Shown here: positions 1 to 64,000 of the stretch, piece after piece
How the letters are laid out: each line of letters begins with the position of its first letter
Position numbering within the stretch: position 1 is the stretch's first letter
Origin: Chloroflexota bacterium
GTDB taxonomy: Bacteria > Chloroflexota > Dormibacteria > Aeolococcales > Aeolococcaceae
NCBI GenBank assembly: GCA_005880985.1
Contig: VBIQ01000024.1
Span: 6,429-70,428 of the forward strand
Length of the DNA stretch: 64,000 bases
Reading direction: 5' to 3'
Notes under the pieces: generated by a model
Seen by the model: only the letters and a program-made list of their open reading frames with translations
The model's database searches: none
What the model was told of the DNA's origin: nothing
Position numbers and translations under genes: made by a program

Positions 1-143
1 ACCTCGCGGTGCAGCACCCAGGGCCGCGCCCAGGTGAAGACGAGGGACTGGCAGGCCTCGCAAAACGTCCGTTCAGCCTGCCGGCGCTGCGCCTGGCGAT
101 CGACGAAGCGGTAGACGGCGCAATCCCATGAGGGCTTGGACAT
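1..143 (-). CDS. partial CDS (N-terminal ~47 aa only; gene continues beyond window start), Cys-containing hypothetical protein
   Basis: Reverse complement of 1-143 reads ATG... MSKPSWDCAVYRFVDRQAQRRQAERTFCEACQSLVFTWARPWVLHREV with no stop before the window edge. It lies downstream of tadC on the same strand. Confidence 0.25.
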   Translation of the reverse strand, partial: MSKPSWDCAVYRFVDRQAQRRQAERTFCEACQSLVFTWARPWVLHRE

Positions 144-284
144 CGGACGTCCTCCGCATCGCCGCACCGCTCACGGCGAGCGTGTCAGCGTGCATTGATA
201 GAAACGTCGCTGGCAGCCCGCAACCTGCGCGCTTGGGAAAGGGGGTGTTTCCTGCGTATCGGGGTCGACCCGACCGCGGTCAGG

Positions 285-580
285 TCAGAGGGAGCAGGAC
301 TGCTCCATCAGGGCGGGGAGCTTGCCGGCCCACTGACCGGCGGGGATCACCTGGTGCCCGGCTCCAACGTGGACCGGCTCGTCGAGCACCCCGATGGCAC
401 CCGTAACGGGATCGAAGCAGTGGGCGAAGCGCACCCTGCCACCGACCCGGACCGCGTGCAGCGTGACCAGCAGCTGCCGCATCATCCCCGCGACCTCCTC
501 GCCCGCCATCCTGCCCCAACATGCGCCCGGCGCCGCGCGGCGGCAAGGTCGAAACCGGTAAAGAATTCGACCCAGTTGCA
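285..580 (-). CDS. hypothetical small protein downstream of tadC (possible spurious GC-frame ORF)
   Basis: In-frame ATG sub-ORF of track ORF 285..947(-) (MQLGRILYRF...QSCSL). Same strand as the tad operon, no recognisable domain, no TM segment. Confidence 0.15.
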
Positions 581-586
581 TAGACC

Positions 587-1528
587 TCACCATGGCCCGC
601 CGCCGGCCAGCAGACCGCCGACTAGGAGGACGGCGAGGGCCAGCAGACAGCTGGGGGCGATGAGCAGCGCGGTGACCAATGCCGCCATCGGTGCCCGGGT
701 CGCGGAGCGCTCCTGAAGGGCCACCTCTCGCTGCAGGCGGGCGTCGTCGGCGAGACGCCGGAGCGGGACGGGCAGCTCCAGCCCGAGGGCGTGATGGCGG
801 CGGAGCAGCGCGGCGATGGCGGTGAGCTGGGGGACGCCGCCGGCGGTCGCCTCGGCCTCGAATGCCTGCGCCGGCGGGCTGCCGACGCGGACGCGCGCCG
901 CGACGCGCGCCAGCGAGCCATCGAGAGCGCCCCCGTGCCCGGCGCATCGCGATACCGCCGCCTCCAGCGGCAGCCCCGCCTCCAGCGCCGCCGCGAGCAG
1001 GTCGAGGCAGGCGGGGAGCGCGGCCGCAACCCGGCTGCGCTGCCGCCGCGCGCGGTGGGCGAGGAGCAGGTCGGGTAGCATCGCGGCCACCGCAGCGACG
1101 CCGCAGCCGGCGATCGCGCCCGCGACGCCACCGGACGCGGCGGCGAGCACCGCGGCGATCGCGCCCGCCCCGAGGGCCACTACGCGTGCGCCTGCCAGCA
1201 GCTCCATCCCGTCGCCGCTCCGGGTCGCCGATATGACCCCGTTGACGATCAACGTGGTGCGAAGCAGGGATGGAATCAGGTGGTCAGGCGGGGTGCGCCG
1301 CAGCCATGGGACGGTGGATGTCCGCTGGCCGATGACCGCAACCGTTCGGAGCGCACATCGACGGAGCCGGTGCGCGTGGTGCTGCCACCGCGAGCCGGAT
1401 CGCATCCACGGTGCCGGAGTCTCCCCGTCGTCGGTGGCGTGGTTCGCCGGCAGGGCGGCGAGCATCAGCAGCCGGACCCCGGCCACGGCGACCACCACCC
1501 GCAGGCCGGTGACCGCGACCGCCGTCAC
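587..1528 (-). CDS. tadC: Flp pilus assembly inner-membrane platform protein TadC (T2SS-F domain)
   Basis: 313-aa polytopic membrane protein with Ala/Leu-rich helices. Its ATG overlaps the stop of the upstream T2SS-F gene. Position is third in the cpaF-tadB-tadC order. Confidence 0.65.
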   Translation of the reverse strand: MTAVAVTGLRVVVAVAGVRLLMLAALPANHATDDGETPAPWMRSGSRWQHHAHRLRRCALRTVAVIGQRTSTVPWLRRTPPDHLIPSLLRTTLIVNGVISATRSGDGMELLAGARVVALGAGAIAAVLAAASGGVAGAIAGCGVAAVAAMLPDLLLAHRARRQRSRVAAALPACLDLLAAALEAGLPLEAAVSRCAGHGGALDGSLARVAARVRVGSPPAQAFEAEATAGGVPQLTAIAALLRRHHALGLELPVPLRRLADDARLQREVALQERSATRAPMAALVTALLIAPSCLLALAVLLVGGLLAGGGPW

Positions 1529-2460
1529 CGGTGGTCGGTGACGGTCAGGCGCCGCACGATGAGCACTCCGATGGTCGCAACCAGAGCGCAGGCGGCGAGC
1601 AGCGTCGAACCCAGCGGGGTGAGCGCCGCCTGGAGCGTGGTGGGGGAGGAGGTCACCAGCGCAATCGCGACCAGCGCCGCCAGCGCGGGGACCGCGGCCG
1701 CGACCAGTCGCGCCTCGGCCATGCGGGCGCGCGCGCTGTCGGTGGCCTGCTGCTCGTCCTCCAGCGCGGTGGCCAACCGCCGCAGCGCCTGGCCGGTGCC
1801 AACGCCGGCCTCGGCCGCGATCGCGTAGGTCACGGCCAGGCGGTCGAGACCGTTCCCGCTCTGGGGACCGCGCCGTTCACCGTGGTCGGCAACCACCGAC
1901 GCGATCGCGTTGGCGAAGGCGAATCCTGCCGCCTCGCCGAGCGCGATGCGCGCCACGCCAATCGAGAGGATCTGCTGGGCCAGCGGATCCTCCCTGGCGA
2001 CGCCGTTGCCCACCGCGCCGGCGAGCGCGACCGCCGCGCCGCATCCGCCGGCAATCTCGGCGGCGATGGCTCGCGCCACCACCAGCGCAGCGCGCTCGAG
2101 GGCGTCGGCGCCACGACGCCGTCGCAGCCGGAGCAGCAGCCGGCCTCCGACTCGAACCAGCGACAGCGCCCCACCGGCCGCGGCGACGGCCGACCCGGTG
2201 ATCACCAGGATGGCGGCGGCGACCGGCAGGCTGGCGAGCAACTGGGCGCGCCGCCATCGACTCGGCGACAGCGAGATGCCCGCGCAGCGCAATCGCAGGG
2301 CGAGCCGCCGCGTGCGCGGCCGGCGGTCGTAGGCGGCGGCCGCGCGCCGGCTCGCCACCGCCGCTCGGCGAAACCCGGCGGTCCAGGGAACGCCGTCGAC
2401 CAGCGCGGTCAGCAGCAGGGCGCCCGCGAGCGCTCGGGCCAGCGGCTGCCATGTGCTCAC
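1525..2460 (-). CDS. tadB: Flp pilus assembly inner-membrane platform protein TadB (T2SS-F domain)
   Basis: This is the C-terminal ~312 aa of track ORF 1525..3129(-). It has TM helices at both ends (LLLTALVDGVPW..., ...VPALAALVAIALV...ACALVATIGVLIV). A GTG start ([13 protein letters not shown]...) overlaps the cpaF stop (GTGA). The longer 534-aa frame run-through overlaps cpaF and is rejected. Confidence 0.6.
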   Translation of the reverse strand: MSTWQPLARALAGALLLTALVDGVPWTAGFRRAAVASRRAAAAYDRRPRTRRLALRLRCAGISLSPSRWRRAQLLASLPVAAAILVITGSAVAAAGGALSLVRVGGRLLLRLRRRRGADALERAALVVARAIAAEIAGGCGAAVALAGAVGNGVAREDPLAQQILSIGVARIALGEAAGFAFANAIASVVADHGERRGPQSGNGLDRLAVTYAIAAEAGVGTGQALRRLATALEDEQQATDSARARMAEARLVAAAVPALAALVAIALVTSSPTTLQAALTPLGSTLLAACALVATIGVLIVRRLTVTDHR

Positions 2461-3713
2461 CGAGACTCTTCGGCCGTCGCGAACAGCCCGGGAGGGAAGT
2501 AGACGCCCCGACCGGCCATGCGCTCGAGCACTCGCCGCGGTACGTCGCCGCAGGGCCGAAAGCACGCCCCGCCGTCTTCCACTGTGCGCCGGAAGAGGGG
2601 TGTGATGATCGGTTGATGGTCGGCGGTCGTGTCCAGCGCCGCCACCACCGCCACCGCACGGTCGCCGGCGCTGCTTCGCTCGCAATGCACCAGCAGGTCG
2701 AGCGCCGACAGAACCGGGGTGCGGAGCGCGTGCGCGGGCTGCGCCGGCCATGCCTGCAGGAGCAGGTCGTCGAGCCGCGCCAGTGCGTCGGCGGGACCGT
2801 TGGCGTGAAGGGTGGTCATCGAACCGGCGTGGCCGGTGTTCATCGCGGTGACCATGTCGGCCGCCTCCGGCCCGCGAACCTCTCCGATCACGAGGCGGTC
2901 GGGTCGCATCCGCAGGCTGTTGCGCACCAGGTGACGGAGGGTGACCTCGGCGGTGCCCCCGGGACGCGGTGGCCGGCACTCCTGCCGCACCAGGTGGGCA
3001 TGGTCGATGGCCAGCTCGGCGACGTCCTCGAGGACGATGATCCGCTCGCCGCCAGGCACCAGCGCGCACAGTGCCGCGAGCAGGGTGGTCTTGCCGGTGC
3101 CGGCGCCACCACTGATGAGCAGGTTGCATCGCCCCAGCACCGCGGCGTGCAGGAAGGCCGCCATCTCCGCGCTGAGCGCCTGCGACTCCACCAGCGAGCC
3201 CAGATCGAGACGGCGGCAGGCGGGACGCCGGATGGTCAGCACCGGGCCGTCGACGGCGATGGGCGGCAGCACCGCGTTGAGCCTGCTGCCGTCGGGAAGT
3301 CGCGCGTCCACCATCGGCGCACCGTCGTCGAGACGGCGGCCCGAGGCGAGAAGGAGACGTTCGATCACGGCGCGCACCTGGGCGCTGTCCTGGAAACGCA
3401 CGCCGGTCCGCTGGAGCCGTCCGTCGATCTCGACGAAGACGGCATCGGGGCCGTTGACCATGACCTCGGTGATCGACGCGTCGGTGAGCACCTCCTGGAG
3501 CGGTCCGTATCCGGTGAGCTCGTCGACCATCAACCGCAGCAGACGGTCACGCGGAGGACCCGCGGCGACGCCGTCGGCGCTCAGCCAGCTCTCGACCAGG
3601 ACGGTCACCGCCAGTGGTCGCTGTTCGTCGCCAAGCGGTCCCAACTCACCGTCGAGACCGACCAATCGCTCGCGATACCTCGGGAGCAGGGTGGAGAGAT
3701 CGTCGGCGGTCAC
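2457..3713 (-). CDS. cpaF: CpaF/TadA-family type II/IV secretion ATPase (Flp pilus assembly)
   Basis: Walker [14 protein letters not shown], Walker B/Asp box [11 protein letters not shown], the [15 protein letters not shown] motif and the His box [15 protein letters not shown] are all present. It sits between cpaB and tadB. Confidence 0.9.
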
Positions 3714-4393
3714 GAGCCGCCGCCACTGGCTGGGGGGTGCTCGCTCTCGGGAAGCAGCAGGACGCGGAGCGACTTCGCCGTTCCCTCGGCCGCCATGATG
3801 CGCAGCGCGGCGTCCCGCTCGACCTCCAGCCAGACGGTGGCCGTGTCCGATGGGGCGGTCGGGGCGCCGCCACCGCCGGCACCCGTGCTCGTCGAGCCCG
3901 GTTCAGCGGGGATGACGGCAACGACACGACCGGTGGCAACGGTTCGCGCGGAGACCGCCGCTGTCGGTGCGCCAGGCTCGCCCGCGGCGTCGATCTCGAC
4001 GTCGACACCGGCGAAGACGAAGCTGCCCACGTCGCGGCGTGCGACGCCGAGGGAGATCAGCCGGTGACCGGTGGCCAGAGGCACCGCGGGTGCCAGGGCG
4101 GCGGTGGGGATGCCGGAATCGGCTGGTAGCGCCACCAGCAGACGCCGTCCCTCGACGGCGCGGACGTCGTGAGCGAAGCCGTCCAGCAGGGGAGAGGCCG
4201 GCTGCCGTTTGAGGGCGACGTCGTCGGCGGCCAGGCGACTCAACGCCGGCAACGCGCGGGTGCTGACAACGACGGCGACCTCGGTCCCGGAGACCGCATC
4301 CGGACGGCTGCCCCCGCCGGCGGCGACCAGCAGCAGAGCCGCGCCGCAGGCCCCGACCGCCAGCGTTCGAAGCAGGCGGCGGGAGATGCTCAT
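3710..4393 (-). CDS. cpaB: Flp pilus assembly protein CpaB/RcpC-like (N-terminal TM anchor plus SAF-like domain)
   Basis: 227 aa with an N-terminal signal-anchor (LLRTLAVGACGAALLLVAAGG) and a beta-rich periplasmic region. Its start overlaps the cpaF stop by 4 nt, and it is first in the tad operon order. Confidence 0.6.
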   Translation of the reverse strand: MSISRRLLRTLAVGACGAALLLVAAGGGSRPDAVSGTEVAVVVSTRALPALSRLAADDVALKRQPASPLLDGFAHDVRAVEGRRLLVALPADSGIPTAALAPAVPLATGHRLISLGVARRDVGSFVFAGVDVEIDAAGEPGAPTAAVSARTVATGRVVAVIPAEPGSTSTGAGGGGAPTAPSDTATVWLEVERDAALRIMAAEGTAKSLRVLLLPESEHPPASGGGS

Positions 4394-4515
4394 GCCGAGG
4401 AGCGAGCTACCACAAATCCGGATAGTTACACAGATCAGTGGTGGTCGTCAAACGAAGCGGACCCGTAGCGGAGAGGTGGCGGAGGGCCCGGGGTAGAATT
4501 CGGCGCCTGCCGCTG

Positions 4516-4603
4516 GCCGAGGTGGTGGAATTAGGTAGACACGCTGCTTTGAGGGGGCAGTGAGCGCAAGCTCGTAGGGGTTCGAGTCCCCTCCTCGGCA
4601 CCA
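4516..4603 (+). tRNA. tRNA-Leu (anticodon GAG), class II with long variable arm, CCA encoded
   Basis: Acceptor stem GCCGAGG pairs with CCTCGGC, followed by discriminator A and CCA at 4601-4603. D-stem GTG/CAC with a long D-loop. Anticodon stem CTGCT/GGCAG with loop TTGAGGG (anticodon GAG). Variable-arm hairpin GAGC-GCAA-GCTC. T-arm GGGGTTCGAGTCCCC. Confidence 0.85.
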
Positions 4604-4736
4604 TGCAGCCCGCGGCACCTGGTCGACATGGCGCCGGCATCGCTCCCGTGCTTGCTTCGAGACTCGGCGCCTCCAGATCGCTTCGCATTCCGAACCTGAG
4701 ATCCCGTGTCTTACCGATCATGCTACCATCAGTAGG

Positions 4737-4988
4737 ATGCCAAGAGTAAAAGTCAGCCTCTCGCTTGATCCTCTTCTGATTCGCGACGTCGACGCCTATG
4801 TCGAGATGCATGAAGACTCTGATCGCAGCAAGGTCGTGGACGAGGCGTTGCAACTCTGGTCGGCTGCGCAGCAACGCTCAGCGATGGAGCTCCAGTTTGC
4901 GGATGAAGGTGAGGCGGATCCGGCGGAGCTGGATGACTGGCGCAAGGTGCGTCGTGGGTCGGCACGTCGCCGTCTGGGTCGCATCTGA
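4737..4988 (+). CDS. ribbon-helix-helix (CopG/MazE-like) antitoxin
   Basis: 83 aa. The N-terminal beta-strand plus two helices pattern (VKVSLSLDPLLIRDVDAYVE...SDRSKVVDEALQLW) is followed by an acidic C-terminal tail. It lies immediately upstream of a MazF-like ORF. Confidence 0.7.
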   Translation: MPRVKVSLSLDPLLIRDVDAYVEMHEDSDRSKVVDEALQLWSAAQQRSAMELQFADEGEADPAELDDWRKVRRGSARRRLGRI

Positions 4989-5362
4989 CTCGGCGAACCG
5001 CTCGGCGCGCGCTCCCTCGTCGGGGCGAGATCTGGTACGTCTACACGCCTGGCCAGCCCGATGATCCACACCAACCTCGGCCAGCGCTTGTCGTCTCGGA
5101 GAATGTTCGCAACACGATGCGCGACGACCTCATCGTGGTACCGATGTTCTCGCGCGGGCGGGCTGGGCCAACGCGCGTTTCCATTCCCGCAGGAACAGGC
5201 AGTGTTCCTGCGGACAGCATCGTCTTCTGCGAAGAGATCACCACCATCGACCGCGATTTCTTGGCGAGGGGCCCGATCGGACCGCCGCTCGATAGGCATC
5301 GCATGGACGAGATCGTCCGAGCGATACGCAGAGCCATCGGAGAAGTGGTGCCTGAGCCTTAG
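4985..5362 (+). CDS. MazF/PemK-family endoribonuclease toxin with non-canonical (CTG) start
   Basis: The frame reads ...LPRRGEIWYVYTPGQPDDPHQPRPALVVSENVRNTMRDDLIVVPMFSRG...IVFCEEITTIDRDFL, matching the MazF/PemK N-terminal RGxIW motif and the RPALVVS and VVPxTS motifs. Between the in-frame stop at 4934 and the conserved motif there is no ATG, GTG or TTG. A CTG at 4985 forms a CTGA overlap with the antitoxin stop. The track shows only the downstream fragment 5117..5362. Confidence 0.6.
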   Translation: MTRRTARRALPRRGEIWYVYTPGQPDDPHQPRPALVVSENVRNTMRDDLIVVPMFSRGRAGPTRVSIPAGTGSVPADSIVFCEEITTIDRDFLARGPIGPPLDRHRMDEIVRAIRRAIGEVVPEP

Positions 5363-5428
5363 CAGGGTGGGTGAAAGCAGAGCGCTCAAGCGAGCCAGTG
5401 TGAACCGTCCCGTGCAATCTCGGCATCC

Positions 5429-6232
5429 GTGGGAGGCAATCGTGAATCGGACGACGCGGCTGGCTGCCCGCTCCGCCCGACACCTCCACGGCGCGACGGC
5501 GTCGTGAATTGCGCGCCGGCGGATTCCAACGCCTTCGCGCGCCGACTGTTCTCGGGACTGCCGCGCCGCTACGACGCGCTCGCCGAGCTGTTGTCCTTCG
5601 GCCAGAACCGCCGCTGGCGCTCCGAGATGGTCGACCACGTGAGTGCGCAACCGGGAGGTGTCATCCTCGACGTCGCCACCGGCACCGCCGGTGTGGCCAT
5701 CCGCGTGGCGGAGCGGACGGGAGCCCGGGTGGTGGGGACCGATCTCACCGAGACCATGGTGCGTCAGGGCGCAATCAACCTACGGCGGCATCGGCTCACC
5801 GACCAGGTGCACCTGTTGGTCGGCCGTGCCGAGCAACTCCCCTTTGCCGACGGGACGTTCGATGCCCTGACCTTCACCTACCTGCTGCGCTACGTCGCCG
5901 ACCCGGCGGCGACCCTGCGCGAGATGGCGCGGGTCGTCAGGCCCGGCGGTACGGTCGCCAGCCTCGAGTTCATGGTGCCACCACGACGGGCGTGGCGCGC
6001 CCTGTGGTGGGTGTACACCAGGTTCGTGCTTCCCGCGGCCGGGCGCGTGTTCGGGCGGGAGTGGTATGAGGTCGGCCGCTTCCTCGGACCCAGTATCTCC
6101 GCGTTCTACCGTCGCCACCCGGTGCGCTCGGTCGTCGCCGCATGGCAGGACGCGGGGTTGACCAGGGTGGGGGTGCGCACCATGAGCCTCGGCGGTGGGC
6201 TCGTGATGTGGGGGCAGAAGGGTGACGACTGA
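5429..6232 (+). CDS. menG: UbiE/MenG-family SAM-dependent (demethyl)menaquinone methyltransferase
   Basis: The family N-terminal motif YDALAELLSFGQNRRWRSEMVDHV (YDxMNDxMSxGxHRxWK-like) and the SAM motif ILDVATGTAGVAI are present, with the acidic loop FADGTFDALTFTYLLRYV. The true start may be downstream of 5429. Confidence 0.7.
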   Translation: MGGNRESDDAAGCPLRPTPPRRDGVVNCAPADSNAFARRLFSGLPRRYDALAELLSFGQNRRWRSEMVDHVSAQPGGVILDVATGTAGVAIRVAERTGARVVGTDLTETMVRQGAINLRRHRLTDQVHLLVGRAEQLPFADGTFDALTFTYLLRYVADPAATLREMARVVRPGGTVASLEFMVPPRRAWRALWWVYTRFVLPAAGRVFGREWYEVGRFLGPSISAFYRRHPVRSVVAAWQDAGLTRVGVRTMSLGGGLVMWGQKGDD

Positions 6233-6959
6233 GGCGGGCATCCGGCCGGCCTGGTACGCCTCGCACCGCGGCGGGCTGTCGCAGTGGTGGACCGTCCTGC
6301 ACCCGCCGTACACGGTCTGGCACCTCTCTTACGTCGTGCTCGGGGCCTCCCTCGCCGCACAGCTCGACGTGATTCGGCTGCTGGCAACCCTGATCGCCTT
6401 CACCCTCGCTGTCGGAATCGCTGCCCACGCGCTCGACGAGCTGCACGGGCGTCCGCTTCATACGACCCTGCCCTCACCGGCGCTGCTGCTGGTGTCGCTC
6501 AGCGCTCTGGCGGGCGCCGTCACTCTCGGGTTCGTCGGCCTGAGCCGGATCGGACCGGCTCTGCTCGTCTTCATCGTTGTCGGAGTTGTCCTGGTGTTTG
6601 GCTACAACCTCGAGCTGCTCGGAGGCGTCCTCCACAATGCCAGCGGCTTCGCGCTCGCCTGGGGAGCCTTTCCCGTCCTCACCGGCTACTTCGCCCAAAC
6701 CGGTCGGTTGTCGCCGGCGTCGGGGCTCGCCGCCGCCGCGGCCTACGGTCTCTCCCTGGTCCAGCGGTCACTCAGCGTTCCCGCGCGGCGACTCCGACGC
6801 CGCGTCATCGGCGTCGGTGGTTCCCTCTCGCTGGATGACGGATCAGTGGAGTCCCTCGACCGCGCCAACCTGCTGGCACCGCTCGAGACGTCGTTGCAGA
6901 TCCTGTCATGGACCACAGTGGTCCTCGCTGCCGGGGTCGCCGCGAGCCACCTCGGCTGA
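6222..6959 (+). CDS. polytopic integral membrane protein (possible UbiA-like prenyltransferase relative)
   Basis: 245 aa with about 7 predicted TM helices, including an AHALDELHGRPL segment. It overlaps the menG stop. No firm family assignment. Confidence 0.45.
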   Translation: MTTEAGIRPAWYASHRGGLSQWWTVLHPPYTVWHLSYVVLGASLAAQLDVIRLLATLIAFTLAVGIAAHALDELHGRPLHTTLPSPALLLVSLSALAGAVTLGFVGLSRIGPALLVFIVVGVVLVFGYNLELLGGVLHNASGFALAWGAFPVLTGYFAQTGRLSPASGLAAAAAYGLSLVQRSLSVPARRLRRRVIGVGGSLSLDDGSVESLDRANLLAPLETSLQILSWTTVVLAAGVAASHLG

Positions 6960-7015
6960 ACGCGTGGCTTGCTCGGCGAGAGGAGTGACGTCGGTGTCAA
7001 GCCCTCTGAGGCGGG

Positions 7016-7306
7016 TCAGCCCGCCTGGGCCCCCGCCTCTCGAAACTCGAGCCACATGAAGCCGGGCAGGGCGAGCCGAAGATGCCCTCCCCCCTGGACC
7101 AGGACCAACAGCACGCTCGCGCACGCGCTGCAGCGGAGGACCGCGCCGGGCGACTGGGGATACATATAGAGGTGCTGCGCGCCCACCTCGGCGACCGCGC
7201 CGCAGGAGGCACAGGCGCCCCGCGCGCTGGTCAGCTCGTGGACGAACACCTCCTGGAGGAGGCCGGCGGCCGCGTTGCCATCGAGCCGCAGCTGTGTCTC
7301 GTCCAT
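7016..7306 (-). CDS. small zinc-ribbon protein, DUF6510-like
   Basis: About 96 aa from internal Met10 of ORF 7016..7333(-), with two CxxC pairs (CASCG ... CSAC). It lies 7 nt downstream of the FAD/NAD oxidoreductase stop. The trio of Mo-oxidoreductase, FNR-like protein and small Cys protein is recurrent in actinomycetes. Confidence 0.4.
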   Translation of the reverse strand: MDETQLRLDGNAAAGLLQEVFVHELTSARGACASCGAVAEVGAQHLYMYPQSPGAVLRCSACASVLLVLVQGGGHLRLALPGFMWLEFREAGAQAG

Positions 7307-7313
7307 CGCCTTC

Positions 7314-8069
7314 TCAGCCTCCGGTGGGTCCAAATCTCTCGGTCTTGATCCGGCCCGGCTCGTGGCCGAGCTGCACGAGCGCCGTCGCCACCGACTCGAC
7401 CAGCGGCGTGGGGCCGCAGACGAAGACCAACGGGTGAAGATCGGGTGGCCAGGTGACCTCGGCGAGCATGTCCTGGTCGATGCGCCGGCGGTATCCCGGC
7501 CACTCCGGGGGCTGGACCCGGGTCAGCGTGTGAAACACCTCCAGGCCTTTCCCCGTCGCCATGAGCCGGTGGAGCTCATCGCGGTAGATCACGTCCTCGA
7601 GCGAACGTGACGAGTAGAGGAGTCGCGTCGGAACCGCACTGCCGCGGGCGGCGCGGTGGCGGAGCATGGCCATCAACGGGCAGATGCCCGAACCGCCGGC
7701 GATCAGCAGCAGCGGACCGCCCATGCCGACGTCCCAGACGAAGTAGCCTCCGATCGGTCCGCGGAGCTCCAGAGTGTCGCCCACGCGAAGCTCGCCGACC
7801 AGGTAGGGGGAGACCTCGCCGTCGTCGAGGCGCTCCACCGTCAGCGCCAGCCGCTCCGGGGTGTCGGGCGCGGAGGCGATCGAGTAGCTCCGCTGCGCCT
7901 GGTAGCCGTCGTCGGCGGTCAGCCGCACATCGACGTGCTGACCGGCCCGGTGCCCCGGCCAGCCGGCCACTCCCAAGACCACACTGCGGACTCGCGGGGT
8001 CTCGTCGATGAGCTCGGCGACCTCGCCGAGACGCCAGCTCAGTCGCCGCTGTACCGCTGCTCGCGCCAC
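7314..8069 (-). CDS. FAD/NAD(P)-binding oxidoreductase (ferredoxin-NADP reductase-like)
   Basis: The FAD-binding motif RSYSIAS is present, with GPIGGYF, the NAD-binding stretch LLLIAGGSGICPLMAM and a C-terminal VFVCGP. The start is set at the GTG (Val131 of track ORF 7314..8459). The upstream part of that ORF overlaps the Mo-domain gene and is rejected. Confidence 0.65.
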   Translation of the reverse strand: MARAAVQRRLSWRLGEVAELIDETPRVRSVVLGVAGWPGHRAGQHVDVRLTADDGYQAQRSYSIASAPDTPERLALTVERLDDGEVSPYLVGELRVGDTLELRGPIGGYFVWDVGMGGPLLLIAGGSGICPLMAMLRHRAARGSAVPTRLLYSSRSLEDVIYRDELHRLMATGKGLEVFHTLTRVQPPEWPGYRRRIDQDMLAEVTWPPDLHPLVFVCGPTPLVESVATALVQLGHEPGRIKTERFGPTGG

Positions 8070-8644
8070 GGATCGCCGTACATGTGGTAGCCGTAGGTCT
8101 CCCAGAAGCCGGGCGAATCGTCCTTCATCAGCTGCAGCCCACGCACCCATTTGGCGCTCTTCCAGAAATAGAGGTGGGGGACCAGCAGGCGGGCCGGCCC
8201 GCCATGCTCGGGCTCGAGCGGCTGCCCGTCGTAGGCGAAGGCGACCCACGCCTTGCCACCACTGAGATCCTCGAGCGGCAGGTTGGTGGTGTATCCACCA
8301 TCGCAGAACGCCATCACATAGTCCGCGGCGGTCTCCACGCCGGCGAGAAGCGTGTCCACCGACACCCCCTCCCACGTCGTGTCGAGCTTGGACCACTTCG
8401 TCACGCAGTGGATGTCGCGGGTGATCGTCTCGCTCGGCAGAGCGCGAAATTGTTCCCACGTCCAGCTCTTCGGCTCATCCACCTCGCCGGTGATCGAGAA
8501 CGTCCACTCGGCCAGCGGGGTACGCGGCGTGGGGCCCGCCGACAGCACCGGGAAGCCACGCACCAGGTACTGGCCCGGCGGGAGACGTCCCCGCGTGTCG
8601 GCGTCCCGCCGCCGTCCCTTGAAGCCACGAGAGAACACCGACAT
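8039..8644 (-). CDS. sulfite-oxidase-like molybdopterin-binding oxidoreductase domain protein
   Basis: 201 aa with WTFSITGEV...WTWEQFRALP...DIHCVTKWSKLDTTWEGV...WVAFAYDGQPLEPEHGGPARLLVP...FWKSAKWV. These are typical Oxidored_molyb (SO family) motifs, including the Mo-ligand Cys in HCVT. Confidence 0.8.
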   Translation of the reverse strand: MSVFSRGFKGRRRDADTRGRLPPGQYLVRGFPVLSAGPTPRTPLAEWTFSITGEVDEPKSWTWEQFRALPSETITRDIHCVTKWSKLDTTWEGVSVDTLLAGVETAADYVMAFCDGGYTTNLPLEDLSGGKAWVAFAYDGQPLEPEHGGPARLLVPHLYFWKSAKWVRGLQLMKDDSPGFWETYGYHMYGDPWREQRYSGD

Positions 8645-8777
8645 GCGAGCGCCTCACAGCCTGGCCGACGCCACGAGAAGAGTATGCGTCGTGGAAGCCC
8701 CCGGTTGAGGTCATTGGGCACTGCCTCCGCGACCTTCCGGTTTGCACGAGCACGCGGTCGGGCTTACCGTGTAGATC

Positions 8778-9329
8778 ATGGGAGCAGGGTCTGGTGCCGT
8801 CGATATGACCAGGCTGAGCGGGGCCAGGTCCGCGATGCTCGAATGGTGTCTCCAGGGCAGGCTCGAACTGGCCGAGAGCCTCCGCCAGTTGCCTCCGGAG
8901 CAGAGGGTCGAGATCCACGCGGTTGTTGATTATGTCGTCGCCTGTCTGCTCAGCGGTGTCGGGGCGGCACGCTACTGCGCGATCTGCGGTCACTACCGAC
9001 TGGATGCCCTGCGCGGACTGGAGATCCTCGGTGCTTCCGAGCGGCTCACCGATGATGAGCGAGGTCGCGTCAAGGAAACGACCGATCACGTCTCTCATCT
9101 GTATGCGGACGTCTTCGCCGTGAGCGGCGGAGACGCGGACGTTGCGATGCGCGTCCTGCGCACGCTCTGGCTTGTCTTCTTCGGCAATCGCGACGAGATC
9201 AAAGGTGCACCGAGCGCAGACCGCCATGCTCTGCTGGAGTCGCTTCAAGACCTTGACCGAGGGTTGCCGCACCTGCAGCCGCTCGATCGTCAGGAGCTGG
9301 CCAGGTTCATCGCCGCCTTGAGCGCATGA
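8778..9329 (+). CDS. hypothetical protein
   Basis: 183-aa ORF with ordinary (non-Arg/Pro-run) composition, convergent with the FHA-ATPase gene. No recognisable domain. Confidence 0.3.
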   Translation: MGAGSGAVDMTRLSGARSAMLEWCLQGRLELAESLRQLPPEQRVEIHAVVDYVVACLLSGVGAARYCAICGHYRLDALRGLEILGASERLTDDERGRVKETTDHVSHLYADVFAVSGGDADVAMRVLRTLWLVFFGNRDEIKGAPSADRHALLESLQDLDRGLPHLQPLDRQELARFIAALSA

Positions 9330-9338
9330 CGGCGGACG

Positions 9339-10631
9339 CTAGTTGGCGATCGCCGTCGTCTCCAGGCGCTCGATCTGCTCGACGCGAAAACGGCCCTCGT
9401 GCGGAGCCATGCTCACGCTGATGGGGAGGTGTCCCGCGATCTCCTGAGCGGCCGCCACGCGATCGACGTCGTGCGCTGCGAGGATGTCGACCGCGCGGGC
9501 GCGCCAGGCCGCGGCGTCGCCGGTGCGGGCGGCGAGGATGACGGAGATACCGCCGCCGGGGAGCATCCACGTCGCCGCCGCGGCCGCGCCAGGCAGGGCG
9601 TCATCGACGGCGATCCAGTCTGGGCTGAGGGCGAGCGCCGCCTCGACCGCGGCTTCGCCGTGACCCGCGGCGGACCGCACCCGAACCGCCTGTGGGGAAA
9701 CGGTGCGGATTGCGGGGCGCCTCTCGACAACCACGATCCGTGCTCCACGAGGCACCTCGTCGATGAGCGCCTCGAGCATCGACGTTCGTCCGCTGCGGGC
9801 GATGCCGGTGATCAGCACACCCTCCCCGCGCGCCACCACCTGCTGGAGGCCGGCAACGCTCGAGGCATCCAACACCCCGGCTGCGGCGAGGTTGCGCAGG
9901 CCGACGGGCGTTGGTCGGCGCTGCGCGACGAGCACGGGCCGCGCCGTCAGTGGGGGCCGGAACACCTCGACGAGCACGGCCTCGTTGCTCAGGGTGGCAA
10001 CGTAGCCACCGCTTGACGGATCGCTGGAGGTGAGGCGGCAGAGCTGCTCCCACAGCGCATTCCACGCCTTGGCGGTCACCACGCCGGAGCCGGTCTGACC
10101 CCATTCTCCGGCGCGGCGCAAACGGACCTTGGTACCCGGTTCGACGACGAGGTGGGTGATTGCCGGGTCGGCGAAGGCGCGGAACACCTGGCTCACGAAG
10201 GCGCTGGTGCCACCGTCGCCGGCAGCGGGCGGGGATTGCGGTGGAGGCGCGCTCTTCGGCGGAGCGGTGGCCGCCGGCGAGGGTGTCCGGGCCTCTGCGT
10301 TGCCGCCGCCCTCGAGCTCGAGATGCAACTCCACCGGGCCGACGCGGAGGACCGACTTGGCACCGGCGACCGCGGGGACGTTCGGCTTGAGCCGGCGTCC
10401 GTCGAGCATCGAACCGTTGCTCGAATCGAGGTCGGTGACCACCAGCCGGCCTTCCTTGAGGTCGAGCGAGACATGCTGGCGCGACACCTTCGACTCCGGG
10501 TCGAGCGCCGAGAGGTCGCAGTCCAGGGTGCTTGGCGCGCCGTCCTGGTACCGGCCGAGGACCGCGGGGAAGCGGTCGATGCGAACGGTCGATCCGTCCG
10601 CGCCGCGCACGACGACCGCTGCGCTGCTCAT
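9339..10631 (-). CDS. FHA-domain protein fused to a degenerate CpaF/VirB11-like secretion-ATPase domain (probable pseudo-ATPase)
   Basis: The N-terminus is an FHA fold (RFPAVLGR...VSRQHVSLDLKEGRLVVTDLDSSNGSMLDGRRL). A Pro/Ala linker follows. The C-terminus aligns to CpaF-type ATPases but with a degenerate Walker A (GIARSGRTS instead of GxxGxGKT), then RIVVVER, LSPDWIAVDD and LPGGGISVILAART. Its start overlaps the stop of the LAL regulator by 4 nt. Confidence 0.65.
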   Translation of the reverse strand: MSSAAVVVRGADGSTVRIDRFPAVLGRYQDGAPSTLDCDLSALDPESKVSRQHVSLDLKEGRLVVTDLDSSNGSMLDGRRLKPNVPAVAGAKSVLRVGPVELHLELEGGGNAEARTPSPAATAPPKSAPPPQSPPAAGDGGTSAFVSQVFRAFADPAITHLVVEPGTKVRLRRAGEWGQTGSGVVTAKAWNALWEQLCRLTSSDPSSGGYVATLSNEAVLVEVFRPPLTARPVLVAQRRPTPVGLRNLAAAGVLDASSVAGLQQVVARGEGVLITGIARSGRTSMLEALIDEVPRGARIVVVERRPAIRTVSPQAVRVRSAAGHGEAAVEAALALSPDWIAVDDALPGAAAAATWMLPGGGISVILAARTGDAAAWRARAVDILAAHDVDRVAAAQEIAGHLPISVSMAPHEGRFRVEQIERLETTAIAN

Positions 10632-12700
10632 GGCGCCGCCATCATCGACAGGGGTCGGTGCACTGTCAATTCAGTGCCGGGGCCGGTGCGGGTGGATGCG
10701 GTGGCGGCACTGTGCCGGTGGTCGGGCTGGACGACCCACGACGCGAGCTGGGTCCGGTTGTCGAGCCGGAGCTTCTGCAGGATGCGGCCCACGTGATGAT
10801 CGACGGTGCGATGGCTGATCGACAGCCGCGCCGCGATCGTCCGGTTGGTGAGGCCCTCGGCGACCAGGGCGCAGACCTCGAGCTCGCGCTCGCTCAGCGC
10901 CTCGCGCGACGCCGGGCGTCCACGCGCCAGGGACCGCTCGATCCGGGCCAGCTCGGCGAGGGCGCCGCAGGCGTGCGCCAGCTGTCGCGCTTCGGCCAGC
11001 GCGGAGGCCGCTGCGGTCGGACGTCCGTTGGCGTCAGAGGCGACGCTGAGGACCCGCAGGGACCGAACGCGCTCCAGGGGGGACACGAGCCGCTGTGCGA
11101 TCGCCTGTTCGGCGGCGTGCAACCCCCCTGCCGTGTCACGCAGCGCCATGCACACCAGTGCGCGCGAGCGGGCGCGAAGTTCCACGGTGAGCGGTGCCGT
11201 CGTACCGGCGGTGAGCGCGTCCAGCCGTTCGACGGCAGCGGTCGCGTTGCCCACCTGCCCTCGGACAAGCTCGGTCTCGACAACGTCGGGAAGCATCGCC
11301 GTCTCGCCGGCAACCGAGCGACACCCTGCCTGGGCGCGGACGGCCCAGGACAGCCACCGGGCGGCGGCGTCGGGACTGCCGCTGTTGGCCAGCGCCCGAC
11401 CCGCCGCCCACGCCGACCACGCCGCGGGGCGAAGTCCCAGCGCCTGCCGGTCGAGGGCGAGCAGCGCGCCGACGACGCGCCGGATGGCCGGCTGGTCGGC
11501 CCGGTCCGCGGCGACCAGGGCTTCCAGGCCCAAGCGGTATGGCGCTGCTGCCGGGAGCACGCGGTCGATGTCGGCGCACGCCGCCAGCAGCGCGGTGCAC
11601 TCCTCGAGCTCTCCGGTCCGCCACCGGCACCACGCCAGGGTGAGAGCCGCGCGCATGTGCGCCGGTCCCGGTGGCTGGCCGTCGAGCGAACGCATCCCGG
11701 CGAGCGCTCGGGTCGTGGCGCCGTCCGCGTCTCCCGCGAGCAGGAGTGCCTGGGCGAGCGCCGGCATCACGTCCGGCACTCGACGCCCGGACATGGCTGC
11801 CTCGGCGCGCTCGATGTGCCGCTCGACCTGCGGTGCATCACCGAGTTCGGCGACCGCGACCGCCGCCAGCGCCTGCGCGTGAGCGGCGGCGCCGGCGTCC
11901 CGGATCGTGGCGGCCGCGGCCAGCGCCTCGCCGGCCAGGTGCAGCGCGCTCGAGGGCGACCCGGATTCGAGAACGCTCCACCCGCGCAGTACGGTGATCC
12001 GGCATTCCCGAGGCTGGTCGCGGCGGGAGGCGCCGTCCGTGCCCGTGGTGGGACGGAAATCACCGGTGGGGATACGCACGCTGCGCAGCGCCTGCTCGAG
12101 GCGGACGCGGTCGTAGCGCGTCCGGTGTCGCGGCGCCAGCTCGTCGGCGAGTGCGGCCAGTACGCCGGGGGTGCCGTTTGCTGACCGCACCAGATGCTCG
12201 ACGAGCGCAGGGCTCAAACGCAGTGCGGTACCGGCCCGCTGCTCGAGCATGGCGATCGAGTCGTCGACGTCGAGGTGGCGCAGTAGCAACCGGCGTCCCG
12301 TGCCCTCGTCGATGCATCGGCGGAGGGGAGCGAGCACACCATTCTGTCCGCGCCCAGGCGGGGTTGTGCACGAGGCGACCAGCAGGACCCACGGGGGACT
12401 GATGGCGTTCGCTGCGAGAATGGTGACGAGCCTGGCGTCCAGGCGGTCGGCGTCGTCGGCGAGGACGACCAGCCGGCGGGAGACCCCGGCCGCGCCATCG
12501 AGGCGCGCCTGCAGGTCACCAGCGGTGACGCCATCGTTGGTCAGGTCCAGCACCTCGAGACCTTGAGCGGTGGCGGCCGCGGCCAGCCATCGCACCAGCG
12601 CCGTCCGCCCGCTGCCGGGGCCGCCCTCGATGAGCGCCGTCGAGGGACCGGCGCCGGAGAGCGCGGCGAGCAGCAGCGACTGCTCGTCTGAACGTCCCAC
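10628..12700 (-). CDS. LAL-family transcriptional regulator (N-terminal AAA/STAND ATPase, TPR-like middle, C-terminal LuxR HTH)
   Basis: The P-loop GGPGSGRTAL is near the N-terminus and the C-terminal LuxR box is ELEVCALVAEGLTNRTIAARLSISHRTVDHHVGRILQKL. The start is set at the GTG/TTG near Val171 of track ORF 10628..13210. The upstream 170 codons are Arg/Ser-rich and overlap the divergent gene. Confidence 0.75.
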   Translation of the reverse strand: MGRSDEQSLLLAALSGAGPSTALIEGGPGSGRTALVRWLAAAATAQGLEVLDLTNDGVTAGDLQARLDGAAGVSRRLVVLADDADRLDARLVTILAANAISPPWVLLVASCTTPPGRGQNGVLAPLRRCIDEGTGRRLLLRHLDVDDSIAMLEQRAGTALRLSPALVEHLVRSANGTPGVLAALADELAPRHRTRYDRVRLEQALRSVRIPTGDFRPTTGTDGASRRDQPRECRITVLRGWSVLESGSPSSALHLAGEALAAAATIRDAGAAAHAQALAAVAVAELGDAPQVERHIERAEAAMSGRRVPDVMPALAQALLLAGDADGATTRALAGMRSLDGQPPGPAHMRAALTLAWCRWRTGELEECTALLAACADIDRVLPAAAPYRLGLEALVAADRADQPAIRRVVGALLALDRQALGLRPAAWSAWAAGRALANSGSPDAAARWLSWAVRAQAGCRSVAGETAMLPDVVETELVRGQVGNATAAVERLDALTAGTTAPLTVELRARSRALVCMALRDTAGGLHAAEQAIAQRLVSPLERVRSLRVLSVASDANGRPTAAASALAEARQLAHACGALAELARIERSLARGRPASREALSERELEVCALVAEGLTNRTIAARLSISHRTVDHHVGRILQKLRLDNRTQLASWVVQPDHRHSAATASTRTGPGTELTVHRPLSMMAAP

Positions 12701-13025
12701 CAAGACGTGGCCCCCGCTCGCCGCCCTGCCTGCGGCCCCCCTCGCAGTCGGCACCGACGAAGTATCGCACCGTCTGCGCCCGTGTACGTGCGACGGCAAT
12801 GGGCAATTTCGCCGATGCCGGTCCCCTGGGAACCGGCTGGCCGCCGGCGGGGCCGTGGCCGCCCAGATCAGGGCCAGGACCGGCGCGGGTATCGGACAGC
12901 GCCGATCGGTCTTTGTCCACGCAATAGGCCATCTCGCCGATGACACCTCTGGCCCGGCGGCAGAGACTGTCGGGCAGACGAGGTGGTCGGGCCGCTGTGG
13001 TCTGGACCGACGAGGGGGGACGACC
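12701..13025. promoter_or_regulatory. divergent intergenic/promoter region between the LAL regulator operon and the first Nif11-leader-like giant protein gene; RBS GAGGGGGGA about 9 nt upstream of the GTG at 13026
   Basis: 325-bp non-coding gap between divergent starts. The purine-rich Shine-Dalgarno element is the same one seen upstream of paralogs 4-6 (AAGAGGGGGxCxCATG). Confidence 0.4.
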
Positions 13026-16000
13026 GTGGCAGATGCGGCATTCCGCACCGTGGTGGCCCGCATGGCCGCCGACCCCGAGTTCGCGGCCCGAGTGCGCGGC
13101 GATGCGACCTCGGCTCTGGCGGAGTTCGACCTGACCGACGAGGAGCGCGCCCAGCTTGCGCTGCTCGAGTCCGACACCACCTCCTCCGCCGCCAATCTCG
13201 GACAACGCATCAGCAGGTCGTCGCTGTTCTTCGGCGGGTCCGGCGGCAGCGCGCCGCCGGGGACCGTGCCGCACGCCGCCGCCGAGGAGGCCGTGCAGGT
13301 GGCCCAGGCGGGCGATCAGCCGGTGGTCACCGTGCACGAGACGGCGGCGCACGCCATGGCGGCGTCGGGACAGGCGGATCCGACCCTGGCCTCGGCCGAC
13401 CTGGGGCAGGGCGGCCAGCCGAGCCTCGCCTCCGAGATCCAGCACGAGCACGACCTCGATCGGCAGATCGCCGAGTTGCGCATCGAGCGCGATCTGCTCG
13501 ATGCCCGGATCACCGAGCAGACCCTCGCCGGTGGCGGCGATCCCGGGCTCACGTCTCCGGGTGACGGAGGGGCGATGGTTCCGGGCGGTCTGGGGCACGG
13601 CGTGCCCGGTGGTGTCGGCGGGTCGCCGCTCGAGGCGATCCCGTCGCTCGGTCACCCGCACCCCGGCGCACCCCACGGCGGCATGCCTCCCGGGGCGGTG
13701 GCGCATGCGGAAGCGCGCCATCCCGGCGCCCCGGCGGGGCACGCGGGTGGCGGCGTCCCCGGGGCACCGGCGGTGCATCCGGGAGGTGGCAGTCAACCAG
13801 GGGTCCAGGCGCCCGGTGCAGGGGCGGGTTCGGCCGCAACCCCGCACGGCGCCGGAGCGCCGCCGGTGCCTCCCTGGGCGCACCCCGGCGCGATCGCCGC
13901 CGCCGCGCACCCCGGCTCGGCGGCCGCGCCACCGTCGCCGGCGGGGCATGGGCAGCATTCGTTCGGCGGTGGCGCGGTGCGCCCGGGTGCCGGCGCCGGC
14001 GCCGCGACCGCTCCGCATGCGCCCGGCACAACGCAACACCCGGGTGCCGGTGCGGGCACCGCGAGCGCGCCGCATCCGCAGACGGCGGCGCCCGTCCCCG
14101 ACAGCGTCTCGCACTTCGCGCGGTCGGTCCAGGACTACGTGCACCGAACCCACCATCAGCCGAGCGAGGAGTGGTACACGTATCTGCGCCAGCACGGCGC
14201 GCCGCCCGCCGATGACAACTACGGGCCCCCCCCCGTGCATCCCGGGTTCACCGCCCCACGCCCCGGGACGCCCTTCGGACCGTCACCCGCGGCTCCCACC
14301 GTCTCGCCCCAGGACGCGCAGCTGCTACCGCACACCGGCGACCCGGTGGTCGACGCCGCCAACCAGCACATCCTCGCGGACTACCTGCAGCACTACCACC
14401 ACCGGCCGACCGATGCGTGGTTGGCGTACTTCCGCGATTTCGGTCATCCGCCCAAGGACGACCTCTTCGGCATGCCTGGGCACCCTCACCCTGACGGGCC
14501 TCCGGCGGTCGGCCTCAAGCCAAAGCCCGACACGACGACCACCACGTCCAAGCCACCCAAGCCCGGCACCACGACCGGAGGCGGTGGCGGTGGTGGCCGT
14601 CCCAGCGGCGGCGGTGGCGCCGGCGCAAGTGGTGGCCATCCCGGCGGAGGAAGTGGTGGTGGTGGGCAGCCAGCCGGTGGCGGCGGTGGGGGAGGTCACG
14701 GCGGTCACAGTGGTCCCACCCAGCCCGGCGGCAGGGGTGCCAACCCTGATCCGTGGGGAAGCATGGGCGTGCAGGACCCGGGACAGTGGCAGGAGCCGCA
14801 CCCCGGTCCGCATCCGCCGCACCCCGGTGACGGGACGGGCGACCACGGCAAACACGTGCCACCGACGCCCGACTCCACGCACGATCACCTGGGACCTCAC
14901 GGTGAGCTGATCAAGGCCGACGGCAGCCCCATCCTGGGACCACATGGCGAGCTGCTCGGCGCCGACCACAAGCCCATTCTCGGCACCAGTGGCGAACTTC
15001 TCGGACCAGGGATGCAGGGGGTGTTGGGGCCCCACGGCGAAATCGTCGGTCCCGACGGCAAGCCTATCCTGGGCGAGAACGGCGAGATCCTGGGGCGCGA
15101 CGGCTCGCCGCTCACCGGCCCGCACGACGAGATCCTCGGCCCGAATGGAAAGCCGATCCTCGGTGATCACGGCGAGATCCTCGACTTCCACAGCGACCCG
15201 ATCACCGGGCCCCACGACGAGATTCTCGGCCCCGATGGCAAGCCGATCCTCGGAGCCCATGGCGAGATCCTCGACGTCGACGGCAAGTCGATGGTGGGCA
15301 GCAGCGGCGAGATCCTCGGCCCCGACGGGAACCCCGCGCTCGGCCAGCACGGCGAGATCATCCATCCCGACGGATCGCCCTTCCTCGGCAATCTCGGCGA
15401 GCTGCAGGGACCCAACGGCATCCCCGCGCACGGGTCGCACGGGGAGATCCTCGGCCCCGACGGTACGCCGCTCCTTGGGGCGAACAACGAGCTGCTCCGT
15501 CCCGACGGGGATTCGCTCACCGGCGCTCACGGCGAGATCCTCGGTCGCGACGGCACGCCGATCACCGGGTCGCACGGCGAGATCCTCGACCCCGACATGC
15601 ACCAGCTCACCGGTGGGCATGGCGAGATCCTCGGTCCCGACGGCACTCCGGTTTTGGGCAGCAATGGCGAGATCCTGAACACCGACGGCAACGCGATCCT
15701 CGGCAACAATGCCGAGCTGCTCAAGCCCGACGGCACCCCGGTGACCGGTCCGCACGGCGAGGTCCTGGGCGATGGCGGGGCGCCCCTATTGGGTCCCGAC
15801 CACGAACTGCAGGACGCGAACTTCGCACCGATTCTCGGTTCCCATGGGGAGATCCTGGGGGGCGACGGCATGCCGGTGTTGGGCGGCAACGGCGAGCTGA
15901 TGGGCCCCGGCGGACAGCAGATCCTGGGCTCTCATGGCGAGATCCTCGACAGCGGTGGGAAACCGATCCTGGGTCTGAACGGCGAGATCCTCGACACCAA

Positions 16001-16730
16001 TGGCAATCCGATCACCGACTCCAACGGCAACCCGATGGGCGAGAACGGCCAACCGATCGGCGCCAGCACTGGACAAGACGCGTCACAGCAGACAACGAGC
16101 ACGACCGCGGATGGATCGCAACCGACTGCCACGGCCACGTCGGCCGATGCGTCGCAGCAGACCACGGCGACGTCAGACACCACTCAGCAGACGGCGACTG
16201 ATCCGACACAGCAGGCGGCGGCTCAGGCGGCAGTAGATCAAGCGGCCCAGCAGGCGACAGCCGACCAGGCGGCGCAACCGGCGGCCGACCAGGCGGCGCA
16301 GCAGGCGGCGGCGCAAGCGGCAGCGGACCAGGCGGCGCAGCAGGCGGCGGCGCAAGCGGCAGCCGACCAGGCGGCGCAGCAGGCGGCGGCGCAAGCGGCA
16401 GCGGACCAGGCGGCGCAGCAGGCGGCGGCGCAGGCGGCAGCGGACCAGGCGGCGCAGCAGGCGGCGGCGCAGGCGGCAGCGGACCAGGCGGCGCAGCAGG
16501 CGGCGGCGCAGGCGGCAGCCGACCAGGCGGCGCAGCAGGCGGCGGCGCAAGCAGCAGCAGACCAGGCGGCGCAGCAAGCAGCGGCGGACCAGGCCGCGGC
16601 GCAAGCGGCAGCCGACCAGGCCGCGGCACAGGCGGCAGCAGACCAGGCCGCGGCACAGGCGGCAGCAGACCAGGCGGCTGCGGACGCCGCCGCCGCCGCG
16701 TCCGCGGCACCGTCGGACGGAAGCAGCTAA
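13026..16730 (+). CDS. giant acidic repeat protein with N-terminal Nif11/NHLP-type leader-like domain (paralog 1 of 6); His/Pro/Gly-rich region, ~30x 15-aa HGEILGPDGxPILG repeats, C-terminal 13-aa QAAAD repeats
   Basis: GTG start with RBS (Val153 of track ORF 12570..16730). The N-terminus VADAAFRTVVARMAADPEFAARVRGDATSALAEFDLTDEERAQL...GQRISRSSLFFGGSGGS is shared with 5 downstream paralogs. There is no hydrophobic signal peptide. Confidence 0.75.
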   Translation: MADAAFRTVVARMAADPEFAARVRGDATSALAEFDLTDEERAQLALLESDTTSSAANLGQRISRSSLFFGGSGGSAPPGTVPHAAAEEAVQVAQAGDQPVVTVHETAAHAMAASGQADPTLASADLGQGGQPSLASEIQHEHDLDRQIAELRIERDLLDARITEQTLAGGGDPGLTSPGDGGAMVPGGLGHGVPGGVGGSPLEAIPSLGHPHPGAPHGGMPPGAVAHAEARHPGAPAGHAGGGVPGAPAVHPGGGSQPGVQAPGAGAGSAATPHGAGAPPVPPWAHPGAIAAAAHPGSAAAPPSPAGHGQHSFGGGAVRPGAGAGAATAPHAPGTTQHPGAGAGTASAPHPQTAAPVPDSVSHFARSVQDYVHRTHHQPSEEWYTYLRQHGAPPADDNYGPPPVHPGFTAPRPGTPFGPSPAAPTVSPQDAQLLPHTGDPVVDAANQHILADYLQHYHHRPTDAWLAYFRDFGHPPKDDLFGMPGHPHPDGPPAVGLKPKPDTTTTTSKPPKPGTTTGGGGGGGRPSGGGGAGASGGHPGGGSGGGGQPAGGGGGGGHGGHSGPTQPGGRGANPDPWGSMGVQDPGQWQEPHPGPHPPHPGDGTGDHGKHVPPTPDSTHDHLGPHGELIKADGSPILGPHGELLGADHKPILGTSGELLGPGMQGVLGPHGEIVGPDGKPILGENGEILGRDGSPLTGPHDEILGPNGKPILGDHGEILDFHSDPITGPHDEILGPDGKPILGAHGEILDVDGKSMVGSSGEILGPDGNPALGQHGEIIHPDGSPFLGNLGELQGPNGIPAHGSHGEILGPDGTPLLGANNELLRPDGDSLTGAHGEILGRDGTPITGSHGEILDPDMHQLTGGHGEILGPDGTPVLGSNGEILNTDGNAILGNNAELLKPDGTPVTGPHGEVLGDGGAPLLGPDHELQDANFAPILGSHGEILGGDGMPVLGGNGELMGPGGQQILGSHGEILDSGGKPILGLNGEILDTNGNPITDSNGNPMGENGQPIGASTGQDASQQTTSTTADGSQPTATATSADASQQTTATSDTTQQTATDPTQQAAAQAAVDQAAQQATADQAAQPAADQAAQQAAAQAAADQAAQQAAAQAAADQAAQQAAAQAAADQAAQQAAAQAAADQAAQQAAAQAAADQAAQQAAAQAAADQAAQQAAAQAAADQAAQQAAADQAAAQAAADQAAAQAAADQAAAQAAADQAAADAAAAASAAPSDGSS
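14890..16070 (+). repeat. about 30 tandem 45-bp coding repeats (15-aa unit G-x-HGE-I/L-LGPDG-x-P-I/L-L)
   Basis: Direct reading of translation: LGPHGELIKADGSPILGPHGELLGADHKPILGTSGELLGPG...GSHGEILDSGGKPILGLNGEILDTNGNPI. Confidence 0.8.
16210..16700 (+). repeat. about 10 tandem near-identical 39-bp coding repeats (AAQQAAAQAAADQ)
   Basis: The DNA unit gaccaggcggcgcagcaggcggcggcgca(a/g)gcggcagc(g/c) recurs head-to-tail at the 3' end of paralog 1. Confidence 0.8.
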
Positions 16731-16760
16731 TGACGCCGCAACCCATCAGGGCCGACTGAC

Positions 16761-18521
16761 GTGCTCTGTCCACAGTGTCACATCCACACGGACCCGGACT
16801 TCCCCTACTGCCTGCGCTGCGGGCGTCAGCAGGGCAACGGTTCCCTGAGCGGCTGGGCCCCGCCCGAGTTGCACCCGGTGGAAGCACCCGCGGTCGCCTT
16901 CCCGCTGGTGAAGCGCTCGGTCTCGGTCGGACGCGATGACGCCAACGACATCGTCGTCGAGGACGGTCGGGCGTCACGTCAGCATGCCCGGGTGGTCCGC
17001 GACCAGCAGGGCTATCGCGTCGAGGATCTCGACTCCCTGAACGGCACCTGGGTGAACGACGAGGTGGTGCGCGACTCCGGCCGCCGCCTCAATGATGGAG
17101 ACCTCATCCGCCTCGGGGCAACGCAGCTGCGCTTCGAGCAGCCGCGCACCTCGACGGTGGGGGGTCGGACGGTCGTCGACCTGGCACGGACGACGATGGT
17201 GCAGACCAGCACCGGTGGCATCCGTGAAGGCGACTCGGATGCCGCCGCCGGACCGCCGCTCGACCGCAGGCCCCGGCGCCACTCCGGCTGGGAGCTGAAG
17301 CAGGTTGCATCGGCGCAGAGCGAGCCGCGCTACGTGCTCCGCAACGCGCGCACCGGCCAGTACCTCCAGCTCACCGATCGCGATGTCTTCCTCTGGAACC
17401 TGCTCGACGGGGAGCACACCATCCGCGACCTGCTGCTCGCCTACGCGCAGCAGTACGGGCAGCTGGCGCTCGCACGCATCCAGGGACTGATGTCGCAGCT
17501 CGACGGTGCCGGGCTGATCGCTGGATGGCGGACCGCTCCGCCCGCGCAGTCTCCGGTCAGCGGTCTCCGTCGCGCGGGTCGTGCCACGGTCAAGGCCCTG
17601 ACCCGGATGGAGCTGGCCGTCGGTGGCATCGACGGGTTCCTGGGCCGCTTGTACACGCGTGTCGGCTGGTGGTTCTTCAGCCGTGCCGGCCAGGTCGTCG
17701 TCTGGGGACTGGTCGTGGCCGGGATCGTGGCGTTCTCGGAGGTGCGCAAGAACCAGCGACCCTTCGAGATCGCCGGTGCGGGCATCTGGGGAGTCGTCGC
17801 CGCATTTGCCGGCTACGTTCTCGCACTCACCATCCACGAGCTCGCCCACGCGCTCGCGGTGAAGTCGTACGGTCGGAGGGTCCACCGGGGCGGCCTGATG
17901 GTGATGATGGCGATGCCCTACGCGTTCGTCGACACCAGCGACATGTGGTTCGAGTCACGACGCGCCCGGATCGCCGTCTCCGTGGCCGGCCCGGCGTCCA
18001 CCGCGATGCTCGGGGGGATCCTGTCGCTCGGTGCGGCCTTCCTGCCGGGAGCCATCGCACCCGGCATCTGCTTCCAGGTCGCCTTCGGCCTCTACATCAA
18101 CACCGTTTTCAACCTCAATCCGCTCATCCCGCTCGACGGGTACTACGTCCTCATCGACCTCCTCGATCGCCCCCGTCTCAAGGAGGAGGCGGGCGCCTAC
18201 TTCCGCAAGGGACTCTGGGCCGACCTCCGGCACGGACGTCTGCCCGGCGCCGGTCAGCTGGCCCTTGCCGTCTACGGGGGCATCTCCTTCATCTCCACCA
18301 TCGGGTTCCTGCTGCTCGGCGTCTATGTCTGGCGGACCAGGCTGAGCACCCCCATCCGTGACCACGTCCCCGCGCCCCTCGACCAGGTCATCGTCGTCCT
18401 CGGACTCATCCTGCTGTTCTTCCCCGTGTGGTATGGACCGCTGACCAAACTCTCGCGGGTGGTGCGCCGCCGGCTGGAGAAGCTGCAAACGCCGGTGCAA
18501 CCGCAGCAGGTGCCGGCATGA
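16761..18521 (+). CDS. zinc-ribbon / FHA-domain / M50 (site-2-protease-type) intramembrane metalloprotease fusion
   Basis: N-terminal CPQC...CLRC zinc ribbon. FHA domain (VSVGRDDANDIVVEDGRASRQHARVVRDQQGYRVEDLDSLNGTWVNDEVV...GDLIRLGATQLRF). A polytopic membrane region follows, with the HExxH motif (IHELAHALAV) and the M50 NxxPxxxLDG motif (NLNPLIPLDGYYVL). Confidence 0.8.
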   Translation: MLCPQCHIHTDPDFPYCLRCGRQQGNGSLSGWAPPELHPVEAPAVAFPLVKRSVSVGRDDANDIVVEDGRASRQHARVVRDQQGYRVEDLDSLNGTWVNDEVVRDSGRRLNDGDLIRLGATQLRFEQPRTSTVGGRTVVDLARTTMVQTSTGGIREGDSDAAAGPPLDRRPRRHSGWELKQVASAQSEPRYVLRNARTGQYLQLTDRDVFLWNLLDGEHTIRDLLLAYAQQYGQLALARIQGLMSQLDGAGLIAGWRTAPPAQSPVSGLRRAGRATVKALTRMELAVGGIDGFLGRLYTRVGWWFFSRAGQVVVWGLVVAGIVAFSEVRKNQRPFEIAGAGIWGVVAAFAGYVLALTIHELAHALAVKSYGRRVHRGGLMVMMAMPYAFVDTSDMWFESRRARIAVSVAGPASTAMLGGILSLGAAFLPGAIAPGICFQVAFGLYINTVFNLNPLIPLDGYYVLIDLLDRPRLKEEAGAYFRKGLWADLRHGRLPGAGQLALAVYGGISFISTIGFLLLGVYVWRTRLSTPIRDHVPAPLDQVIVVLGLILLFFPVWYGPLTKLSRVVRRRLEKLQTPVQPQQVPA

Positions 18522-20176
18522 CCGCGACAGCCGTCGGTCCCTTCACGGTCGTCGCCGAGCTCGGCGGGGGGCGCCTTGGTCCGCTCTTCCTCGGCCGCCA
18601 CAGCACGTCAGGTGAGGCAGTCTGTCTGCGTCAGCTGGACCCGGCCTTGCTCGCACATCCGGAAGCCCGCGAGGCGGTCGTCCGTGCGGTGCGTCGCATC
18701 GCGACCACCGAGGCTCCGGGCGTCATCCGAGTCATCGATCTGCTCGAGTCGGGCAACCAGTGGTACCTGGTCAGCGCCCACGTCCCGGGCCCGACGCTGC
18801 GAGACCTGCTCGATCGGTCCCAGGCGCCACGCCTGCACGGCTTCATCGGCGATCCCAGCGCCGCCGCGGTGGTCCTCGGCGACGTCGGCCGAGCCTGCCT
18901 TGCCCTCCACGGTGCCGGCGTGGCTCACGGATCCCTGGGGCCGGCCTCGATCCTCTGCTCCGTCGACGGGGTCGCCCGTCTCGCCGACCCTGCGCTGCTG
19001 GCGATCACCACCGGCACCGCGACCGGGCCAGCCGCGGATGCACGCAGCTGGGGCGACCTCGCTCTTGTCCTGCGGCGGGCCTGGGTTCCGGCCAGAGAGG
19101 GCAGCAACTTCGACCGCGCCGCAGACCGGGCCGAGGCGGGAGACCTCCGGGCCGCAGTCGACACGCTCGACGGTCGCGAGCAGGGGGCGCGAGCGCGACT
19201 CGCCGTGGCGGCATCCGCGTGGGAGGCGACACGCTCGGCCTCGCCGGCGCCGTCCGCCTCGGCGGCAGTTCCCCTGTCCGCGGCAACGTCCGGCTCGGAG
19301 CGACCGACACTGCTCGACATCCCCGGTGCGTCGAGCGCGGCCGACGGCGGTCGTGCAACCGTGATCGAGCCGCCGCCCGCACCGCGGCCGTCGGCAATCC
19401 CGCCACCGCAGCAGACGGTGATCGAACCGCCGGTTCCCGCGCTGCGCGCCTCCGCCAGCGAGACCGTCATCGATCGGCCGCCGCCGAGGGCGGACCCGGT
19501 TGCACCCGCGGCCGGTGCGACCGTCGTCGATCGGCCACCGCCGGTGCCGCCGACAGTGCCACCGCCGGCAGGGTCGCCGCATCGTCTCGGCGCGACCCGG
19601 GCGGCACCTGCCGTGGACCCGCCGCCCACCCGCGCTGCGGGCGGGGTCCGTCCCGGCTCGATGGGTGGCGATGGAAGCGGCACCGCATCCAGTTCCTTGC
19701 TGGTCAGCGACCTCGCCGGTGGCGGCGGACTCCAGCCGGCCTGGCCGGCACCCGCGCCGCGCAGGCGGGAGACGCGCTACCCGCTGCTCATCGGCGCCGC
19801 GGTCGCGGTCGCCGTCATCGTCATCGGTGGTGTCCTGCTGGGCGTCATCCTCCGCCACGGCCAATCGCTGCAGGCCACCGCCGCCCAGGTGCAGATCGCG
19901 ACGCCGCAGGTGGGCTGCAACAGCACCGTCGACGTGGTCGGAGTGATCGGCCTCAACGGCCAGGCGGGAACCGTGGACTACGAGTGGCAGCGCAACGACA
20001 GCACCTCCACCGGAGGCGTGCAGCATCAGACCGTCTCCAGCGGCCAGCAGCAACTGGTCGCGCACCTGTCGTGGTCGCTGTCCGGCCCTGGGACGTTCCA
20101 GGGTCTCGCCACGCTGATCGTCCGCAGTCCCAATGCCCTGGCGCCGGCGCAGGGCAGCTTCCGCTACGTGTGCTGA
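18518..20176 (+). CDS. membrane-anchored protein-kinase-like (probable pseudokinase) protein with TVIE/DPPP repeats and extracytoplasmic C-terminal domain
   Basis: ATG at 18518 overlaps the M50 gene stop (ATGA). The N-terminus has a kinase N-lobe-like fold (FTVVAELGGGRLGPLFLGRH...AVCLRQL...VIRVIDLLESGNQWYLVSAHVPGPTLRDLL). The HRD-region lacks catalytic Asp (GVAHGSLGPASIL) and there is no DFG. The repeats are 4x (T/Q)TV(I/V)(E/D)xPPP. A TM helix LLIGAAVAVAVIVIGGVLLGVIL is followed by a ~130-aa C-terminal domain. Confidence 0.6.
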   Translation: MTATAVGPFTVVAELGGGRLGPLFLGRHSTSGEAVCLRQLDPALLAHPEAREAVVRAVRRIATTEAPGVIRVIDLLESGNQWYLVSAHVPGPTLRDLLDRSQAPRLHGFIGDPSAAAVVLGDVGRACLALHGAGVAHGSLGPASILCSVDGVARLADPALLAITTGTATGPAADARSWGDLALVLRRAWVPAREGSNFDRAADRAEAGDLRAAVDTLDGREQGARARLAVAASAWEATRSASPAPSASAAVPLSAATSGSERPTLLDIPGASSAADGGRATVIEPPPAPRPSAIPPPQQTVIEPPVPALRASASETVIDRPPPRADPVAPAAGATVVDRPPPVPPTVPPPAGSPHRLGATRAAPAVDPPPTRAAGGVRPGSMGGDGSGTASSSLLVSDLAGGGGLQPAWPAPAPRRRETRYPLLIGAAVAVAVIVIGGVLLGVILRHGQSLQATAAQVQIATPQVGCNSTVDVVGVIGLNGQAGTVDYEWQRNDSTSTGGVQHQTVSSGQQQLVAHLSWSLSGPGTFQGLATLIVRSPNALAPAQGSFRYVC

Positions 20177-20189
20177 CGGAGTCGCATCG

Positions 20190-21164
20190 ATGTCGGAGCG
20201 AGTGCTGCGGGTGGTGGTCGAGCGGATGGCCGCCGACCGCGAGTTCTCCGCCCTGGTCAAGCAGGATCCCGAGAACGCGCTCGGCGACTACGACCTCACC
20301 GACGACGAGCGCGGCACCGTCCTCGGCCTCGGCGCCGACGCGACCGGCCGGGCGCATCGACTGGCGCCGCGGCTGACCAAATCATCGCTGGTCTTCGGCC
20401 ACCTCGGGAGAGGCGTCGACCATCTCGGGGCGGCGCACTCGACGGGAGGTCATGAGGCCCCTCTCGATGTGGGGACCCCGGTGCATGGCGCCGTGGATGT
20501 CGGGCTGACGCCGGCATCGGATGCCGACCAGGTCGGGACCTCGTTCACGCCGCACGGGTCGGGAGTCGACATCTTCGAGGGCGTCCCCGCCGGCTGGTCG
20601 CTCCCCGAGCCCGGCGCTCACGGGGATGCCGGGGTCGCCGGCCTCGGGGGCTCGCCGTGGGAGGCCAGCGCCGGAGTCGACACGGCGTCGATGCCTGCCG
20701 ATGCGGCGTCGCATAACCTTGCGTGGGACGCCATGCCGGCGCATGCAGTGGGCACCGGTGTCGCCACCGACCCCGGTGCGCTGAGCATCGGAGCTCACGG
20801 CGACGCGAGCGGTGGTTGGTCGCCGCCGGGTGGTGGAGGAGACGCGGCGGTCTGGCAGCTCCCCCAGCATGGCGATGGCACCGAGGCCGGGCTCGGCGGC
20901 GGTGGTGTTGCAGGGACCGGAGCGGTCGTGCTCGGTGGCCCCGGCGCCGACGTCGAGCGGATCCCCGGTCTCGGCGAGCTCTTCGCGTCCGGGACTGCTG
21001 TCGGCGAGCTCGCCGGTGGCGTGCCCGTCGATGTTCTCGACACATTCGGGAGCCTCGGCCACAGCGTCGTCGCCAGCATGACCACCGCGATCACCACCTC
21101 GGTCGGCGATGCGTTCTCGGTGGGTGCGGCGCCCATCCGGTACATCGAAGACATCAACTGGTAG
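20190..21164 (+). CDS. Gly/Ala/Asp-rich protein with N-terminal Nif11/NHLP-type leader-like domain (paralog 2 of 6, shortest, 324 aa)
   Basis: The N-terminus is MSERVLRVVVERMAADREFSALVKQDPENALGDYDLTDDERGTVLGL...RLTKSSLVFGHLG. ATG at 20190 (Met20 of track ORF 20133..21164). Confidence 0.7.
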   Translation: MSERVLRVVVERMAADREFSALVKQDPENALGDYDLTDDERGTVLGLGADATGRAHRLAPRLTKSSLVFGHLGRGVDHLGAAHSTGGHEAPLDVGTPVHGAVDVGLTPASDADQVGTSFTPHGSGVDIFEGVPAGWSLPEPGAHGDAGVAGLGGSPWEASAGVDTASMPADAASHNLAWDAMPAHAVGTGVATDPGALSIGAHGDASGGWSPPGGGGDAAVWQLPQHGDGTEAGLGGGGVAGTGAVVLGGPGADVERIPGLGELFASGTAVGELAGGVPVDVLDTFGSLGHSVVASMTTAITTSVGDAFSVGAAPIRYIEDINW

Positions 21165-21185
21165 GCGGCTGCAGGGGGAACCGCG

Positions 21186-24100
21186 ATGTCGAGAGACGCA
21201 CTGACCGAGGCGATCGCCAGGATGGCGACCGACGCAGACTTCGCGGAGCGCGTCCGCCATGATCCCGACGTCGCACTCTCCGACTACCCGCTGACCGCGG
21301 AGGAGCGCCGGAGCCTGGCGTCGATGAGCGCCGATGACGCCGGCGGCTCGTCGCCGCTGGGGCAGCGGTTGTCCAAGTCCAGCCTGTTCTTCGGCGCTGC
21401 CGCCGGTGGCGGCGGCGGAGCTGCTGCGCCGGCCGTCGACGATACGGGCTCGGGACGTCCCGACGCGGGCCACGGTGTGGTGCTCGCAGACACCTCGGGA
21501 TCTCCGGGGGGCACCGATGGTCACGGTCATGGTGACGGCGCAGTCGGCGACGGGTCTCACCCTACCGGGGCGCCGATGGATGCCGCCGGACATGCCACCT
21601 CGGTGACGATGGACCTGTACGGCCACCGGCCCCCCGAGGAGATCCCGCCACCGGCCGGCCCCACCGGTCATTCGGTCGCGGCCACCTACGACGCCGACCG
21701 GCACGTCTGGGTCGATGCCGCCACCGGCTCCACCTACGACCCGACCCGCGGCCTTTGGTGGGATCCCAACCGCAGTGTCCACTACGATCCGTGGCACGGG
21801 CTGATCACCGACACTCCGGTTGATTTCGACAAGTTCGTCCACTACGTTCCTGTGCCGCCGGATAGCGGGCCGCTCGGCTCCTCCGTCCACGCCGTCTGGA
21901 GTCCGCACGACGGCGTGTGGATCGACCCATTCACCAACGCCCAGTGGGATGCGGGCCACGGGACCTGGCATGCGCCCTACTCGTCCGACCCCTACCCGTC
22001 GGGGGGCGGAGGCACGCCCGATCCCAAGCCGGCGGCGCAAGATGCCGACGGCACGGTGCACCGCCCTGCGTGGGATCCGGTGCACGGGAGGTGGATCGAC
22101 TACGACCGCGGGACCACGTACAACCCGCAGACCGGCAGCTGGGACCAGGCATTCGAGCGGCCGCCGCTGGGTCCCGACGGGAAGGATGTATCGCCCACAT
22201 GGGCCAACGGTCACTGGACCGACCCGTCGACCGGTGCGCAATACGACTCCCGCTGGCACATCTGGACCAACCTTCCCGGCGGCCACACGTACGATCCGTG
22301 GACCGGCGACCGCGACGTCAGCTCGACGAGCGCTTCCTACTACAACAAGGACGTCCCGGCCACCGACCCCTTCGGGCGTCCGTTCCATCCGGTCTACGAC
22401 CAGGCGACCGGCGACTGGACGGATCCGGTCACCGGCGCCCATTACTCACCGAGCCACCAGTGGGTCTCACCCCTCGACTACCACCGCTTCACGCCCGGTG
22501 AGACGCCGCCCGGCGATCCGCCCGTCGATCCGCAGGGGAGGCACCCGGTGTGGGAGCCGGGGCGAGGTGGTTGGGTTCTGCCGCAGAGCGGTCAGACCTG
22601 GGACCCGGACACCGGGTCGTGGAGCGTGCCGACTCTCGACGCGCCGCCCGCCGGGCCCCACGGCGAGTCCATCGATGCGAGGTGGGACCAGGCGCGAGGC
22701 GTGTTCGTCGACCCGTCGAGCGGTGCGACCTACGATCCGAAGACCGGCGTCTGGGCCGATCCCGGCGGTCAGCGCTGGTACGACCCGTGGAGCGGTAAGA
22801 GCGCCGACCACGCCATCAACGCGGATCCGGCCGACGTGCAGGCGCGGATGCAGGCACCGAATGCCGGTCCTTTCGGCGGTTCGGTCTACCCCAACTGGGA
22901 CCCGGCGACGCACCAGTGGATCGATCCGACGACCGGTGCGCACTGGAACGGTTCCGACTGGGTTGTGCCCGGCAGCGGTCACGTGTACTCCTCCGACGAC
23001 GCGCAGCCGACGAGCGACCCGCCGACGCCGCGCTCGGTCTGGGATCCGTCGACCCAGTCGTGGGTCGAGCCGGTGAGCCAGGTGCCGCCGCCCGATGGTC
23101 CGGCGGGCCCACAGCCCGTGGTCGATGATCCCCACCCGACTGTCACGCTTGGTCCGACCGATACGTACCATTACATCGGCGACGACGGACAGATCCACGT
23201 GCACATCGGAGTCGATGTCAACGATCCGTCGACGTGGCCGCATGGGTGGTGGCCCCCGGGCGTGGATGTCGGCGACTCCTCGACGTGGCCGCAGGGCTGG
23301 GCGCCGCCCGACTCAGCGCAGTCGAGCCTCGATCCCAATGGAATCGAAGGCAGGACTGGCGCGTGGCTCGATGCTCAGGGCAACCTCCACACCTTCGCCG
23401 ACAACCTCGACCCCACCAATCCACACACGTGGCCGTGGGTGCACGCGGACGATCCGACAACATGGCCGCGCGGTTGGATGCCGGAGCAGCCGACCGGCCC
23501 GCACGACCAGACCGTGCCGGACATCCCGACTGATGTTGTCGTGCCGACGTTCGGCGACCCGATGCCAGGTCCGTTCGGCGACTCCATCACACCGATGTGG
23601 GATGACGCGACAGGTCAGTGGGTGGATCCCTACACCGGTGCGCACTTCGATGGCAGCAACTGGACGACGCCGAGCGGCTACGTGCTCACACCCGCGGATG
23701 CGCCGCCGACGCTCAAGCCGTTCACCGGCGACGCGGTGTGGGACCCCCAGCAGCAGGCCTGGGTCGATCCCCGGACCGGGGATCCCCTGCCGCCCGCTCC
23801 AGAGGATGCCGTGATACTGGGCATGGATCAGCCGAGCGGTCTCACGGTCACGCCGCCGTCGGGCCAGGACTGGACCAGCCTGCTTCCGGCACCCGACACG
23901 GCGCCCGGCGGCGATGGCGGAACGTGGCAGAGCCTCCTTGGTCCGGATGGATCGTCGACAGAGACGCCGCCGGTGGACCAGACGCCGCTGGACCAGACGC
24001 CGCTGGATCAGACGCCGCTGGTGGACCAGCCGCAATCCGACCAGCCGCCGCTGGACCAGACGCAATCCGACCAGCCGCCGGTGGACCAGACGCAATCCGA

Positions 24101-24254
24101 CCAGCCGCCGCTGGACCAGACGCAATCCGACCAGCCGCCGCTGGACCAGACGCCGCCGGTGGACCAGACGCAATCCGACCAGCCGCCGGCCGATCAGCAG
24201 ACCACAGACGAGTCACCGTCCGACCAGCAACCGGTCACGCAGTCGGCGAGCTGA
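21186..24254 (+). CDS. giant acidic repeat protein with N-terminal Nif11/NHLP-type leader-like domain (paralog 3 of 6); multiple W-x-DP-x-TG-x-x-YD aromatic repeats; C-terminal PLDQT(Q)SDQP decapeptide repeats
   Basis: The N-terminus is MSRDALTEAIARMATDADFAERVRHDPDVALSDYPLTAEERRSLASM...GQRLSKSSLFFGAAAGGGGG, with RBS GGGGGAA upstream. 1022 aa, no signal peptide. Confidence 0.8.
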   Translation: MSRDALTEAIARMATDADFAERVRHDPDVALSDYPLTAEERRSLASMSADDAGGSSPLGQRLSKSSLFFGAAAGGGGGAAAPAVDDTGSGRPDAGHGVVLADTSGSPGGTDGHGHGDGAVGDGSHPTGAPMDAAGHATSVTMDLYGHRPPEEIPPPAGPTGHSVAATYDADRHVWVDAATGSTYDPTRGLWWDPNRSVHYDPWHGLITDTPVDFDKFVHYVPVPPDSGPLGSSVHAVWSPHDGVWIDPFTNAQWDAGHGTWHAPYSSDPYPSGGGGTPDPKPAAQDADGTVHRPAWDPVHGRWIDYDRGTTYNPQTGSWDQAFERPPLGPDGKDVSPTWANGHWTDPSTGAQYDSRWHIWTNLPGGHTYDPWTGDRDVSSTSASYYNKDVPATDPFGRPFHPVYDQATGDWTDPVTGAHYSPSHQWVSPLDYHRFTPGETPPGDPPVDPQGRHPVWEPGRGGWVLPQSGQTWDPDTGSWSVPTLDAPPAGPHGESIDARWDQARGVFVDPSSGATYDPKTGVWADPGGQRWYDPWSGKSADHAINADPADVQARMQAPNAGPFGGSVYPNWDPATHQWIDPTTGAHWNGSDWVVPGSGHVYSSDDAQPTSDPPTPRSVWDPSTQSWVEPVSQVPPPDGPAGPQPVVDDPHPTVTLGPTDTYHYIGDDGQIHVHIGVDVNDPSTWPHGWWPPGVDVGDSSTWPQGWAPPDSAQSSLDPNGIEGRTGAWLDAQGNLHTFADNLDPTNPHTWPWVHADDPTTWPRGWMPEQPTGPHDQTVPDIPTDVVVPTFGDPMPGPFGDSITPMWDDATGQWVDPYTGAHFDGSNWTTPSGYVLTPADAPPTLKPFTGDAVWDPQQQAWVDPRTGDPLPPAPEDAVILGMDQPSGLTVTPPSGQDWTSLLPAPDTAPGGDGGTWQSLLGPDGSSTETPPVDQTPLDQTPLDQTPLVDQPQSDQPPLDQTQSDQPPVDQTQSDQPPLDQTQSDQPPLDQTPPVDQTQSDQPPADQQTTDESPSDQQPVTQSAS
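23965..24200 (+). repeat. tandem 30-bp coding repeats (PLDQTQSDQP and variants), about 7 copies
   Basis: Direct reading: TPLDQTPLDQTPLVDQPQSDQPPLDQTQSDQPPVDQTQSDQPPLDQTQSDQPPLDQTPPVDQTQSDQPP. Confidence 0.75.
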
Positions 24255-24291
24255 TGGATGGGCACACCGTGTCGGTAGAAGAGGGGGTCTC

Positions 24292-26520
24292 ATGTCGAAT
24301 CGAGGCTTGACTGATGCCCTCGCCCGGATGGCCTCAGACGACGCCTTCGTGCAGGCGGTGCGAACAAACGCAGAGGAGGCCCTGGCCGGGTACGAGCTCA
24401 CCGACGATGAGCGGCGCTCTCTCGCCGCGGTGAGGACGGAGGCGGCGGGTCGCGGGCCGTCGTCGTTGGGCCAGCGCCTGTCGAAGTCCGGCCTGTTCGG
24501 GATGAGCGGTGGCGGGGGAGGGACTGAGGCACTGCCCGCGCCGCCCGATTCCCTCGAGGCGGATGGCCAACTGGGCGGCGACCTCGCCCCGCCGCCAGAC
24601 ATCGCGGTCGATCAGATGCCAGACCAATCCGACGGTCCGTGGCAGAGCCTGCTTGCCGCCGGCACGGAGATGGACACCACCGTGGTCCAGCCCGTGGACG
24701 GAGGCGATCAGGGGATGGTCAACGTCTCATCGCCCGATGCGACGGCGACCGACCAGTCGATGGACGCGACCTCGACCGACACCACCGACAGGACGGCGAC
24801 TGATCAGCAGCTGTCGGGCGCTGCGCCTGACGGCCAGCCGACTGATCAGTCGCCCACCGACCAATCGCCCGTCCAGGCGGGATCGGATCCGGGGCAGGCA
24901 GCCGGGGCGCAGCCCACGACCGACGCAGCAGGTGCACCCGATGGTGCCCCGAACGCGCCGTCATACGGACCTGACGGCACGTGGATCCACGCCGAGTACG
25001 ACCCCCAGTCGGGTGAGTGGGTCGACCCGGTCACGGGCGCGCACTACAACGCAGCGACGCAGACCTGGTATGAGCAGGCGACTGGCCAGGCGTACCAACC
25101 GCCCGACACCGACCCTCCCACCTACGGTCCCGACGGTCGCTTCGCACACCCCCGGTATGACTTCGGACAGCACCAGTGGATCGATCAGGACACAGGGGCG
25201 CGTTACGACACCGCGAGTCAGCAGTGGCTCGACCCCACGACAGGGACGCCGCTGCAGGGACCGACAGGTGACCCACCAATGGGCGGACCGGACGGTCATC
25301 CGGTGCATCCGACGTACGACTTCGGCGCCAAGGCCTGGACCGATCCCGCCACCGGCGCGCTCTGGGACCCTGACAAGCAGGCGTGGGTCGACCCGTTCAG
25401 TGGCAACGCGTACCCGCCGGACTACAGCGGTCCCGCCTACGAACGGCCGACGAGCGATCCGTTCGGTACCGAGTATGCGGGCCTGCCGAACAATGTGACC
25501 TACGACCCCGCTCGCAACGCGTGGGTCGACCCGATGACCGGCGCGCTCTACGACCCCAACAACAACCAGTGGTACAGCCCGTGGGACCGGCATCCCTTCG
25601 AGCCGAGCGACCCGATGCCCTCGACCATGCCACCGGGTTTCGATCCCTTCGGTCAGCCCGTGCACGCCGTGTGGGACCCATCCGGCGACACTTGGGTCGA
25701 TCCCACAACGGGCGCGCGTTTCGACCAATCGACCGGGACGTGGTCGGACCCGCTGACCCAGCACGTGTACACCGGCGCTGAGCATCGCCCGCCGGCTCCG
25801 GTTGTGCTCCAGCCGCCAGACGAGTTGCGTCACGAATACGGCTCCCACGCCATCACCTTCGGTGGACCGCCCACGGCTGGTCCGCTGGGCGACGGCATTC
25901 CCGCGGCATGGGATCCCGTTCTCGGCCAGTACTACGACCCGACGACCGGCCTCCACTCCGTCAACGGAACCTGGTACTCGCCGGCCAGCGATCAACCGTC
26001 GGAAGCGACCTTCAGGCCGGGGATTTCACCGCCACCGGCCGAGCAACCCACCGACACCCCCAGCGGTTCACACGCGGTGTACGACCCGTACTCGCAGCAG
26101 TGGCGCGACCCGGTGACCAAAGCGTGGTACAGCGCGAAGGGAGACTTCTGGTTCGACCCGGCGCCCGGGCAGGTGCACGATGCGGGTGACTTCCGACCCA
26201 GCGCCCCGCCGCCGGACACCGGTCCGACGGGAGATCCGGTGAAGCCCACCTGGGACTTCCGCCACAACGAGTATGTCGATCCAGCCTCGGGCCGCGTCTA
26301 CTCGGCTGAGCGCGGCTTCTGGTATCGGGCGCTGCCCGCCTCCGACTCGCCGAACTGGGAGCACCCGGGCTCGCCGCCTCCGGCCAGCGGGCCGACGGGG
26401 AAAGCAACCGATCCCGTCTGGGATCGGGAGAACGCCGAGTGGCTCGATCAGTCGACTGGCGCCAGGTACGACCCTCTGCTGGGGACCTGGTCGCAGGGCG
26501 CAGGGGCTGGCGCCCCATGA
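24292..26520 (+). CDS. giant acidic repeat protein with N-terminal Nif11/NHLP-type leader-like domain (paralog 4 of 6); W-x-DP-x-TG-x-x-YD aromatic repeats
   Basis: ATG at 24292 is preceded by GAAGAGGGGGTCTC. The N-terminus is MSNRGLTDALARMASDDAFVQAVRTNAEEALAGYELTDDERRSLAAV...GQRLSKSGLFGMSGGGGG. The upstream part of track ORF 23914..26520 overlaps the paralog 3 3' end and is rejected. Confidence 0.8.
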   Translation: MSNRGLTDALARMASDDAFVQAVRTNAEEALAGYELTDDERRSLAAVRTEAAGRGPSSLGQRLSKSGLFGMSGGGGGTEALPAPPDSLEADGQLGGDLAPPPDIAVDQMPDQSDGPWQSLLAAGTEMDTTVVQPVDGGDQGMVNVSSPDATATDQSMDATSTDTTDRTATDQQLSGAAPDGQPTDQSPTDQSPVQAGSDPGQAAGAQPTTDAAGAPDGAPNAPSYGPDGTWIHAEYDPQSGEWVDPVTGAHYNAATQTWYEQATGQAYQPPDTDPPTYGPDGRFAHPRYDFGQHQWIDQDTGARYDTASQQWLDPTTGTPLQGPTGDPPMGGPDGHPVHPTYDFGAKAWTDPATGALWDPDKQAWVDPFSGNAYPPDYSGPAYERPTSDPFGTEYAGLPNNVTYDPARNAWVDPMTGALYDPNNNQWYSPWDRHPFEPSDPMPSTMPPGFDPFGQPVHAVWDPSGDTWVDPTTGARFDQSTGTWSDPLTQHVYTGAEHRPPAPVVLQPPDELRHEYGSHAITFGGPPTAGPLGDGIPAAWDPVLGQYYDPTTGLHSVNGTWYSPASDQPSEATFRPGISPPPAEQPTDTPSGSHAVYDPYSQQWRDPVTKAWYSAKGDFWFDPAPGQVHDAGDFRPSAPPPDTGPTGDPVKPTWDFRHNEYVDPASGRVYSAERGFWYRALPASDSPNWEHPGSPPPASGPTGKATDPVWDRENAEWLDQSTGARYDPLLGTWSQGAGAGAP

Positions 26521-26542
26521 GGTCGGTACAAGAGAGGACGTC

Positions 26543-28729
26543 ATGTCGAATCAGAGTGTGAGCGATGCCCTAGCCAGGATGGCTTCGGACGAGACGTTTG
26601 CGCAGGCTGTGCGCAAGAACGCCAGGAAGGCTCTGGCCGGCTACGACCTTACCGACGATGAGCAGCGCGCTCTGGCGACGATGACGACAGAGGCTGCCGG
26701 TCGAGCGCCGTCCGCGCTTGGCCAGCGCCTGTCGAAGTCCAGCCTCTTTGGGATGAGCGGCGCTGGTGCGGGAGCGGCCACACCCTCCGCAGACCCCGGT
26801 GTCGTCGGAGACGATGCGCAACCCGGCGGTGACGGATCGACCGCGGGAGGAAACGGCGAGGCGGGTGTCGACGACCAGACTGTCGACTCCGCCCCGATCG
26901 TGCCGGTCGATGCCAGCATGGTCGACGCTCCCACCAGCGATATGGCCGACGCAGCGAATACGGGAACGGTCGGCGACGGTGGCGGGAGCGAGTGGACGAG
27001 TCTGATCGACACCTCATCCGGCGACACCGGCAATGGTGGCGGCACTGGCGGCGACGTGAGCGCGGCTGGAACTGTGGTTGCCGATCCCAGCACGGCCGAC
27101 GTCGACCCGTCAACCGGCGGGTCTGTCGTCGGCGGCGATGTTATGCAGTCTCCGGACGGCCCTGTCGGTCAGACATCCGCCCAAACCGATGACCCGTGGC
27201 AGAGCCTGCTTCACATTGGCTCAGCACCCGATGCGACGGCGCCCGGCCAGTCCGGGGACGCGACGTCGACCGATGCCACGTCGACCGACACCACGTCGAC
27301 TGACACCACATCGATCGATCCGCAGACGGGCCAGCCCGCGGACCTGACGCCGACCGACGGCACTGCCTTGTCCTCGGACCGGGACGGCGCCGTCGATCCG
27401 TCGACGGCGAGTGTGCCTGTGGGCAGTACGGCGGCCTCTACGGATGCCACGGGGACGGACAAGCAGCCCCTGGAGGCAGCGTCCACGGCTCAACCAGTCG
27501 ACGGAGCGCCGACGCACGGAACGGGTACCACTGACGCCACAGGTCACACCGACACCATAGGGAACACGCTGACGGATCAGCAGACGCAGGACGGTGGGGG
27601 TGGCGGACAGCAACCGACCGATCAGCAGTCGACCGATCAGCAGTCGACCGATCAGGCCTCCTCAACCACCCAGACCAACCCCGACGGGACGAGCACCACG
27701 TCGTGGACCGACTCGCAGGGCAACAAATGGGACGTCCATTTCGGGACCGACAACAACCAGTCCAGCTACACGGTGACCCATCCCGACGGTTCGGTCGAAC
27801 AGCACAAGCCGGACGGAACGTGGTTGTCCACGACGGTTCCGCATCCCGACGGTTCGGGTCCCGCGGCATCGCTTCCGAACTCGCACAGCACCCCGGTGTG
27901 GGATGCCACGACCCACGGGTGGCGTGACTCGTACACCGGGCTGACATCGTCGGATGGGACTCACTGGCATAGTGACTATATGGACAACAAGCACAGCGAG
28001 GATGTCACTTCAGTTTCCGACAAGCCAACGACGGATTCGCTAGGGAAACAGGGATCGGTGTCGTACCATGCCGCGCTGAATCAGTGGGTTGACTATCAGA
28101 CAAACGCCCATTGGGACGACAAGGCACAGCATTGGATGATCTCCACAACAGCCCATCCCGGTGGCGAACCGGTTCAGGACAGGCCTCAGGCCGATCCGTA
28201 TGGTCACGCAGGCGGATCTGTAACCTACAACCAGTCCGCCAACAGCTGGTATGATCCCAATGCTCGTGCGTATTGGGACGACAAGACGCATCAGTGGCTC
28301 AGTTCGGACGATGCGACTCACGGACAGCCGTTTGTCGTCAACAAGGCGCCGATGCCCGCGGCGAATCCGGACGGGACCATCTTCGGCTCGTACCATGTCA
28401 GCCACTACGACGCCAAGTCCGGTGAGTGGGTCGACGACTGGACTGGCGCGCACTACCACAACCAGGGCGGCAGTTGGTATGACCCCGGAACCAAGCACCT
28501 CTACACGCCGGGCCAGTTGGAGCGTGACAAATACCCTGAGCTGCCTGACAAGTATGCGCCGGGTGGGCCGGGTGGAAGTACGGGGGATGGCTGGCACGCG
28601 GTCTACGACCCCTACAACAAGCAATGGTACGACCCAACGACTCACGCCACGTGGGATCCGTCTAAGCATGTCTGGAACGATCCGCCGGCAAAGCCGGCAC
28701 CCGCCTCACCGGGTGACGTTCGCCCATGA
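26543..28729 (+). CDS. giant acidic repeat protein with N-terminal Nif11/NHLP-type leader-like domain (paralog 5 of 6); QSTDQQ repeats and W/Y/H-rich aromatic repeats
   Basis: ATG at 26543 is preceded by AAGAGAGGACGTC. The N-terminus MSNQSVSDALARMASDETFAQAVRKNARKALAGYDLTDDEQRALATM...GQRLSKSSLFGMSGAGAG is about 90% identical to paralog 6 over the first ~220 aa. Confidence 0.8.
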   Translation: MSNQSVSDALARMASDETFAQAVRKNARKALAGYDLTDDEQRALATMTTEAAGRAPSALGQRLSKSSLFGMSGAGAGAATPSADPGVVGDDAQPGGDGSTAGGNGEAGVDDQTVDSAPIVPVDASMVDAPTSDMADAANTGTVGDGGGSEWTSLIDTSSGDTGNGGGTGGDVSAAGTVVADPSTADVDPSTGGSVVGGDVMQSPDGPVGQTSAQTDDPWQSLLHIGSAPDATAPGQSGDATSTDATSTDTTSTDTTSIDPQTGQPADLTPTDGTALSSDRDGAVDPSTASVPVGSTAASTDATGTDKQPLEAASTAQPVDGAPTHGTGTTDATGHTDTIGNTLTDQQTQDGGGGGQQPTDQQSTDQQSTDQASSTTQTNPDGTSTTSWTDSQGNKWDVHFGTDNNQSSYTVTHPDGSVEQHKPDGTWLSTTVPHPDGSGPAASLPNSHSTPVWDATTHGWRDSYTGLTSSDGTHWHSDYMDNKHSEDVTSVSDKPTTDSLGKQGSVSYHAALNQWVDYQTNAHWDDKAQHWMISTTAHPGGEPVQDRPQADPYGHAGGSVTYNQSANSWYDPNARAYWDDKTHQWLSSDDATHGQPFVVNKAPMPAANPDGTIFGSYHVSHYDAKSGEWVDDWTGAHYHNQGGSWYDPGTKHLYTPGQLERDKYPELPDKYAPGGPGGSTGDGWHAVYDPYNKQWYDPTTHATWDPSKHVWNDPPAKPAPASPGDVRP

Positions 28730-28839
28730 CGGTGAGGCGTGATCGCATCGTCGATACGGTGCCTGTCGTGATACCCGAGCTCGCTGGGCCCAGAGGCTGG
28801 CACCCGCGACCACAGGGCCGGTAGAAAGAGGGGGACGTC

Positions 28840-31800
28840 ATGTCGAGTCAGAGTGTGAGCGATGCCCTCGCCAGGATGGCTTCGGACGAGACGTTTGCGC
28901 AAGCGGTGCGCAAGAACGCCAGGAAGGCTCTGGCCGATTACGACCTCACCGACGATGAGCGGCGCGCTCTGGCGACGATGACGACAGAGGCCGCAACTCG
29001 AGGGCCCTCCACGCTCGGCCAGCGCCTGTCGAAGTCAAGCCTCTTCGGGATGAGCGGCGGTGGGGGAACGGCTGCACCCGCCGCAGCGCCCGGTGAGCTC
29101 GTGGACGATGCGCAAGGCGGCGGTAACGGAGCGACTGCGGGGGGAAACGGCGAGGCGGGTGTCGATGACCAGACTATCGACGCCGCTCCGGTCGTGCCAG
29201 TCGATGCCAGCATGGTCGACGCGCCCACCAGCGTGATGGCCGAGGCAGCCGATACGGGAACGGTCGGCGACGGCGGCGGCGGGAGCGAGTGGACGAGTCT
29301 GATCGACACGTCGTCCGGCGATACCGGCGACGGTGGCGACGCTGGTGGCGACGTGAGCGCTGGCGAAACCGTGGTTGCCGATCCCAGCACCGCTGAAGTC
29401 GACCCGTCGACCGGCGGATCCTCCGTCGGCGGCGATCCCGTGCAGTCGCCGGACCTTGCTGCCGGTCAGACGTCCGACCAACCTGATGGCGCGTGGCAGA
29501 GCCTGCTCGGCAATGGTAGCGCGACAGCTGAGCCGGCGGTTCTCACGTCGGCGCCCGTCGCCGAGTCCTCGGGTGCGAGTTCTCCCTCTGACGTCGTCCT
29601 GGTTGACGCGACCTACGACACCGGAACCGCCGACACGACCGTGACCGAGTCCGGCGATGGGAGCGACCAGGTGACGGTCGATGCCTCATCACCCGACGCG
29701 ACGGACGCCGCGCCTGCCGATGCCACGTCGACTGACGCCGCTCCGATCGATGCGCAGGCGGGCCAGTCGCTGGATGCGACCTCAACCGACGGCACGGACT
29801 CGACCTCGGGCGGGAATGGCGCCGTCGATCCGGCGATGACAGGCCAGGCAGTGGACAGCACGACAGGCGATACGGCGGGCACCACCGATACCACGGGGAC
29901 GGATCAGCAGCCAGCCGATCAGCAGTTGACCGATCAGCAGTCGACCGACCAGCAGTCGACCGACCAGCAGTCGACCGACCAGCAGCCCACCGACCAGCAG
30001 TCGACCGACCAGCAGCCGACCGATCAGCAGCCGACCGATCAGCAGCCGACCGATCAGCAGCCGACCGATCAGCAACCGATCGATCAGCAGTCGACCGACC
30101 AGCAGTCGACCGATCAGCAACCGACCGATCAGCAACCGACCGACCAGCAGTCGACCGACCAGCAGTCGACCGACCAGCAACCGACCGACCAGCAGAGTAC
30201 CGACCAGCCCACCGACACCAGTGGGGGTGATGGCGGGCACGATGGAGTGGTCGACCCGGCCGGAACTGCCGGTCTGGTGGGGGCCGATGCCGCAGCGCAG
30301 GCTGGTGCCGCGGCGGCTCAGGGTTCGGTTGCCGAGACCGCACAGGGTGCAGGCGCGCAGCCAGCCGCCGCGGGTGCAGTGCCCGCCGCTGTACCGGCCG
30401 CCGCTGCGCCGCCGCCGCCACAGGCTGCCTCGGTACCCGCGGTGCCGGCTGCGCCCACACCGGCTGCGGCCGCACCCGCGCCCGCCCAGGCCGCGGCCGC
30501 ACAAGCGCCCGCACAGGCGCCCGCACAAGCGGCCGCACAAGCGCCCGCACAAGTGCCCGCACCGGCCGCGCCTGCACAGGTGACCCCCGCGCCGGTTGCA
30601 CCCGCACCCGTCGCGCCTGCCGTCGACTACACGAAGGGATTGAACCCATTGCCTCCGGACTCGCCGGACTACATCAAGGAATGGTGGCAGCAGGTCAAGG
30701 CTGGAGACCCGCAGGCCATCCAGAGCTGGCACGACACTATGGGGACTATCGACGACACCGCTCGACACGGGGCGCAGCAGGCTCAAGCTGCTGCCGAGTT
30801 CAAGGCAGCGCAGTCGCAATCGGGGTGGGAGAAGGCAACGCAGTTTGTCGGCGATACGCTCGACAACGCATCGCAGACGGTAAAGGACACAGCTGCCCAG
30901 GCGAGCGAGAAGGCCGGTCAGGCATTCGATGCTGCGGCTCCGACCCTGCAGAAGTTCTCTGACACTGTGTACTCGGCGGGAGCCCAGGCAATCTGGGGTG
31001 ACGAGAGCGCGGCTGCGCAGCAGGCTGCCGAGGCCAAGGGCGGTGCGGTCGACGAGACCAGCCCGACGATGGCGTTCGTCAAGAGTCTCTACAACGAGAA
31101 CTGGTCGGAGGACGCCCTGAAGACACTGGCGCCCGTCGGACAGGGAATCATCGACTTCGGGACCAGCACCGCCCAGAGCATCGCCGACATTCCGCACGGG
31201 ATCGCCCAGTTGAGCACGCTGAGCACCGATGAGGTGAAGGCTCTGATCAAGCCGATCACGGACATCCCGGGCGGGATCGCCGAACTCAGGTCGATGAACG
31301 TCGACGAGCTCAAGGGCACCCTGATGCAGACCCTGGTCGACGGTCTCGAGGCGACGGGGCACCATGACCTTGCCCAGGGAGTGCAGGACGGCCGGCTGGA
31401 TGTTCCGACAGCCTTACTCAAGGTGGGCGACGACGCGATCAAGGACGTCAAGCATTGGACCAACGACCAGGTCCAGATGGCTCGGGACAATCCTGACCAA
31501 TTCCGTCAGGTCTGGGGCCACCGCACCGGGACGCTGATCGGCCAGATCCTGCTGGCGGAGGCGACCGGCGGCGGAGGCGGAGGCGCCGCCGGCGAGGGCG
31601 CGGCCGCGGAGGGCGGCCTCGCTCGCGGAGCATTGGCCGAGGGCACTGCGGCGGAGGGCTCCGTTGCGCGTGGGGCTCTGGCCGAGGGCACAGCGACCGA
31701 AGCCGGCGTGGCCCGCGGTGCTGTGTCGGAAGGGACCAGCGTCGAGAGCGCCGCTGCGCGAGGCGGCGTCAGTGAAGGAGCCGGTCCTCTCGAGCGACCG

Positions 31801-33231
31801 CTCGGCGAGCCGGCAACTCCGACGAGCGAAGCGCCGACGCAGGCCTACCCGAAGGGTGAAGCGCCGACGCAGTCCTATCCGCAGGGCGAGGCGCCGACAC
31901 AGACCTACCCGAAGGGCGAAGCGCCGACGCAGTCCTATCCGCAGGGCGAGGCGCCGACACAGACATACCCGAAGGGCGAAGCGCCGACGCAGTCCTATCC
32001 GCAGGGCGAGGCGCCGACGCAGGCCTACCCGCAGGGTGAAGCGCCGTCCGCACCGCCTGCGAACGAGGGTCCTCTGGCGCCTCCAAAGCTGCCGGAAACG
32101 CCGCACCCGGTGCCGAGCGAAGCGCCGACGACACGCTACCCGAGCTCCGAACCCACCGGTCCCGGGAACACCGAGATGCCGCGTGCGGACGGCAGCGCGC
32201 CGCGCTCAGCGCAGCGATTCGATCCCCAGCAGATCGACCCCACCGGCGACCTAGGCAGGGAATTCGACGCCATGCGCGAGCAGGCGGCGCGCGAGGCGGC
32301 GGGGACTGCGCCACAACCGGAGCTGCCGCCGCAAAGTGTCGAGCCTGCCGGTCCGCAGTCGTCGGAAGGCCCCAGCAACGTACCGCGCCAGGAGCTGCCG
32401 CCGACCGAGACGCGTGCCGTCGATCCGGTGCGGTCTGCGACCACCGAGCGCATCCCGGGCGACGGCGGCACCCAGCCATACAGCGCCGACGAGTTCGCCA
32501 AGACGCAGCAGTGGCAGCCGGGCCAGGATCCTTTCGCGTCACCAGAGGCACCGCAGGGCCCCACCGGCACCCAGCCGTACAGCGCCGACGAGCTCGCCAA
32601 GACACAGCAGTGGCAGCCGGGCCAGGATCCTTTCGCGCCGCCCGACGCGCTGCAGGGCCAGTCCGGTGAGTGGGGAATGGGATTCCAGAACGCCGACACC
32701 ATGCCCGGCTACCAGGCGCTGCCCGACACTCCCGAATGGCTGAACCTCCAGCAGGCCGAGGAGGAGATGGCCACACACCAGGCGACGCTCGATGCCCTGC
32801 GGGCCGAAGGTGTGGACGTCGACGGCATCGTCCAGCGTGGCGGTCTGGATCTCACCGACCCTGCGGACCTGCAAAGAGCGGTCGATGAGGCCATGACTCA
32901 GAGCGTCGACATGGGCAACGTCCAACTTGTCGAGCCGGGCGATCCGGACCTGCAACTGATCAAGGATGCAGCCATGCGACAGGCGGAGGCTGTGGCCAAC
33001 CCGCTGGTGGCCGACACGCCCGCATACCGCGAGCTACAGGCGCAACTGCAACACCGCATGAACGACCCCGCATTCGTCTCCAAGCTGGAGAGTGGGGTAC
33101 AGGTCGTCAGGGACGCCGATGCCGTCACCCACAACCCGATCGCGTCACCCGAAGAGCTGGCGCGCATCCGTGACATGGCAACGGGTGGAGCGGGGTACTC
33201 GCCGATCGATCACACGGGCCCGATCCGCTGA
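28840..33231 (+). CDS. giant acidic protein with N-terminal Nif11/NHLP-type leader-like domain (paralog 6 of 6, 1463 aa); (Q/P)TDQQ(S/P) hexapeptide array, Ala/Pro-rich linker, ~800-aa largely non-repetitive C-terminal region with internal GEAPTQSYPQ decapeptide repeats
   Basis: ATG at 28840 is preceded by AAAGAGGGGGACGTC. The N-terminus is MSSQSVSDALARMASDETFAQAVRKNARKALADYDLTDDERRALATM...GQRLSKSSLFGMSGGGG. The C-terminal region VDYTKGLNPLPPDSPDYIKEWWQQVKAGDPQAIQSWHD... is predicted helical/globular. Confidence 0.8.
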   Translation: MSSQSVSDALARMASDETFAQAVRKNARKALADYDLTDDERRALATMTTEAATRGPSTLGQRLSKSSLFGMSGGGGTAAPAAAPGELVDDAQGGGNGATAGGNGEAGVDDQTIDAAPVVPVDASMVDAPTSVMAEAADTGTVGDGGGGSEWTSLIDTSSGDTGDGGDAGGDVSAGETVVADPSTAEVDPSTGGSSVGGDPVQSPDLAAGQTSDQPDGAWQSLLGNGSATAEPAVLTSAPVAESSGASSPSDVVLVDATYDTGTADTTVTESGDGSDQVTVDASSPDATDAAPADATSTDAAPIDAQAGQSLDATSTDGTDSTSGGNGAVDPAMTGQAVDSTTGDTAGTTDTTGTDQQPADQQLTDQQSTDQQSTDQQSTDQQPTDQQSTDQQPTDQQPTDQQPTDQQPTDQQPIDQQSTDQQSTDQQPTDQQPTDQQSTDQQSTDQQPTDQQSTDQPTDTSGGDGGHDGVVDPAGTAGLVGADAAAQAGAAAAQGSVAETAQGAGAQPAAAGAVPAAVPAAAAPPPPQAASVPAVPAAPTPAAAAPAPAQAAAAQAPAQAPAQAAAQAPAQVPAPAAPAQVTPAPVAPAPVAPAVDYTKGLNPLPPDSPDYIKEWWQQVKAGDPQAIQSWHDTMGTIDDTARHGAQQAQAAAEFKAAQSQSGWEKATQFVGDTLDNASQTVKDTAAQASEKAGQAFDAAAPTLQKFSDTVYSAGAQAIWGDESAAAQQAAEAKGGAVDETSPTMAFVKSLYNENWSEDALKTLAPVGQGIIDFGTSTAQSIADIPHGIAQLSTLSTDEVKALIKPITDIPGGIAELRSMNVDELKGTLMQTLVDGLEATGHHDLAQGVQDGRLDVPTALLKVGDDAIKDVKHWTNDQVQMARDNPDQFRQVWGHRTGTLIGQILLAEATGGGGGGAAGEGAAAEGGLARGALAEGTAAEGSVARGALAEGTATEAGVARGAVSEGTSVESAAARGGVSEGAGPLERPLGEPATPTSEAPTQAYPKGEAPTQSYPQGEAPTQTYPKGEAPTQSYPQGEAPTQTYPKGEAPTQSYPQGEAPTQAYPQGEAPSAPPANEGPLAPPKLPETPHPVPSEAPTTRYPSSEPTGPGNTEMPRADGSAPRSAQRFDPQQIDPTGDLGREFDAMREQAAREAAGTAPQPELPPQSVEPAGPQSSEGPSNVPRQELPPTETRAVDPVRSATTERIPGDGGTQPYSADEFAKTQQWQPGQDPFASPEAPQGPTGTQPYSADELAKTQQWQPGQDPFAPPDALQGQSGEWGMGFQNADTMPGYQALPDTPEWLNLQQAEEEMATHQATLDALRAEGVDVDGIVQRGGLDLTDPADLQRAVDEAMTQSVDMGNVQLVEPGDPDLQLIKDAAMRQAEAVANPLVADTPAYRELQAQLQHRMNDPAFVSKLESGVQVVRDADAVTHNPIASPEELARIRDMATGGAGYSPIDHTGPIR
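29905..30210 (+). repeat. about 25 tandem 18-bp coding repeats ((Q/P)TDQQ(S/P))
   Basis: The DNA units cagtcgaccgaccagcag / cagccgaccgatcagcag alternate head-to-tail. Confidence 0.8.
31828..32050 (+). repeat. about 7 tandem 30-bp coding repeats (GEAPTQSYPQ / GEAPTQTYPK)
   Basis: Direct reading: EAPTQAYPKGEAPTQSYPQGEAPTQTYPKGEAPTQSYPQGEAPTQTYPKGEAPTQSYPQGEAPTQAYPQGEAP. Confidence 0.8.
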
Positions 33232-33254
33232 GCCACGCCGGCAGCCGGCAACGG

Positions 33255-34925
33255 CTACCCGGTGGGGGAGGTATGCGGCGGGAGCACCGGCAGGGGCAGT
33301 CCGTCGTCGAAGTTCTCGCCGCCGCTCGGGGGAGGTGTGGCGTCCGGCGGGCCGCCGCCTCCTGGCTCGCCGGATGCAGCGCCGCCCGATGCGCCCTTGG
33401 CGGCTGCCGCGGCGGCCGCTGCCGCCAGCGCCGCCCCCAGCGCCAGTAGCCCGGCGGCGTTGCCGCCGGCGCCGACCCACCCATCAAGAGCGCGCGCGAG
33501 ATGACCGGCGCCGCTCGGAGACACGTAGAGGCTTCGCGGCACCAACCAGCCGAAGGCAGCGATGACCAGGCTGGACACCGCCGCGGCAGCCAGGAGCATT
33601 GCCAGATGGCGCCGCAGCGGGGCCTGGTCGGCCGCACCGGCGGTGTCGTCCACCCGGCGCTCACCGAGCAGGCCGCGCAGCGCCCAGACGACAGCGACTG
33701 CGGCGACGATGATCAGCCCCAGCGCCACCGGCGAACTGCTCAACGAGGTCGACAGTCTTCCGGGCAACGCGGTGGGACGCAACGCGAAGAAGAGGATTGC
33801 GACGACAGCCAGGGCGATTCCACCGGCGTGCCGCCACGCCCAGTCGGCGAGCGCGTCACGATCCACGGCCGGGATCCAGCTGCCGGTCTCGATCTCCGCC
33901 TCATCGAGTGCCGGTCGCGCTTCGGTCAGGCGCTGCTCGAGAGTCACCGCCTCAGCGGCGAGGGCGGCGTCCTCGGGATGAGCGGCGGCTTGGTCGGCGA
34001 TCATCGCGAACGCCCTGCGCTCCCTGAAGAAGGCGAGGGTGTCGCGCAGCGCGGGCCAGCCGAGTCGCACCCGGAGCAGGGCGACGCCCCAGTGAACGAA
34101 GGTGTCGGTGCTGCCTCGCTCGATGTCGAGGAGCATCTCCGGATGCTGCTCGAGCCGCCGTCTGGCGCGCATCTCCTCGACGATGGCGAAGAGGAGCAGC
34201 GCGATCGGGAGCACGATGAGCTCGAGGCGGCCGTGGTCGGTGAGGTAGTAGAGAATCCGCGGCACGCGCGCGAGGGAGGCGGGATGGTACGGGTTCGCGC
34301 CGGCAGCCGTGGCGATCGCCGCGTCGCGCAGCTGCCAGTTGAAGACGGCATGGTCGAGGGACACCCAGCCGATCGCGAGCACCGCCGGTAACCAGGCAAA
34401 GCCGCTCTTCGGCCGGAGGCGCCGGCCGAGCCCGGCGGCAAGGCCGACCACGCCGGTCCAGACCCCGTGTCCCGCGGCCACCACCAGCCCACCGATGCCG
34501 ATGCGCAGGCCGGCGATGAACGGTGTGACGTCGGCGACGTCGTGCGCGATGGTGCCTCGCGTCAGGGCGCGCAGATTGCTTTCGGCGAACTCGAAGCCGA
34601 GACCGCTGGCCAGGCCGATGAGCGCCAGGTCGGTGATCGTCAGGCGCCTGCCGTCACGCCACACAAACGCGATGAGCAGGACCGGCGCCGCCTTGGCCAG
34701 CTCCTCGACCACTGGGCCGGCCGAGTAGGAGTAGCTCGCGGTCCCCATCCGGATGCTGAGCAGTCGCGCGACGAGCAGCGAGACGGCGGTGGCGCCGATG
34801 CATCCCCAGGCGAAGAGCTGAAGAAATCGCCGCGGAGACACCGTGGTGCGCAGGGCGAGGAGACGGCACTCCGTCCAGAGCAGGAGCAGGAGACCGGCCA
34901 GCTCCAGTGTCGGCCAGACGTTCAT
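33255..34925 (-). CDS. PrsW/CPBP-like polytopic intramembrane protease (putative) with long Ala/Gly/Pro-rich C-terminal extension
   Basis: ATG at 34925 (Met37 of track ORF 33255..35033). It has 8 or more TM helices, an EExxK-type motif (PVVEELAKAAPVLL) and an HxxxN motif (SLDHAVFNW). The FxxxH motif is not clearly conserved, so the assignment is tentative. It is convergent with paralog 6, with stops 23 nt apart. Confidence 0.5.
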   Translation of the reverse strand: MNVWPTLELAGLLLLLWTECRLLALRTTVSPRRFLQLFAWGCIGATAVSLLVARLLSIRMGTASYSYSAGPVVEELAKAAPVLLIAFVWRDGRRLTITDLALIGLASGLGFEFAESNLRALTRGTIAHDVADVTPFIAGLRIGIGGLVVAAGHGVWTGVVGLAAGLGRRLRPKSGFAWLPAVLAIGWVSLDHAVFNWQLRDAAIATAAGANPYHPASLARVPRILYYLTDHGRLELIVLPIALLLFAIVEEMRARRRLEQHPEMLLDIERGSTDTFVHWGVALLRVRLGWPALRDTLAFFRERRAFAMIADQAAAHPEDAALAAEAVTLEQRLTEARPALDEAEIETGSWIPAVDRDALADWAWRHAGGIALAVVAILFFALRPTALPGRLSTSLSSSPVALGLIIVAAVAVVWALRGLLGERRVDDTAGAADQAPLRRHLAMLLAAAAVSSLVIAAFGWLVPRSLYVSPSGAGHLARALDGWVGAGGNAAGLLALGAALAAAAAAAAAKGASGGAASGEPGGGGPPDATPPPSGGENFDDGLPLPVLPPHTSPTG

Positions 34926-34935
34926 CGAGTCGGTC

Positions 34936-35868
34936 TCAGCACGCCGCGGTGACCAAGGAGTTCGCCGCCTGCTGCACGTTGCTGCCGCCAAAGAACCGGC
35001 CGTTTCCCTGGACAGCAATCTGTCGCATCGCATTCATCTGGTCCGGTGAATGATCGATGTCGACGCCGACGGTGTTGACGGCGATGCCCTTGTGCGTCAT
35101 ATCGCTGAGCAGTTCCGGCGGCGGCGAGCTGGCGTCGCCGTCGCCCATGAGAATGACCTGCTTGACCTCCGGCCGGTTGGCGAGCATGTCGCGCGCCTCG
35201 CGGACGTAGGGCTCGTAGCTGCCGGGATCACCGATGTTGATGAACTGCTTGACCAGGTTGTTCTTGGACGTGTCATCGCCCGCCGGCTGGAGCTTGGCCA
35301 GCGGTTTGGCCGCGCTGTCCGGGAAGCCGATGAGGTCGTTCGGTGACAGACGCGAGATGAACGTCTTGGCGGCGTCGAAGACGAGGCTGTTGCTGGCCTG
35401 GTCCTCGACGTCCTCGATGAGGATGATCACCGCAGCGGTCTGCGGCCCGGCGGCGCCGCCTCCGGCAGCGGAGCCGATGCAGGTCCGACAGCTGTCCTCA
35501 TAGGCGGTGAGGCGTGCGGTCGCCAGCGGGCTCCCCGGCGGCGTTCGGGCACCGTGTGTTCCGCTATCCGACGGCGAGGGAGGTGCGTGCAGCTGGACGG
35601 CGACCTGGCAGTAGTCGCCCTTGGTCGGAGCGCCGCCGGTCGGCTTGGAACCGACTCCGGACTTGGGTTGGCCCACCTCGGCGCCGACTATGACGACGAC
35701 CATTCCCAGGATCACCGTCGCCGCGTGGATGTGCCATCGACGGCGGGGACGTGGTCGCGGGGTGGGGCGCCGCGGCCGCGGTCGCGGCGGTGGTTTAGGT
35801 GCGCCGGGTCGCGGCCGCCTCGGGGGGAACCAGGGCGGACGCGGCGGGCGCGCCCCGGGAGGGTGCAC
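34936..35868 (-). CDS. membrane-anchored von Willebrand factor type A (vWA) domain protein; start uncertain
   Basis: The C-terminal vWA fold reads AVIILIEDVEDQASNSLVFDAAKTFISRLSPNDLIGFPDSA...KQVILMGDGDASSPP...GIAVNTVGVDID...AVQGNGRFF. It is preceded by a TM helix (HAATVILGMVVVIVGAEVG) and an Arg/Pro-rich cytoplasmic N-terminus. A GTG candidate start lies at about 35868. The upstream part of track ORF 34936..36867 overlaps the kinase gene through the poly-G tract. Confidence 0.55.
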   Translation of the reverse strand: MHPPGARPPRPPWFPPRRPRPGAPKPPPRPRPRRPTPRPRPRRRWHIHAATVILGMVVVIVGAEVGQPKSGVGSKPTGGAPTKGDYCQVAVQLHAPPSPSDSGTHGARTPPGSPLATARLTAYEDSCRTCIGSAAGGGAAGPQTAAVIILIEDVEDQASNSLVFDAAKTFISRLSPNDLIGFPDSAAKPLAKLQPAGDDTSKNNLVKQFINIGDPGSYEPYVREARDMLANRPEVKQVILMGDGDASSPPPELLSDMTHKGIAVNTVGVDIDHSPDQMNAMRQIAVQGNGRFFGGSNVQQAANSLVTAAC

Positions 35869-37376
35869 GCCGGGTGGCCGCACGGTCGGAGGCACGACGG
35901 GGGGTTTCGAGGGCGGCGGAGTCGCAGGGGGCCGGGCGGCGGGGCGCACGACGGGGGGTTGAGTTGCGGGTGGCGGAGCGGTGGGGGGGCGGGGGGGGGG
36001 GGCGGGGGTGGGGGGGGGGCGGGGGGCGGCGGGGGGGGGGGGGTCGCGGGGGGCGGGGCGGTGGGGGGTGTCGCGGGGGGTTGAGTCGCGGGTGGGTGAG
36101 TCGCGGGTGGCGGAGCGGTGGGGTGAGTCTCCGGCGGATGGGCGGCTGGTGGCTCCGCCACCGGATGCGTTCCCGGCGTATGCGTCGGAGGAGCGTGTGT
36201 CGCCGGCGGCTCCACCCCTGGCGGATGCACGCCCGCCGGATGCACCGCCGGTGGCTGCGCCGCCGGATGCACCGGCGCCCCGGGGTGGTGCGGCGCGGTG
36301 GGCGCGACGTGATGCGGTGCGCCTGGGGCAACGTGGTGTGGTGGCGGCGCTGTGTGGGCCGGACCGGCAGGCGGCGTCGCCGCCGGTGTCTGCGCCGGTG
36401 GCGCAACCGGGTGCCCGGGCGCGGGGGTCGCGGGTGCGGACGGGGAAAGCGGAGAGATGCTGGTCGCCGCCGAGACAGCAGGTCCGCTCGCCACCGTGGC
36501 TGCGCCGCCGCCGAGAACGCTGGCGATCGGCAGCAGTGCCACCACCCCGACGGCAGCACCGCCGAGGACCGCGAGTCCCTGCTCCTCCCAGCCGTGCCCG
36601 TAGCCGCGGCGCGCGGCGTCCTCGAGCTCGCCGAGGAACTCGCCGGCGGTACCGAAGCGCTCGGCCGGGCTCTTGGCCATCCCCTGCCGGACCAGACTGC
36701 GCACCGGTTCCGGCACATCCTGGACAGGAACCGGAGCGCTCTGGTGCTGCAGCCGAAGCATGGCGTTGTCGCGGGCATCGAACGGGGGATGGCCGGCCAG
36801 GCACTCGTAGAGGACCGCCGACGCCGCGTAGACGTCGGTCTGCGGCGTCGCCTCGCCGGCCGCCCACTGTTCCGGGGCCATGTACTCCGGTGTTCCTGCG
36901 CGCCAGCCTCCCTCCCCGCGCCGGACAGCGATGCCGAAGTCGACCAGTCGGGAGCGCCCCGCCCCGTCGACGAGCACGTTTGCCGGCTTGTAGTCGCGGT
37001 GGACGATGCCGGCGCGATGGGCTTCTTGGAGGCCGAGCAGCGAGCCGCGCATCACCGCGAGCGCAGCCTCGGGGCGGGTCGGCCCCGACGAGATCAGCCG
37101 CTGCAGAGGCGCCCCACGCACGAGCTCCATGACGATCGCCGCAAGGCCGGCGGCCTCGATGTACTCGTAGAGGGCGACGATGTTGGGGTGTTGAATGGTC
37201 CGCAGCACTGCGGCCTCGGCCCGGAAGCGGTCGAGGAATGTCTCGTCGCCGAGGAACTCCGGGCTCAGCCGCTTGATGGCGACGAGCTCGCCCGTGGGTT
37301 CGTGGCGTGCGGCCTCGACGGTGCCGGTGGCGCCGGCGCCGAGCTCGGAGAGCGTGGTGTAGTCGCGGATCGGCAC
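35712..37376 (-). CDS. Hanks-type serine/threonine protein kinase with TM segment and His/Pro-rich plus poly-proline C-terminal tail (C-terminal end uncertain)
   Basis: Complete catalytic motifs are present: GxGxxG (LGAGATGTV), VAIK, HRD (IVHRDYKPANVLV), DFG (VDFGIAV) and APE (GTPEYMAPEQ). The TM helix is AVLGGAAVGVVALLPIASVL. After the poly-P tract the frame becomes Arg-rich, possibly out of frame. Confidence 0.8.
   Translation of the reverse strand: MPIRDYTTLSELGAGATGTVEAARHEPTGELVAIKRLSPEFLGDETFLDRFRAEAAVLRTIQHPNIVALYEYIEAAGLAAIVMELVRGAPLQRLISSGPTRPEAALAVMRGSLLGLQEAHRAGIVHRDYKPANVLVDGAGRSRLVDFGIAVRRGEGGWRAGTPEYMAPEQWAAGEATPQTDVYAASAVLYECLAGHPPFDARDNAMLRLQHQSAPVPVQDVPEPVRSLVRQGMAKSPAERFGTAGEFLGELEDAARRGYGHGWEEQGLAVLGGAAVGVVALLPIASVLGGGAATVASGPAVSAATSISPLSPSAPATPAPGHPVAPPAQTPAATPPAGPAHTAPPPHHVAPGAPHHVAPTAPHHPGAPVHPAAQPPAVHPAGVHPPGVEPPATHAPPTHTPGTHPVAEPPAAHPPETHPTAPPPATHPPATQPPATPPTAPPPATPPPPPPPAPPPPPPPPPAPPPLRHPQLNPPSCAPPPGPLRLRRPRNPPSCLRPCGHPACTLPGRARRVRPGSPRGGRDPAHLNHRRDRGRGAPPRDHVPAVDGTSTRRR
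35981..36080. other. about 100-nt near-homopolymeric G tract on the plus strand, coding poly-proline on the minus strand ([21 protein letters not shown])
   Basis: Lines 35981-36080 are about 90% G. They lie in the overlap between the kinase and vWA reading frames. The tract is slippage-prone. Confidence 0.9.
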
Positions 37377-37399
37377 CTGATCGTCTCAGCGGTCAGCAG

Positions 37400-37888
37400 T
37401 CACGGTGCCGCCTGGTGCGGGACCGGCGCGGTCGCCGCGGCCAGCCGATCGCACAACGCCGTCGCCTCGACGCTGAAGAAGGACGGGACGTTGATGCGCT
37501 TCACGCCGTTGGGGAAGCGCAGCTTGATGTACACGTAGCCCAGCCGCAGGGTCATCGCCGAGCCCCGGCTGAGGTTCCGCTCGGTCACGGCGACGTCGGT
37601 GCGCGGTGCGCTGAGCAGCAGCTCCTTGGCGGAGCCGACCCGCCACTTCGAGCCGCGCAGCACCAGCACGCGCCGATCGGTGAGAGCGACCACGTAGGAC
37701 GGCACGAAGAACAGCGACGCGATGAGGACCGGGATGACGCCGGCAAGAAAGAGCCAAGCCCAGGCCCACGGGTTGGGGCCGCCGATGGCTGGCATGGCGA
37801 CCACCGTGCTCTCTCCCGACTCGAGGAAGGGAGTGATGGCGGCGCCGAGGCGCGCACCGAGCTTCTCCCTGCGACTGGACATGGCCAA
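37400..37888 (-). CDS. small membrane protein with bacterial PH-like (YdbS/DUF304-type) domain
   Basis: 162 aa with two adjacent TM helices (PWAWAWLFLAGVIPVLIASLFFVPSYVVAL), then DRRVLVLRGSKWRVGSAKELL...VAVTERN. This matches the bPH_2 topology. Confidence 0.45.
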   Translation of the reverse strand: MAMSSRREKLGARLGAAITPFLESGESTVVAMPAIGGPNPWAWAWLFLAGVIPVLIASLFFVPSYVVALTDRRVLVLRGSKWRVGSAKELLLSAPRTDVAVTERNLSRGSAMTLRLGYVYIKLRFPNGVKRINVPSFFSVEATALCDRLAAATAPVPHQAAP

Positions 37889-38058
37889 ACCCCCTCTTGC
37901 GCCGCCCCTCTGCGGCCGCGGGTCATGGTACGGGCTGATCCGATCGATGACAACGCCCTGCGGGGGGCCCCGCGCTCCAACCGCCTCAGAAGCGGCTCAC
38001 CGCCGTGCCGGCTCCATGCTGCCGTGGATGCCGGTGACGAGTCCCGGTTGGACGAACC

Positions 38059-40359
38059 TCAGCGCGGCCTTCGAGGTGCCCGCCGCCGCCGGGTCGCCCC
38101 GACGGCGAGCAGGACGAGAACGGTCAGCCCGCCGGCGGTGACCGCGGGGGCGGCCCCGCCGCCACCATCGGCGACGCGGCCGAGCGTCGAGGCGGCGAGG
38201 CGATCCGTCGCGATTCCCTGGGGACCTCCGGCGCTCGCAGCAGAGGCCGGCGCGTGGGAGGCGGGGGTTCGCGTGAGGAGTGGGTGGGACGTTGGCGCCG
38301 CCCCGGCAGGATGGGCGGCGGGGGACACCGTGCCCGGCCACACTGCCTCAGCGACGCTGTCAGTCCCATCGACGACTCGCAGGGTGGCTGCCGGGCTGCT
38401 TCCGGAAGCGAAACGATGGGTCACCACCCGGCCGTCGGCGGCACCTCCGTCGGAGAAGCTCCAGCGCCATGCCAGCGGCACGCCGTCACCGCCGCTTGCC
38501 GCGCCCGCCAGGCGCCACAGACCCGCCCCAAGGTTGGTGGCAGACACCCGCGGCAACAACTGCGGGTACACGTGTACGCGCAGTGTCCAGTCGGGCGCGT
38601 TGCCGGCGGTGTCCTGGGCACGGAGCCGCACCCTGTAATCGCCGGGAGCGTAGGCGTGGGTGAACTGGGTTGCGGACCATGGTGCACCGCTGCCGTCGCG
38701 TACGGCGTGACTGCTGTAGGTGCTGCCATCGCCGAGGTCCCATTGCACCTCACCTTTGATCTGCGGCTGCCCCGGCAGGTTGACCGGCGAGGCGTCGTAG
38801 GGCTGAGAGACGTTGGAGTAGGCGGCCTGCAGGGTGGTGGTGAAGGTGCCGGTGGGCCCGGCGTCGCCGCTGCCCGCCGACGCCAGCGCCTGCAGCCCGG
38901 ACCGGAAGGCCGCCTGCCAGTCGGTGGGCAGCGGGTAGGGGATGCCCGGGGTGGCGCTGAAACCGACGGCGCGCAGCATCAACAGGTCGTTCTGAATGAA
39001 CTGGTCGCCGGCCTGGACGGCGACGTTGTACTGCAGATGGTCGGAGTGGTAGATGGTGGTGAAGGGCGTCACCCAGGCCGGGAACCAATAGCCGAGGTCG
39101 TCCTGGCCCTTGCTGAGACCGACCAGCATGTCGATGCCCTGCGTTGCCCGCAGCACGTTGAGGCGGATCTCGGGGAATGGCTCGCCCGGCATGCTGACCA
39201 GGCCCACCCCACCGATGCGCAGGGCGGTGACGTAGGTGCCGACGGTGTTCCCGATCAAGTAGGGCGGGGTGATCGAGCGGTCGATGGGGTACAGACCCGT
39301 CGACGAGCCGAGCTGCGCCTTCTGCTGGTCGGGCAGAGACCAGAGCAGGACCAGGCCGAGCAGCGCCGCGTTGTCGCCGGGAATGGTCACCAGCGTCTCG
39401 CTGCTGGCGATGGTCGGGTCGGTGACCCAGCGCGCCCGGGTCAGCGCCTCGGTGATCCGGTTCTCCACCACGCCCGCGTACCAGCGCATCTGACCGAGGC
39501 CCCCGACCTGGACGAAGCTCTCCTCGCGTCCCAGCGTGGCCGGCCCGACCACGGCGATACCGCCCAGCTTCGCCTGCAGGTCGTCGCGTACCGGGCCGAA
39601 GTAGTCCGCGCCGAGCTGTTTGATGCCGGCGCCGTTGACGATGTCGGGATGTGCCGGCACGCTCGCGAAGGTGGCCACGGTCGCGCCGCTCTGCGGATCG
39701 AGCGCGCGCAGCACGCTGACCTGGCCGTCCTGCGTCCATCCGGCGTAACTGTCGGTCTGCGCGGTGACGATGTTGTCGAGGTCCGGCGCCCAGATCGACG
39801 ACCACTGCAGGTGTGCCGGGCGGGCCTGGCGAGCCGCCTCGACCAGGGCGCTGACGCTGCGGTCGTGCACCTTCTTGAGATACGTCGGCGGCACCGGCCC
39901 CCAGATGCCCTCCAGCGTTGCCGCCGAGTGGCTGTGGGTGCCCTGGACGATGATGTCGGCGCGGCTCATCGCCGGGCCGCCGCCGAGCTTTGACATCTGC
40001 GCCGAGGCGATGTCGCGAACGCTGGTGATGCCGTAGTCGGGACCCTCCTGGTAGGCGGCGAAGTAAGCCTGGCTGTCGACCACGGCGATGGCGGCGGCGT
40101 GCCTGCCGTTGCTGACATAGAAGGCACGGACCTCGAGCGGTGCGTACTGCTGGGTCACCGGCGGGCTGTAGCCGAAACCACCGGAGTAGAGGGGCACACC
40201 AGGGTCGGGGTCGATGGACGCGACCGCCGCCCCGACCCGGAAGGTCGCCGGCTCGGGCGATGCCGCCGCCGTTCGCTGGGGCCCGACCGCGACGCCGACC
40301 GCGGCCGCCAATCCGAGACTTACGATCGCCGCCGGGACGATCCGCCACCACCGCATCAC
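38059..40359 (-). CDS. secreted neutral/alkaline ceramidase-like hydrolase with two PKD domains and C-terminal membrane anchor
   Basis: Signal peptide MMRWWRIVPAAIVSLGLAAAVGVAVG. A GTHSHS-type motif (IIVQGTHSHSAA) lies in a ~480-aa N-terminal domain. Two PKD-like domains follow (GEVQWDLGDGS...YRVRLRAQDTAGN and AWRWSFSDGG...TLRVVDGTDS). The C-terminus is a hydrophobic helix plus RRRRAPRRPR. The ceramidase call is tentative. Confidence 0.55.
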   Translation of the reverse strand: MMRWWRIVPAAIVSLGLAAAVGVAVGPQRTAAASPEPATFRVGAAVASIDPDPGVPLYSGGFGYSPPVTQQYAPLEVRAFYVSNGRHAAAIAVVDSQAYFAAYQEGPDYGITSVRDIASAQMSKLGGGPAMSRADIIVQGTHSHSAATLEGIWGPVPPTYLKKVHDRSVSALVEAARQARPAHLQWSSIWAPDLDNIVTAQTDSYAGWTQDGQVSVLRALDPQSGATVATFASVPAHPDIVNGAGIKQLGADYFGPVRDDLQAKLGGIAVVGPATLGREESFVQVGGLGQMRWYAGVVENRITEALTRARWVTDPTIASSETLVTIPGDNAALLGLVLLWSLPDQQKAQLGSSTGLYPIDRSITPPYLIGNTVGTYVTALRIGGVGLVSMPGEPFPEIRLNVLRATQGIDMLVGLSKGQDDLGYWFPAWVTPFTTIYHSDHLQYNVAVQAGDQFIQNDLLMLRAVGFSATPGIPYPLPTDWQAAFRSGLQALASAGSGDAGPTGTFTTTLQAAYSNVSQPYDASPVNLPGQPQIKGEVQWDLGDGSTYSSHAVRDGSGAPWSATQFTHAYAPGDYRVRLRAQDTAGNAPDWTLRVHVYPQLLPRVSATNLGAGLWRLAGAASGGDGVPLAWRWSFSDGGAADGRVVTHRFASGSSPAATLRVVDGTDSVAEAVWPGTVSPAAHPAGAAPTSHPLLTRTPASHAPASAASAGGPQGIATDRLAASTLGRVADGGGGAAPAVTAGGLTVLVLLAVGATRRRRAPRRPR

Positions 40360-40544
40360 AGGTTCCCTCGCCGGGTCTCAGCGCCTCGGGCACACACGCG
40401 TGCGTGCACTCGCGCACCGGATAAGACGCCGGCGGACGGCAAAACATGTCGTCGCCCGTGCCCGGGTCGATGGGGAACAGCCGTTTGCCGAAGGGTCCGG
40501 GGCAGCCGCTGGCGGTCCCCTGGCCGCCGTATCGTGGCCGCGCG

Positions 40545-41564
40545 ATGAGCCTTCGCGGCACGCTGTTCGCGGATCTCCCAGAGCGGTCGCGGCAGCTGCT
40601 GCGGGCCTGCCCGCAGCCGGAGTGGATCGCGCCGATGCTCGCCACCCTCACCCAGCGACGCTTCTCCGACCCGGACTGGATCTTCGAGCGCAAGCTCGAC
40701 GGCGAGCGCTGCCTCGCCTTCTGCTCCGGCCGCAGGGTGCGGCTGCTCTCGCGCAACCGGCTGCGGCTCGGAGGCACCTACCCGGAGATCGTCGACGTGC
40801 TCGAGAGCGGCCGCGACCACGACGTGGTCATCGACGGCGAGGTGGTCGCCTTCGAGGACGGCCGGACCAGCTTCTCCCGGCTGCAGAAGCGCATGGGGGT
40901 GACCGATCCCGATGCCGCCCGTCGCAGCGGCGTTGCCATCTTCTACTACGTGTTCGACCTGCTCCACCTCGACGGCTACGAGGTGACGCGCCTGCCCCTG
41001 CGCGACCGCAAGGCGCTGCTGCGGCGGGCGGTCCGCTACCGCGCGCCGGTCCGCTTCACGCTGCACCGCAACCGCGAGGGCGAGGCCTACTTCGCCGACG
41101 CCTGCCGGCGCGGCTGGGAGGGACTGATCGCCAAGCGCGCCGGCTCGTCCTATGCCTCGCGTCGCTCGCCGGACTGGCTGAAGTTCCGCTGCAGCAACCA
41201 GCAGGAGCTGGTGGTCGGCGGCTTCACCGACCCCAGCGGCACGCGCGTCGGGCTGGGCGCGCTGCTGCTGGGCTACTACGAGGACAACCGGCTGGTCTAC
41301 GCGGGGAAGGTCGGAACCGGCTTCGACGTCGCCACCCTGCGCAGCCTGCGGCAGCGTCTCGGCGAGCTCGAGCAGGCGCGCTCACCGTTCGCCGGCAGCC
41401 GAACCATCGGCGAGCGCGGGGTGCACTGGGTGAAGCCTCAGCTGGTCGCCGAGGTCGCGTTCACGGAATGGACCACCGATGGCCTGCTGCGCCATCCTCG
41501 CTACCTCGGCCTTCGCCGCGACAAGCCGGCGCGGGAGGTGGTCCGGGAGCGCACCGGGAGGTGA
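40545..41564 (+). CDS. ligC: ATP-dependent DNA ligase (LigD ligase-domain / LigC-type)
   Basis: The adenylation motif is ERKLDGERC (KxDG). VIDGEVVAF, LDGYE and EGLIAKRAGSSY are also present, with a conserved C-terminal OB region. The start is taken at Met34 of track ORF 40446..41564. Confidence 0.8.
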   Translation: MSLRGTLFADLPERSRQLLRACPQPEWIAPMLATLTQRRFSDPDWIFERKLDGERCLAFCSGRRVRLLSRNRLRLGGTYPEIVDVLESGRDHDVVIDGEVVAFEDGRTSFSRLQKRMGVTDPDAARRSGVAIFYYVFDLLHLDGYEVTRLPLRDRKALLRRAVRYRAPVRFTLHRNREGEAYFADACRRGWEGLIAKRAGSSYASRRSPDWLKFRCSNQQELVVGGFTDPSGTRVGLGALLLGYYEDNRLVYAGKVGTGFDVATLRSLRQRLGELEQARSPFAGSRTIGERGVHWVKPQLVAEVAFTEWTTDGLLRHPRYLGLRRDKPAREVVRERTGR

Positions 41565-42478
41565 GACCGCGCATCGAGGTGTCCCGCCCCGACAAGATGC
41601 TCTTTCCCGACGACCGGATCACCAAGGCCGAGCTGGCCGAGTACTACGCCGCGGTCGCCGAGGTGATGGTGCCGCACACCCGCGGTCACCCGGTGATGAT
41701 GCAGCGGTTCCCCAACGGCATCGACCGCCCCGGCTTCGTGCAGAAGGCGTCGACGCATGCGCCCGCCTGGGTGCACCTCGTCGAGGTGCCGAAGAAGGGC
41801 GGCACCGTCACTCACGTGATGATCGACGATGCGGCGACGCTGGTGTGGCTCGCCGACCAGGCGTGCATCACCCCGCATCTGCTGCTCAGCCGGGCCGACC
41901 GGCTGGACCGGCCCGATCGCCTGATCTTCGACCTCGACCCATGGGGTGACGACCCCGCCGGGGTCCGCACCGCGGCGCTGTGGTTGCGCGACCTGCTCAC
42001 CGATCTCGCGCTGCCGCCGCTGGCGATGGCGACCGGGTCTCGCGGCGTCCACCTGGTCATCGCCCTCGACCGCGCCGCCGGCTTCGACGAGACTCGCCGC
42101 TTCGCCTGGGACGTGGCGGACCTGCTGGCCCGGCGCCATCCCGATGCGCTGACGGTAGAGACGCGTCGCGCCGCCCGTAGAGGCCGCCTCTACCTCGACA
42201 TCCTGCGCAACGGCTACGCGCAGTCGACGGTCGCGCCCTACGCGGTGCGGCCGATCAAGGGGGCGCCGGTGGCGGTGCCGCTGCGGTGGGAGGAGGTCGA
42301 GGACAAGCGGTTCGACCCTCGCCGGCATACCCTGCGCACCACCCCCGAGCGGATCCGGCGCGACGGCGATCCGTGGGCGGGGATGACCCGGCGCGGGCGC
42401 TCGCTGCGCCAGCCGCGACGGCGGCTCGACGCCATGCGCGGCAGCGAGGGAGGCGTCAGCGCTTCGCCAGGCGCCTGA
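41561..42478 (+). CDS. LigD-type primase-polymerase domain protein (NHEJ polymerase)
   Basis: The GTG overlaps the ligase stop (GTGA). It reads ...FPDDRITKAELAEYY...MMQRFPNGI...LIFDLDP...GSRGVHLVIAL...YLDILRNGYAQSTVAPY, which is characteristic of PolDom. It is read from the C-terminal part of track ORF 40214..42478. Confidence 0.75.
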   Translation: MRPRIEVSRPDKMLFPDDRITKAELAEYYAAVAEVMVPHTRGHPVMMQRFPNGIDRPGFVQKASTHAPAWVHLVEVPKKGGTVTHVMIDDAATLVWLADQACITPHLLLSRADRLDRPDRLIFDLDPWGDDPAGVRTAALWLRDLLTDLALPPLAMATGSRGVHLVIALDRAAGFDETRRFAWDVADLLARRHPDALTVETRRAARRGRLYLDILRNGYAQSTVAPYAVRPIKGAPVAVPLRWEEVEDKRFDPRRHTLRTTPERIRRDGDPWAGMTRRGRSLRQPRRRLDAMRGSEGGVSASPGA

Positions 42479-43688
42479 CGCGGGAGGGAACGTGCGGCCG
42501 TGTCCGGCGACCGCGGCGATCGCTGTCGCCCGCCGTCGCCTCGCGCACGCGGGCGATGAGCACCACCCCGCGCACTCCCTTGAGGTGTCGCGGCAGAGGG
42601 CGCGACCAGGAGAACCGCCCCTTGGTCGCAGCGCGAAGCTCGGCGGTGCCGACCACCGTCCCCGGCCTGGCGACGGCGGTGATCCTGCTCGCCAGGTTGA
42701 CGACATGGCCGTACCAGTCGCCGCTGACGGGCACCGCCGGGCCGTGGGCGACGCCGGCGCGCAGCTGCGGAAAGTGCTCGCCCTCGGCGTCGACCGCAGC
42801 CACCAGGTTCAGCACATCCTCGACCAGCCGGCAGGCGTCGGGAGACACGAGCATCACCGCGTCGCCGACGTACTTGACGACCGTCACCGGCGGTGACACG
42901 ACGTCGCTGGCGAGCTCCCCGAGGCGCACGGCGACGCGACCGACCTCGTCGGCCTCGACCCGGGTGCCCATGCGGGTGAATCCGACGAGGTCGGCGAAGG
43001 CGACGGCGACGTCGCGCGACGCTTGGATCTGCCCGCTGACGCGCTCCTCCCGGCCGATGGTCTCCTGGCGGAGGGCCTCGCGGATGTGCAGGCGCAGCTG
43101 GTAGTCGACCAGTGGACCGATCAGTGGCATCAGCTCGTCGGCGGCCTGGGCATAGCGGGTCCCGAGCTCGTACTCGGTGTCACCGGGCTGGAGGTAGGTC
43201 TCGCCGGCGATTCGCAGGATCGCGCGCGCCGTGCTCGCCGCTCCCTGACCGGCGACGCGGGCGACCTCGAGCACGGACTCGAAGGGGATGCCGGCGTCGA
43301 GCAGGCGGCGGAGCCGGCGGGCGGCGGCCACGTCCCACGCGGTCAGCTCCTCGGGAGCCTGCGTCCCCGAGGCGCGCACGTAGGCGGCGAGCTCGTCCCG
43401 CCCGACACCGCTGTTCTTCTCGAGCGCCTCGTCCCCGTAGCGTCGCCTCCCGGCGAGGGCGATCTCGGCGGGAATGAGCGCGAGGCGGTCCTCGTCGACC
43501 GCCCGCTGCAGATCGGCTCGCGAGACGCCGGCCTGCATCAGCTCGCGCAGCAGCCGTCGCCGGGCGCGGCGCTCGGCCTCGCTGCGGGTGCCGCGGAGCA
43601 GGGGATCGCCGGCGGCGAGGCGGACCTGGCCGTCGGGGTGCCCACCGGTCCGACGCGTGGTCGCCGGCGGCTTGGAGGTACCGCTCAT
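42456..43688 (-). CDS. class III adenylate/guanylate cyclase with N-terminal regulatory region
   Basis: The C-terminal CHD domain reads VAVAFADLVGFTRMG...VKYVGDAVMLV...GVAHGPAVPVSGDWYGHVVNLASRI. Confidence 0.7.
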   Translation of the reverse strand: MSGTSKPPATTRRTGGHPDGQVRLAAGDPLLRGTRSEAERRARRRLLRELMQAGVSRADLQRAVDEDRLALIPAEIALAGRRRYGDEALEKNSGVGRDELAAYVRASGTQAPEELTAWDVAAARRLRRLLDAGIPFESVLEVARVAGQGAASTARAILRIAGETYLQPGDTEYELGTRYAQAADELMPLIGPLVDYQLRLHIREALRQETIGREERVSGQIQASRDVAVAFADLVGFTRMGTRVEADEVGRVAVRLGELASDVVSPPVTVVKYVGDAVMLVSPDACRLVEDVLNLVAAVDAEGEHFPQLRAGVAHGPAVPVSGDWYGHVVNLASRITAVARPGTVVGTAELRAATKGRFSWSRPLPRHLKGVRGVVLIARVREATAGDSDRRGRRTRPHVPSRVRRLAKR

Positions 43689-43749
43689 CGCTTAGAGTGT
43701 GCCGCCAAGGTGGTCACCGGCTCTTGCCGGTGGATGAGGGAGGACAACC

Positions 43750-44349
43750 ATGGAAACCAGGACCGACATCGGAGCCGCCTACGTGCGTGCGATCGAGCAG
43801 GCGACGAGGGTGGTGCAGGGCATCCGCCCCGATCAGCTCGAATCGGCCACCCCGTGTCGCGAGTGGAACACCCGCCAGCTGCTCACCCATCTGGTCGGTT
43901 CCAACCTGATGATGGCGGCGGCGGGCGCTGGCAAGCCCGTGCCCACGGGGATGAGCGGGACCGAGCACATCGCCCAGATGGGCGACGCGCTCGGCGACGA
44001 TCCGGTGGGCGCGTACCGGTCGGCCAGCTCGGAAGCGCTCGCTGCGTTCACCGCGCCGGGTGCGCTCGATCGGACCTGGAAGCTTCCCTTCGCCGAGGTC
44101 CCGGGCGCGGTGGCCCTCAACATCCACGTGATGGAAACCGTCGCCCACACCTGGGACCTCGCAAAGTGCACGGGACAGCTCGACAAGCTCGACCCGGCGC
44201 TTGCCGAGACGAGTACCGCGCTGGCCCAGGGCATCGTGCAGCCTCAGTTCCGCAACGACAAGGGCGACCCGTTCGCTGCCGAGGTCGCCGCGCCCGCCGG
44301 CGCCGCAGCCTATGACCGATTCGCCGCGTTCCTGGGCCGCACTCCCTGA
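43750..44349 (+). CDS. TIGR03086-family / DinB-YfiT-like metal-binding protein (mycothiol maleylpyruvate isomerase N-terminal-like)
   Basis: Family motifs are present: ...PCREWNTRQLLTHLVGSN...VMETVAHTWDLAKCTGQ... Confidence 0.6.
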   Translation: METRTDIGAAYVRAIEQATRVVQGIRPDQLESATPCREWNTRQLLTHLVGSNLMMAAAGAGKPVPTGMSGTEHIAQMGDALGDDPVGAYRSASSEALAAFTAPGALDRTWKLPFAEVPGAVALNIHVMETVAHTWDLAKCTGQLDKLDPALAETSTALAQGIVQPQFRNDKGDPFAAEVAAPAGAAAYDRFAAFLGRTP

Positions 44350-44401
44350 CGGCGACATCGGTCTAGCGGCGCGCGTCGACCCCACCCGATCGGCCCGGGC
44401 C

Positions 44402-45931
44402 TCACCCCGAGAACGCCTGGACAGACCCGCTCGAGCCGAAGCTCGTGCCTGTCTCGACGAAGACGAGGCCGCCGGCGATGCTCACACCGCCGAAGCTGGG
44501 GCCGGCGATGGGAGTGGCGCCGAGGGGGACCCCCGCCGTGGACCACGTCTGCAACATCCCTGAGGAACTGACCGCATAGACCACGCCGTTCGACATCGAC
44601 GTTGCTCCCCACTTGAGCGGCTCGGGGCTCGGCTCCAACCAGGAAACGCTGCCGTCGGTGCCCAACGACCACAACTCGCCCGGTTCGCTGGCCGGCCCGA
44701 CGATGTGCGAGCCGGCGACCGCGGTGGATCCCAGGATGCCGCCGAGGCCCGACCCCGGGGCCACCCGCGTGCTCCACACCGGTTGCAGGGTGTCGCGCCG
44801 CAGCGTCCAGTAGACGCCGGACTTCTGACCCTCGCCAACGACCGGGGTGCCGTCCGCCAGGCGGAAGAGGTTGGGCGACGCTCCGAAGTCGGCGTCCGGA
44901 CCGGTGGGACGGGTGGTCTCCGTCCACACGTCGTTGGGCGTGGCCTGAAAGGAGCGGAGGATCCCCCCGCTGCCGAAGTCGATGGCGAGGATGGAGTCGG
45001 TGTGCGGGTCGGCCGGCGGCGAGTAGGCGTTGCCCGTTCCCTCGTAGACGACGGCGGTCTGAGGATCGACTGCCGCGGTCGACCAGACGCCGCCGCCGGT
45101 CAGACCCGGGGCCACGGTCATCGTCTGCCACCGGATCTTGCCGTGGGCGCCGTCGAGCCGAAGCACGGAGCCACGCGCCGTCGGCTGTGACTGCATGGTC
45201 TCGGCGAAGAGGGCGGAGGTGCCGATGACCACATCGCCCTGGAACACCTGCGGCGACGCATACACGTCGCTGCCCGATTGGGTGGTCAGCACGGTGCGCC
45301 AGAGCACCCTGCCAGTTCCCGCGTCGAGCGCGACCACCGACGGAGAGCCCACCCGCGCGACAGCGACGTACACCCGCCCGCTCGCGTATGCGGCCGACCC
45401 GTTGACGGGACCATCGAGGGCGGTCGTCCACAGCGGCTTGCCGGTCGCTTCGTCGAGCGCCACCGCGAATCCGCCGCCGCTGGCGGCGAAGACGCGGCCG
45501 GCGGCGATCACGGGCGTGCCGCTGAAATCGCCGGAGGTGGAGTCGAAGCGCCAGGCCTGGTGCAGCAGCGCGCCGGCCGCCGGACCGCCCGCCGCCGTGC
45601 GCGTGTTGGCGCCGTCGGCTCCGTAGACGGGCCAGGTGGACGCCGTGGAGGCCGCTGTCATGGGAGTGGTCAGCGCCGGCGCGCCGGCGGCGACCGTACC
45701 GGCCGCCGGCGTGGCGGCGAAGCCCGAGGCCGGCAGCTCGCCGGCCGCCGGGCCGCCCGGCGTCGGCCGGGAGTTGGCACCGGCTCGCAGGATGGGCCAT
45801 GGGGACACCATGGATGCCCCGGTGAGGGGCCTCGTCAGCGCCGGCGCGCCGACGGCGACCGTAGCGGCCGCCAGCAGTGAGCCGGTGGCCGCGATCGATG
45901 CAACCAGCGCGCCAGATGTTCGGGCACTCAT
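44402..45931 (-). CDS. secreted PQQ-like beta-propeller repeat protein
   Basis: Signal peptide, an internally duplicated N-terminal segment, and repeated AxxGxLWxT / AxDxxTGxxLWxT propeller blades. Confidence 0.65.
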   Translation of the reverse strand: MSARTSGALVASIAATGSLLAAATVAVGAPALTRPLTGASMVSPWPILRAGANSRPTPGGPAAGELPASGFAATPAAGTVAAGAPALTTPMTAASTASTWPVYGADGANTRTAAGGPAAGALLHQAWRFDSTSGDFSGTPVIAAGRVFAASGGGFAVALDEATGKPLWTTALDGPVNGSAAYASGRVYVAVARVGSPSVVALDAGTGRVLWRTVLTTQSGSDVYASPQVFQGDVVIGTSALFAETMQSQPTARGSVLRLDGAHGKIRWQTMTVAPGLTGGGVWSTAAVDPQTAVVYEGTGNAYSPPADPHTDSILAIDFGSGGILRSFQATPNDVWTETTRPTGPDADFGASPNLFRLADGTPVVGEGQKSGVYWTLRRDTLQPVWSTRVAPGSGLGGILGSTAVAGSHIVGPASEPGELWSLGTDGSVSWLEPSPEPLKWGATSMSNGVVYAVSSSGMLQTWSTAGVPLGATPIAGPSFGGVSIAGGLVFVETGTSFGSSGSVQAFSG

Positions 45932-46065
45932 GGCTCACTCCCTTCCCGGCAGGAGACAACCCGCCGCCTTCCTGCTCGTACCGCTGGGGGTTACAACGCG
46001 ATTTCAGCGAAAGACCGGCGGCAGCCTGGACCGCACGCGGTTGGTACGGCGGCCGGGGCGGGCGG

Positions 46066-48573
46066 CTAGCCGGCCAGCGAGATCACCGGCGCGCCCGCCG
46101 GCGGCAGCAGGATCCGCTCCAAGAACTCCTCGGCGGGGATGGCGCGGCTGAACAGGAATCCCTGACCACCACGGCACCCGGCGTCGCGCATGATGTCAGC
46201 CTGATCTGGTCGTTCGATCCCCTCAGCCACGGTGTCGAGACGGAGGCTGGACGCCAGGCCGACGATGGTGGCGGCGAGCGCGCGGTCGTCATCGCTGCGG
46301 GCCAGCCGGTCCACGAATGGCTTGGCGATCTTCAGGCTGTCGATGGGGAGATCGCGCAGGATGCTGAGTGAGGAGTAGCCGGTGCCGAAGTCGTCCACCG
46401 CGATCTTGACGCCGAGGCCGCGAAGCCGGCGCAGGGCGTCAAGGGCGAGCTGGTCGTCGACCATCACCCTCTCGGTGACCTCGAGAGTGACATAGCAGGC
46501 GTTGATCCCGTGGCGGGCGAAGGTGCTGGCGACCTCGTCGACGAGACCGGGGTGCTGCAGCTGGCGGCCCGACAGGTTGACGCTCAGCTGCATGCGGGGA
46601 TCCGTCCGCTGCCAGACCGCCAGTTGACGGCAGGCCTGCTCGAGCACGATCCGCCCCAGGGGGACGATCAGGCCGGTCTCCTCGGCGAGGGGGATGAACT
46701 CATCCGGACTGATCGATCCGCGGTCGGGATGGCTCCATCGCACCAGCGCCTCGGCGGCGGTGATCCGGCCGGTGTCGAGGTCGATGATCGGCTGGTAATG
46801 AACCTGGAACGCCTCATCGCTCACCGCGCGTTCGAGGTCGACGCGCAACTGGTGGCGCGCCATCACCTCCACCTGCATGACCGGCTGGAACACCACGCAT
46901 CGGTTCTTGCCCTGCGCCTTGGCCCGGTACATCGCCAGGTCGGCGCTGCTGAGAAGGTCGTCGACGGTCACGATGGAGGGGTTGTCGCCGACGATGCCGA
47001 TGCTGCCGCGAATCGTCACGTCGCAGCCCGAGAGATGGAAGGGAGCGCGCAGCGCGTCGAGGATGCGTTCGGCGACGGCGACGGCGCCGTCGGTGTCGGA
47101 GGACGAGGCCAGCATGACCGCGAACTCGTCGCCCCCGAGGCGCGCTGCCAGGTCAGCGGGCCGCAGGCAGCTGGTGAGCCGCTCGGCGATGCCGATCAGC
47201 AGCTGGTCGCCGGCCGGGTGGCCGAGAGTGTCGTTGACGGTCTTGAAGTCGTCGACGTCGAGGAGCAGCACGGTGCAGGTGCGCTGCCGGCCGCTGTCGA
47301 GCGCCGCCTGCATGCGCTCTGCCAGCAGGGCGCGGTTGGCGAGCCCGGTCAGCGGGTCGTGGGAGGCGCGATATTCGAGCTCCGCCTCCAGCCGGCCGTT
47401 GTCGAGCGACACGCTCGCCGGCCCGGCGAACGCCTCCAGGAGCTCGAGGTCGTCGCGCCCGAAGGCGCTCACCGCGTCGCGGCGGTTGGCGACGATGAGT
47501 GCGCCGGCGGTGCCGTGCTCGCCGGTGAGGGAGATGGCCATGCCGTTGCGGCAGCCGCGGGCGGCGAGCAGGCCGGCGTGATCGGCGGGATCCAGCAGCA
47601 CCGGGGTGCGAGCGGTCGCGAGGGCGACGGCCGGATCGGAGGACGCGACGGTCTCGGTGACCAGCCCGGCGCTCTCGACGGGGCCGAGGACACAGCGTCG
47701 CACGTCGCCCTGCTTGGTGGGAAGCAGCACCACCTCGGCGACCTCGGCGTTGAACATCTCGCGCGCCTGGGAAAGCAGGGTGGTGATCGACGCGTCGCCG
47801 CCGTGGCTGCGATGCAGGGCTCCGCTGGTGTCATAGAGGCGGCGGACCTGGGCGTGCCGGTGGCGCTCGAAGAGGTAGCCGCGATAGGCGATCGCCAGGG
47901 CGGCGACCGGGATCACCAGCAGCGCCGCCGCCTGGGCATCGTGGCCGACGACGTGCACACCGGTGAGTCCGAGCAGGGTGTTGAGAACCGACGCGGGGAC
48001 GACGAACCGCAGGATCCCGGCGACCTCGCGACCGCGCCGGGCATCGGTCGACACCGCCACGATCAACGCGGTGAGAAGCTGTCCGACCGTCGACGCGCTG
48101 ACGGCGGCGGCGAGGATCGCCAACCACCCGATGGTCGAGGCGACGGCGTGCCCTGCCAGCAGCGAGTTGAGGACGAACATGGCTACATCCGCCTCGATGG
48201 CGAACACCGCCAGGTTGAAGACGATCTTCAGCGGCTGCTGCCGGCGGTAGAGGGTGAGAGAGACGGCGGTGCCGATCAGGCCGCCGGCCAGCAGTGCGCT
48301 CGGTGACGAGCCGGCCAGTCCGAGCACCAGCGGCACCTCGCTCAGGGTGAAGGTGAACGCCTGGTTGCGAACCGTGACGTGGACACCGGCGACGGTGGCC
48401 AGGAAATAGGCGATGCCGAGCCCCCACCAGGGCAGGGCGATGTCCCCTGCGAGCGAGCGGTGGAGGCTCAGCAGCCAGACCGTCAGCAGTGCCGCTCCGG
48501 TGACCAGGAGGGCGGTGAGAATCCGCGGCCCGCGGCCGGCGGTCGTCCTCCCGTGCCGGAGCGGCAGGACCAC
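46066..48573 (-). CDS. membrane sensor diguanylate cyclase/phosphodiesterase (N-terminal multi-TM sensor, GAF-like, GGDEF, EAL)
   Basis: About 8 N-terminal TM helices. GGDEF motif RLGGDEFAV. EAL motif EALVRW plus the conserved DDFGTGYSS-type block. Confidence 0.85.
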   Translation of the reverse strand: MVLPLRHGRTTAGRGPRILTALLVTGAALLTVWLLSLHRSLAGDIALPWWGLGIAYFLATVAGVHVTVRNQAFTFTLSEVPLVLGLAGSSPSALLAGGLIGTAVSLTLYRRQQPLKIVFNLAVFAIEADVAMFVLNSLLAGHAVASTIGWLAILAAAVSASTVGQLLTALIVAVSTDARRGREVAGILRFVVPASVLNTLLGLTGVHVVGHDAQAAALLVIPVAALAIAYRGYLFERHRHAQVRRLYDTSGALHRSHGGDASITTLLSQAREMFNAEVAEVVLLPTKQGDVRRCVLGPVESAGLVTETVASSDPAVALATARTPVLLDPADHAGLLAARGCRNGMAISLTGEHGTAGALIVANRRDAVSAFGRDDLELLEAFAGPASVSLDNGRLEAELEYRASHDPLTGLANRALLAERMQAALDSGRQRTCTVLLLDVDDFKTVNDTLGHPAGDQLLIGIAERLTSCLRPADLAARLGGDEFAVMLASSSDTDGAVAVAERILDALRAPFHLSGCDVTIRGSIGIVGDNPSIVTVDDLLSSADLAMYRAKAQGKNRCVVFQPVMQVEVMARHQLRVDLERAVSDEAFQVHYQPIIDLDTGRITAAEALVRWSHPDRGSISPDEFIPLAEETGLIVPLGRIVLEQACRQLAVWQRTDPRMQLSVNLSGRQLQHPGLVDEVASTFARHGINACYVTLEVTERVMVDDQLALDALRRLRGLGVKIAVDDFGTGYSSLSILRDLPIDSLKIAKPFVDRLARSDDDRALAATIVGLASSLRLDTVAEGIERPDQADIMRDAGCRGGQGFLFSRAIPAEEFLERILLPPAGAPVISLAG

Positions 48574-48790
48574 TAGCCGCTAGACCACTGGCCGCCGGAC
48601 CACTGGCCGCCGGACCACTGGCCGCCGGACCATTGGCCGCCGGACCACTGACCGCCGGACCACTGACCGCCGGACCACTGGCCGCCGGACCACTGGCCGC
48701 CGGACCACTGGCCACCCGACCACTGGCCACCCGACCACTGGCCGCCGGACCACTGTCCACCCGACCACGTCGTCGTGCCGGCCCAGCTGG
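48573..48790 (-). repeat. about 13 tandem 15-bp repeats (ggaccactggccgcc) encoding the pentapeptide array WSGGQ at the C-terminus of the S8 peptidase
   Basis: Direct reading of 48576-48790 on the plus strand. Confidence 0.85.
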
Positions 48791-50189
48791 TGCCACACCA
48801 GCACGCCCCGGCCCAGGTGGCGCCGTTCCAGCTGCCCGCGGTCCACGCCGACCCGCCCGCCGCGGCCTTGGCCCAGGTGGCGCCGACCCACGGCTTGCCC
48901 ATGATGTCCTGCTCGCCGGTCAGCGCCACGCCGTTGGCGGTGACATAGCTGCCGCCACGGGCCTGGTCGAGCGAACCGGTGCCGGTCGCTTTGGCCCATC
49001 CCTGCGTCGATCCCCACGGAACCCAGGCGGTGGCCGCCGCTCCGACGTTGATGAATCCGGAGCCTTCGGCGCTGCCGTCCAGCAGGGCCAGGGATGCGGA
49101 GGTGGACCTCAGCAGAGCCTTGACCTGGTCGGGGGTGAGGCTGGGACGCGCCTGGAGAACCAGTGCGACCGCCCCGGACACCACCGCCGCGGCCTGCGAG
49201 GTGCCGGAACCGCGGAAGAAGCGGGTGTCGACGACCGCGCCGGGGTGGGCGAGGTCGATGGCGGAGCTGGGATCGCGCAGGCTCGCGATGGAGACGCCGG
49301 GGCTGACCACGTCGACCGACCTGCTCCAGCTGCGACTGGAGAAAGGAGCGACGGTGGTGCAGCCGAGAAGGTTGGTTGCATGGAGGTCGGCGGCTCCGAC
49401 CGAGAGCACGTAGGGGTCGACGCCGGGATCGCGAAGCGACCCGAACGAGGTGCCGTCGTTGCCGCCCGACACCACGGTGACGATGCCGTGCCGCCACGCG
49501 TTCTCCACCGCGAAGGCGATGGGGTCCACCTGGTAGCTCTGCAGGCTCCTGGTGCCGAACGAGAGGTTGAGGACCCGGATGTTCATGCCCGGGTCGTTGC
49601 GGTGCTGGACGACCCAGTCGATGGCGGCCAGCATCTGCGATACGTCATCGAGGCCGGCGTAGGTGGCCACCTTGAGGACGACGAGATGAGCGCCGGGGGC
49701 GACGCCCTGGAAGCTGCCTCCCGGGCCGTCGTTGCCGGCGATGATGCCGGCCATGTGGGTCCCGTGTCCGTAGGTGTCGAGGTACCGGGTGCCGGCACTC
49801 TGCGACTCGAACGAGAGGTCGGGCCCGTTGATCACCTTGCCCGAGCCGTTGAGGCCCTGGACCGGCACCACGCCGGAGTCGATCACGGCGACCCCGATGC
49901 CCGATCCGTCGATCCCGCTCGCATGGAGTTGAGTGGCGCCGATCGCCTGCTCAACCTGTGTCAGCGTGGTCGGCGGGGTCGTCGCCCCATCGTCCCACCC
50001 GGCGGAGACGACGTTGCCGAGGGTATTGGTGACGGGGCAGAGAAGGCCACCGAGCAGACCGGCTGACGCCGGACGGTCGAAGACCGCCGCCGCGGTGAGC
50101 ATCGACAGCGCCACCAGCGCGGAGAGAGCCGCTCGAGCCCGCGTGCGGCGTCGGTCGGCGTGGACGTGGTCTTGGTGGCCAGGACTCAT
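48573..50189 (-). CDS. secreted subtilisin-like (S8) serine peptidase with C-terminal (SGGQW)n tail
   Basis: Catalytic triad motifs VAVIDSGV, HGTHMAGIIAG and GTSQAAAVVSGAVAL. Signal peptide RRRTRARAALSALVALSMLTAAAV. The start is taken at the internal Met (the track ORF extends to 50369). Confidence 0.8.
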   Translation of the reverse strand: MSPGHQDHVHADRRRTRARAALSALVALSMLTAAAVFDRPASAGLLGGLLCPVTNTLGNVVSAGWDDGATTPPTTLTQVEQAIGATQLHASGIDGSGIGVAVIDSGVVPVQGLNGSGKVINGPDLSFESQSAGTRYLDTYGHGTHMAGIIAGNDGPGGSFQGVAPGAHLVVLKVATYAGLDDVSQMLAAIDWVVQHRNDPGMNIRVLNLSFGTRSLQSYQVDPIAFAVENAWRHGIVTVVSGGNDGTSFGSLRDPGVDPYVLSVGAADLHATNLLGCTTVAPFSSRSWSRSVDVVSPGVSIASLRDPSSAIDLAHPGAVVDTRFFRGSGTSQAAAVVSGAVALVLQARPSLTPDQVKALLRSTSASLALLDGSAEGSGFINVGAAATAWVPWGSTQGWAKATGTGSLDQARGGSYVTANGVALTGEQDIMGKPWVGATWAKAAAGGSAWTAGSWNGATWAGACWCGTSWAGTTTWSGGQWSGGQWSGGQWSGGQWSGGQWSGGQWSGGQWSGGQWSGGQWSGGQWSGGQWSGGQWSSG

Positions 50190-50342
50190 GACTGCCCTCT
50201 CCCGTGTCATCGGATGACCCGCCGTTGCGGGGTTGTCCCACCCACCGATGCGGTTATGCCTGGGCCCATGGAGAACAAGGGTTAAGCCGATGCAACGGTG
50301 GGGTGACGCCACCGGCCTGTTACCGCATCTGCGCCCGAACGG

Positions 50343-52190
50343 TTGCGAGGCCGCCTGGGAGAGCGTCACCTGACGGTGCGGAGATTGATCACCCTGCTGT
50401 CACGCGACGCCCGCTACCGTGTGCGGGTGCAGCCCCCCAGGCGCCGCCTGGCGCCTCTCGTCGCCGCCCTCATCGGCCTTTCCGCGGCCGTCGGCGCTGC
50501 GCGCCCGCTGGCCGTCCGCGCCTCGACGCCCCTGCCGGCGGCGCCGGGATGTCCGATGTTCCCGGCCGACAACGTCTGGAACACCGACATCTCGAATCTC
50601 CCCGTGCATCCGCAGAGCGGGGCGTGGATCGGCAGCAGCGGCGGCTCCCAGCAGCGGCTGCACCCCGACTTCGGTCCGTCGGGAGGCTCGATGCCGTACG
50701 GGATCCCCTTCCAGGTGGTTCCCGACAGTCATCAGAAGGTCGCGGTGAGCTTCACCTACGCCGGTGAGAGCGATCCCGGACCGTATCCGCTGGGGCCGGA
50801 CACGCCGATCGAGGGCGGAGCCTCGAGCACCGGGGATCGCCACGCGCTGGTGGTGGACCGCGACACATGCAAGCTCTATGAGACCTTCGACACCCACTAT
50901 TCGCCGTCGGGATCGACGGCCGGATCGGGCGCGATCTTCGACCTCCAATCCAGCCAGCTGCGCCCGAGTGGCTGGACCAGCGCGGACGCCGCCGGACTGC
51001 CGATGCTCCCTGGGCTGCTGCGGCGCGACGAGGTGCTCTCCGGATCGGTCACCCACGCGATCCGGATGACGGTGCAGCGCACCGATCGCAGCTTCCTCTG
51101 GCCGGCTCGCCACCAGGCCGGCGCCGCCAGCGATCCGTCCCTGCCACCGATGGGGGCGCGCTTCCGCATGGGTGCCGGCGTCGACATCTCCGGGTTCAGC
51201 CCGCAGGCGCAGGTGATCCTCACCGCGATGAAGCACTACGGTCTGATCGTCGCCGACAACGGCAGCAACTGGTACTTCGGCGGCGCCGCCGAGGAGGGCT
51301 GGGACACCGCCGTTCTCGACGAGCTCAAGACGATTCCGGCGGGCGACTTCGACGCCGTGGACGAGTCGTCGCTGATGATCGACGCAAACTCGGCGCAGGC
51401 ACGCCAGCCGGGCCCGCCTCCTCCGCCCCCACCCTCTGGGAGTCGCGGCTACTGGCTGGTCGCGGGTGACGGCGGGGTGTTCACCTTCGGCAGCGCGCCC
51501 TTCTACGGAAGCATGGGGGGAACGCCGTTGAACCGTCCCGTCGTCGGCATCGCCCGGACCGCAGACGGTGGCGGCTACTGGGAGGTGGCTTCCGACGGTG
51601 GCATCTTCAGCTTCGGTGACGCCGGCTTCTACGGCAGCGAGGGCGCGCGGCCGCTCAACCGACCGATCGTCGGCATGGCGGCGACTCCATCGGGTCGGGG
51701 CTACTGGCTGGTCGCCAGCGATGGCGGCATCTTCAGCTTCGGTGACGCCGGCTTCTACGGCAGCGAAGGCGCGCGGCCGCTCAACAAGCCGATCGCCGGT
51801 ATGGCGGCGACGCCGTCGGGTCGCGGTTACTGGCTGGTCGCCAGTGACGGCGGCATCTTCGCCTTCGGCGACGCCGGCTTCTACGGCAGCGAGGGGGCAC
51901 GGCCGCTCAACCGCCCGATCGTCGGTGTCTCGGCCAGCTCATCGGGAGGCGGGTACTGGCTGGCGGCGGCCGACGGCGGAGTCTTCGCGCACGGCGACGC
52001 TCCCTTCCGGGGCAGCGCCGGATCGCTGCCGCTGGTGTCGCCGGTGGTCGCCGTCGCCGGGTCACCGCTCGGTGGCTACTGGCTCGCCGCCGGCGACGGC
52101 GGCATGTTCAGCTACGGCGTTCCCTTCCTCGGCAGCATGGGCGGGCACCCGCTGAACCGGCCGATCGTCGCCATGACCGCCATCGGCTGA
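50343..52190 (+). CDS. secreted protein: N-terminal ~300-aa domain of unknown function, poly-Pro linker, six ~41-aa [42 protein letters not shown] propeller-like repeats
   Basis: Signal peptide [26 protein letters not shown]. The repeats are nearly identical at DNA level (51440-52185). Confidence 0.6.
   Translation: [615 protein letters not shown]
51440..52185 (+). repeat. six tandem ~123-bp coding repeats (41-aa unit), several copies >90% identical
   Basis: Direct reading: ggctactggctggtcgccagcgatggcggcatcttcagcttcggtgacgccggcttctacggcagcga... recurs. Confidence 0.8.
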
Positions 52191-52217
52191 GCGGCCGCCG
52201 GCAGCCGCACCCGCGGC

Positions 52218-52979
52218 TCAGCCGAACTGGGTGCGCGGGCGCTCGTACCTCTCGCCGTCGATGTACATGTCGACCTTCTCGTTGTAGAAGCACGCGAGCC
52301 CGGCGATCTTCTGACTCTCCGGAAGTGGGGCTCGATAGGTCCAGACGATGTCCTGGTGGACACCCACGCCGGTGTCGACGGTCCAGTAGCTCGCGGTGCC
52401 CTTGTACGGGCAGTGGCTGGTCGTCGCCGAGGGGCGCAGGAGGTCCATCCGCAGGTGGGCGAGCGGAAGGTAGTACCGGGGCGGCAGGCCGGTCTCGAAG
52501 AGGACGGTCGGGCGGTGAGACTCGGCAACCGTGACGCCGTCGATGTCGACGCGCACGTGCCGCGAGCTGGTGAGGATGTCGACCCGCGTGTAGGGGTCGC
52601 GAGGATGCGTGTAGACGGGTTCGTCCTCCTCCAGCCACTCGGTCATCGCGCCCCAATCCAGCCGCACCAGTGGGCGGATCGGTGCCAGCGGCGAGTCGGG
52701 GAAGCGCTGGGCGGCGCCGGGGGCGGTTGCCGAGCCGACCCTCACGTCCAGGATCTGCCCGTCGCCGCGACTGGGTGAGTGCTCGACCCTCCCGGTGGCG
52801 AGCAGCTCGGCGCGGACGTCGTCGGCGGGGAAGTAGTAGGTGGGGTAGTAGGGCTTCTCCCACACCAACACCGGGTGGATCGAGTCGACCACCAGCTGGC
52901 CGGAGAGATAGGCACGAACCCGCTTCTGGCTCGGCTCGGTGCGCACCCGTCCGCGCGAGGTTTCGGTCATGGTGGTCAT
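52218..52979 (-). CDS. tandem DUF427-domain protein
   Basis: Two copies of the DUF427 pattern (VRAYLSGQLVVDSIHPVLVWEKPYYPTYYFPADDV and VRVDIDGVTVAESHRPTVLFETGLPPRYYLPLAHL). Confidence 0.6.
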   Translation of the reverse strand: MTTMTETSRGRVRTEPSQKRVRAYLSGQLVVDSIHPVLVWEKPYYPTYYFPADDVRAELLATGRVEHSPSRGDGQILDVRVGSATAPGAAQRFPDSPLAPIRPLVRLDWGAMTEWLEEDEPVYTHPRDPYTRVDILTSSRHVRVDIDGVTVAESHRPTVLFETGLPPRYYLPLAHLRMDLLRPSATTSHCPYKGTASYWTVDTGVGVHQDIVWTYRAPLPESQKIAGLACFYNEKVDMYIDGERYERPRTQFG

Positions 52980-53255
52980 GGGGATCTCCGGTCGAGCGGG
53001 CTCGCGGTGCTCAGGGGCAACGATCCCGACCACACTACGCTAGCGGGTGGTGAGCTCACCCCCGGAGGGTGCTGGCTGTGCGCAGGATGCCGGGCCGGAT
53101 GTGCAGCGCTACGCCACCGCGGTGATCTACTGCCGCGCGGTCTCGGTGGCCTTCGGTGCCGCCCCGCTCACGCCGAGCTGATCGGCGTCTCTGCGATACG
53201 AAAAGGGCCGGCACCCATCGATGCCGGCCCTTCGAGCCTCAGCTCTCGGTGAGGA

Positions 53256-53933
53256 TCACTGGCTGCCGATGCCGATGAACCCGTTGATGGCGGCGCTGGT
53301 CACGCCAGCACCGCTGCAGGCGGTGGCATCGGGTGGCTGGAAGGTGAGCTCGCCCAGGGCGGAGTCGCCGGCGAACCGCGTGGTGCTCACCGTGTGAGTC
53401 GATGCCGGCGGTGCCTGGGTGGGACCGGTGTAGCTGACCAGGGTGCTGGTGATGCCGGTGCCGACGGTCCCCGTCAGGTGGACGAGCGCCAGCGCTCCGG
53501 TGGTGGTGTAGTCGACCGCGGTGGTGGTTCCGTCCGCCCAGGTGGTCAGCGCCGTTCCGCTGGTGGTGCTGCTGGCACAGCTCCCGTTGCCGGCGGGAAT
53601 CGGCTCCTGATAGGTGGCGTTGGCGGTGCCGGAATGGACCCCGGTGGAGTCGGTGTAGGTCCAGTTGTAGGCGACGACCACCGTCTTGCCCGCCTCGACC
53701 GTGCCCGAGGTGGGGGCGCCCGCGATGTTGGACTGACAGCTGCTGAGGTTTCCAGAGAAGTTGTATGTGAAGTTCGCGGCCGTGTTGGTCAGCCCGGGCG
53801 TGATGTTCGCCGTGCCGGCCAGCTGACAGCCGCCGCCGCCGGGTGCCGCAACCGCGGCACTCGGTCCGCCCACCAGCAGGCTGACAAGCCCGCCGGCGCC
53901 CACCAGCACTATCCCGAAACGCCGATAGACCAT
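53256..53933 (-). CDS. secreted Thr/Gly/Ser-rich hypothetical protein
   Basis: Signal peptide MVYRRFGIVLVGAGGLVSLLVGGPSAAVAAP (Met31 of the track ORF). No known domain. Confidence 0.45.
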   Translation of the reverse strand: MVYRRFGIVLVGAGGLVSLLVGGPSAAVAAPGGGGCQLAGTANITPGLTNTAANFTYNFSGNLSSCQSNIAGAPTSGTVEAGKTVVVAYNWTYTDSTGVHSGTANATYQEPIPAGNGSCASSTTSGTALTTWADGTTTAVDYTTTGALALVHLTGTVGTGITSTLVSYTGPTQAPPASTHTVSTTRFAGDSALGELTFQPPDATACSGAGVTSAAINGFIGIGSQ

Positions 53934-54169
53934 GCTCGCTCCTCCCTTCCTGGACCGCAGCCGCTCCTGCGGGTGTGGCGGCAGACTGTAGCGTGATAGC
54001 CGCACTACCCGCTCTCCCATCATCCGATGACAACGCAGTGACAGTGCGGCTCTTGCGGGTTTCCTGAGCGTTTCTTTGGGTCATTAGATTCAATTGCTAC
54101 GATTGCCGCGACCATGTCGCCGGGCTCGAACGGAGGGCGGCAGGCGATTGCGCATGCTTTGCCCTCGTT

Positions 54170-55258
54170 GTGCGCGTCACCCTGCTCGCCCCGCTGATCG
54201 CCCCGCTGCGGAGCAGCCAGGCTGGTGGTGCCGAGGCGGTGCTCTGCGATCTGGCGCGGGGCCTCCACCGGGCCGGTGAGGCGGTCGAGCTCGTCGCCCC
54301 CCGCGGCTCGCGGGTCCCCGGAGTCCCGCTCCGTCTTGGTCCCACCGCGGCCATCCCGGAGGCGAGGCACCGGTTCGACGCCCCGCCCCGCCTCGCCCCC
54401 GGGGCCCCGTGGCCGCCGCCCCTGGCGCCCGCCTACCTGCGACTGGCGGCGGAGCTGGCGGCGGACCGCGACCAGGTGATCCACAGCCACGCGCTCGACT
54501 GGCCCGCCTTCTACGCCACCGCCGCCACCGGCCTCCGCTGCCTGCACACCCTGCACCTGGGCCCGGTGGACCCGGCCACGGTGGCCGCCGCCCAGGCGGC
54601 GGCGGCGTGCCGCCCGCGACCGCGCTTCGCCGCGGTGAGCCGCTCCTGCGCGGCGCAGTGGCGCCCGCTGATCCCGGTCGACGCCGTGGTCCCCAATGGG
54701 GTCGATCCCGGCGCGATCCGCTTCGTCCCCCGCGCGTCCGCGGATGACCTGGCGGTGGTCGCCGGCAGGATCTCTCCGGAGAAGGGGACCCACCTCGCCC
54801 TTGCCGCCTGCCGGCGGGCGGGGATGCGGGTGCTGATGGCCGGCGAGGTCTACGACCGCCACTACTTCGACGAGCGGATCGCTCCCCGGCTCGACGACGA
54901 TGCCGTGCGATGGCTCGGCGCGGTGTCACGCCGGGGGCTGGGCGCGCTGCTGGGGCGGGCCGCGGTCGCTGTGGTCGCGTCGGTGTGGGAGGAGCCGTTC
55001 GGGATGGTCGCCCTCGAGGCCAACCTCGCCGGCACGCCCGTCGCCGGCTTTCGGCGCGGCGCGCTGCCCGAGGTGGTCGGCCGCAGCGGCGGGGTGCTCG
55101 CCGATGAGGTCGGCGTTGCCGCCCTCGCCGCCGCCATCACGGCCGCGCGGCGCTGCGACCGCGCGCGGGCGCGGCGGGCGGCCGAGACCCGTTTCCCCCT
55201 CGAGGCGATGGTCAACGCCTACCGCCGGCTCTACCGCCGGCTGGGGCAGGACGGGTGA
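54170..55258 (+). CDS. glycosyltransferase family 4 (GT-B, group 1)
   Basis: C-terminal GT1 signature ...FGMVALEANLAGTPVAGFRRGALPEVV. Confidence 0.75.
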   Translation: MRVTLLAPLIAPLRSSQAGGAEAVLCDLARGLHRAGEAVELVAPRGSRVPGVPLRLGPTAAIPEARHRFDAPPRLAPGAPWPPPLAPAYLRLAAELAADRDQVIHSHALDWPAFYATAATGLRCLHTLHLGPVDPATVAAAQAAAACRPRPRFAAVSRSCAAQWRPLIPVDAVVPNGVDPGAIRFVPRASADDLAVVAGRISPEKGTHLALAACRRAGMRVLMAGEVYDRHYFDERIAPRLDDDAVRWLGAVSRRGLGALLGRAAVAVVASVWEEPFGMVALEANLAGTPVAGFRRGALPEVVGRSGGVLADEVGVAALAAAITAARRCDRARARRAAETRFPLEAMVNAYRRLYRRLGQDG

Positions 55259-55950
55259 GCGATTCGGTTGCGGTCGTCACCGGTGCCGGACGGGGCATCG
55301 GTCGTGCCGTGGCGCTGCGCCTCGCCGCCGACGGGCACGCGGTCGTCGCCGCATCGCGCACCGCCGGCGACCTGGAGACGCTGGCGGCGGTGGCGAAGGA
55401 CGCGATCACGCCGCTCACCGCCGATGTGGCCGACGGCGACACGGCGCGGCGACTGCTCGCGACCGCGACCGCACGTGGGGCGCTGACCATCTGGGTGAAC
55501 AACGCTGCGGTGGTCGAGCCGCGCCCCTTCGCCGAGCTCGATCCGCAGAGCTGGGATGCGGTGCTCGACACCAACCTGCGTGGCGTCTATCTGGGGTGCC
55601 ACGCCGCCTTCAGGGCGATGAGCGAGCGTGGCGGCGGAGTCATCGTCAACATCGCCTCCCTCTCCGGGGTTGCCAACGTCGAGAAGTTCCCCGGGCTGAC
55701 CGCCTACAACGTGTCCAAGGCGGGGGTGATCGCCCTCACCGAGGCGGTTGCCCTCGAGGGCCGCGCCACCGGCGTGCGCTGCGTCTGTCTCAGCCCGGGA
55801 GCGGTTGACACCGAGATGCTGCGCCGTGCCGCTCCCCACCTGCGGCCCACCGTCACCCCCGAGGACGTCGCCGAGCTGGTCGCCTTCCTCGTCAGTCCCG
55901 CGGCGGCGCCGCTGAGCGGGGTCAACATCCCCATCTTCAGCAACGCCTGA
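55255..55950 (+). CDS. short-chain dehydrogenase/reductase (SDR) family oxidoreductase
   Basis: [12 protein letters not shown] Rossmann motif, NNAAV, and YNVSKAG (YxxxK). Confidence 0.8.
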
Positions 55951-55985
55951 GCCGGACGCTCCCAAGTGGCATAGTTGTCATCGCC

Positions 55986-56588
55986 ATGGCCCATCCCGCC
56001 CCCCTGTTCGAGCCGGACGCCCGCATCCCCGACGAGCTGAGCGCACACATCGATGCGGTGCTCCGGCTGCTCGGCGAGGATCCCGCCCGCGAGGGCCTGC
56101 TGCGAACCCCGCGGCGGGTGGCCGACACCCTGCGCTTCCTCTGCAGCGGATACGATCAGGACCTCGCCGACGTGGTCAACGGCGCCGTCTTCGCCGAGGA
56201 CTACGAAGAGATGGTGGTGGTGCGCGACATCGAGCTCTACAGCATCTGCGAGCACCATCTGCTTCCCTTCTACGGCAAGGCGCACGTCGCCTATCTCCCT
56301 CGGGGGCGCATCGTCGGACTCAGCAAGCTCCCCCGCATCGTCGACGTCTTCGCCCGCCGCCTGCAGGTGCAGGAACGTCTCACCACCCAGATCGCCGAGG
56401 CCCTTGACAGCGCCCTCGCCCCGCACGGCGTTGCGGTGGTCATCGAGGCGGCGCACCTCTGCATGATGATGCGAGGCGTGCAGAAGCAGAACAGCCAGAC
56501 GGTGACCTCCTGCATGCTCGGCTCCTTCCGCGAGGACGAGAAGTCGCGCACCGAGTTCCTCGAACTCATCCACGCCCACTCGAGCTGA
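55986..56588 (+). CDS. folE: GTP cyclohydrolase I
   Basis: ...[46 protein letters not shown]... Confidence 0.9.
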
Positions 56589-56604
56589 TCGAGAGCACGC
56601 ACCG

Positions 56605-57549
56605 ATGAGCGCCGCCGGCTGGGTGGGCGGGGCGCTGCTGGCGGCGACGCCGATGCCCCGACCGGTCCGCTACCGACTGCGCCTGCGGCATGCCGACGCC
56701 GCCCGGAGTGCCGACGCGATCGCCGGCGCCGCGCTGCCGGTAGTGCTCACCACGGTGGTGCTCACCGCGGTGCTGGCGGCGGTGCCGGTGGTCGCAGCGG
56801 GTCTCCGGCCGCTGTGGGCCGGGGTCGCGATCGGCCTGCTCACCGGCGTCCCCTTCGTGCTCGAGCGGCGGGGACTGCGGCGGCGGCTGCAGGGCATGAC
56901 GCTCCCGCCGGATCCGGTCGACCAGCTTCCCGACGACATCGACCTCGACGCGGTCGTGGCGACGGTGAGGTCGGCCGGTGATGCGCCCGACCTCGACGGC
57001 ATGCGCGTTCTCGCCCTCGCCACCGCCTCGGTGGGCGACAGCAGATCGGCGCGCGCCTACGCGCTGCGAACGGCTCAGCTCGATCCCGAGCGGTGGGAGG
57101 TGCTCCTCGAGACCGGCTGGACGCTCTGCCTGCGGGGGCGGTTCGGCGAGGGGGTGAGGCTGCTCGACCGCGCCTCCCAACTGCGCTCCGGTGACCCGCG
57201 CTCGGAGCGTGTCCATGCCGCCGGACTCCTGCTCGCCGGCCGGCTGCGCGACGCTGTGGCCGCGCTCAATCGTGCCGAGGGACGTCCCGGCGAGCGCCCG
57301 CTGGGACTGGCGCGGCGCTCAGCGAACCCCGAGCAGAGCGACGTCCAGCTGCACCAGCAACGCACCCGCACCGCACAGGCCGACTCCGAAGACGAGGTGG
57401 GCCCAGCGGATCGGCGGCCGGTCGCTGCGCCGCCGGATCCGCGAGAGGATGGTGACGCCCACGATGCCGAGCCCACCCGCGAGGAGGATCACCGCGGGGA
57501 CACCGATCAGACTGCGCGCGAGGTCACGCATGGCGGCCCGGAACGGTAG
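56605..57549 (+). CDS. hypothetical membrane-anchored protein (real C-terminal end probably near 57300; may be partly frame read-through)
   Basis: N-terminal TM helices and a helical-repeat-like middle. The 3' part overlaps a convergent small 2-TM ORF (57319..57531, minus) and is Arg/Asp-rich. Confidence 0.2.
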   Translation: MSAAGWVGGALLAATPMPRPVRYRLRLRHADAARSADAIAGAALPVVLTTVVLTAVLAAVPVVAAGLRPLWAGVAIGLLTGVPFVLERRGLRRRLQGMTLPPDPVDQLPDDIDLDAVVATVRSAGDAPDLDGMRVLALATASVGDSRSARAYALRTAQLDPERWEVLLETGWTLCLRGRFGEGVRLLDRASQLRSGDPRSERVHAAGLLLAGRLRDAVAALNRAEGRPGERPLGLARRSANPEQSDVQLHQQRTRTAQADSEDEVGPADRRPVAAPPDPREDGDAHDAEPTREEDHRGDTDQTAREVTHGGPER

Positions 57550-57579
57550 CAGGCGGGGTCGCCCGTACCATGGACGCGA

Positions 57580-58701
57580 ATGGACGGCCGGCCTGCGCTC
57601 AGCACTCTCAGCCCGGACGAGCTGAGCCCGATTCTCGCCGAGCTGGGAGTCCCCCCGTGGCGGGGTCGACAGCTCACCAACGCGCTCTGGCATCCCGGCG
57701 TTGTCGCGCTGCACGAGGTGCTCCAGCTGCCGGCGCGGTTGCGCGCGCGCCTCGACGAGCGGGTTCGGTTCTGCACCGTGGACGAGGCGATCACCACCGA
57801 GGCCGACTCCGGGCTCACCGTCAAGTTGCTCTGCCGTCTGTCCGGTGGCGAGACGGTGGAGACGGTGGCGATGGAATCGCCGGCGCACGGCGGCCGCCGG
57901 CGGCGGGCGACGGTGTGCGTCAGCAGCCAGGTCGGCTGCGCGGTGGGCTGTCCCTTCTGCGCCACCGGGCGGCTCGGCCTGCGCCGCGACTGCACCGCGG
58001 CAGAGATCGTCGACCAGGTGCGGGTGGCGGGGGCGGCGCTCCACGCCCGCGGCCTCGGCCCGGTGACGCACGTCGTCTACATGGGAATGGGTGAGCCGCT
58101 GGCGAACTACGACGCCACCGTCGCCTCGGTGCGAACCCTGGCCGCGGGGATGGGTATCAGCCCGCGGCGCATCACCGTCTCCACCAGCGGCGTGGTCCCC
58201 GCCATCGAGCGGCTTGCCCGCGAAGGTCTGCCGCTCACCCTGGCGATCTCCCTGCACGCCGTCGACGACCCGCTGCGCGACCGCCTGGTGCCGCTCAACC
58301 GCGCTCACCGCCTGGCCGCGCTGGTGGACGCCGGCGCCGACTACGCGCGGCGCACCGGCCGCCGCCTCACCTTCGAGTGGTGCCTGATCGGCGGGGTGAA
58401 CGACCGCCCCGAGGACGCCGACGGTCTGCGCCTGCTGGCCCGCCGCACCCACGCCCACGTCAACGTGATCCCGATGAACCGTATCGACGGCAGCCCGTGG
58501 GGGCCTCCCGACAGCGCCACCACGGCCGCGTTCCTGCAGCGTTTGCAGGGAGCGCGGACCACCGTGCGCGACACCCGTGGCGGCACCGCCGACGCCGGCT
58601 GCGGCCAGCTCCGTGCCGCCCTGGAGGAGCGTCGCGAGCTGCGCGGCGACGGCAGCCTCGGCCCGCCTCGACGCGGCGCCGCCGCGGGCGCGACCCGGTG
58701 A
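57580..58701 (+). CDS. rlmN: 23S rRNA/tRNA m2A methyltransferase, radical SAM
   Basis: CxxxCxxC (CAVGCPFC) and the conserved RlmN N-terminus ...LGVPPWRGRQL... Confidence 0.9.
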   Translation: MDGRPALSTLSPDELSPILAELGVPPWRGRQLTNALWHPGVVALHEVLQLPARLRARLDERVRFCTVDEAITTEADSGLTVKLLCRLSGGETVETVAMESPAHGGRRRRATVCVSSQVGCAVGCPFCATGRLGLRRDCTAAEIVDQVRVAGAALHARGLGPVTHVVYMGMGEPLANYDATVASVRTLAAGMGISPRRITVSTSGVVPAIERLAREGLPLTLAISLHAVDDPLRDRLVPLNRAHRLAALVDAGADYARRTGRRLTFEWCLIGGVNDRPEDADGLRLLARRTHAHVNVIPMNRIDGSPWGPPDSATTAAFLQRLQGARTTVRDTRGGTADAGCGQLRAALEERRELRGDGSLGPPRRGAAAGATR

Positions 58702-59795
58702 CCGCGGCCGACCAGCGCTTCATGGCGCTCGCCCTCGAGGCGGCGGCGAGCGCCGACTACTGGACCAGCCCCAACCCGATGGTGGGCGCGGTGGTGGTGC
58801 GCGACGGGCAGGTGATCGCCACCGGGTATCACGCGCGTGCCGGTGAGCCGCATGCCGAGGTGGTCGCGCTGCAGGCGGCGGGCGAGGCGGCCCGCGGCGC
58901 CGACCTCTATCTCACCCTCGAGCCCTGCACCCGGACCGGCCGCACCCCGCCCTGCGTCGAAGCGGTGACCGCCTCCGGGATTCGCCGGTGTGTTGTCGCC
59001 ATGCAGGACCCAAACCCGGATGAGAACGGGCGGGGCATCGCCGCCCTGCGGGCTGCGGGGATCACCGTCGAGGTGGGAGTCGGAGACGCCGAGGCGCGCC
59101 GGCTCAACGAGTTCTACGTCAAGCACATCACCACCGGCCTTCCCTTCGTCACCGCCAAGTTCGCCAGCTCGCTCGACGGCCGTATCGCCACCAGCAGCGG
59201 CGACTCCCGCTGGATCACCTCCGACGAGGCGCGGCTACGGGTGCAGCGGCTGCGCCACGCCCACGACGCGATCCTGGTCGGCGCCAACACCGTGATCCGT
59301 GACGACCCCAACCTGACCACCCGGCTGCCCGGCGGCGGCCGCTCGCCGTTGCGGGTGGTGATCGACAGCCGCCTGCGCATTCCCGTCGAGGCGCGCATCT
59401 TCCGGCAGGAGAGCGGCAGCGTCCTGGTGGCCACCAGCGACCGCGCCCGCGCCGACCGCGCCCGGCAGTTCGAGGAGCGCGGCATCCAGCTCGAGGTTTT
59501 CCCGGCCACCGAGGGCCGGGTGAGCCTCGACCACCTCTTCCGCCGCCTCGGCAGACAGGGCGTCATCAGCGTGCTCGTCGAAGGCGGAGGGTCGGTCCAC
59601 GGCTCCGCCTTCGACGCCGGCCTGGTCGACAAGGTGGTTGCCTTCATCGCTCCCCGGATCATCGGCGGCGTCGAATCGCCCGCCGCCGTCGGGGGGCACG
59701 GACCCGACCGTCTCACCGACTCCTGGACGCTGCGCGACGTCGAGGTCGCCCGCGTCGGCCCCGACTTGATGGTCACCGGCTACCCTGTGCGGTAG
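58698..59795 (+). CDS. ribD: bifunctional riboflavin biosynthesis deaminase/reductase
   Basis: GTG overlaps the rlmN stop. Deaminase motifs HAEVVAL and TLEPCTRTGRTPPC are present, with a C-terminal reductase domain. Confidence 0.85.
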   Translation: MTAADQRFMALALEAAASADYWTSPNPMVGAVVVRDGQVIATGYHARAGEPHAEVVALQAAGEAARGADLYLTLEPCTRTGRTPPCVEAVTASGIRRCVVAMQDPNPDENGRGIAALRAAGITVEVGVGDAEARRLNEFYVKHITTGLPFVTAKFASSLDGRIATSSGDSRWITSDEARLRVQRLRHAHDAILVGANTVIRDDPNLTTRLPGGGRSPLRVVIDSRLRIPVEARIFRQESGSVLVATSDRARADRARQFEERGIQLEVFPATEGRVSLDHLFRRLGRQGVISVLVEGGGSVHGSAFDAGLVDKVVAFIAPRIIGGVESPAAVGGHGPDRLTDSWTLRDVEVARVGPDLMVTGYPVR

Positions 59796-59815
59796 GAGAT
59801 CGGTGGACGACAACG

Positions 59816-60421
59816 ATGTTCAGCGGCATCATCGAGGAGCTGGGGCGGGTGTCCGACAACGCCATCGCCACCAGCGGCAGGTTAGAGGTGGCCGCCACCG
59901 CGGTGGTTCGCGACCTGGCGGTCGGTGACAGCGTCGCCGTCAACGGCTGCTGCCTGACGGTGGTCGAGACCTCGGCGTCGGGCTTCGGCGTCGAGGTGAT
60001 GCCGGAGACGGCCCGACGGACCAATCTCGAGCCTCTGCGGGTGGGCGACCCGGTGAACCTCGAGGCGTCGATGGCCTACGGAGACCGGGTGGGCGGCCAC
60101 CTGGTCAGCGGTCACATCGACGCCGCCGGCACCGTGGTCGATCTGCGCGATGAGGGCAACGCTCGCTGGGTGACCATCCGCGCTCCGGAGGCGGTGATGC
60201 GCTACATCGTCGCCCAGGGCTGTGTCGCGGTCGACGGCATTAGCCTGACCGTGGTCGAGGTGCTCGCCGACCGCTTCACCGTGTCGCTGATCCCCCACAC
60301 CGTCGCCGTGACCAGCGCCGAGGTCTGGCGGCCGGGCGCCGCGGTCAACCTCGAGGCCGACCTGGTCGCCAAGTACGTGGAGCGGAGCCTGATGGCCCAC
60401 GCCGCGGGCTCGGTCGGGTAG
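59816..60421 (+). CDS. ribE: riboflavin synthase alpha chain
   Basis: MFSGIIEELGRV... with duplicated lumazine-binding half-domains. Confidence 0.9.
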   Translation: MFSGIIEELGRVSDNAIATSGRLEVAATAVVRDLAVGDSVAVNGCCLTVVETSASGFGVEVMPETARRTNLEPLRVGDPVNLEASMAYGDRVGGHLVSGHIDAAGTVVDLRDEGNARWVTIRAPEAVMRYIVAQGCVAVDGISLTVVEVLADRFTVSLIPHTVAVTSAEVWRPGAAVNLEADLVAKYVERSLMAHAAGSVG

Positions 60422-60429
60422 GGACCGCC

Positions 60430-61668
60430 ATGCCGCTCGCGCGCGTCGACGACGCCATCGAGGATGTCAAGCAGGGGCGCTACGTCATCATCGTGGACGA
60501 CGAAGATCGCGAGAACGAGGGTGACCTGGCGATCGCCGCCGACCGGATCAGCCCGGAGGCGGTCAACTTCATGGCGACCCATGCGCGCGGGCTCGTCTGT
60601 GTCGCCTGCGAGGGATGGCGGCTCGACGAGCTCGGTCTTGCCGCCATGGTGGACCGCAACACCGCCCACCACGGCACCGCCTTCACCGTCAGCATCGACG
60701 CGGTGGGTCGCGGCGTCACCACCGGCATCTCCGCCTACGACCGGGCAGCCACCATCCGCCTGCTCTGCGAGGACCCGGCCACCGCAGCCGACTTCGCCCG
60801 GCCGGGACACGTCTTTCCGCTGCGGGCCGCACCCGGCGGCGTCCTCGAGCGCGCCGGGCAGACCGAGGCGATCGTCGATCTGTGCAAGGCGGCGGGCCGG
60901 TTTCCGGCCGGGGTGATCTGCGAGATCATGCGCGAGGACGGCACCATGGCCCGGCGCCCGGATCTCGACGTCTTCGCCGCCGAGCACGGGCTGCGCATCG
61001 TCTCCGTCGCCGACCTGATCGCCTACCGCCGCCGCGCCGAGCGGCTGGTGGTCAAGGGCGCGGAGACGGTGCTGCCCACCGAATGGGCGACCTTCACCGC
61101 CCACGGCTACCAGGACGTCATCACTCGCAACACCCACGTGGCGCTCACCCTCGGGGACATCACCGACGGCGAGCCGGTGCTGGTGCGGGTGCACAGCGAA
61201 TGCTTCACCGGTGACGTGCTCGGCTCGCAGCGCTGCGACTGCCAGGCCCAGCTGCAGCGGGCGATGGCGATCATCGGCGTCGAGGGCCGCGGGGTGATCC
61301 TCTATCTGCGCCAGGAGGGGCGTGGCATCGGCCTGATGGACAAGCTCCGCGCCTACGCCCTGCAGGACCGCGGCTTCGACACCGTGCAGGCCAACGAGCA
61401 CCTGGGACTTCCCGTCGACGCTCGCGACTACGGCATCGGCCAGCAGATCCTCGCTGACCTCGGCGTGACCAAGATCCGGGTGCTGACCAACAACCCGAAG
61501 AAGTACTACGCCCTGGCCGCCTACGGCCTCGAGGTCGTCGAGCAGGTGCCGCTGGTGATTCCGCCGACAGCGCACAGCGAGCGCTACCTGCGAACCAAGC
61601 GTGACAAGCTCGGTCACCTCTTTGGACCCTTCGCCGATCGACCGGCGGGAGAGAGCGACACCGCGTAG
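60430..61668 (+). CDS. ribBA: bifunctional 3,4-dihydroxy-2-butanone-4-phosphate synthase / GTP cyclohydrolase II
   Basis: DHBP synthase N-half ([15 protein letters not shown]) and GCHII C-half ([19 protein letters not shown]). Confidence 0.9.
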
Positions 61669-61738
61669 CCGGGGCCAGCGCGCCGTCGAGGATGCTCGAG
61701 CCCCTGCCCGCCGCAGGCGTGTGAGAACATCGCGGGCG

Positions 61739-62236
61739 ATGGAGGTCGAGGCCGGCAAGCTCATCGCCACCGGGATGCGCTTCGGGCTGGTGGTGGGCCG
61801 TTTCAACGACGTGGTGGCCCAGCGGTTGCTCGAGGGCGCGGTCGACACCCTGGTCCGTCACGGCGCCGACGAGGGTGACCTCACCGTCATCTGGGTGCCG
61901 GGCAGCTTCGAGATCCCCCTGGCGGCGCAGGAGCTGGCGGGGGCGGGCGGCGTCGACGCTGTCATCGCCATCGGCGTGGTGGTGCGCGGTGAGACCCCGC
62001 ACTTCGACTACGTGGCCGGCGAGGTCGCCCGCGGAGTCGGGGCGGTGTCGATGCAGACGCGGGTGCCGGTGACATTCGGCGTGGTCACCGCCGAGACCAT
62101 GGAGCAGGCGGTCGACCGGGCTGGGGGCAAGCACGGCAACAAGGGAGCCGACGCGGCTCTGGCGGCGATCGAGATGATCTCGCTGCTGCGCGCCCTGCGA
62201 GCTCCCCGCAGCGGCCGCCGACGCATCGCCGGGTAG
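61739..62236 (+). CDS. ribH: 6,7-dimethyl-8-ribityllumazine synthase
   Basis: ...[22 protein letters not shown]...[15 protein letters not shown]... The start is at Met47 of track ORF 61601..62236. Confidence 0.9.
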
Positions 62237-62258
62237 CACGAGAGGATCGCGGCGCAGA

Positions 62259-63167
62259 TTGCGCATCGTCTCGCTTCTGCCCAGCGCGACCGAGCTGCTC
62301 TTCGCCATCGGCGCCGGTGAGGAGGTGGTCGCCGTCACTCACGAGTGCGACCATCCCGTCGCGGTTCGCTCGCTTCCCGCCGTCACCAGCAGTGCCATCG
62401 GCCACCGCGGCCAGAGCTGCGCCGCTATCGACCGCCACATCCGGCGCGCGGTGCACCAGGGATCGAGCATCTATCGCATCGACGAGCCGCTGCTGGCACA
62501 ACTGTCACCGGACCTGATCGTCACCCAGGAGCTCTGCGAGGTGTGCGCCGTCGCCTACGCCGAGGTGCAGCGTTGCGCCCGCCGCCTGCCGGGCGACGTG
62601 CCGGTGCTGAGCCTCGAGCCCAACACCATCGAGGACATCCTCGCCACCGCCCACGTCCTCGGTGAGGCGACCGCGCATCGGAGTGGCGCCGACGCCCTGG
62701 CCGCGCGGATGCGCGCCGCCATCGCCGCGCGGCGCGCCCAACCGGCGCCGGAGCCGCGGCCGGCGGTCGTCTGCGTCGAGTGGACCGATCCCCTGATGGC
62801 CGCCGGCCACTGGGTGCCGGAGATGGTGGACGCCGCCGGAGGTCGCGACCCGCTCGGCAGGCGGGGTGGGAGGTCCGAGTACGTCGACTGGGAGCAGGTG
62901 GTCGCCGCCGCCCCCGAGGTGATGGTGCTGATGCCGTGCGGCTTCGGGCTGGAGCGGAGTCTCGAGACCGCCGCCGACCTGACCCGCCGCCCGGGGTTCG
63001 ACCGCCTTCCCAGCGCCCGCAGCGGCCGGGTCGCTGCGGTGGACGGTTCCGCCTACTTCAACCGGCCCGGCCCGCGGGTGGTCGAGGGGCTGGAGCTGCT
63101 GGCCGCCATCGTCCGCGGGGGGCCCGGCGACGCCCTGCCGGCGGGCGCCGCCTGGGTGCCGCTCTGA
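62259..63167 (+). CDS. BtuF/TroA-like (cluster A-II) ABC-transporter substrate-binding-fold protein, cobalamin-binding-like, no signal peptide
   Basis: MRIVSLLPSATELLFAIGAGEEVVAVTHECDHP... matches the B12-binding periplasmic-binding-protein N-terminus. Confidence 0.55.
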   Translation: MRIVSLLPSATELLFAIGAGEEVVAVTHECDHPVAVRSLPAVTSSAIGHRGQSCAAIDRHIRRAVHQGSSIYRIDEPLLAQLSPDLIVTQELCEVCAVAYAEVQRCARRLPGDVPVLSLEPNTIEDILATAHVLGEATAHRSGADALAARMRAAIAARRAQPAPEPRPAVVCVEWTDPLMAAGHWVPEMVDAAGGRDPLGRRGGRSEYVDWEQVVAAAPEVMVLMPCGFGLERSLETAADLTRRPGFDRLPSARSGRVAAVDGSAYFNRPGPRVVEGLELLAAIVRGGPGDALPAGAAWVPL

Positions 63168-63676
63168 GCCGCACCTCCGGCGAGCCGATCGCCGTCCGCT
63201 GGAGCGACGAGGCCGGCGAAGGCTCGGCGCGGCGCGAGGTGATCCGCAGCGCCTGGCACGGCGCCTACCGCGGCATCTTCACCGCCGCCGAGATCGACGC
63301 CGTCTTCGACGGCCGCAGCCAGATGCAGGGCAGCTGGCTGGAGCGGCGGCGGGGCTACCTGGGCAGCCTGGTGGCAGAGGCCGGTGGCGCCATCGTCGGG
63401 GTGGCCGGGGTGGGGACGCTGGCCGGCGGCGACGGCGAGCTCGGCGCCCTCTACGTGCTCCCCGAGTGGCAGGGAAGGGGAGTGGGCACTCGGTTGTGGG
63501 AGGCGGTGGTCGCCGGTCTGCGCGAGCGCGGCTTCGCCCGCCTGCAGGTCTGGACCATGGAGAGGGCCGCCGCCCGCCGCTTCTATGAGGCGCGGGGCTG
63601 CCGGCTGGCCGAGCGGGGTGTGTTCCAGGTCGGCTGGCATCGCGAGCCCGCGGTGGCCTACGTCCTCGACCTCTGA
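63158..63676 (+). CDS. GNAT-family N-acetyltransferase (start uncertain; no canonical start before the first beta-strand, GTG candidate at ~63239)
   Basis: ...VAEAGGAIVGVAGVG...LYVLPEWQGRGVGTRLWEAVVAGLRERGFARLQVWT... (acetyl-CoA binding Q/RxxGxG/A). Confidence 0.55.
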   Translation, partial: AALSRTSGEPIAVRWSDEAGEGSARREVIRSAWHGAYRGIFTAAEIDAVFDGRSQMQGSWLERRRGYLGSLVAEAGGAIVGVAGVGTLAGGDGELGALYVLPEWQGRGVGTRLWEAVVAGLRERGFARLQVWTMERAAARRFYEARGCRLAERGVFQVGWHREPAVAYVLDL

Positions 63677-63698
63677 TCGGGCGCGGCCGGGAGGACGG

Positions 63699-63887
63699 TT
63701 AGCGCGCCGCCTTGCTCTGGGTGCGGATGCAGCGGGTGCAGACCCGGGCCTTGACCAGCCGGCCCTTGACCACCAGGTGGGTGGGCTGCAGGTTGGGCAT
63801 GAAGCGCCGGTTGGTGCGCACCTTCGAGTGGCTGACGTTGTGACCGGTCATCGGCCGCTTGCCGCAGATGTCGCAGCGCTTCGCCAT
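63699..63887 (-). CDS. rpmB: 50S ribosomal protein L28 (zinc-ribbon C+ form)
   Basis: [34 protein letters not shown]...VCTRCIRT. This is Met23 of track ORF 63699..63953. Confidence 0.8.
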
Positions 63888-64000
63888 CGGTGCTACTCGT
63901 CCTTCACTGGTGGAGGTGGTCGGGGCGGCGACGATGGCCGCGAATGCGATCACCCATACTAAAATGTCGCGTCCCGACCCCCGGCCACTTCCGGGCAGCG

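Follow-up and report, generated by a model that had tools for sequence, protein, structure and literature searches.

A conserved CTG at the antitoxin-toxin overlap as the probable start codon of a MazF/PemK-family toxin in an uncultured soil bacterium

The question raised by this locus is where the translation of a toxin gene begins, when its reading frame offers no canonical start codon. The analysed stretch of DNA, hereafter the window, is 64,000 nucleotides long and comes from an uncultured soil bacterium, deposited as 'Chloroflexi bacterium', whose nearest relatives are Candidatus Dormibacterota. Within it, an antitoxin gene (positions 4737-4988; the tRNA gene and all parts of the pair described below lie on the + strand) overlaps a toxin frame which is open from 4937, right after an in-frame TGA at 4934-4936, to a TAG stop at 5360-5362. 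No ATG, GTG or TTG is found in this frame before the ATG at 5117. The first-pass annotation had described a ribbon-helix-helix antitoxin paired with a MazF-like toxin next to a tRNA gene, and had pointed to the CTG at 4985-4987, which overlaps the antitoxin TGA (4986-4988) as CTGA, as the only plausible initiator. The overlap (4985-4988) is present as described, the putative toxin start CUG sharing its last two bases with the UGA that ends the antitoxin. The CTG is not the only candidate, since a second in-frame CTG lies at 4937-4939 and is used as start in the NCBI record of this genome.

Counted from CTG 4985, the toxin gene (4985-5362) encodes 125 amino acids. The PemK_toxin profile (PF02452) is matched with 67 bits, against a cut-off of 23.1 (E=2e-18), over profile positions 1-108 of 109. 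As the match spans residues 12-117, the first canonical start comes 33 codons after the beginning of the domain, and the earlier remark that the toxin lacks such a start thus holds. The RGEIW motif had been placed about 10 codons after the in-frame TGA; its R is actually encoded at 5021, 28 codons past this TGA and 12 codons past CTG 4985. The nearest solved sequences are M. tuberculosis MazF7 (E=2e-7), MazF6 and MazF9, and the RPALVVS segment of the toxin aligns with RPAVVVS of MazF7. The AlphaFold model (pLDDT 84.3, pTM 0.79) has the SH3-like barrel of MazF endoribonucleases as its predicted fold: the top Foldseek matches are all MazF, EndoA or MoxT structures, with E about 1e-8 and TM scores of 0.7-0.8 over about 115 columns. 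The NCBIfam equivalog model for E. coli-type MazF (NF007386) gave 19.1 bits against a cut-off of 120. By profile comparison, the protein is therefore classified as a member of the MazF/PemK family, and not as an orthologue of E. coli MazF.

The antitoxin ORF, from ATG 4737 to TGA 4986-4988, encodes 83 amino acids, with a predicted N-terminal ribbon-helix-helix DNA-binding domain and a C-terminal tail. No ribbon-helix-helix match was obtained in Pfam with the antitoxin protein of the window alone. RHH_1 is matched by 10 of 22 members of the antitoxin family, all weakly (best E=5e-5), and the family profile matches the Rv0298 antitoxin (8u12, E=1e-6), NikR (E=0.009) and, at E about 0.05-0.08, CopG/Arc/MetJ antidotes and MazE9. 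In the family alignment, W68 and R72 of the tail are invariant, and the tail is presumed, from this conservation, to bind the toxin. In 34 of 39 genome loci, the toxin is immediately preceded by an antitoxin homologue, and no other neighbour is shared among the loci. A small, co-oriented upstream antitoxin, kept together with its toxin, identifies the pair at the sequence level as a type II toxin-antitoxin module. The first identification of the toxin is supported by PF02452, the MazF relatives and the fold of the model, and the antitoxin is a probable ribbon-helix-helix protein by its family profile.

The start position was compared, as the first-pass annotation had proposed, among 94 unique related loci. 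The antitoxin stop and the toxin frame overlap as NTGA in 52 of them, N being G in 18, C in 14, A in 10 and T in 10, so that CTG 4985 sits at the normal start position of the family. In 31 of the 94, the stretch from the in-frame stop to the RGE core contains no ATG, GTG or TTG; apart from L004, an independent case, all of these group in a single large clade. The CTGA overlap of the window is shared by 14 loci. About 13 further loci, forming a second subgroup with the alternative frame relationship, have their CTG 8 nt ahead of the antitoxin stop; three have ATC instead of CTG, and two (L087 and L088) offer neither a CTG nor an ATC explanation. In eight loci (L049, L069, L078, L019, L061, L074, L084 and L091) CTG is the sole near-cognate codon of the open leader, while in L016 and L047 the toxin frame opens one codon ahead of the CTG. 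Two close relatives have a GTG past the CTG but still ahead of the core, at -24 in L001 and at -9 in L003, which may serve as an alternative start. For two other genomes (L123 and L124), the toxin start in the NCBI record is this very overlapping CTG. A further relative is a 97%-identical, read-derived fragment (P0001), with no DNA on record. Among CTGA loci, the dN/dS of the toxin is 0.05-0.2, at dS values from about 0.3 to saturation, which indicates strong purifying selection on the toxin.

In E. coli reporters, the next-best start codons are CUG, AUC, AUU and AUA, at 1-2% of the level of AUG (Hecht et al., preprint 10.1101/063800). CTG and ATC, the two codons found in this clade, are both among them. 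At the same-strand gene junctions of the window, one more CTGA is present, at 55947-55950, ahead of a gene for GTP cyclohydrolase I; this gene has an ATG 13 codons downstream, so that a CTG start is unneeded there, and the junction speaks neither for nor against a lineage-wide use of CTG.

Ahead of CTG 4985, neither a recognisable Shine-Dalgarno sequence nor a conserved purine-rich motif was found, and none is kept in the CTG group. The region upstream of the antitoxin (4709-4736) is conserved in relatives with otherwise unrelated flanks, and is the putative promoter/operator region. An extended -10-like box, TG (4721-4722)-c-TACCAT (4724-4729), lies within it and ends 7 nt ahead of the antitoxin ATG; a leaderless mRNA is predicted from this spacing. 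Of 75 unique upstream regions, 61 have a TANNNT box followed after 6-8 nt by an in-frame ATG or GTG and so fit a leaderless layout, whereas shuffled sequences gave 1.1 on average and at most 4. The antitoxin mRNA appears to be leaderless. A strict sigma-70 and terminator scan of 4400-5600 returned nothing, and the promoter proposal is built instead on the conserved TGnTAnnnT box. Short conserved repeats, namely CTTACC (4710-4715), GCTACC (4722-4727) and, in inverted orientation, GTAGG (4732-4736), are found over the -10 box, and are probably binding sites of the antitoxin. Together with the predicted ribbon-helix-helix domain and the conserved C-terminal tail, they suggest that the putative antitoxin may both neutralise the toxin by binding it and repress its own promoter.

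Gene content, missing canonical start, conserved CTG and purifying selection on the toxin are most readily accounted for if ribosomes that have ended the antitoxin restart at CUG 4985 (termination-reinitiation), on the leaderless mRNA of a self-contained MazEF/PemIK-type cassette of 655 bp. This is considered the probable explanation; comparative sequence is the basis on which re-initiation at CUG, the leaderless transcript and the effect on dosage are all proposed. An mRNA starting at, or next to, the antitoxin AUG, and thus leaderless, would be made from the extended -10 promoter, which is overlapped by the repeats likely to be bound by the antitoxin. Ribosomes translating the antitoxin would terminate at UGA 4986-4988, and a small fraction of them would re-initiate, with initiator tRNA, on the overlapping CUG 4985-4987, producing the 125-aa toxin. 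The geometry expected for such a process, a stop/start overlap of 4 nt and no independent ribosome-binding site, is found at CTGA 4985-4988. Because the CTG overlaps the antitoxin stop, the toxin would be made only in the wake of the antitoxin; because no Shine-Dalgarno sequence is present and CUG is weak, toxin synthesis would be tied to antitoxin translation and held well below the antitoxin level. The first-pass annotation had left two options, coupled translation from a non-canonical codon or silencing by a start-codon mutation, and it is the former that is favoured by the 14 related CTGA loci and by the purifying selection on the toxin.

A related explanation also takes the CTG as functional, but not as selected for weakness: post-termination restart would be nearly indifferent to N in NTGA, and the C would simply reflect a G+C-rich wobble position and ancestry. 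All four NTGA forms do occur in the family, C is a common wobble base (third-position composition C 0.35, G 0.35, T 0.17, A 0.14), and the A/G and C/T states tend to group by clade, as expected from transitions. On the other hand, the C never varies among the 13 unique CTGA loci, in spite of saturated synonymous divergence and of a last antitoxin residue which takes five forms (I, A, T, R and P). For Thr, Ala and Pro the wobble base used most often is G (38-45%), but it is absent from this position. In the second subgroup, where the CTG is made of an invariant Pro codon CCT followed by G, the silent base forming the CTG is likewise invariant in 13 out of 13 unique sequences; it is a T, in a codon which accounts for 18% of the Pro codons elsewhere in these genes. 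None of the four-fold control sites of the same sequences is invariant (0 of 37 and 0 of 41 for the two CTG groups). This explanation as a whole is held to be rather unlikely. Selection of a weak codon for low dosage and its retention merely because it works are inseparable by sequence, the family as a whole using all four NTG codons.

Three versions of the toxin start are in circulation for this one gene: the product has 81 aa if begun at ATG 5117, 141 aa if begun at CTG 4937 and, in the version based on homology, 125 aa with CTG 4985 as its first codon. The second of these is the start used by NCBI: an exact-sequence look-up for this genome returned TMC47650.1, which is exactly the product of a start at 4937, the first codon past the in-frame TGA. 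Translation from this codon, giving a product whose first 16 codons would overlap the C-terminus of the antitoxin by 52 nt, is unlikely. In its favour, this genome has an open toxin frame from 4937 onwards, and some close metagenome relatives (P0002, P0003 and P0006) carry ATG or GTG at the homologous position, where they are called as 142 aa. The NTG at this site, however, is built from a wobble base and the TGG codon of the invariant Trp68 of the antitoxin, and so it is present in every member, used or not. Three of the six closest relatives (L001, L002 and L124) have an in-frame stop between this site and the CTGA, so that the upstream site cannot be the start in those three. In addition, the residues between the two sites are poorly conserved in the toxin frame while the antitoxin frame is conserved, and the site would be an internal one, without coupling geometry. 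The peptide AQGASWVGTSPSGSHLTR is encoded only if translation starts at 4937, whereas GEIWYVYTPGQPDDPHQPRPALVVSENVR is a toxin peptide marking the presence of the toxin as such.

The loss of the start codon, leaving an antitoxin-only remnant with a silenced toxin, was the other option of the first-pass annotation, and is very improbable. It would agree with the lack of a canonical start before 5117 and with the truncated 81-aa product given by standard gene callers, but the ORF is intact and of full length, and about 30 unique loci share this state, each with an intact toxin. Relative to the nearest CTGA relatives, dN/dS is 0.07-0.10 at dS above 1, so that the CTG state is far older than decay would allow. 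Silencing is therefore rejected.

Two further readings are equally improbable: a start at ATG 5117 (5117-5119), and an antitoxin-toxin fusion made by a programmed frameshift close to the overlap. No canonical start of the frame precedes ATG 5117; this ATG is chosen by the callers behind the JGI, ENA and Logan records, as seen in the called genes of L120 and L121. The resulting 81-aa product has no NCBIfam match and would lose two core strands of the AlphaFold model, beta1 (residues 16-19) and beta2 (residues 32-38), together with 22 of the 55 invariant or near-invariant columns of the toxin. As for the fusion, the two frames do overlap, but no slippery heptamer is present in 4937-4988, and a -1 shift would be needed in the CTGA subgroup and a +1 shift in the other CTG subgroup, yet CTG is kept in both. 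A misread or misassembled base at 4985 (C for A), named at first as a possible refutation, is of practically negligible probability and has nothing in its favour beyond the oddity itself: CTGA is found in 13 other loci, from different genomes and metagenomes, and two public assemblies (an ENA and a JGI scaffold) show 100% identity over the locus, although they may share source samples and so are not fully independent.

The surroundings of the cassette bear on its mobility. A tRNA-Leu gene with anticodon GAG and an encoded CCA end, already noted in the first reading, is located at 4516-4603 on the + strand by both ARAGORN and Rfam (RF00005, 49.4 bits, E=2.9e-9). The order of the genes is as first reported, but the pair does not follow the tRNA immediately, 133 nt separating the latter from the antitoxin ATG. 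Only the two toxin-antitoxin genes lie between the tRNA and a UbiE-type methyltransferase gene. An ORF of 48 aa in the gap (4603-4749) was treated as non-coding; it has no Pfam match, and its DNA is absent from relatives. DNA similarity to related loci starts only at 4709, and for this reason the tRNA is regarded as a neighbour of the cassette, and not as a part of it.

The tRNA-side location had also been taken as typical of integration hotspots, with a direct repeat of the tRNA 3' end as the expected island boundary. The 64 kb window contains no further copy of this 3' end, searched for as a 25-mer and as a 20-mer with up to 3 mismatches. The 14-mer has 6 matches, above the 1.4 expected by chance, which are scattered over 15-54 kb on both strands; the local repeats of 4400-5500 include nothing credible as an att site. 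No integrase or other mobility gene is present in the neighbourhood of the cassette. The flanking genes (CpaF, CpaB-like, UbiE-type methyltransferase and the next ORF) adjoin the pair in none of the 39 genome loci, and G+C content is below that of the flanks only over about 4500-5400. An island is therefore not supported. As similarity to relatives is confined to 4709-5363, the comparison of loci identifies the mobile unit as a minimal 655-bp cassette, and not as a genomic island.

Several known systems share features with the cassette. The MazEF modules of M. tuberculosis with ribbon-helix-helix antitoxins (MazF7, MazF9/MazE9 and MazF6) provide the nearest solved toxin sequences, and a common fold (TM 0.7-0.8), although identity to the present toxin is only about 25-30%. 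MazE9 matches the antitoxin family profile, and in these modules too the antitoxin comes first and overlaps the toxin. To our knowledge, no conserved CTG start has been reported for the MazF7, MazF9 or MazF6 toxins. The best solved match of the antitoxin, over residues 1-40 (E=1e-6), is to the Rv0298/Rv0299 pair of M. tuberculosis (PDB 8u12, 8ypj), and covers the DNA-binding domain only, the presumed toxin-binding tail at the C-terminus being unmatched. Toxin-antitoxin transcripts of M. tuberculosis have been reported to be predominantly leaderless (PMC8485053). E. coli MazEF and the plasmid systems PemIK/Kis-Kid share with the cassette the PF02452 toxin family, the gene order and, by prediction, the same autoregulated, coupled logic, with antitoxin in excess. 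Their antitoxins are of the AbrB/SpoVT-type fold, not ribbon-helix-helix, and their toxins start with ATG behind a ribosome-binding site. No literature combining Dormibacterota with toxin-antitoxin systems was found, and the two papers linking a CTG start codon to toxin-antitoxin concern, by their titles, other systems.

Termination-reinitiation without a Shine-Dalgarno sequence has been described for the coat-lysis genes of the RNA phages fr and GA, and for gene pairs overlapping by 4 nt (PMC10666635; PMC9955659). As in the present cassette, the start codon overlaps the stop or is separated from it by a few nt only, and a ribosome-binding site is unnecessary; the dependence of downstream translation on upstream termination, established there, is here predicted from sequence. 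The documented cases use AUG, GUG or UUG, whereas the present cassette would use CUG. The AUU of infC is a weak non-canonical start which limits expression. In a review of toxin-antitoxin systems, non-canonical start codons of toxins are listed as one way to hold toxin below antitoxin (PMC10643148). The two sources behind that point of the review reportedly concern type I systems. The toxins considered here belong to type II, and their MazF clade keeps CTG or ATC across deep divergence. Weak toxin translation and translational coupling are thus already known in principle, and the cassette is an extension of them, not a new kind of system.

For annotation, the consequence is that callers limited to ATG, GTG and TTG give too short or too long a product for about a third of this toxin family, and such miscalls of the toxin start distort toxin-antitoxin censuses in soil metagenomes. 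If re-initiation at CUG on a leaderless mRNA were confirmed, the toxin would be expressible without a ribosome-binding site or a canonical start, and its synthesis would depend on the translation of the antitoxin. The natural series of ATGA, GTGA, TTGA, CTGA, upstream CTG and ATC could be used to probe the effect of codon strength and stop-start geometry on toxin dosage. More tentatively, a deep MazF clade from Dormibacterota/Chloroflexota-like soil bacteria may have given up canonical starts altogether, its toxins being made only by post-termination restart, on leaderless mRNAs, at a conserved near-cognate codon (CUG at the overlap, CUG 8 nt upstream, or AUC) which would be actively held weak (C, never G). 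If this were true, the identity of the start codon would act as a hard-wired setting of the toxin:antitoxin ratio, and the family would provide a natural case of CUG re-initiation in bacteria.

On the forward strand, a tRNA-Leu(GAG) gene (4516-4603, called by both ARAGORN and Rfam) is followed, after 133 nt, by an antitoxin ORF of 83 codons running from ATG 4737 to TGA 4986-4988. The toxin frame, preceded by an in-frame TGA (4934-4936), is open from 4937 to the TAG at 5360-5362. Its first ATG, GTG or TTG is ATG 5117, 33 codons into the PemK domain; CTG 4985-4987 shares bases with the antitoxin stop, forming a CTGA overlap. The first-pass annotation was correct in describing a toxin frame with this overlap and no canonical start. 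It had placed the conserved RGEIW motif about 10 codons past the in-frame TGA, whereas the Arg codon (5021) lies 28 codons past it, 12 codons downstream of CTG 4985; it had also taken this CTG as the sole plausible initiator, but another in-frame CTG is present at 4937. Upstream of the tRNA gene, on the minus strand (2457-4393), a Flp/Tad pilus pair encodes a CpaF ATPase and a SAF-domain CpaB-like protein, with an ordinary coupled GTGA stop-start overlap at 3710-3713.

Start codons were compared in toxin relatives encoded by 39 genome loci and 80 metagenome loci (numbered L001 onwards). Each locus was mapped for its conserved RGE core, the in-frame stop closest upstream of it, the antitoxin stop codon and every candidate start codon; 94 unique loci had a complete 5' context. 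In 52 of the 94, an NTGA overlap joins the antitoxin TGA to the toxin frame (N being G in 18, C in 14, A in 10 and T in 10), so that the CTG of the window sits at the usual start position of the family. In 31 of the 94 loci, the stretch from the in-frame stop to the RGE core contains no ATG, GTG or TTG. These comprise 12 of the 14 CTGA loci (in the exceptions, L001 and L003, the CTG is followed further downstream by a GTG), 13 in which a CTG precedes the antitoxin stop by 8 nt, three with ATC as the first codon past the in-frame stop, two (L041, L069) with a CTG at the same position and a junction outside these classes, and one unexplained sequence, L087. CTG is the sole near-cognate codon of the open leader in nine loci, and in L016 and L047 the toxin frame opens only one codon ahead of it. 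Neighbour-joining analysis of the toxins groups the loci without a canonical start in a single large clade, within which TTG or GTG is occasionally regained, apart from an independent CTGA case, L004.

In a second subgroup that likewise lacks a canonical start and has its CTG 8 nt ahead of the antitoxin stop (L009, L019, L040, L051, L058, L061, L064, L068, L073, L074, L076, L080, L084 and L091), the CTG lies about 33 nt before the RGE core and two codons past an in-frame stop, and is composed of an invariant, rare Pro codon, CCT, followed by G. In three divergent loci (L007, L081, L090), an ATC located 42 nt before the core, formed from the antitoxin-frame Asn codon AAT and a C, is the only candidate and may be the toxin start. 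L087 and L088, identical over the compared region, contain no ATG, GTG, TTG, CTG or ATH in the toxin frame within 50 codons upstream of the core, and an ATG is present in the third frame only; either an indel or a pseudogene, or else an unexplained start, would account for them. Within the window, a second CTGA junction (55947-55950) is found between a short-chain-dehydrogenase-like ORF and a GTP cyclohydrolase I (FolE) frame; the latter has an ATG 13 codons downstream, so a CTG start is not needed there.

In CTGA, the C doubles as wobble base of the last antitoxin codon. The residue encoded differs among CTGA loci (Ile, Ala, Thr, Arg, Pro), yet the codon invariably ends in C; G, which most often fills the third position of Thr, Ala and Pro codons in these genes (38-45%), would produce GTG and is absent from this position. 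The T of CTG in the second subgroup occupies the wobble position of the Pro codon, which is CCT in 14/14 loci, against 18% of Pro codons elsewhere in the same genes. As a control that takes relatedness into account, invariant wobble bases were counted at four-fold sites of the toxin body, using the same 13 sequences per group. None was found (0/37 and 0/41; mean major-base frequency about 0.52), which indicates that the CTG-forming bases are conserved beyond what ancestry accounts for.

CTG 4985 is probably the toxin start. Initiation at CTG 4937 is an unlikely alternative: the homologous site is ATG or GTG in some close relatives, called there as 142-aa proteins, but the NTG consists of a wobble base and the TGG of the invariant antitoxin residue Trp68, and is thus found in every member, used or not. 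Moreover, an in-frame stop separates this site from the CTGA in L001, L002 and L124, and from 4937 to the CTGA the toxin-frame residues are poorly conserved, whereas the antitoxin frame is conserved. Production of the toxin by frameshifting is argued against by the opposite frame relationships to the antitoxin, -1 at CTGA loci and +1 in the second subgroup, which favour initiation at CTG.

Counted from CTG 4985, toxin residues 12-117 match positions 1-108 of 109 of the PemK/MazF profile PF02452 (67 bits, E=2e-18); the nearest solved sequences are M. tuberculosis MazF7, MazF6 and MazF9 and Bacillus EndoA. An AlphaFold model built with 35 homologues as input (pLDDT 84, pTM 0.79) superposes on MazF structures with TM 0.7-0.8 across about 115 columns. 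In this model, strands beta1 (residues 16-19) and beta2 (residues 32-38) both precede residue 45, encoded by ATG 5117, as do 22 of the 55 invariant or near-invariant alignment columns; a product started at ATG 5117 would lack them and, as modelled, could not fold as MazF. Among CTGA loci, pairwise comparison of the toxin body gives a dN/dS of 0.05-0.2 and dS values ranging from about 0.3 up to saturation (0.07 and 1.2, respectively, for the window and L002). Such values imply that purifying selection on the toxin is far older than the CTG state, which excludes the earlier proposal of a toxin silenced by a start-codon mutation.

The window antitoxin by itself has no significant match in Pfam. 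A profile of 22 family members matches the Rv0298 antitoxin over the first 40 residues (E=1e-6), NikR (E=0.009), and CopG/Arc/MetJ antidotes and MazE9 (E about 0.05-0.08), and 10 of the 22 members match RHH_1, each weakly; by these comparisons, a ribbon-helix-helix fold is probable.

The window is 100% identical to one ENA soil-metagenome scaffold and one JGI scaffold. The neighbouring CpaF has an identical counterpart at NCBI, in a MAG labelled 'Chloroflexi bacterium', and its next-nearest relatives (56-59% identity) include Dormibacteria. Three public annotations of the toxin conflict: JGI, ENA and Logan callers report 81 aa from ATG 5117, NCBI TMC47650.1 has 141 aa from CTG 4937, and in the NCBI orthologues L123 and L124 (GCA_005883535.1 and GCA_049283735.1) the start is placed at the CTG of the CTGA overlap.

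DNA similarity between relatives and the window extends from 4709 to 5363 and no further. Its first 28 nt (4709-4736) contain an extended -10-like element, TG-c-TACCAT (4721-4729), ending 7 nt before the antitoxin ATG and flanked by CTACC/GTAGG repeats (CTTACC, GCTACC and, inverted, GTAGG). TANNNT followed, after 6-8 nt, by an in-frame ATG or GTG is found in 61 of 75 unique upstream regions family-wide (L001-L119), whereas shuffled sequences give 1.1 on average and 4 at most. Given the position and conservation of this box, the antitoxin mRNA is predicted to be leaderless, with an operator over the promoter; toxin-antitoxin transcripts of M. tuberculosis have been reported to be mostly leaderless, in line with this layout (PMC8485053).

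The suggestion that the pair marks a tRNA-linked island was not borne out: no repeat of the tRNA-Leu 3' end occurs within the 64-kb window, no integrase is found at the locus, and no flanking gene is shared with any relative. G+C content also falls, from 0.70-0.74 in the flanks to 0.58-0.65 between about 4500 and 5400; taken together, these features are consistent with a minimal cassette gained by horizontal transfer. The cassette lies directly 3' of a tRNA-Gln gene in L004, L018 and L048; as L004 and L048 are close together on the toxin tree (which leaves L018 unplaced), shared ancestry rather than repeated targeting may explain this placement. L103 carries a complete tRNA-Gln(CTG) at 159-233 and, some 1.5 kb further on (about 1700), a tRNA 3'-end-like fragment, GGTTCGAATCCTTCC...CCA, abutting the toxin-antitoxin operator, an arrangement for which L108 and L111 are also cited. 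The L103 pair looks like attL/attR of another element, inserted in the tRNA-Gln found ahead of the cassette in L004, L018 and L048.

The preferred reading of toxin expression is re-initiation at CUG, coupled to translation of the antitoxin: ribosomes would translate the antitoxin off a leaderless mRNA and stop at the UGA, and part of them would re-start at the overlapping CUG to make the toxin. There is precedent in bacteria for termination-reinitiation, both at 4-nt overlaps and where no Shine-Dalgarno sequence is present (PMC10666635; PMC9955659). Reporter assays in E. coli put initiation from CUG, AUA, AUC and AUU at about 1-2% of the AUG level (10.1101/063800); CTG and ATC are the two near-cognate codons present in the clade lacking canonical starts. 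Non-canonical toxin start codons are listed in a review among the means of holding toxin below antitoxin (PMC10643148). The literature searched held no account of a type II MazF clade in which a CTG start is conserved, an absence that does not prove novelty. The comparative evidence indicates that the pair is an ordinary MazEF-type cassette whose toxin start is non-canonical, real and evolutionarily conserved: a modest variation on a known theme, useful above all in annotation and for testing how toxin dosage is controlled.

What the first reader, a model, noticed from the sequence alone, without database searches (positions are those of the whole stretch)
9339..10631. FHA domain fused to a CpaF/VirB11-like ATPase domain with a degenerate Walker A (GIARSGRTS), co-operonic with the LAL regulator
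The C-terminal half retains the CpaF-like blocks RIVVVER, LSPDWIAVDD and LPGGGISVILAART, but the catalytic Lys of GxxGxGKT is replaced by Arg in a non-canonical loop. This suggests a regulatory pseudo-ATPase. It could hetero-oligomerise with the bona fide CpaF (2457-3713) 6 kb away or act as a phospho-dependent checkpoint. A 4-nt overlap couples it to the upstream AAA+LuxR regulator.
Basis: partly seen in the sequence, partly recalled or inferred. Interest (0 to 1): 0.65.

Follow-up and report, generated by a model that had tools for sequence, protein, structure and literature searches.

The report
FHA-fused, catalytically degenerate CpaF-like protein
This gene encodes a phosphothreonine-binding FHA domain joined to a pilus-motor (CpaF/TadA-type) ATPase fold that has lost nearly all its catalytic residues, so it is most likely a signalling adaptor and not a motor; it belongs to a small, undescribed soil-metagenome family.

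Summary
Window 9339-10631 (minus strand) is a real 430-aa gene with four parts: an FHA domain (Pfam E 1e-9), a disordered Pro/Ala linker, a CpaF-type N-terminal domain, and a RecA-like ATPase domain. The AlphaFold2 model has pLDDT 90. Foldseek's best PDB hits are TadA/CpaF (E 2e-18). hhalign against the window's own CpaF gives 97% probability.

The P-loop has canonical spacing (GxxxxGRTS) but Arg replaces the catalytic Lys. The Walker B Glu is Asp, both His-box histidines are gone, and all three CpaF arginine fingers are gone. P-loop Thr283 and Asp-box Glu303 remain. The genuine CpaF 6 kb away contains one Lys in 418 residues, its Walker A Lys, so GC bias does not explain the loss.

All 15 members of the core family lack the Lys (Arg, Leu or Asn). 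The family has 13 representatives among 1.84 billion and comes only from metagenomes. FHA fusion appears to be general in it.

Among more distant CpaF-like hits, FHA fusion goes with degenerate motifs: 26 of 59 against 2 of 76.

The 4-nt overlap with the LAL regulator is real but was seen only in this species. No relative I could inspect sits in a Tad operon.

Verdict: a new pseudo-enzyme variant of the known FHA-CpaF architecture. Its partner is unknown. Interest is moderate.

The parts
9339..10631 (-). Whole gene, 430 aa plus stop: FHA, disordered linker, CpaF-like N-terminal domain, degenerate ATPase domain. Identical to NCBI TMC47657.1, 'MAG: FHA domain-containing protein [Chloroflexota bacterium]'.
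10311..10631 (-). FHA domain (aa 1-107). The phosphothreonine-binding residues G26-R27, S50-R51-x-H53 and N72-G73 are present. It also carries a family-specific 'PDCDL' insert.
   Evidence: Pfam PF00498 E 1.3e-9; 11-strand beta sandwich in the model, pLDDT >90; invariant columns in A3
10215..10310 (-). Pro/Ala-rich intrinsically disordered linker (aa 108-139). In relatives it ranges from about 35 to about 400 aa, with PPGM-type repeats.
   Evidence: pLDDT <50 for residues 112-137; P0159, L001 and L011 upstream frames
9900..10214 (-). One helix (aa 140-154) where CpaF has its three-helix bundle, followed by the CpaF-type N-terminal domain (aa 158-244). The arginine-finger motif '[10 protein letters not shown]' of the N-terminal domain is replaced by 'GGYVATLSNEA'. 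The 'RRP' segment is retained.
   Evidence: CpaF residue roles from PMC12019362
9342..9899 (-). RecA-like C-terminal ATPase domain (aa 245-430) with degenerate catalytic motifs.
   Evidence: Foldseek top hits TadA/CpaF 8rjf E 2.1e-18, 8rkd, 9e24, VirB11, FlaI; hhalign 97.3% against the window's CpaF
9780..9806 (-). Walker A equivalent GIARSGRTS (aa 276-284). Spacing is canonical, Lys is replaced by Arg282, and Thr283 is kept.
9714..9740 (-). Asp-box equivalent RIVVVERRP (aa 298-306). The Mg-coordinating Glu303 is kept and is invariant in the family; the following Asp is replaced by Arg.
9594..9623 (-). Walker B equivalent PDWIAVDDAL (aa 337-346). CpaF 'IVGE' becomes 'AVDD', so the catalytic Glu is Asp344. 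The preceding arginine finger (CpaF R347) becomes Ala334.
9522..9563 (-). His-box equivalent LPGGGISVILAART (aa 357-370). Both histidines are lost; the second is Arg369, which is conserved in the family.
10628..12703 (-). Upstream co-directional AAA(STAND)+LuxR 'LAL' regulator. Its TGA stop overlaps the ATG of the FHA gene (ATGA). Its real start is probably TTG 12703 or GTG 12700, not ATG 13210. Its own Walker A reads GPGSGRT, also Lys to Arg.
10641..10669 (-). The only sigma-70-like consensus match in 8700-13300: TTGACA-17-GATGAT, ending 9 nt before the ATG. It is a possible internal promoter giving a near-leaderless transcript. This is a consensus match only.
   Evidence: 1 found against 0.2 expected

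Best explanation
The gene encodes a non-catalytic derivative of the FHA-fused ('class III') CpaF/TadA pilus-motor ATPase.

Shown:
- It keeps the architecture FHA, disordered linker, N-terminal domain, RecA-like ATPase domain, and it keeps the fold.
- The FHA domain keeps its phosphothreonine-binding residues.
- The nucleotide site keeps the P-loop glycines, Thr283 and the Mg-binding Glu303.
- It has lost the Walker A Lys (now Arg), the catalytic Walker B Glu (now Asp), both His-box histidines and all three arginine fingers.

Inferred:
- It cannot drive a hydrolysis cycle. At most it binds nucleotide, as engineered Lys-to-Arg P-loop mutants such as RecA K72R do.
- It therefore acts as a scaffold or switch. 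The FHA domain docks it onto a protein phosphorylated on Thr by a Hanks-type kinase encoded elsewhere. The dead ATPase module then supplies a (possibly oligomeric, possibly nucleotide-dependent) interaction surface.
- In this genome its synthesis is translationally coupled to a LAL-type AAA+LuxR regulator. The most economical output is therefore modulation of that regulator and of the divergently transcribed cluster (NHLP-leader giant proteins, FHA-RRE-metalloprotease, pseudokinase).
- Across the family the partner is not fixed.
For: Architecture and fold:
- AF2 pLDDT 90.3 with four clear modules.
- Foldseek best PDB hits are TadA/CpaF at E 2e-18, followed by VirB11, FlaI and PilB.
- hhalign against the window's CpaF gives 97.3% probability, E 1.7e-11, over 211 columns.
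- PDB profile hits are VirB11 (8.7e-6) and CpaF (1.6e-3).

Catalytic residues, mapped onto the roles described for C. crescentus CpaF in PMC12019362 through the alignments:
- K287 becomes R282; T288 is kept; E312 is kept.
- E357 becomes D344; R347 becomes A334.
- R217 and R223 are lost; both His-box histidines are lost.

The loss is conserved:
- All 15 core-family sequences lack the Lys (11 Arg, 3 Leu, 1 Asn).
- 13 of 15 have DD at Walker B. 14 of 15 have Arg at the second His position.

Internal control against GC or Lys-poverty bias: the bona fide CpaF in the same window has exactly one Lys in 418 aa, its Walker A Lys. The target has 7 Lys, none of them in the P-loop.

The gene is not a relic:
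- GC3 is 0.85.
- There are 13 representatives at E<=1e-30, 30-70% identical.
- Invariant family-specific residues include W177, W190, E222, G276, R298, E303, R309 and R317.

The FHA domain looks functional: G26, R27, R51, H53 and G73 are invariant in the six aligned FHA-bearing members; S50 and N72 are present in five, and P0004 has Gly at both positions.

FHA fusion goes with degeneration. Among non-core hits, 26 of 59 degenerate sequences carry an FHA domain against 2 of 76 canonical ones (Fisher p 1.6e-9).

The genes are orphans:
- Relatives' loci are not Tad operons.
- More distant degenerate FHA-T2SSE genes in Myxococcota and others pair with a 2xFHA protein, and in one locus a Ser/Thr kinase gene lies divergently upstream.
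- One family member is followed directly by a Pkinase gene.

LAL coupling: the ATGA overlap is seen in the window and preserved in two further metagenome contigs of the same species.
Against: - No biochemical data exist. Arg at the Walker A position and 'hhhhDD' at Walker B are compatible with nucleotide binding, and residual or slow hydrolysis cannot be excluded.
- No phosphorylated ligand or active kinase is identifiable in the 64-kb window.
- LAL pairing is absent from the other family loci, so the proposed output is specific to this genome and rests on operon structure alone.
- Most relatives' contigs are only 2-9 kb, so a Tad locus a few kb away, as in this window, would not have been seen.
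- One relative has a divergent Flp pilin gene.
- The deep alignment used for the AF2 model includes canonical ATPases. That helps it recover the fold but says nothing about function.
Confidence: 0.55

Rival explanations
1. It is a regulatory subunit of the neighbouring Tad/Flp pilus motor. The dead CpaF-like module co-assembles with, caps or poisons the genuine CpaF hexamer (2457-3713) or competes for its platform proteins. That would make pilus assembly depend on Ser/Thr phosphorylation sensed by the FHA domain.
For: - A Tad-type set lies 5.6 kb away: a T2SSF platform protein at 587-1528, CpaF at 2457-3713 and a SAF/CpaB-like gene at 3710-4393.
- The module is CpaF-derived and keeps both domains that form the packing units of the hexamer.
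- Family member P0006 has a divergent Flp pilin gene immediately upstream.
- FHA-fused active CpaF proteins exist in Tad-like systems: class III CpaF and KilF.
Against: - The gene is not in the Tad operon. Unrelated genes (methyltransferase, membrane protein, oxidoreductase, others) on both strands lie between them.
- It shares only about 26% identity with the local CpaF, so it is not a recent paralogue.
- Nine of the ten relatives' loci show no Tad gene in view.
- Distant degenerate FHA-T2SSE genes on 13-85 kb contigs are also outside pilus loci.
- The arginine finger that acts in trans at the hexamer interface (CpaF R347) is lost, so a mixed hexamer would be catalytically disrupted. That fits a poison subunit, but it is not evidence for one.
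Confidence: 0.2
2. It is an active but atypical ATPase. Arg282 would substitute for the P-loop Lys and Asp343/Asp344 would form a classical hhhhDD Walker B. On this reading the protein is a working FHA-regulated motor of a divergent kind.
For: - The P-loop spacing GxxxxG-R-T-S is intact, with Thr283 and the Mg-binding Glu303 invariant or nearly so.
- Pocket-lining positions D343, D344 and R369 are conserved in the family. This suggests the site is still under selection.
Against: - The family tolerates Leu (3 members) or Asn, with a scrambled loop in P0011, at the Lys position.
- All three arginine fingers and both His-box histidines, which couple hydrolysis to domain motion in CpaF, are missing.
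- Engineered Lys-to-Arg or Lys-to-Ala Walker A mutants of this superfamily are inactive. CpaF K287A has no ATPase activity.
Confidence: 0.1
3. It is a decaying, functionless remnant of a duplicated FHA-CpaF gene.
For: Multiple catalytic motifs are degenerate. The family is very rare and patchy.
Against: - The ORF is intact, with GC3 0.85.
- Thirteen or more diverged lineages (30-70% identity) keep full length, the same architecture and family-specific invariant residues.
- The model is confident (pLDDT 90).
- The ATGA coupling is preserved.
Confidence: 0.03

Closest known systems
CpaF/TadA, the Tad (Flp) pilus motor ATPase (C. crescentus CpaF, PDB 9e24; TadA/CpaF 8rjf and 8rkd)
   Same: It has the same two-domain core, an N-terminal domain plus a RecA-like C-terminal ATPase domain. 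These are the best structural matches (Foldseek E 2e-18 to 5e-17). hhalign against the window's own CpaF gives 97%. The P-loop spacing, P-loop Thr and Asp-box Glu are retained.
   Different: - The Walker A Lys is Arg and the Walker B Glu is Asp.
- The His box and the three arginine fingers (R217, R223, R347) are lost.
- The three-helix bundle is reduced to one helix.
- The segment after the P-loop is about 60 aa shorter.
- The Pfam T2SSE score is below the gathering threshold.
- The gene is not in a Tad operon.
Class III CpaF (FHA-IDR-3HB-NTD-CAD; e.g. Achromobacter xylosoxidans E3HIW0) and Myxococcus xanthus KilF
   Same: It has the same overall architecture: an N-terminal FHA domain tethered by a disordered linker to a CpaF core (PMC12019362 and PMC8460266).
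   Different: Those proteins are treated in the literature as the working hexameric ATPases of their Tad or Kil machines and are encoded in the machine's gene cluster. This one is catalytically degenerate and orphan. Class III is reported mostly from Betaproteobacteria, whereas this family comes from high-GC soil MAGs labelled Chloroflexota.
Myxococcus xanthus PilB acting as a signalling protein
   Same: This is a precedent (PMC5544727, title and abstract as listed) for a PilB/CpaF-superfamily ATPase used as a regulator of another pathway (exopolysaccharide production), in addition to its motor role.
   Different: PilB is still an active motor with intact motifs and has no FHA domain. I read only the title and abstract.
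Phospho-dependent FHA adaptors of secretion machines (the P. aeruginosa T6SS FHA pathway; archaeal ArnA)
   Same: An FHA domain reads Thr phosphorylation and controls assembly or expression of a surface machine (PMC8460266 discussion; PMC4858521).
   Different: Those adaptors carry no ATPase-derived module.
More distant FHA + degenerate T2SSE proteins paired with a 2xFHA protein (Myxococcota and other metagenome contigs; P0019, P0035, P0036)
   Same: They have FHA at the N-terminus. Their CpaF-like core has GSGRT, or GKT combined with a DD-type Walker B, and no His box. They lie outside pilus loci.
   Different: They are only about 20-25% identical and 560-780 aa long. They are always followed by a two-FHA protein, which is absent here. 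They are not part of the core family. I found no description of them in the literature searches.

Membership tests
PilT/VirB11-like secretion ATPase superfamily (Pfam T2SSE PF00437; CpaF/TadA branch) | Two-domain fold: N-terminal domain plus RecA-like C-terminal ATPase domain | tested here: met
   AF2 pLDDT 90. Foldseek gives TadA/CpaF E 2e-18 and VirB11, FlaI, PilB and PilT all at E<1e-11. hhalign gives 97.3%.
PilT/VirB11-like secretion ATPase superfamily (Pfam T2SSE PF00437; CpaF/TadA branch) | Score above the curated family threshold | tested here: not met
   PF00437 scores 16.3 bits against a 24.9 cut-off. TIGR03819 scores 41 bits against 373.
PilT/VirB11-like secretion ATPase superfamily (Pfam T2SSE PF00437; CpaF/TadA branch) | Walker A GxxGxGK[ST] with the catalytic Lys | tested here: not met
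   The motif reads GIARSGRTS. Arg282 sits at the Lys position in every alignment. All 15 core family members lack Lys.
PilT/VirB11-like secretion ATPase superfamily (Pfam T2SSE PF00437; CpaF/TadA branch) | Asp box (E-D) with the Mg-stabilising Glu | tested here: inconclusive
   Glu303 is retained and invariant. The adjacent Asp is Arg, and varies as W/P/L/S/M in relatives.
PilT/VirB11-like secretion ATPase superfamily (Pfam T2SSE PF00437; CpaF/TadA branch) | Atypical Walker B hhhhGE with the catalytic Glu | tested here: not met
   The motif is IAVDD, so Gly-Glu becomes Asp343-Asp344.
PilT/VirB11-like secretion ATPase superfamily (Pfam T2SSE PF00437; CpaF/TadA branch) | His box with two conserved histidines | tested here: not met
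   The segment is LPGGGISVILAART, with Gly and Arg369 at the His positions.
PilT/VirB11-like secretion ATPase superfamily (Pfam T2SSE PF00437; CpaF/TadA branch) | Arginine fingers (CpaF R217 and R223 in the N-terminal domain; R347 acting in trans) | tested here: not met
   '[10 protein letters not shown]' is replaced by 'GGYVATLSNEA'. 'LRMRPER' is replaced by 'ALALSPDW'. Based, with residue roles from PMC12019362.
PilT/VirB11-like secretion ATPase superfamily (Pfam T2SSE PF00437; CpaF/TadA branch) | ATP hydrolysis and hexamer formation | not testable with these tools
   This needs purified protein or multimer modelling.
PilT/VirB11-like secretion ATPase superfamily (Pfam T2SSE PF00437; CpaF/TadA branch) | Encoded within a pilus or secretion gene cluster together with platform proteins | tested here: not met
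   The nearest Tad genes are 5.6 kb away, beyond unrelated genes. Relatives' loci lack Tad genes apart from one Flp pilin gene.
Class III CpaF architecture (FHA-IDR-3HB-NTD-CAD; PMC12019362) | N-terminal FHA domain joined by a disordered region to the CpaF core | tested here: met
   FHA spans aa 5-107, the disordered region 112-137 (pLDDT <50), and the core 140-422. Full-length relatives all carry FHA plus a Pro-rich linker.
Class III CpaF architecture (FHA-IDR-3HB-NTD-CAD; PMC12019362) | Three-helix bundle before the N-terminal domain | tested here: not met
   The model has a single helix (aa 140-154) before the first strand of the N-terminal domain.
FHA domain (PF00498) | Score above threshold and the phosphothreonine-pocket residues (GR ... 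SxxH ... NG) | tested here: met
   38.7 bits against a 20.7 cut-off. G26-R27, S50-R51-Q-H53 and N72-G73 are present. G26, R27, R51, H53 and G73 are invariant in the six aligned FHA-bearing members; S50 and N72 hold in five, and P0004 has Gly at both positions. Actual pThr binding was not tested.
LAL (large ATP-binding LuxR) regulator operon partner | Conserved co-operonic pairing of the FHA gene with the LAL gene across the family | tested here: not met
   The ATGA overlap is found here and in two same-species contigs. A 4-nt overlap with an unread upstream gene is seen in the 68% relative. Other members have a ferredoxin reductase, SDR, Ig-like or other gene upstream.

The most novel reading that the evidence does not exclude
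FHA-fused, CpaF-derived pseudo-ATPases could be a previously unrecognised and fairly widespread class of phosphothreonine-gated signalling hubs that have been detached from pili. In this genome the compact member would work with its translationally coupled LAL regulator. Together they would switch on the adjacent system of six NHLP-leader giant proteins, an FHA-RRE-intramembrane metalloprotease, a membrane pseudokinase and a PrsW protease. That would link Ser/Thr phosphorylation to a RiPP-style leader-dependent processing or export pathway for very large proteins.
Probability: 0.2. Interest if true: 0.7.

Novelty: new variant of a known kind. Interest (0 to 1): 0.45.

Why it matters
PilT/VirB11-type ATPases are studied almost only as motors. 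If this reading is right, there is a conserved lineage that keeps the motor fold and a phosphothreonine reader but has dropped the catalytic machinery. That would be a bacterial pseudo-enzyme comparable to eukaryotic pseudokinases.

It would also help explain a pattern seen here: FHA fusions to CpaF-like cores are strongly enriched among catalytically degenerate sequences (26 of 59 against 2 of 76).

For annotation, such genes should not be counted as pilus or secretion ATPases. The finding also gives a concrete handle, the FHA ligand, for finding what Ser/Thr kinase signalling controls in these uncultured soil bacteria. The practical impact is modest until a partner is identified.

Tried and rejected
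1. Word-indexed homologue searches returned only 3-5 proteins, because FHA-sharing candidates swamp the 8000-candidate filter. The exhaustive representative search was needed to see the family.

2. Two pattern scans of 185,579 species-representative genomes found no relative. No cultured or named genome carrying the family could be identified. This is pattern-limited and does not prove absence.

3. The metagenome scan gave only 4 loci.

4. The AFDB fold library was unavailable, so UniProt-annotated structural neighbours could not be listed.

5. I looked for a conserved neighbour. PNPOx_N lies convergent downstream in 3 loci and a ferredoxin reductase lies upstream in 3. The window's downstream gene (8778-9329) is unrelated to the PNPOx gene. 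I rejected the idea of a conserved operon.

6. I considered that the 'FHA-less' family members form a separate architecture and rejected it. They are truncated gene calls: P0159, P0161 and the upstream in-frame Pro-rich sequence show this.

7. I considered GC-driven Lys-to-Arg drift as the cause of the P-loop change and rejected it. The local CpaF keeps its single Lys exactly there.

8. dN/dS could not be estimated. The only close DNA (99.5% identical) differs at 6 sites, 4 synonymous and 2 non-synonymous.

9. Literature searches for pseudo-ATPase or degenerate FHA-VirB11/T2SSE proteins returned nothing.

Full report
**1. The observation**

The finding's coordinates delimit an ORF on the minus strand. 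It runs from ATG 10631 to the stop at 9339-9341 and is 430 aa. Third-position GC is 0.85 against 0.56 at second positions, the signature of a real gene in this 71% GC sequence. The protein is identical to NCBI TMC47657.1, 'MAG: FHA domain-containing protein [Chloroflexota bacterium]', from a 226-kb contig.

Pfam finds an FHA domain at residues 26-98 (E 1.3e-9, above threshold). It finds only a sub-threshold T2SSE match at 240-342 (E 4e-3). NCBIfam's best hit for the C-terminal part is the TadA family TIGR03819 (E 1e-10, far below its cut-off).

The upstream gene's TGA overlaps the ATG in the sequence ATGA.

**2. What the C-terminal part is**

A profile of the C-terminal 290 residues from the three closest homologues matches solved VirB11 (E 8.7e-6) and CpaF (E 1.6e-3). 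It aligns to the genuine CpaF in the same window with 97.3% hhalign probability (E 1.7e-11, 211 columns, 26% identity).

An AlphaFold2 model built on a 141-sequence alignment is confident (mean pLDDT 90.3). Its parts are:
- an FHA beta-sandwich (aa 5-107);
- a disordered Pro/Ala linker (aa 112-137, pLDDT <50);
- a single helix (aa 140-154);
- an alpha/beta N-terminal domain (aa 158-238);
- a RecA-like domain (aa 245-422).

Foldseek against the PDB ranks TadA/CpaF first (8rjf E 2.1e-18, 8rkd, 9e24). VirB11, FlaI, PilB, DotB and PilT follow.

**3. State of the active site**

Residue roles come from the CpaF cryo-EM study (PMC12019362). In that study K287 contacts the gamma/beta-phosphate. T288 and E312 hold Mg2+. 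E357 is the Walker B glutamate. R347 is the trans arginine finger, and R217 and R223 are the arginine fingers of the N-terminal domain.

Through the alignments these map as follows:

| CpaF residue | Target |
|---|---|
| K287 | R282 |
| T288 | T283 (kept) |
| E312 | E303 (kept, invariant in the family) |
| E357 | D344 ('IVGE' becomes 'AVDD') |
| R347 | A334 |
| R217 / R223 ('[10 protein letters not shown]') | lost ('GGYVATLSNEA') |
| two His-box histidines | Gly and R369 |

The P-loop is not aberrant in length. It fits GxxxxG-x-[ST] exactly, so 'non-canonical loop' is an overstatement. The second refutation criterion, 'intact P-loop on careful alignment', is still not met.

A useful internal control rules out GC-driven Lys depletion as the explanation. 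The genuine CpaF at 2457-3713 contains exactly one lysine in 418 residues, the Walker A lysine. The target has seven lysines, none of them in the P-loop.

**4. The family**

An exhaustive HMMER search of 1.84 billion representatives with the C-terminal profile found 13 proteins at E<=1e-30. After a gap the general CpaF/T2SSE population follows: 161 at E<=1e-10 and 2955 at E<=1e-3.

In all 15 core sequences the Lys is absent: Arg in 11, Leu in 3 and Asn, within a scrambled loop, in 1. Walker B is DD in 13. The second His position is Arg in 14.

Family-specific residues are invariant or nearly so (W177, W190, W339, E222, R298, E303, R309, R317). The core forms a closed nearest-neighbour group. 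This is a conserved, selected state and not decay.

All members come from metagenomes, mostly soil, in clusters of 1-5 sequences. Two pattern scans of 185,579 reference genomes found none.

Members that seemed to lack an FHA domain are truncated gene calls. Longer cluster members (P0159 at 767 aa, P0161 at 408 aa) and the upstream reading frames carry the FHA domain and Pro-rich linkers of up to about 400 aa. The architecture FHA, disordered linker, N-terminal domain, degenerate ATPase domain therefore appears general.

**5. A wider pattern**

Among the 135 non-core hits, 76 have canonical K + GE motifs and 59 are degenerate. Of the degenerate ones, 35 lack the Lys (26 of these have Arg) and 24 keep Lys but lack GE.

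An FHA signature is present in 26 of the 59 degenerate sequences but in only 2 of the 76 canonical ones (Fisher p 1.6e-9). The query profile contained no FHA region, so query bias does not explain the enrichment. The degenerate sequences are heterogeneous in nearest-neighbour terms, which suggests several lineages.

I inspected three on long contigs (Myxococcota and others). They lie outside pilus loci. Each is followed by a protein with two FHA domains. In one locus a Ser/Thr kinase gene lies divergently upstream.

**6. Genomic context**

In the window the gene is the distal member of a two-gene unit with an AAA(STAND)+LuxR 'LAL' regulator. That regulator's annotated ORF start at 13210 is almost certainly too long. 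The likely start is TTG 12703 or GTG 12700. This leaves about 320 bp of divergent intergenic DNA before the first giant gene, whose likely start is GTG 13026.

The same arrangement occurs in two other soil metagenome contigs of the same species, 99.5% nt identical. The 68%-identical relative also overlaps an upstream same-strand gene by 4 nt, but its DNA could not be read.

In the other ten family loci the neighbours differ:
- ferredoxin reductase upstream in three;
- a short-chain dehydrogenase (SDR) upstream in two;
- a convergent PNPOx-like gene downstream in three;
- an Ig-like protein upstream and a protein kinase downstream in one;
- a divergent Flp pilin gene in one.

So there is no conserved operon partner, and the LAL pairing is lineage-specific.

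The Tad-type genes of the window are a T2SSF gene at 587-1528, CpaF at 2457-3713 and a SAF/CpaB-like gene at 3710-4393. They are separated from the target by a methyltransferase, a membrane protein, an oxidoreductase and other unrelated genes. No active Hanks kinase or PP2C phosphatase is encoded in the 64 kb.

A single sigma-70-like match (TTGACA-17-GATGAT) ends 9 nt before the ATG. It may give the gene its own near-leaderless transcript. It is only a consensus match.

**7. Mechanism**

Shown: the fold, the architecture, intact FHA pocket residues, the retained P-loop glycines with Thr and Mg-Glu, and the conserved loss of the hydrolysis and coupling residues.

Inferred from established knowledge:
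- Walker A Lys-to-Arg mutants such as RecA K72R bind ATP but hydrolyse it very poorly.
- CpaF K287A is inactive.
- The protein therefore cannot run a motor cycle. At most it binds nucleotide.
- It most plausibly acts as a phosphothreonine-recruited scaffold or switch.
- Its output in this genome is most economically the LAL regulator it is translationally coupled to, and through it the divergent cluster.
- A role as a poison or regulatory subunit of the Tad motor remains possible. The local context does not specifically support that role, and the contexts of relatives argue against it.

**8. Comparison with what is known**

FHA-CpaF fusions are described as 'class III CpaF' (PMC12019362) and as KilF in the Myxococcus Kil system (PMC8460266). 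In both cases they are presented as the working ATPase within the machine's gene cluster. The present protein shares the architecture, except that the three-helix bundle is reduced to one helix. It fails every catalytic-motif test and the operon-membership test.

It should not be filed as a CpaF/TadA ATPase. It is a pseudo-enzyme derivative of one. Four literature searches for such degenerate FHA-secretion-ATPase proteins found no description.

**9. Verdict**

The 'pseudo-ATPase' interpretation is supported and strengthened. The specific ideas of CpaF hetero-oligomerisation and of a conserved LAL or Nif11 association are unsupported or lineage-specific.

Novelty: a new variant of a known kind. 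Interest: moderate (0.45). It is a clean, conserved pseudo-enzyme case with an intriguing FHA-degeneration correlation. It is also rare, known only from metagenomes, and has no identified partner.

Noticed in passing
window 13026-33231 (+), six genes starting at about 13026, 20190, 21186, 24240, 26540, 28837: Six large proteins (about 330 to 1470 aa) have low-complexity, repeat-rich bodies. Each begins with a ~60-aa leader matching NCBIfam NF038399 'Os1348 family NHLP clan protein' (E 2e-6 to 2.5e-11; one is above the cut-off). A conserved 'LGQRLSKSSLFFG' + Gly-run motif follows the leader. These are RiPP-type NHLP-clan leaders on giant proteins, not strictly Nif11 leaders.
   Followed up: partly
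window 16761-18521 (+): This protein combines a zinc ribbon, an FHA domain, a PqqD-like RiPP recognition element and an HExxH intramembrane metalloprotease. Its best NCBIfam hit is the daptide-biosynthesis intramembrane metalloprotease (E 5.5e-39, below cut-off). It is a leader-recognising protease carrying its own phosphothreonine reader, set among the NHLP-leader giant genes.
   Followed up: partly
window 18428-20176 (+): This is a membrane-anchored pseudokinase. The Pkinase fold is detected (E 9e-8), but VAIK reads 'VCLRQ' (Lys to Arg), HRDLKPxN reads 'HGSLGPAS' and DFG reads 'DPA'. It adds to the pseudo-ATPase and the LAL Walker A Lys-to-Arg as a third degenerate nucleotide site in the same cluster.
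   Followed up: partly
window 10628-13210 (-): The LAL (AAA+LuxR) regulator's own Walker A is GGPGSGRT, with Arg for Lys. The first ~170 codons of the mechanical ORF overlap the opposite-strand giant gene and look non-coding. The likely true start is TTG 12703 or GTG 12700.
   Followed up: partly
window 2457-3713 (-): The bona fide CpaF/TadA (PF00437 E 3.5e-54) contains a single lysine in 418 residues, and it is the Walker A lysine (GAGTGKT). This is a striking example of extreme Lys depletion with only the catalytic Lys preserved.
   Followed up: yes
window 33255-35033 (-): A PrsW-family intramembrane protease (E 6e-15) with a long C-terminal membrane and Ala/Gly-rich extension closes the NHLP-leader cluster on the opposite strand.
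   Followed up: no
L012 10001-13582; L013 10001-13777; L015 1330-3993: In Myxococcota and other metagenome contigs, distant FHA + degenerate T2SSE genes (GSGRT, or GKT with a DD Walker B) are each immediately followed by a gene encoding two FHA domains (with weak TPR hits in one case). They lie outside any pilus locus. In L012 a Ser/Thr kinase gene is divergent upstream. This looks like a conserved, undescribed two-gene module.
   Followed up: partly
L011 880-1364; L001 1-260; protein P0159: Family members carry very long Pro-rich linkers made of 'GAPPP/PPGMG' repeats (up to about 400 aa) between the FHA domain and the ATPase-like core. Gene callers start these genes inside the repeat and so miss the FHA domain.
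   Followed up: yes
window 10641-10669 (-): The only sigma-70-like promoter match in 8700-13300 (TTGACA-17-GATGAT, 10 of 12 positions) lies inside the 3' end of the LAL gene and ends 9 nt before the FHA gene's ATG. This would imply a near-leaderless transcript.
   Followed up: no
window 42456-43691 (-) and 46066-48579 (-): An adenylate cyclase with an Ad_Cy_reg domain and a GAF-GGDEF-EAL protein lie downstream of the cluster. I did not examine these second-messenger genes for any link to the locus.
   Followed up: no

Follow-up and report, generated by a model that had tools for sequence, protein, structure and literature searches.

A putative FHA-gated, RRE-bearing intramembrane protease encoded beside proteins with a probable NHLP-clan leader in a Dormibacteria genome

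Described systems closest to the locus

The daptide protease MpaP is a leader peptidase, a role stated for it in doi 10.1101/2023.03.08.531785, and the daptide RRE-dependent intramembrane leader peptidases (NF041824) are the closest curated family (E 5.5e-39, residues 190-528) to a membrane protease encoded at 16761..18521 (+ strand) of the window, by which we mean the whole stretch of 64,000 nucleotides that was analysed. As in MpaP/DapP, an RRE is fused N-terminally to an S2P-like HExxH membrane protease, the gene adjoins precursors with a conserved leader and a variable core, and the proposed job is leader removal. With 134.4 bits against a cutoff of 300 bits the window protease lies outside NF041824, and daptide family membership was rejected on this HMM cutoff and on gene context; scanning of the neighbours turned up no aminotransferase, Fe-ADH or DUF-RRE set. 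Unlike MpaP/DapP, the protease has an added zinc ribbon and FHA domain, and it is partnered by a kinase and a pseudokinase instead of the MpaB/C/D/M tailoring enzymes. Moreover, its putative precursors, unlike those of daptides, carry a probable NHLP-clan leader, have no C-terminal Thr (the last residues of the six in the window are S, W, S, P, P and R) and have cores of up to thousands of residues.

Other S2P- or zincin-like membrane proteases have been proposed or shown to remove RiPP leaders, namely YydH/LiaK (epipeptide) and TmcP (TMcin, DUF3267) (PMC13252029). These possess neither FHA nor RRE, TmcP being also devoid of TM5-6, and membership of the YydH/LiaK family (NF058609) was rejected on a score of 31.8 bits (cutoff 225) and on context. 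At the level of the S2P core the protease can be compared with SpoIVFB of Bacillus subtilis (PMC11486902), which clips a short N-terminal pro-sequence from Pro-sigma-K, a cytoplasmic protein with no membrane-spanning part, as is proposed here. It too has a cytoplasmic regulatory domain, and a signalling pathway gates its activity, as is predicted for the window protease. SpoIVFB differs in its C-terminal CBS domain, in its inhibitors BofA and SpoIVFA and in its sigma-factor substrate, and it has no FHA or RRE.

Actinobacterial FHA domains that form part of an effector or act upon one, with the gene of their Ser/Thr kinase next to them, are known from Rv1747, an ABC transporter of Mycobacterium tuberculosis that has two FHA domains at its N-terminus and is regulated by the adjacent PknF, and from GarA/OdhI. 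The FHA domain of GarA/OdhI binds a phosphothreonine in the tail of the same protein, a precedent for the role considered below for T137. In the window the effector differs, an RRE-bearing intramembrane protease taking the place of the transporter or enzyme inhibitor, and phosphorylation is predicted.

The clan of the proposed substrates' N-terminal 60-70 residues is probably that of the NHLP/Nif11 precursors (Haft et al. 2010, PMC2887384; NF038399 'Os1348 family NHLP clan'; PF14407 Frankia_peptide). In both, the leader is long and helical, there is expansion into paralogs, and the sequence past the leader is hypervariable. In Burkholderia, an NHLP-type precursor has been noted to occur together with a large Ser/Thr kinase. 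The classical NHLP/N11P leader has Gly-Gly at its end and is cleaved by C39-peptidase ABC exporters, whereas here the leader ends in RLSKSSLFFG, with Gly-rich sequence after it, and the partner is an RRE-S2P. Also unlike NHLP/Nif11, most of the cores are protein-sized and of low complexity.

Domains and catalytic core of the protease

The ORF has exactly the limits given in the initial annotation and encodes 586 aa from a GTG start; the same protein, identical in sequence, is present on three JGI soil-metagenome contigs. That annotation had described a fusion of zinc ribbon, FHA domain and M50 protease, and all three parts were recovered, the first by reading the translation and the other two in a Pfam search. 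The N-terminal zinc ribbon (16761..16829, +; VLCPQCHIHTDPDFPYCLRCGRQ) contains four cysteines (C3, C6, C17 and C20) in the arrangement CPQC...CLRC over residues 3-20. C20 is invariant and C17 at least 90% conserved among homologues, and the model has a pLDDT of about 90 there; the Pfam scan of the protease gave nothing in this region at E<0.01.

The FHA domain (residues 36-126; 16866..17138, +) matched the Pfam family over residues 54-119 (E 1.3e-18) and is a beta-sandwich with the GR, SxxH and NG phosphothreonine-binding residues. Its pocket is intact, and G57, R58, S72, R73, H75 and N94 are invariant in the 91 full-length homologues (45-62% identity) that form our invariance set. A disordered linker follows (17139..17270, +), with pLDDT below 50 at residues 137-165. 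Within it T137 (RTVVD), also invariant in the 91 sequences, is a candidate phospho-acceptor and FHA ligand.

Placed between the FHA domain and the protease core is an RRE or PqqD-like domain for leader-peptide recognition (residues 177-253; 17289..17519, +), with a winged-helix fold of three beta-strands and then three helices, for which leader binding is predicted. The Pfam PqqD/RRE model matched residues 191-253 with 25.4 bits (cutoff 23.4). This domain had been missed in the initial annotation.

The transmembrane site-2-protease (M50) core spans 17631..18488 (+), with a beta-hairpin at residues 376-390. It passed the threshold of Pfam Peptidase_M50 (residues 353-430, 27.5 bits, cutoff 27.2) and has the S2P fold, resembling MjS2P and RseP; hydrolysis itself is predicted. 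In a PDB profile search the S2P match was no more than marginal (E 0.06). In the translation, the zinc-binding and catalytic motif HELAH (H359, E360 and H363; residues 359-363; 17835..17849, +) sits within helix 342-369, and NPLIPLDG (residues 453-460; 18117..18140, +) supplies the third zinc ligand, D459. All 91 full-length homologues retain H359, E360 and H363, as well as P454, D459 and G460 of NLNPLIPLDG (residues 451-460). The invariance of these zinc-binding and catalytic residues and of NxxPxxxLDG indicates selection for catalysis, and the S2P/M50 core proposed earlier from the two motifs is borne out.

Leader proteins, kinases and other neighbours

Six low-complexity leader-bearing proteins of 324-1463 aa are encoded in the window, all on the + strand. 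Paralog 1 (13026..16730, 1234 aa, a JGI gene call; leader HMM 90 bits) ends 30 nt before the protease start; its probable NHLP-clan leader, ending in ...RISRSSLFFG, is followed by a low-complexity core, and the protein is rich in A, G and P. The protease had been described as sitting between paralogs 1 and 2, which holds on the side of paralog 1; on the other side lies a pseudokinase gene, and paralog 2 (20190..21164, 324 aa, 83 bits, NF038399 match) comes only after it. Paralog 3 (21186..24254, 1022 aa, 89 bits) bears OCRE-like W.DP.TG..YD repeats (Pfam OCRE). Paralogs 4 (24292..26520, 742 aa, a gene call) and 5 (26543..28729, 728 aa) both scored 84 bits with the leader HMM, and paralog 6 (28840..33231, 1463 aa) scored 86 bits. 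Neither a TM segment nor a signal peptide was found in any of the six, paralog 1 included.

Against NF038399 (cutoff 40 bits) the full-length paralogs scored 24.6-38.5 bits, the highest value being that of paralog 5, and the leaders of paralogs 3 and 6 taken alone scored 38.0 and 40.7 bits. PF14407 gave no more than 15-17 bits (cutoff 48). A Foldseek search with the leader model returned nothing significant, the best matches being SonA (a RiPP precursor) and DesB at E ~1, so that the assignment to the NHLP clan is HMM-based only. In the AF2 model of the paralog 3 leader, residues 2-52 form helices and the tail with RLSKSSLFF is disordered, as would be expected of a segment that becomes ordered on binding. 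Each leader may consist of a four-helix domain and a flexible tail carrying L..RLSKSSLFFG. Conservation is limited to the leader; the cores, of about 30 to 2600 aa, are mutually unrelated. The RLSKS motif is present in 72-aa Frankia_peptide proteins too, with no RRE-S2P gene within 8 kb at the two loci examined, and is therefore not specific to the protease.

An ORF with a homologous leader adjoins the protease in 67 of the 69 loci that reach at least 1.5 kb upstream of it, which come from Actinomycetota and Dormibacteria; this adjacency is indirect evidence for the predicted leader binding by the RRE. It lies directly upstream in 65, at a median gap of 12 nt, and directly downstream in two. 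In three Dormibacteria-type loci (L001, L004 and L086) no leader gene adjoins the protease. In locus L090 the protease is accompanied by a 136-aa precursor with five CNGH in its core and by a P450, with no kinase, which is like a small RiPP cluster. When neighbours were clustered across distant taxa, only the protease and the kinases were shared by most of the 13 sources, and no modifying enzyme or transporter was conserved. BLAST grouped the leader ORFs in only three of these sources, and the leader HMM was needed. The window ORFs scanned, among them some of the small ones, yielded no exporter and no match to ABC_tran or C39.

The order protease, active Ser/Thr kinase, pseudokinase is kept in 73 of 80 loci. 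In the window the pseudokinase gene (18518..20176, +; 552 aa, weak Pkinase match) directly follows the protease gene, its start overlapping the protease stop (ATGA), and its product is the orthologue of the second kinase-like gene product of the actinobacterial cassettes. A MAFFT alignment with orthologues revealed that it has VCLR in place of VAIK, without the lysine, and HGS in place of HRD, without the aspartate, and that the DFG/activation loop is deleted. It consists of a cytoplasmic part with a linker bearing four T-V-[IV]-[DE] repeats, a TM at 427-445 and an extracellular Cys-containing domain. T-V-[VI]-[DE] sites were found only in this linker and at T137 of the protease. Repeats of a similar kind are present in the closest homologue; the T-V-x-[DE] repeats are not conserved in actinobacterial pseudokinases.

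The active kinase (35712..37376, -; Pfam Pkinase 152 bits) has VAIK, HRD and DFG and one TM. It is the orthologue of the kinase encoded directly 3' of the protease in actinobacteria (tblastn against the cassette kinase of locus L064: 56% identity, E 6e-87), here located 17 kb away, and BLASTP did not align its kinase domain with that of the pseudokinase. Five Dormibacteria-type loci contain no kinase within up to 10 kb on either side of the protease. For the earlier idea that phosphorylation by the neighbouring kinases licenses the protease, synteny alone speaks in favour, and the gene coupled to it in the window turned out to be that of the pseudokinase.

A soluble 430-aa FHA-domain protein (9339..10631, -; Pfam FHA) may be an accessory part, its homologue lying beside the cassette of the closest homologue (L085, 5575-6960). 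A LuxR-type regulator and a PrsW-family protease are also encoded near the protease. A phmmer search with these three proteins and three core regions against the 80 loci found essentially no counterparts, and none of them is a conserved part of the cassette.

A predicted signal-gated leader peptidase and its alternatives

The gene product is, in our reading of the sequences, most likely an uncharacterised signal-controlled leader peptidase, and we think it probable that it acts as a signal-gated, leader-directed intramembrane metalloprotease. The candidacy for leader peptidase that the initial annotation had put forward has gained from the presence of the RRE, from the daptide leader peptidase as best NCBIfam match and from the constancy of the adjoining leader ORF. 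Moreover, of the two signs which that annotation had named as contrary, a degenerate active site and conserved neighbours such as sigma/anti-sigma pairs, neither was found: the active site is intact, and no such pair is conserved among the protease neighbours. The domain architecture, the intact catalytic and phosphothreonine-binding residues and the conserved grouping of the protease gene with those for the leader protein, the kinase and the pseudokinase are plain in the loci, and comparative genomics supports the interpretation; cleavage and phospho-gating are predicted.

We infer that the protease acts on the leader proteins. The cytoplasmic RRE would capture the conserved NHLP-clan leader of the neighbouring proteins and feed the leader-core junction, the presumed cleavage position, into the membrane-embedded HExxH/LDG active site, which would cut the leader off the variable low-complexity core. 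The FHA domain would make cleavage depend on threonine phosphorylation by the membrane Ser/Thr kinase of the cassette, if regulation runs in this direction, and would dock most likely on phosphothreonines of the pseudokinase linker or on T137 of the protease itself, both being candidate phosphorylation sites. Recognition of the substrate itself by the FHA domain is unlikely, since the leader has no invariant Thr. We rejected the conserved L-T-D-D-E of the window leaders as a possible FHA ligand: many Streptomyces leaders have Ser at this place, which fits a helix N-cap. We counted against the leader-peptidase reading the three loci without an adjacent leader gene, the absence of TM segments and signal peptides from the six leader proteins together with the lack of an exporter among the ORFs scanned, the occurrence of RLSKS in Frankia_peptide proteins, and the protein-sized disordered cores, which are atypical for RiPP logic. 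The five loci without a kinase and the T-V-x-[DE] repeats that actinobacterial pseudokinases do not conserve were likewise counted against the proposed mechanism.

A different and more tentative possibility is that the cassette is not a natural-product pathway at all, being instead a new transmembrane signalling device in which the kinase/pseudokinase pair acts as a receptor for an extracellular cue, phosphothreonines recruit or release the protease, and one irreversible cut splits a small folded NHLP-like domain from a giant, intrinsically disordered protein. Conceivably either the freed domain or the disordered protein would be activated by the cut, for instance as a regulator, a condensate former or a matrix/coat precursor. 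The six-paralog array of the Dormibacteria-like genome might, on the same speculative footing, be a battery of outputs.

It seems unlikely that the locus carries out classical regulated intramembrane proteolysis of the single-pass kinase and/or pseudokinase, whose N-termini are cytoplasmic, the FHA domain docking on phosphorylated linkers, the S2P cutting the TM and freeing a cytoplasmic fragment, and the leader proteins serving as RRE-bound regulators or adaptors. In both proteins a cytoplasmic N-terminal domain precedes the only TM helix, and this is the topology favoured by S2Ps, as in RseP and RsiW-type systems. The pseudokinase is, in addition, translationally coupled to the protease and rich in candidate FHA-binding motifs, and the kinase pair is kept in the 73 loci. 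However, the precursor-protease pair persists without kinases (L002, L005 and L090) and is the more constant linkage, the RRE and the nearest homology to a RiPP leader peptidase are left unexplained, and no site-1 protease is conserved, the window PrsW gene being absent from other loci.

We regard as quite improbable a non-proteolytic chaperone or scaffold that would do no more than keep leader-bearing precursors at the membrane, ready for export or for other enzymes, with an M50 core that is inactive or structural. The marginal Pfam M50 score and the naming of homologues, in some sources, as 'PqqD family peptide modification chaperone' would fit it, but H359, E360, H363, D459 and NxxPxxxLDG are invariant in the 91 homologues and the cassette conserves no modifying enzyme or transporter across taxa. 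Least credible is a housekeeping or stress S2P of the RseP/Rip1 type, with anti-sigma factors encoded elsewhere and the leader genes adjacent by accident: the S2P fold and motifs and the nearby LuxR-type and PrsW genes agree with it, but no sigma/anti-sigma pair is conserved, neither LuxR nor PrsW is conserved in other loci, the protease is devoid of PDZ or CBS domains such as RseP and SpoIVFB have, and an adjacency that recurs in 65 loci across phyla at a median gap of 12 nt is not incidental.

If the leader-peptidase reading is true, this would be, as far as we could find, the first leader peptidase wired to Ser/Thr phospho-signalling, and an extracellular cue, in addition to transcription, would control maturation at a post-translational step. 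It would also stretch the RiPP concept, with leader-RRE-protease logic applied to cores that range from some 30 residues, Cys-rich and accompanied by a P450, up to disordered ones exceeding 2,000. Since the system occurs in hundreds of genetically tractable actinomycetes, Streptomyces and others, direct testing is feasible. Genome-mining tools will miss the cassette, because the protease is labelled only 'FHA domain-containing protein' and the precursor is sometimes called on the wrong strand.

We found no description of an FHA-RRE-S2P fusion in the literature. The fusion, which had been called unusual, is so only in that it is uncharacterised; it is not rare, being encoded by 272 species-level genomes, mainly of Streptomyces, Catellatospora and Dormibacteria. 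The wider RRE-S2P superfamily counts some 8,500 cluster representatives. Of ten relatives that we sampled, four have cNMP-binding domains and three have FHA, one of these together with an HSP70-like domain. A cNMP-binding domain in place of FHA in some relatives makes the signal-input add-on a recurrent design, which suggests that signal-gated leader peptidases are a general, overlooked theme.

Domain architecture and relatives of the protease

The protease gene (16761-18521 (+)) begins with a GTG start codon, and its product of 586 aa is encoded in identical form by three JGI soil-metagenome contigs. The zinc ribbon, FHA and M50 motifs quoted in the initial annotation are all present in the translation: CPQC...CLRC within residues 3-20, the FHA signature residues GR, SRxH and NGT, HELAH at residues 359-363 and NLNPLIPLDG at residues 451-460. 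Pfam recognized the FHA domain (E 1.3e-18) and, barely over the threshold, Peptidase_M50 (27.5 versus 27.2 bits). It also revealed a domain that had been missed, namely PqqD at residues 191-253 (25.4 bits, threshold 23.4). PqqD-like domains are RiPP recognition elements (RREs), which bind leader peptides, and the architecture of the protease is zinc ribbon, FHA, RRE and S2P. Homologues are deposited under names such as 'FHA domain-containing protein', 'PqqD family peptide modification chaperone' and 'putative peptide zinc metalloprotease'.

An AlphaFold2 model made from 91 homologues is confident (pLDDT 86.1, pTM 0.79). It presents a small ribbon at the N-terminus, an FHA sandwich (residues 36-126), a disordered linker (137-165), a module of three strands and three helices (177-249) and a helical membrane domain in which residues 376-390 form a beta-hairpin. 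In 91 full-length homologues (45-62% identity), no substitution occurs at the zinc ligands and catalytic Glu (H359, E360, H363 and D459) or in the phosphothreonine pocket of the FHA domain (G57, R58, S72, R73, H75 and N94); the HExxH...LDG active site is intact.

The top NCBIfam match is NF041824, the daptide biosynthesis intramembrane metalloprotease (residues 190-528, E 5.5e-39), although the 134 bits obtained are below the equivalog cutoff of 300 bits. Like the daptide enzyme, YydH/LiaK and TmcP are membrane metalloproteases of RiPP pathways. Our protease falls below the family cutoffs of the daptide and YydH/LiaK enzymes and lacks the genomic context of either. A search with the RRE-S2P part alone (residues 170-586) retrieved 8,483 cluster representatives at E <= 1e-3, of which 454 remain at E <= 1e-30. 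Ten relatives were sampled for extra domains: four have none that was recognized (P0299, P0301, P0303, P0308), two are fused to FHA (P0300, P0309), two carry two N-terminal cNMP-binding domains (P0329, P0347), one has C-terminal cNMP-binding domains (P0302) and one combines an HSP70-like ATPase with FHA (P0297). The addition of signal-input domains is therefore recurrent in RRE-S2P proteases.

Leader proteins and the conserved cassette

The protease had been placed between paralogs 1 and 2 of the leader proteins. Paralog 1 (13026-16730 (+)) does precede it, but the next gene encodes a pseudokinase (18518-20176 (+)), whose start overlaps the protease stop (ATGA), and the five further leader proteins follow at 20190-33231 (+). 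All six share an N-terminus of about 75 residues, ...ARMA.D..F...V......L..Y.LT.(D/E)E...L......LGQRLSKSSLF(F)G, past which they are mutually unrelated low-complexity sequences of 250-1390 residues. The leader is predicted to belong to the nitrile-hydratase/Nif11 leader clan: it reaches up to 40.7 bits on NF038399 (cutoff 40) and matches NHase_alpha and Frankia_peptide (PF14407) weakly. In the AF2 model of the paralog 3 leader, residues 2-52 form a confident four-helix domain and RLSKSSLFF lies on a disordered tail.

The cores (13026-16730, 21186-33231) are built of long internal repeats: some 35 copies of GEILGPDGxP and a QAAADQAA array in paralog 1, W.DP.TG..YD (OCRE-like) repeats in paralogs 3-5, and PTDQQ and EAPTQ(S/T)YP(Q/K)G repeats in paralog 6. 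No TM segment or signal peptide was found in the six cores, nor an exporter among the scanned window ORFs.

The fusion, which had been considered unusual, is widespread, since 272 genomes (one per species) encode a relative. The 80 best loci, used for synteny, are mostly from Streptomyces, Catellatospora, Hamadaea and other Actinomycetota, together with Dormibacteria/Chloroflexota MAGs. Where at least 1.5 kb of DNA was available upstream of the protease (69 loci), an HMM built from the six window leaders detected a leader-bearing ORF in 67; in 65 it lies on the same strand, ending a median of 12 nt ahead of the protease start, and in two directly downstream. Three Dormibacteria-type loci have no leader gene adjoining the protease. 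Conservation across loci is limited to the leader, the cores being lineage-specific, low-complexity and 200-2600 aa long; shorter forms of 99-136 aa turned up in a profile search, and some of these have cores of Cys-rich repeats. In 73 of the 80 loci an active kinase (HRD and DFG present) comes next after the protease, and an orthologue of the window pseudokinase after that. Five Dormibacteria-type loci have no kinase in the flanking DNA available (at most 10 kb per side). By unbiased neighbour clustering in distant taxa, the protease and kinases alone recur in most of 13 sources; BLAST grouped the leader ORFs in only three of these, and their detection required the leader HMM. This clustering brought out neither a modifying enzyme nor a transporter or sigma/anti-sigma pair.

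The kinase pair and the proposed function

The neighbouring kinases invoked by the initial annotation are of two kinds. The gene coupled to the protease encodes a pseudokinase, which in alignment with active kinases shows VCLR where these have VAIK and HGS where they have HRD, and lacks the DFG/activation-loop segment; it has a single TM helix and an extracellular C-terminal domain with Cys. The bona fide Ser/Thr kinase is at 35712-37376 (-) and shares 56% identity with a Streptomyces cassette kinase. The 3' third of its ORF is extremely Pro-rich and another long ORF (34936-36867 (-)) overlaps it in a different frame, so that its C-terminus, or a frameshift there, is uncertain.

The cytoplasmic linker of the pseudokinase (residues 281-340) contains four T-V-[IV]-[DE]-(R)PP repeats, and the invariant Thr137 of the protease (nt 17169-17171) lies within a T-V-[VI]-[DE] motif; among 12 cassette proteins, this motif occurs only at these places. 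GTPTV[FHI]D repeats are present in the pseudokinase of the closest homologue (L085 3821-5584). As all these motifs fit the pT-x-x-D/E type of FHA ligand, they are candidate phosphothreonine ligands of the FHA domain. This suggests that the protease could dock on a phosphorylated pseudokinase scaffold, or that phospho-T137 could be bound by its own FHA domain, as in GarA.

In the best-supported reading, the RRE would bind the leader of the adjoining leader proteins, with L..RLSKS, the most conserved leader element, as the likeliest recognition sequence; the S2P core would cut near where conservation ends, around SSLFF/G, and the FHA domain would couple this cleavage to the kinase/pseudokinase pair. 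Sequence analysis establishes the domain architecture, the invariant residues and the linkage of the genes; we infer which proteins are the substrates, where they would be cut, which residues would be phosphorylated and in which direction this would regulate the protease. The proposal of a leader peptidase gains support from independent domain, structure and synteny evidence, and the protein is probably an RRE-directed S2P leader peptidase, a known type. New features would be a so far undescribed layer of phospho-signalling and putative substrates that are disordered and unusually large. Functionally it resembles SpoIVFB, which clips an N-terminal pro-sequence off a soluble protein under signal control, and Rv1747/PknF and GarA in their FHA-kinase logic. 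Haft et al. (PMC2887384) noted that NHLP-type precursors in Burkholderia have a large Ser/Thr kinase as neighbour; our literature search found no description of an FHA-RRE-S2P protein or of the cassette.

Classical regulated intramembrane proteolysis of the TM helix of the kinase or pseudokinase is made plausible by their topology, but it leaves the RRE and the kinase-less loci unexplained and we consider it improbable. A non-catalytic chaperone is harder still to reconcile with the invariant active site, and a generic anti-sigma S2P, having no conserved partner, is hardly credible.

Accompanying genes and variant loci

The window has a G+C content of 69-75%. A soluble FHA protein of 430 aa (9339-10631 (-)) and a regulator of the LuxR family that contains an AAA ATPase domain (10628-13210 (-)) point away from the cassette; a homologue of the former adjoins the cassette of the closest relative (L085 5575-6960). 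A PrsW-family intramembrane protease of 592 aa (33255-35033 (-)) with about eight TM peaks separates the array of leader proteins from the active kinase. It is not conserved among the other loci and may be a second protease particular to this lineage, or else unrelated. RibBA is encoded at 60430-61668; an identical protein is assigned to a Chloroflexota MAG and its nearest relatives come from Candidatus Dormibacter-type MAGs, which points to a Dormibacteria-like soil bacterium as the host. The window also encodes a T2SSE-type secretion ATPase with a weak T2SSF-like neighbour (2457-3713 (-), 1525-3129 (-)). Such an ATPase likewise occurs near the protease in four Dormibacteria-type loci (e.g. 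L086 5354-7480; L004 3957-6347), which may reflect common ancestry of gene order or possibly a link to export.

A compact cassette (L090 6859-10178) that looks like a genuine small RiPP cluster comprises genes for a P450 of 336 aa, for a precursor of 136 aa that joins the same leader to a core of five CNGH(A/V)G repeats, and for an FHA-RRE-S2P protein, in this order and with no kinase. Catellatospora paridis encodes an orphan leader protein of 104 aa (L087 8001-8315), RLSKSGIGSGGLAGLL... ending RPLGRWVGPG, far away from the species' own protease cassette (L012); some substrates of the protease may be encoded in trans.

Two Chloroflexi MAGs (L088 8001-8219, L089 4831-5049) encode 72-aa Frankia_peptide proteins (PF14407, 'Franean1_4349 family RiPP') that have the ...LDARLSKS motif in common with the window leaders. 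These genes start 3 nt after that of a 1472-aa guanylate-cyclase/STAND/TPR protein and have no RiPP enzyme alongside; instead of natural-product precursors, members of this family may be signalling partners.

Cassette precursor genes are probably often mis-annotated. In Streptomyces sp. NBC_00203 (L083) the deposited gene for its low-complexity leader protein (8604-9911 (-)) is placed on the wrong strand, and the ORF at 8397-9992 (+) scores 137 bits on the leader HMM. In Actinomycetospora sp. CA-101289 (L071 1774-9900, 12268-13776) the leader protein reaches about 2700 aa, there are two protease-like ORFs in succession, and the giant leader gene is preceded by that of the pseudokinase.
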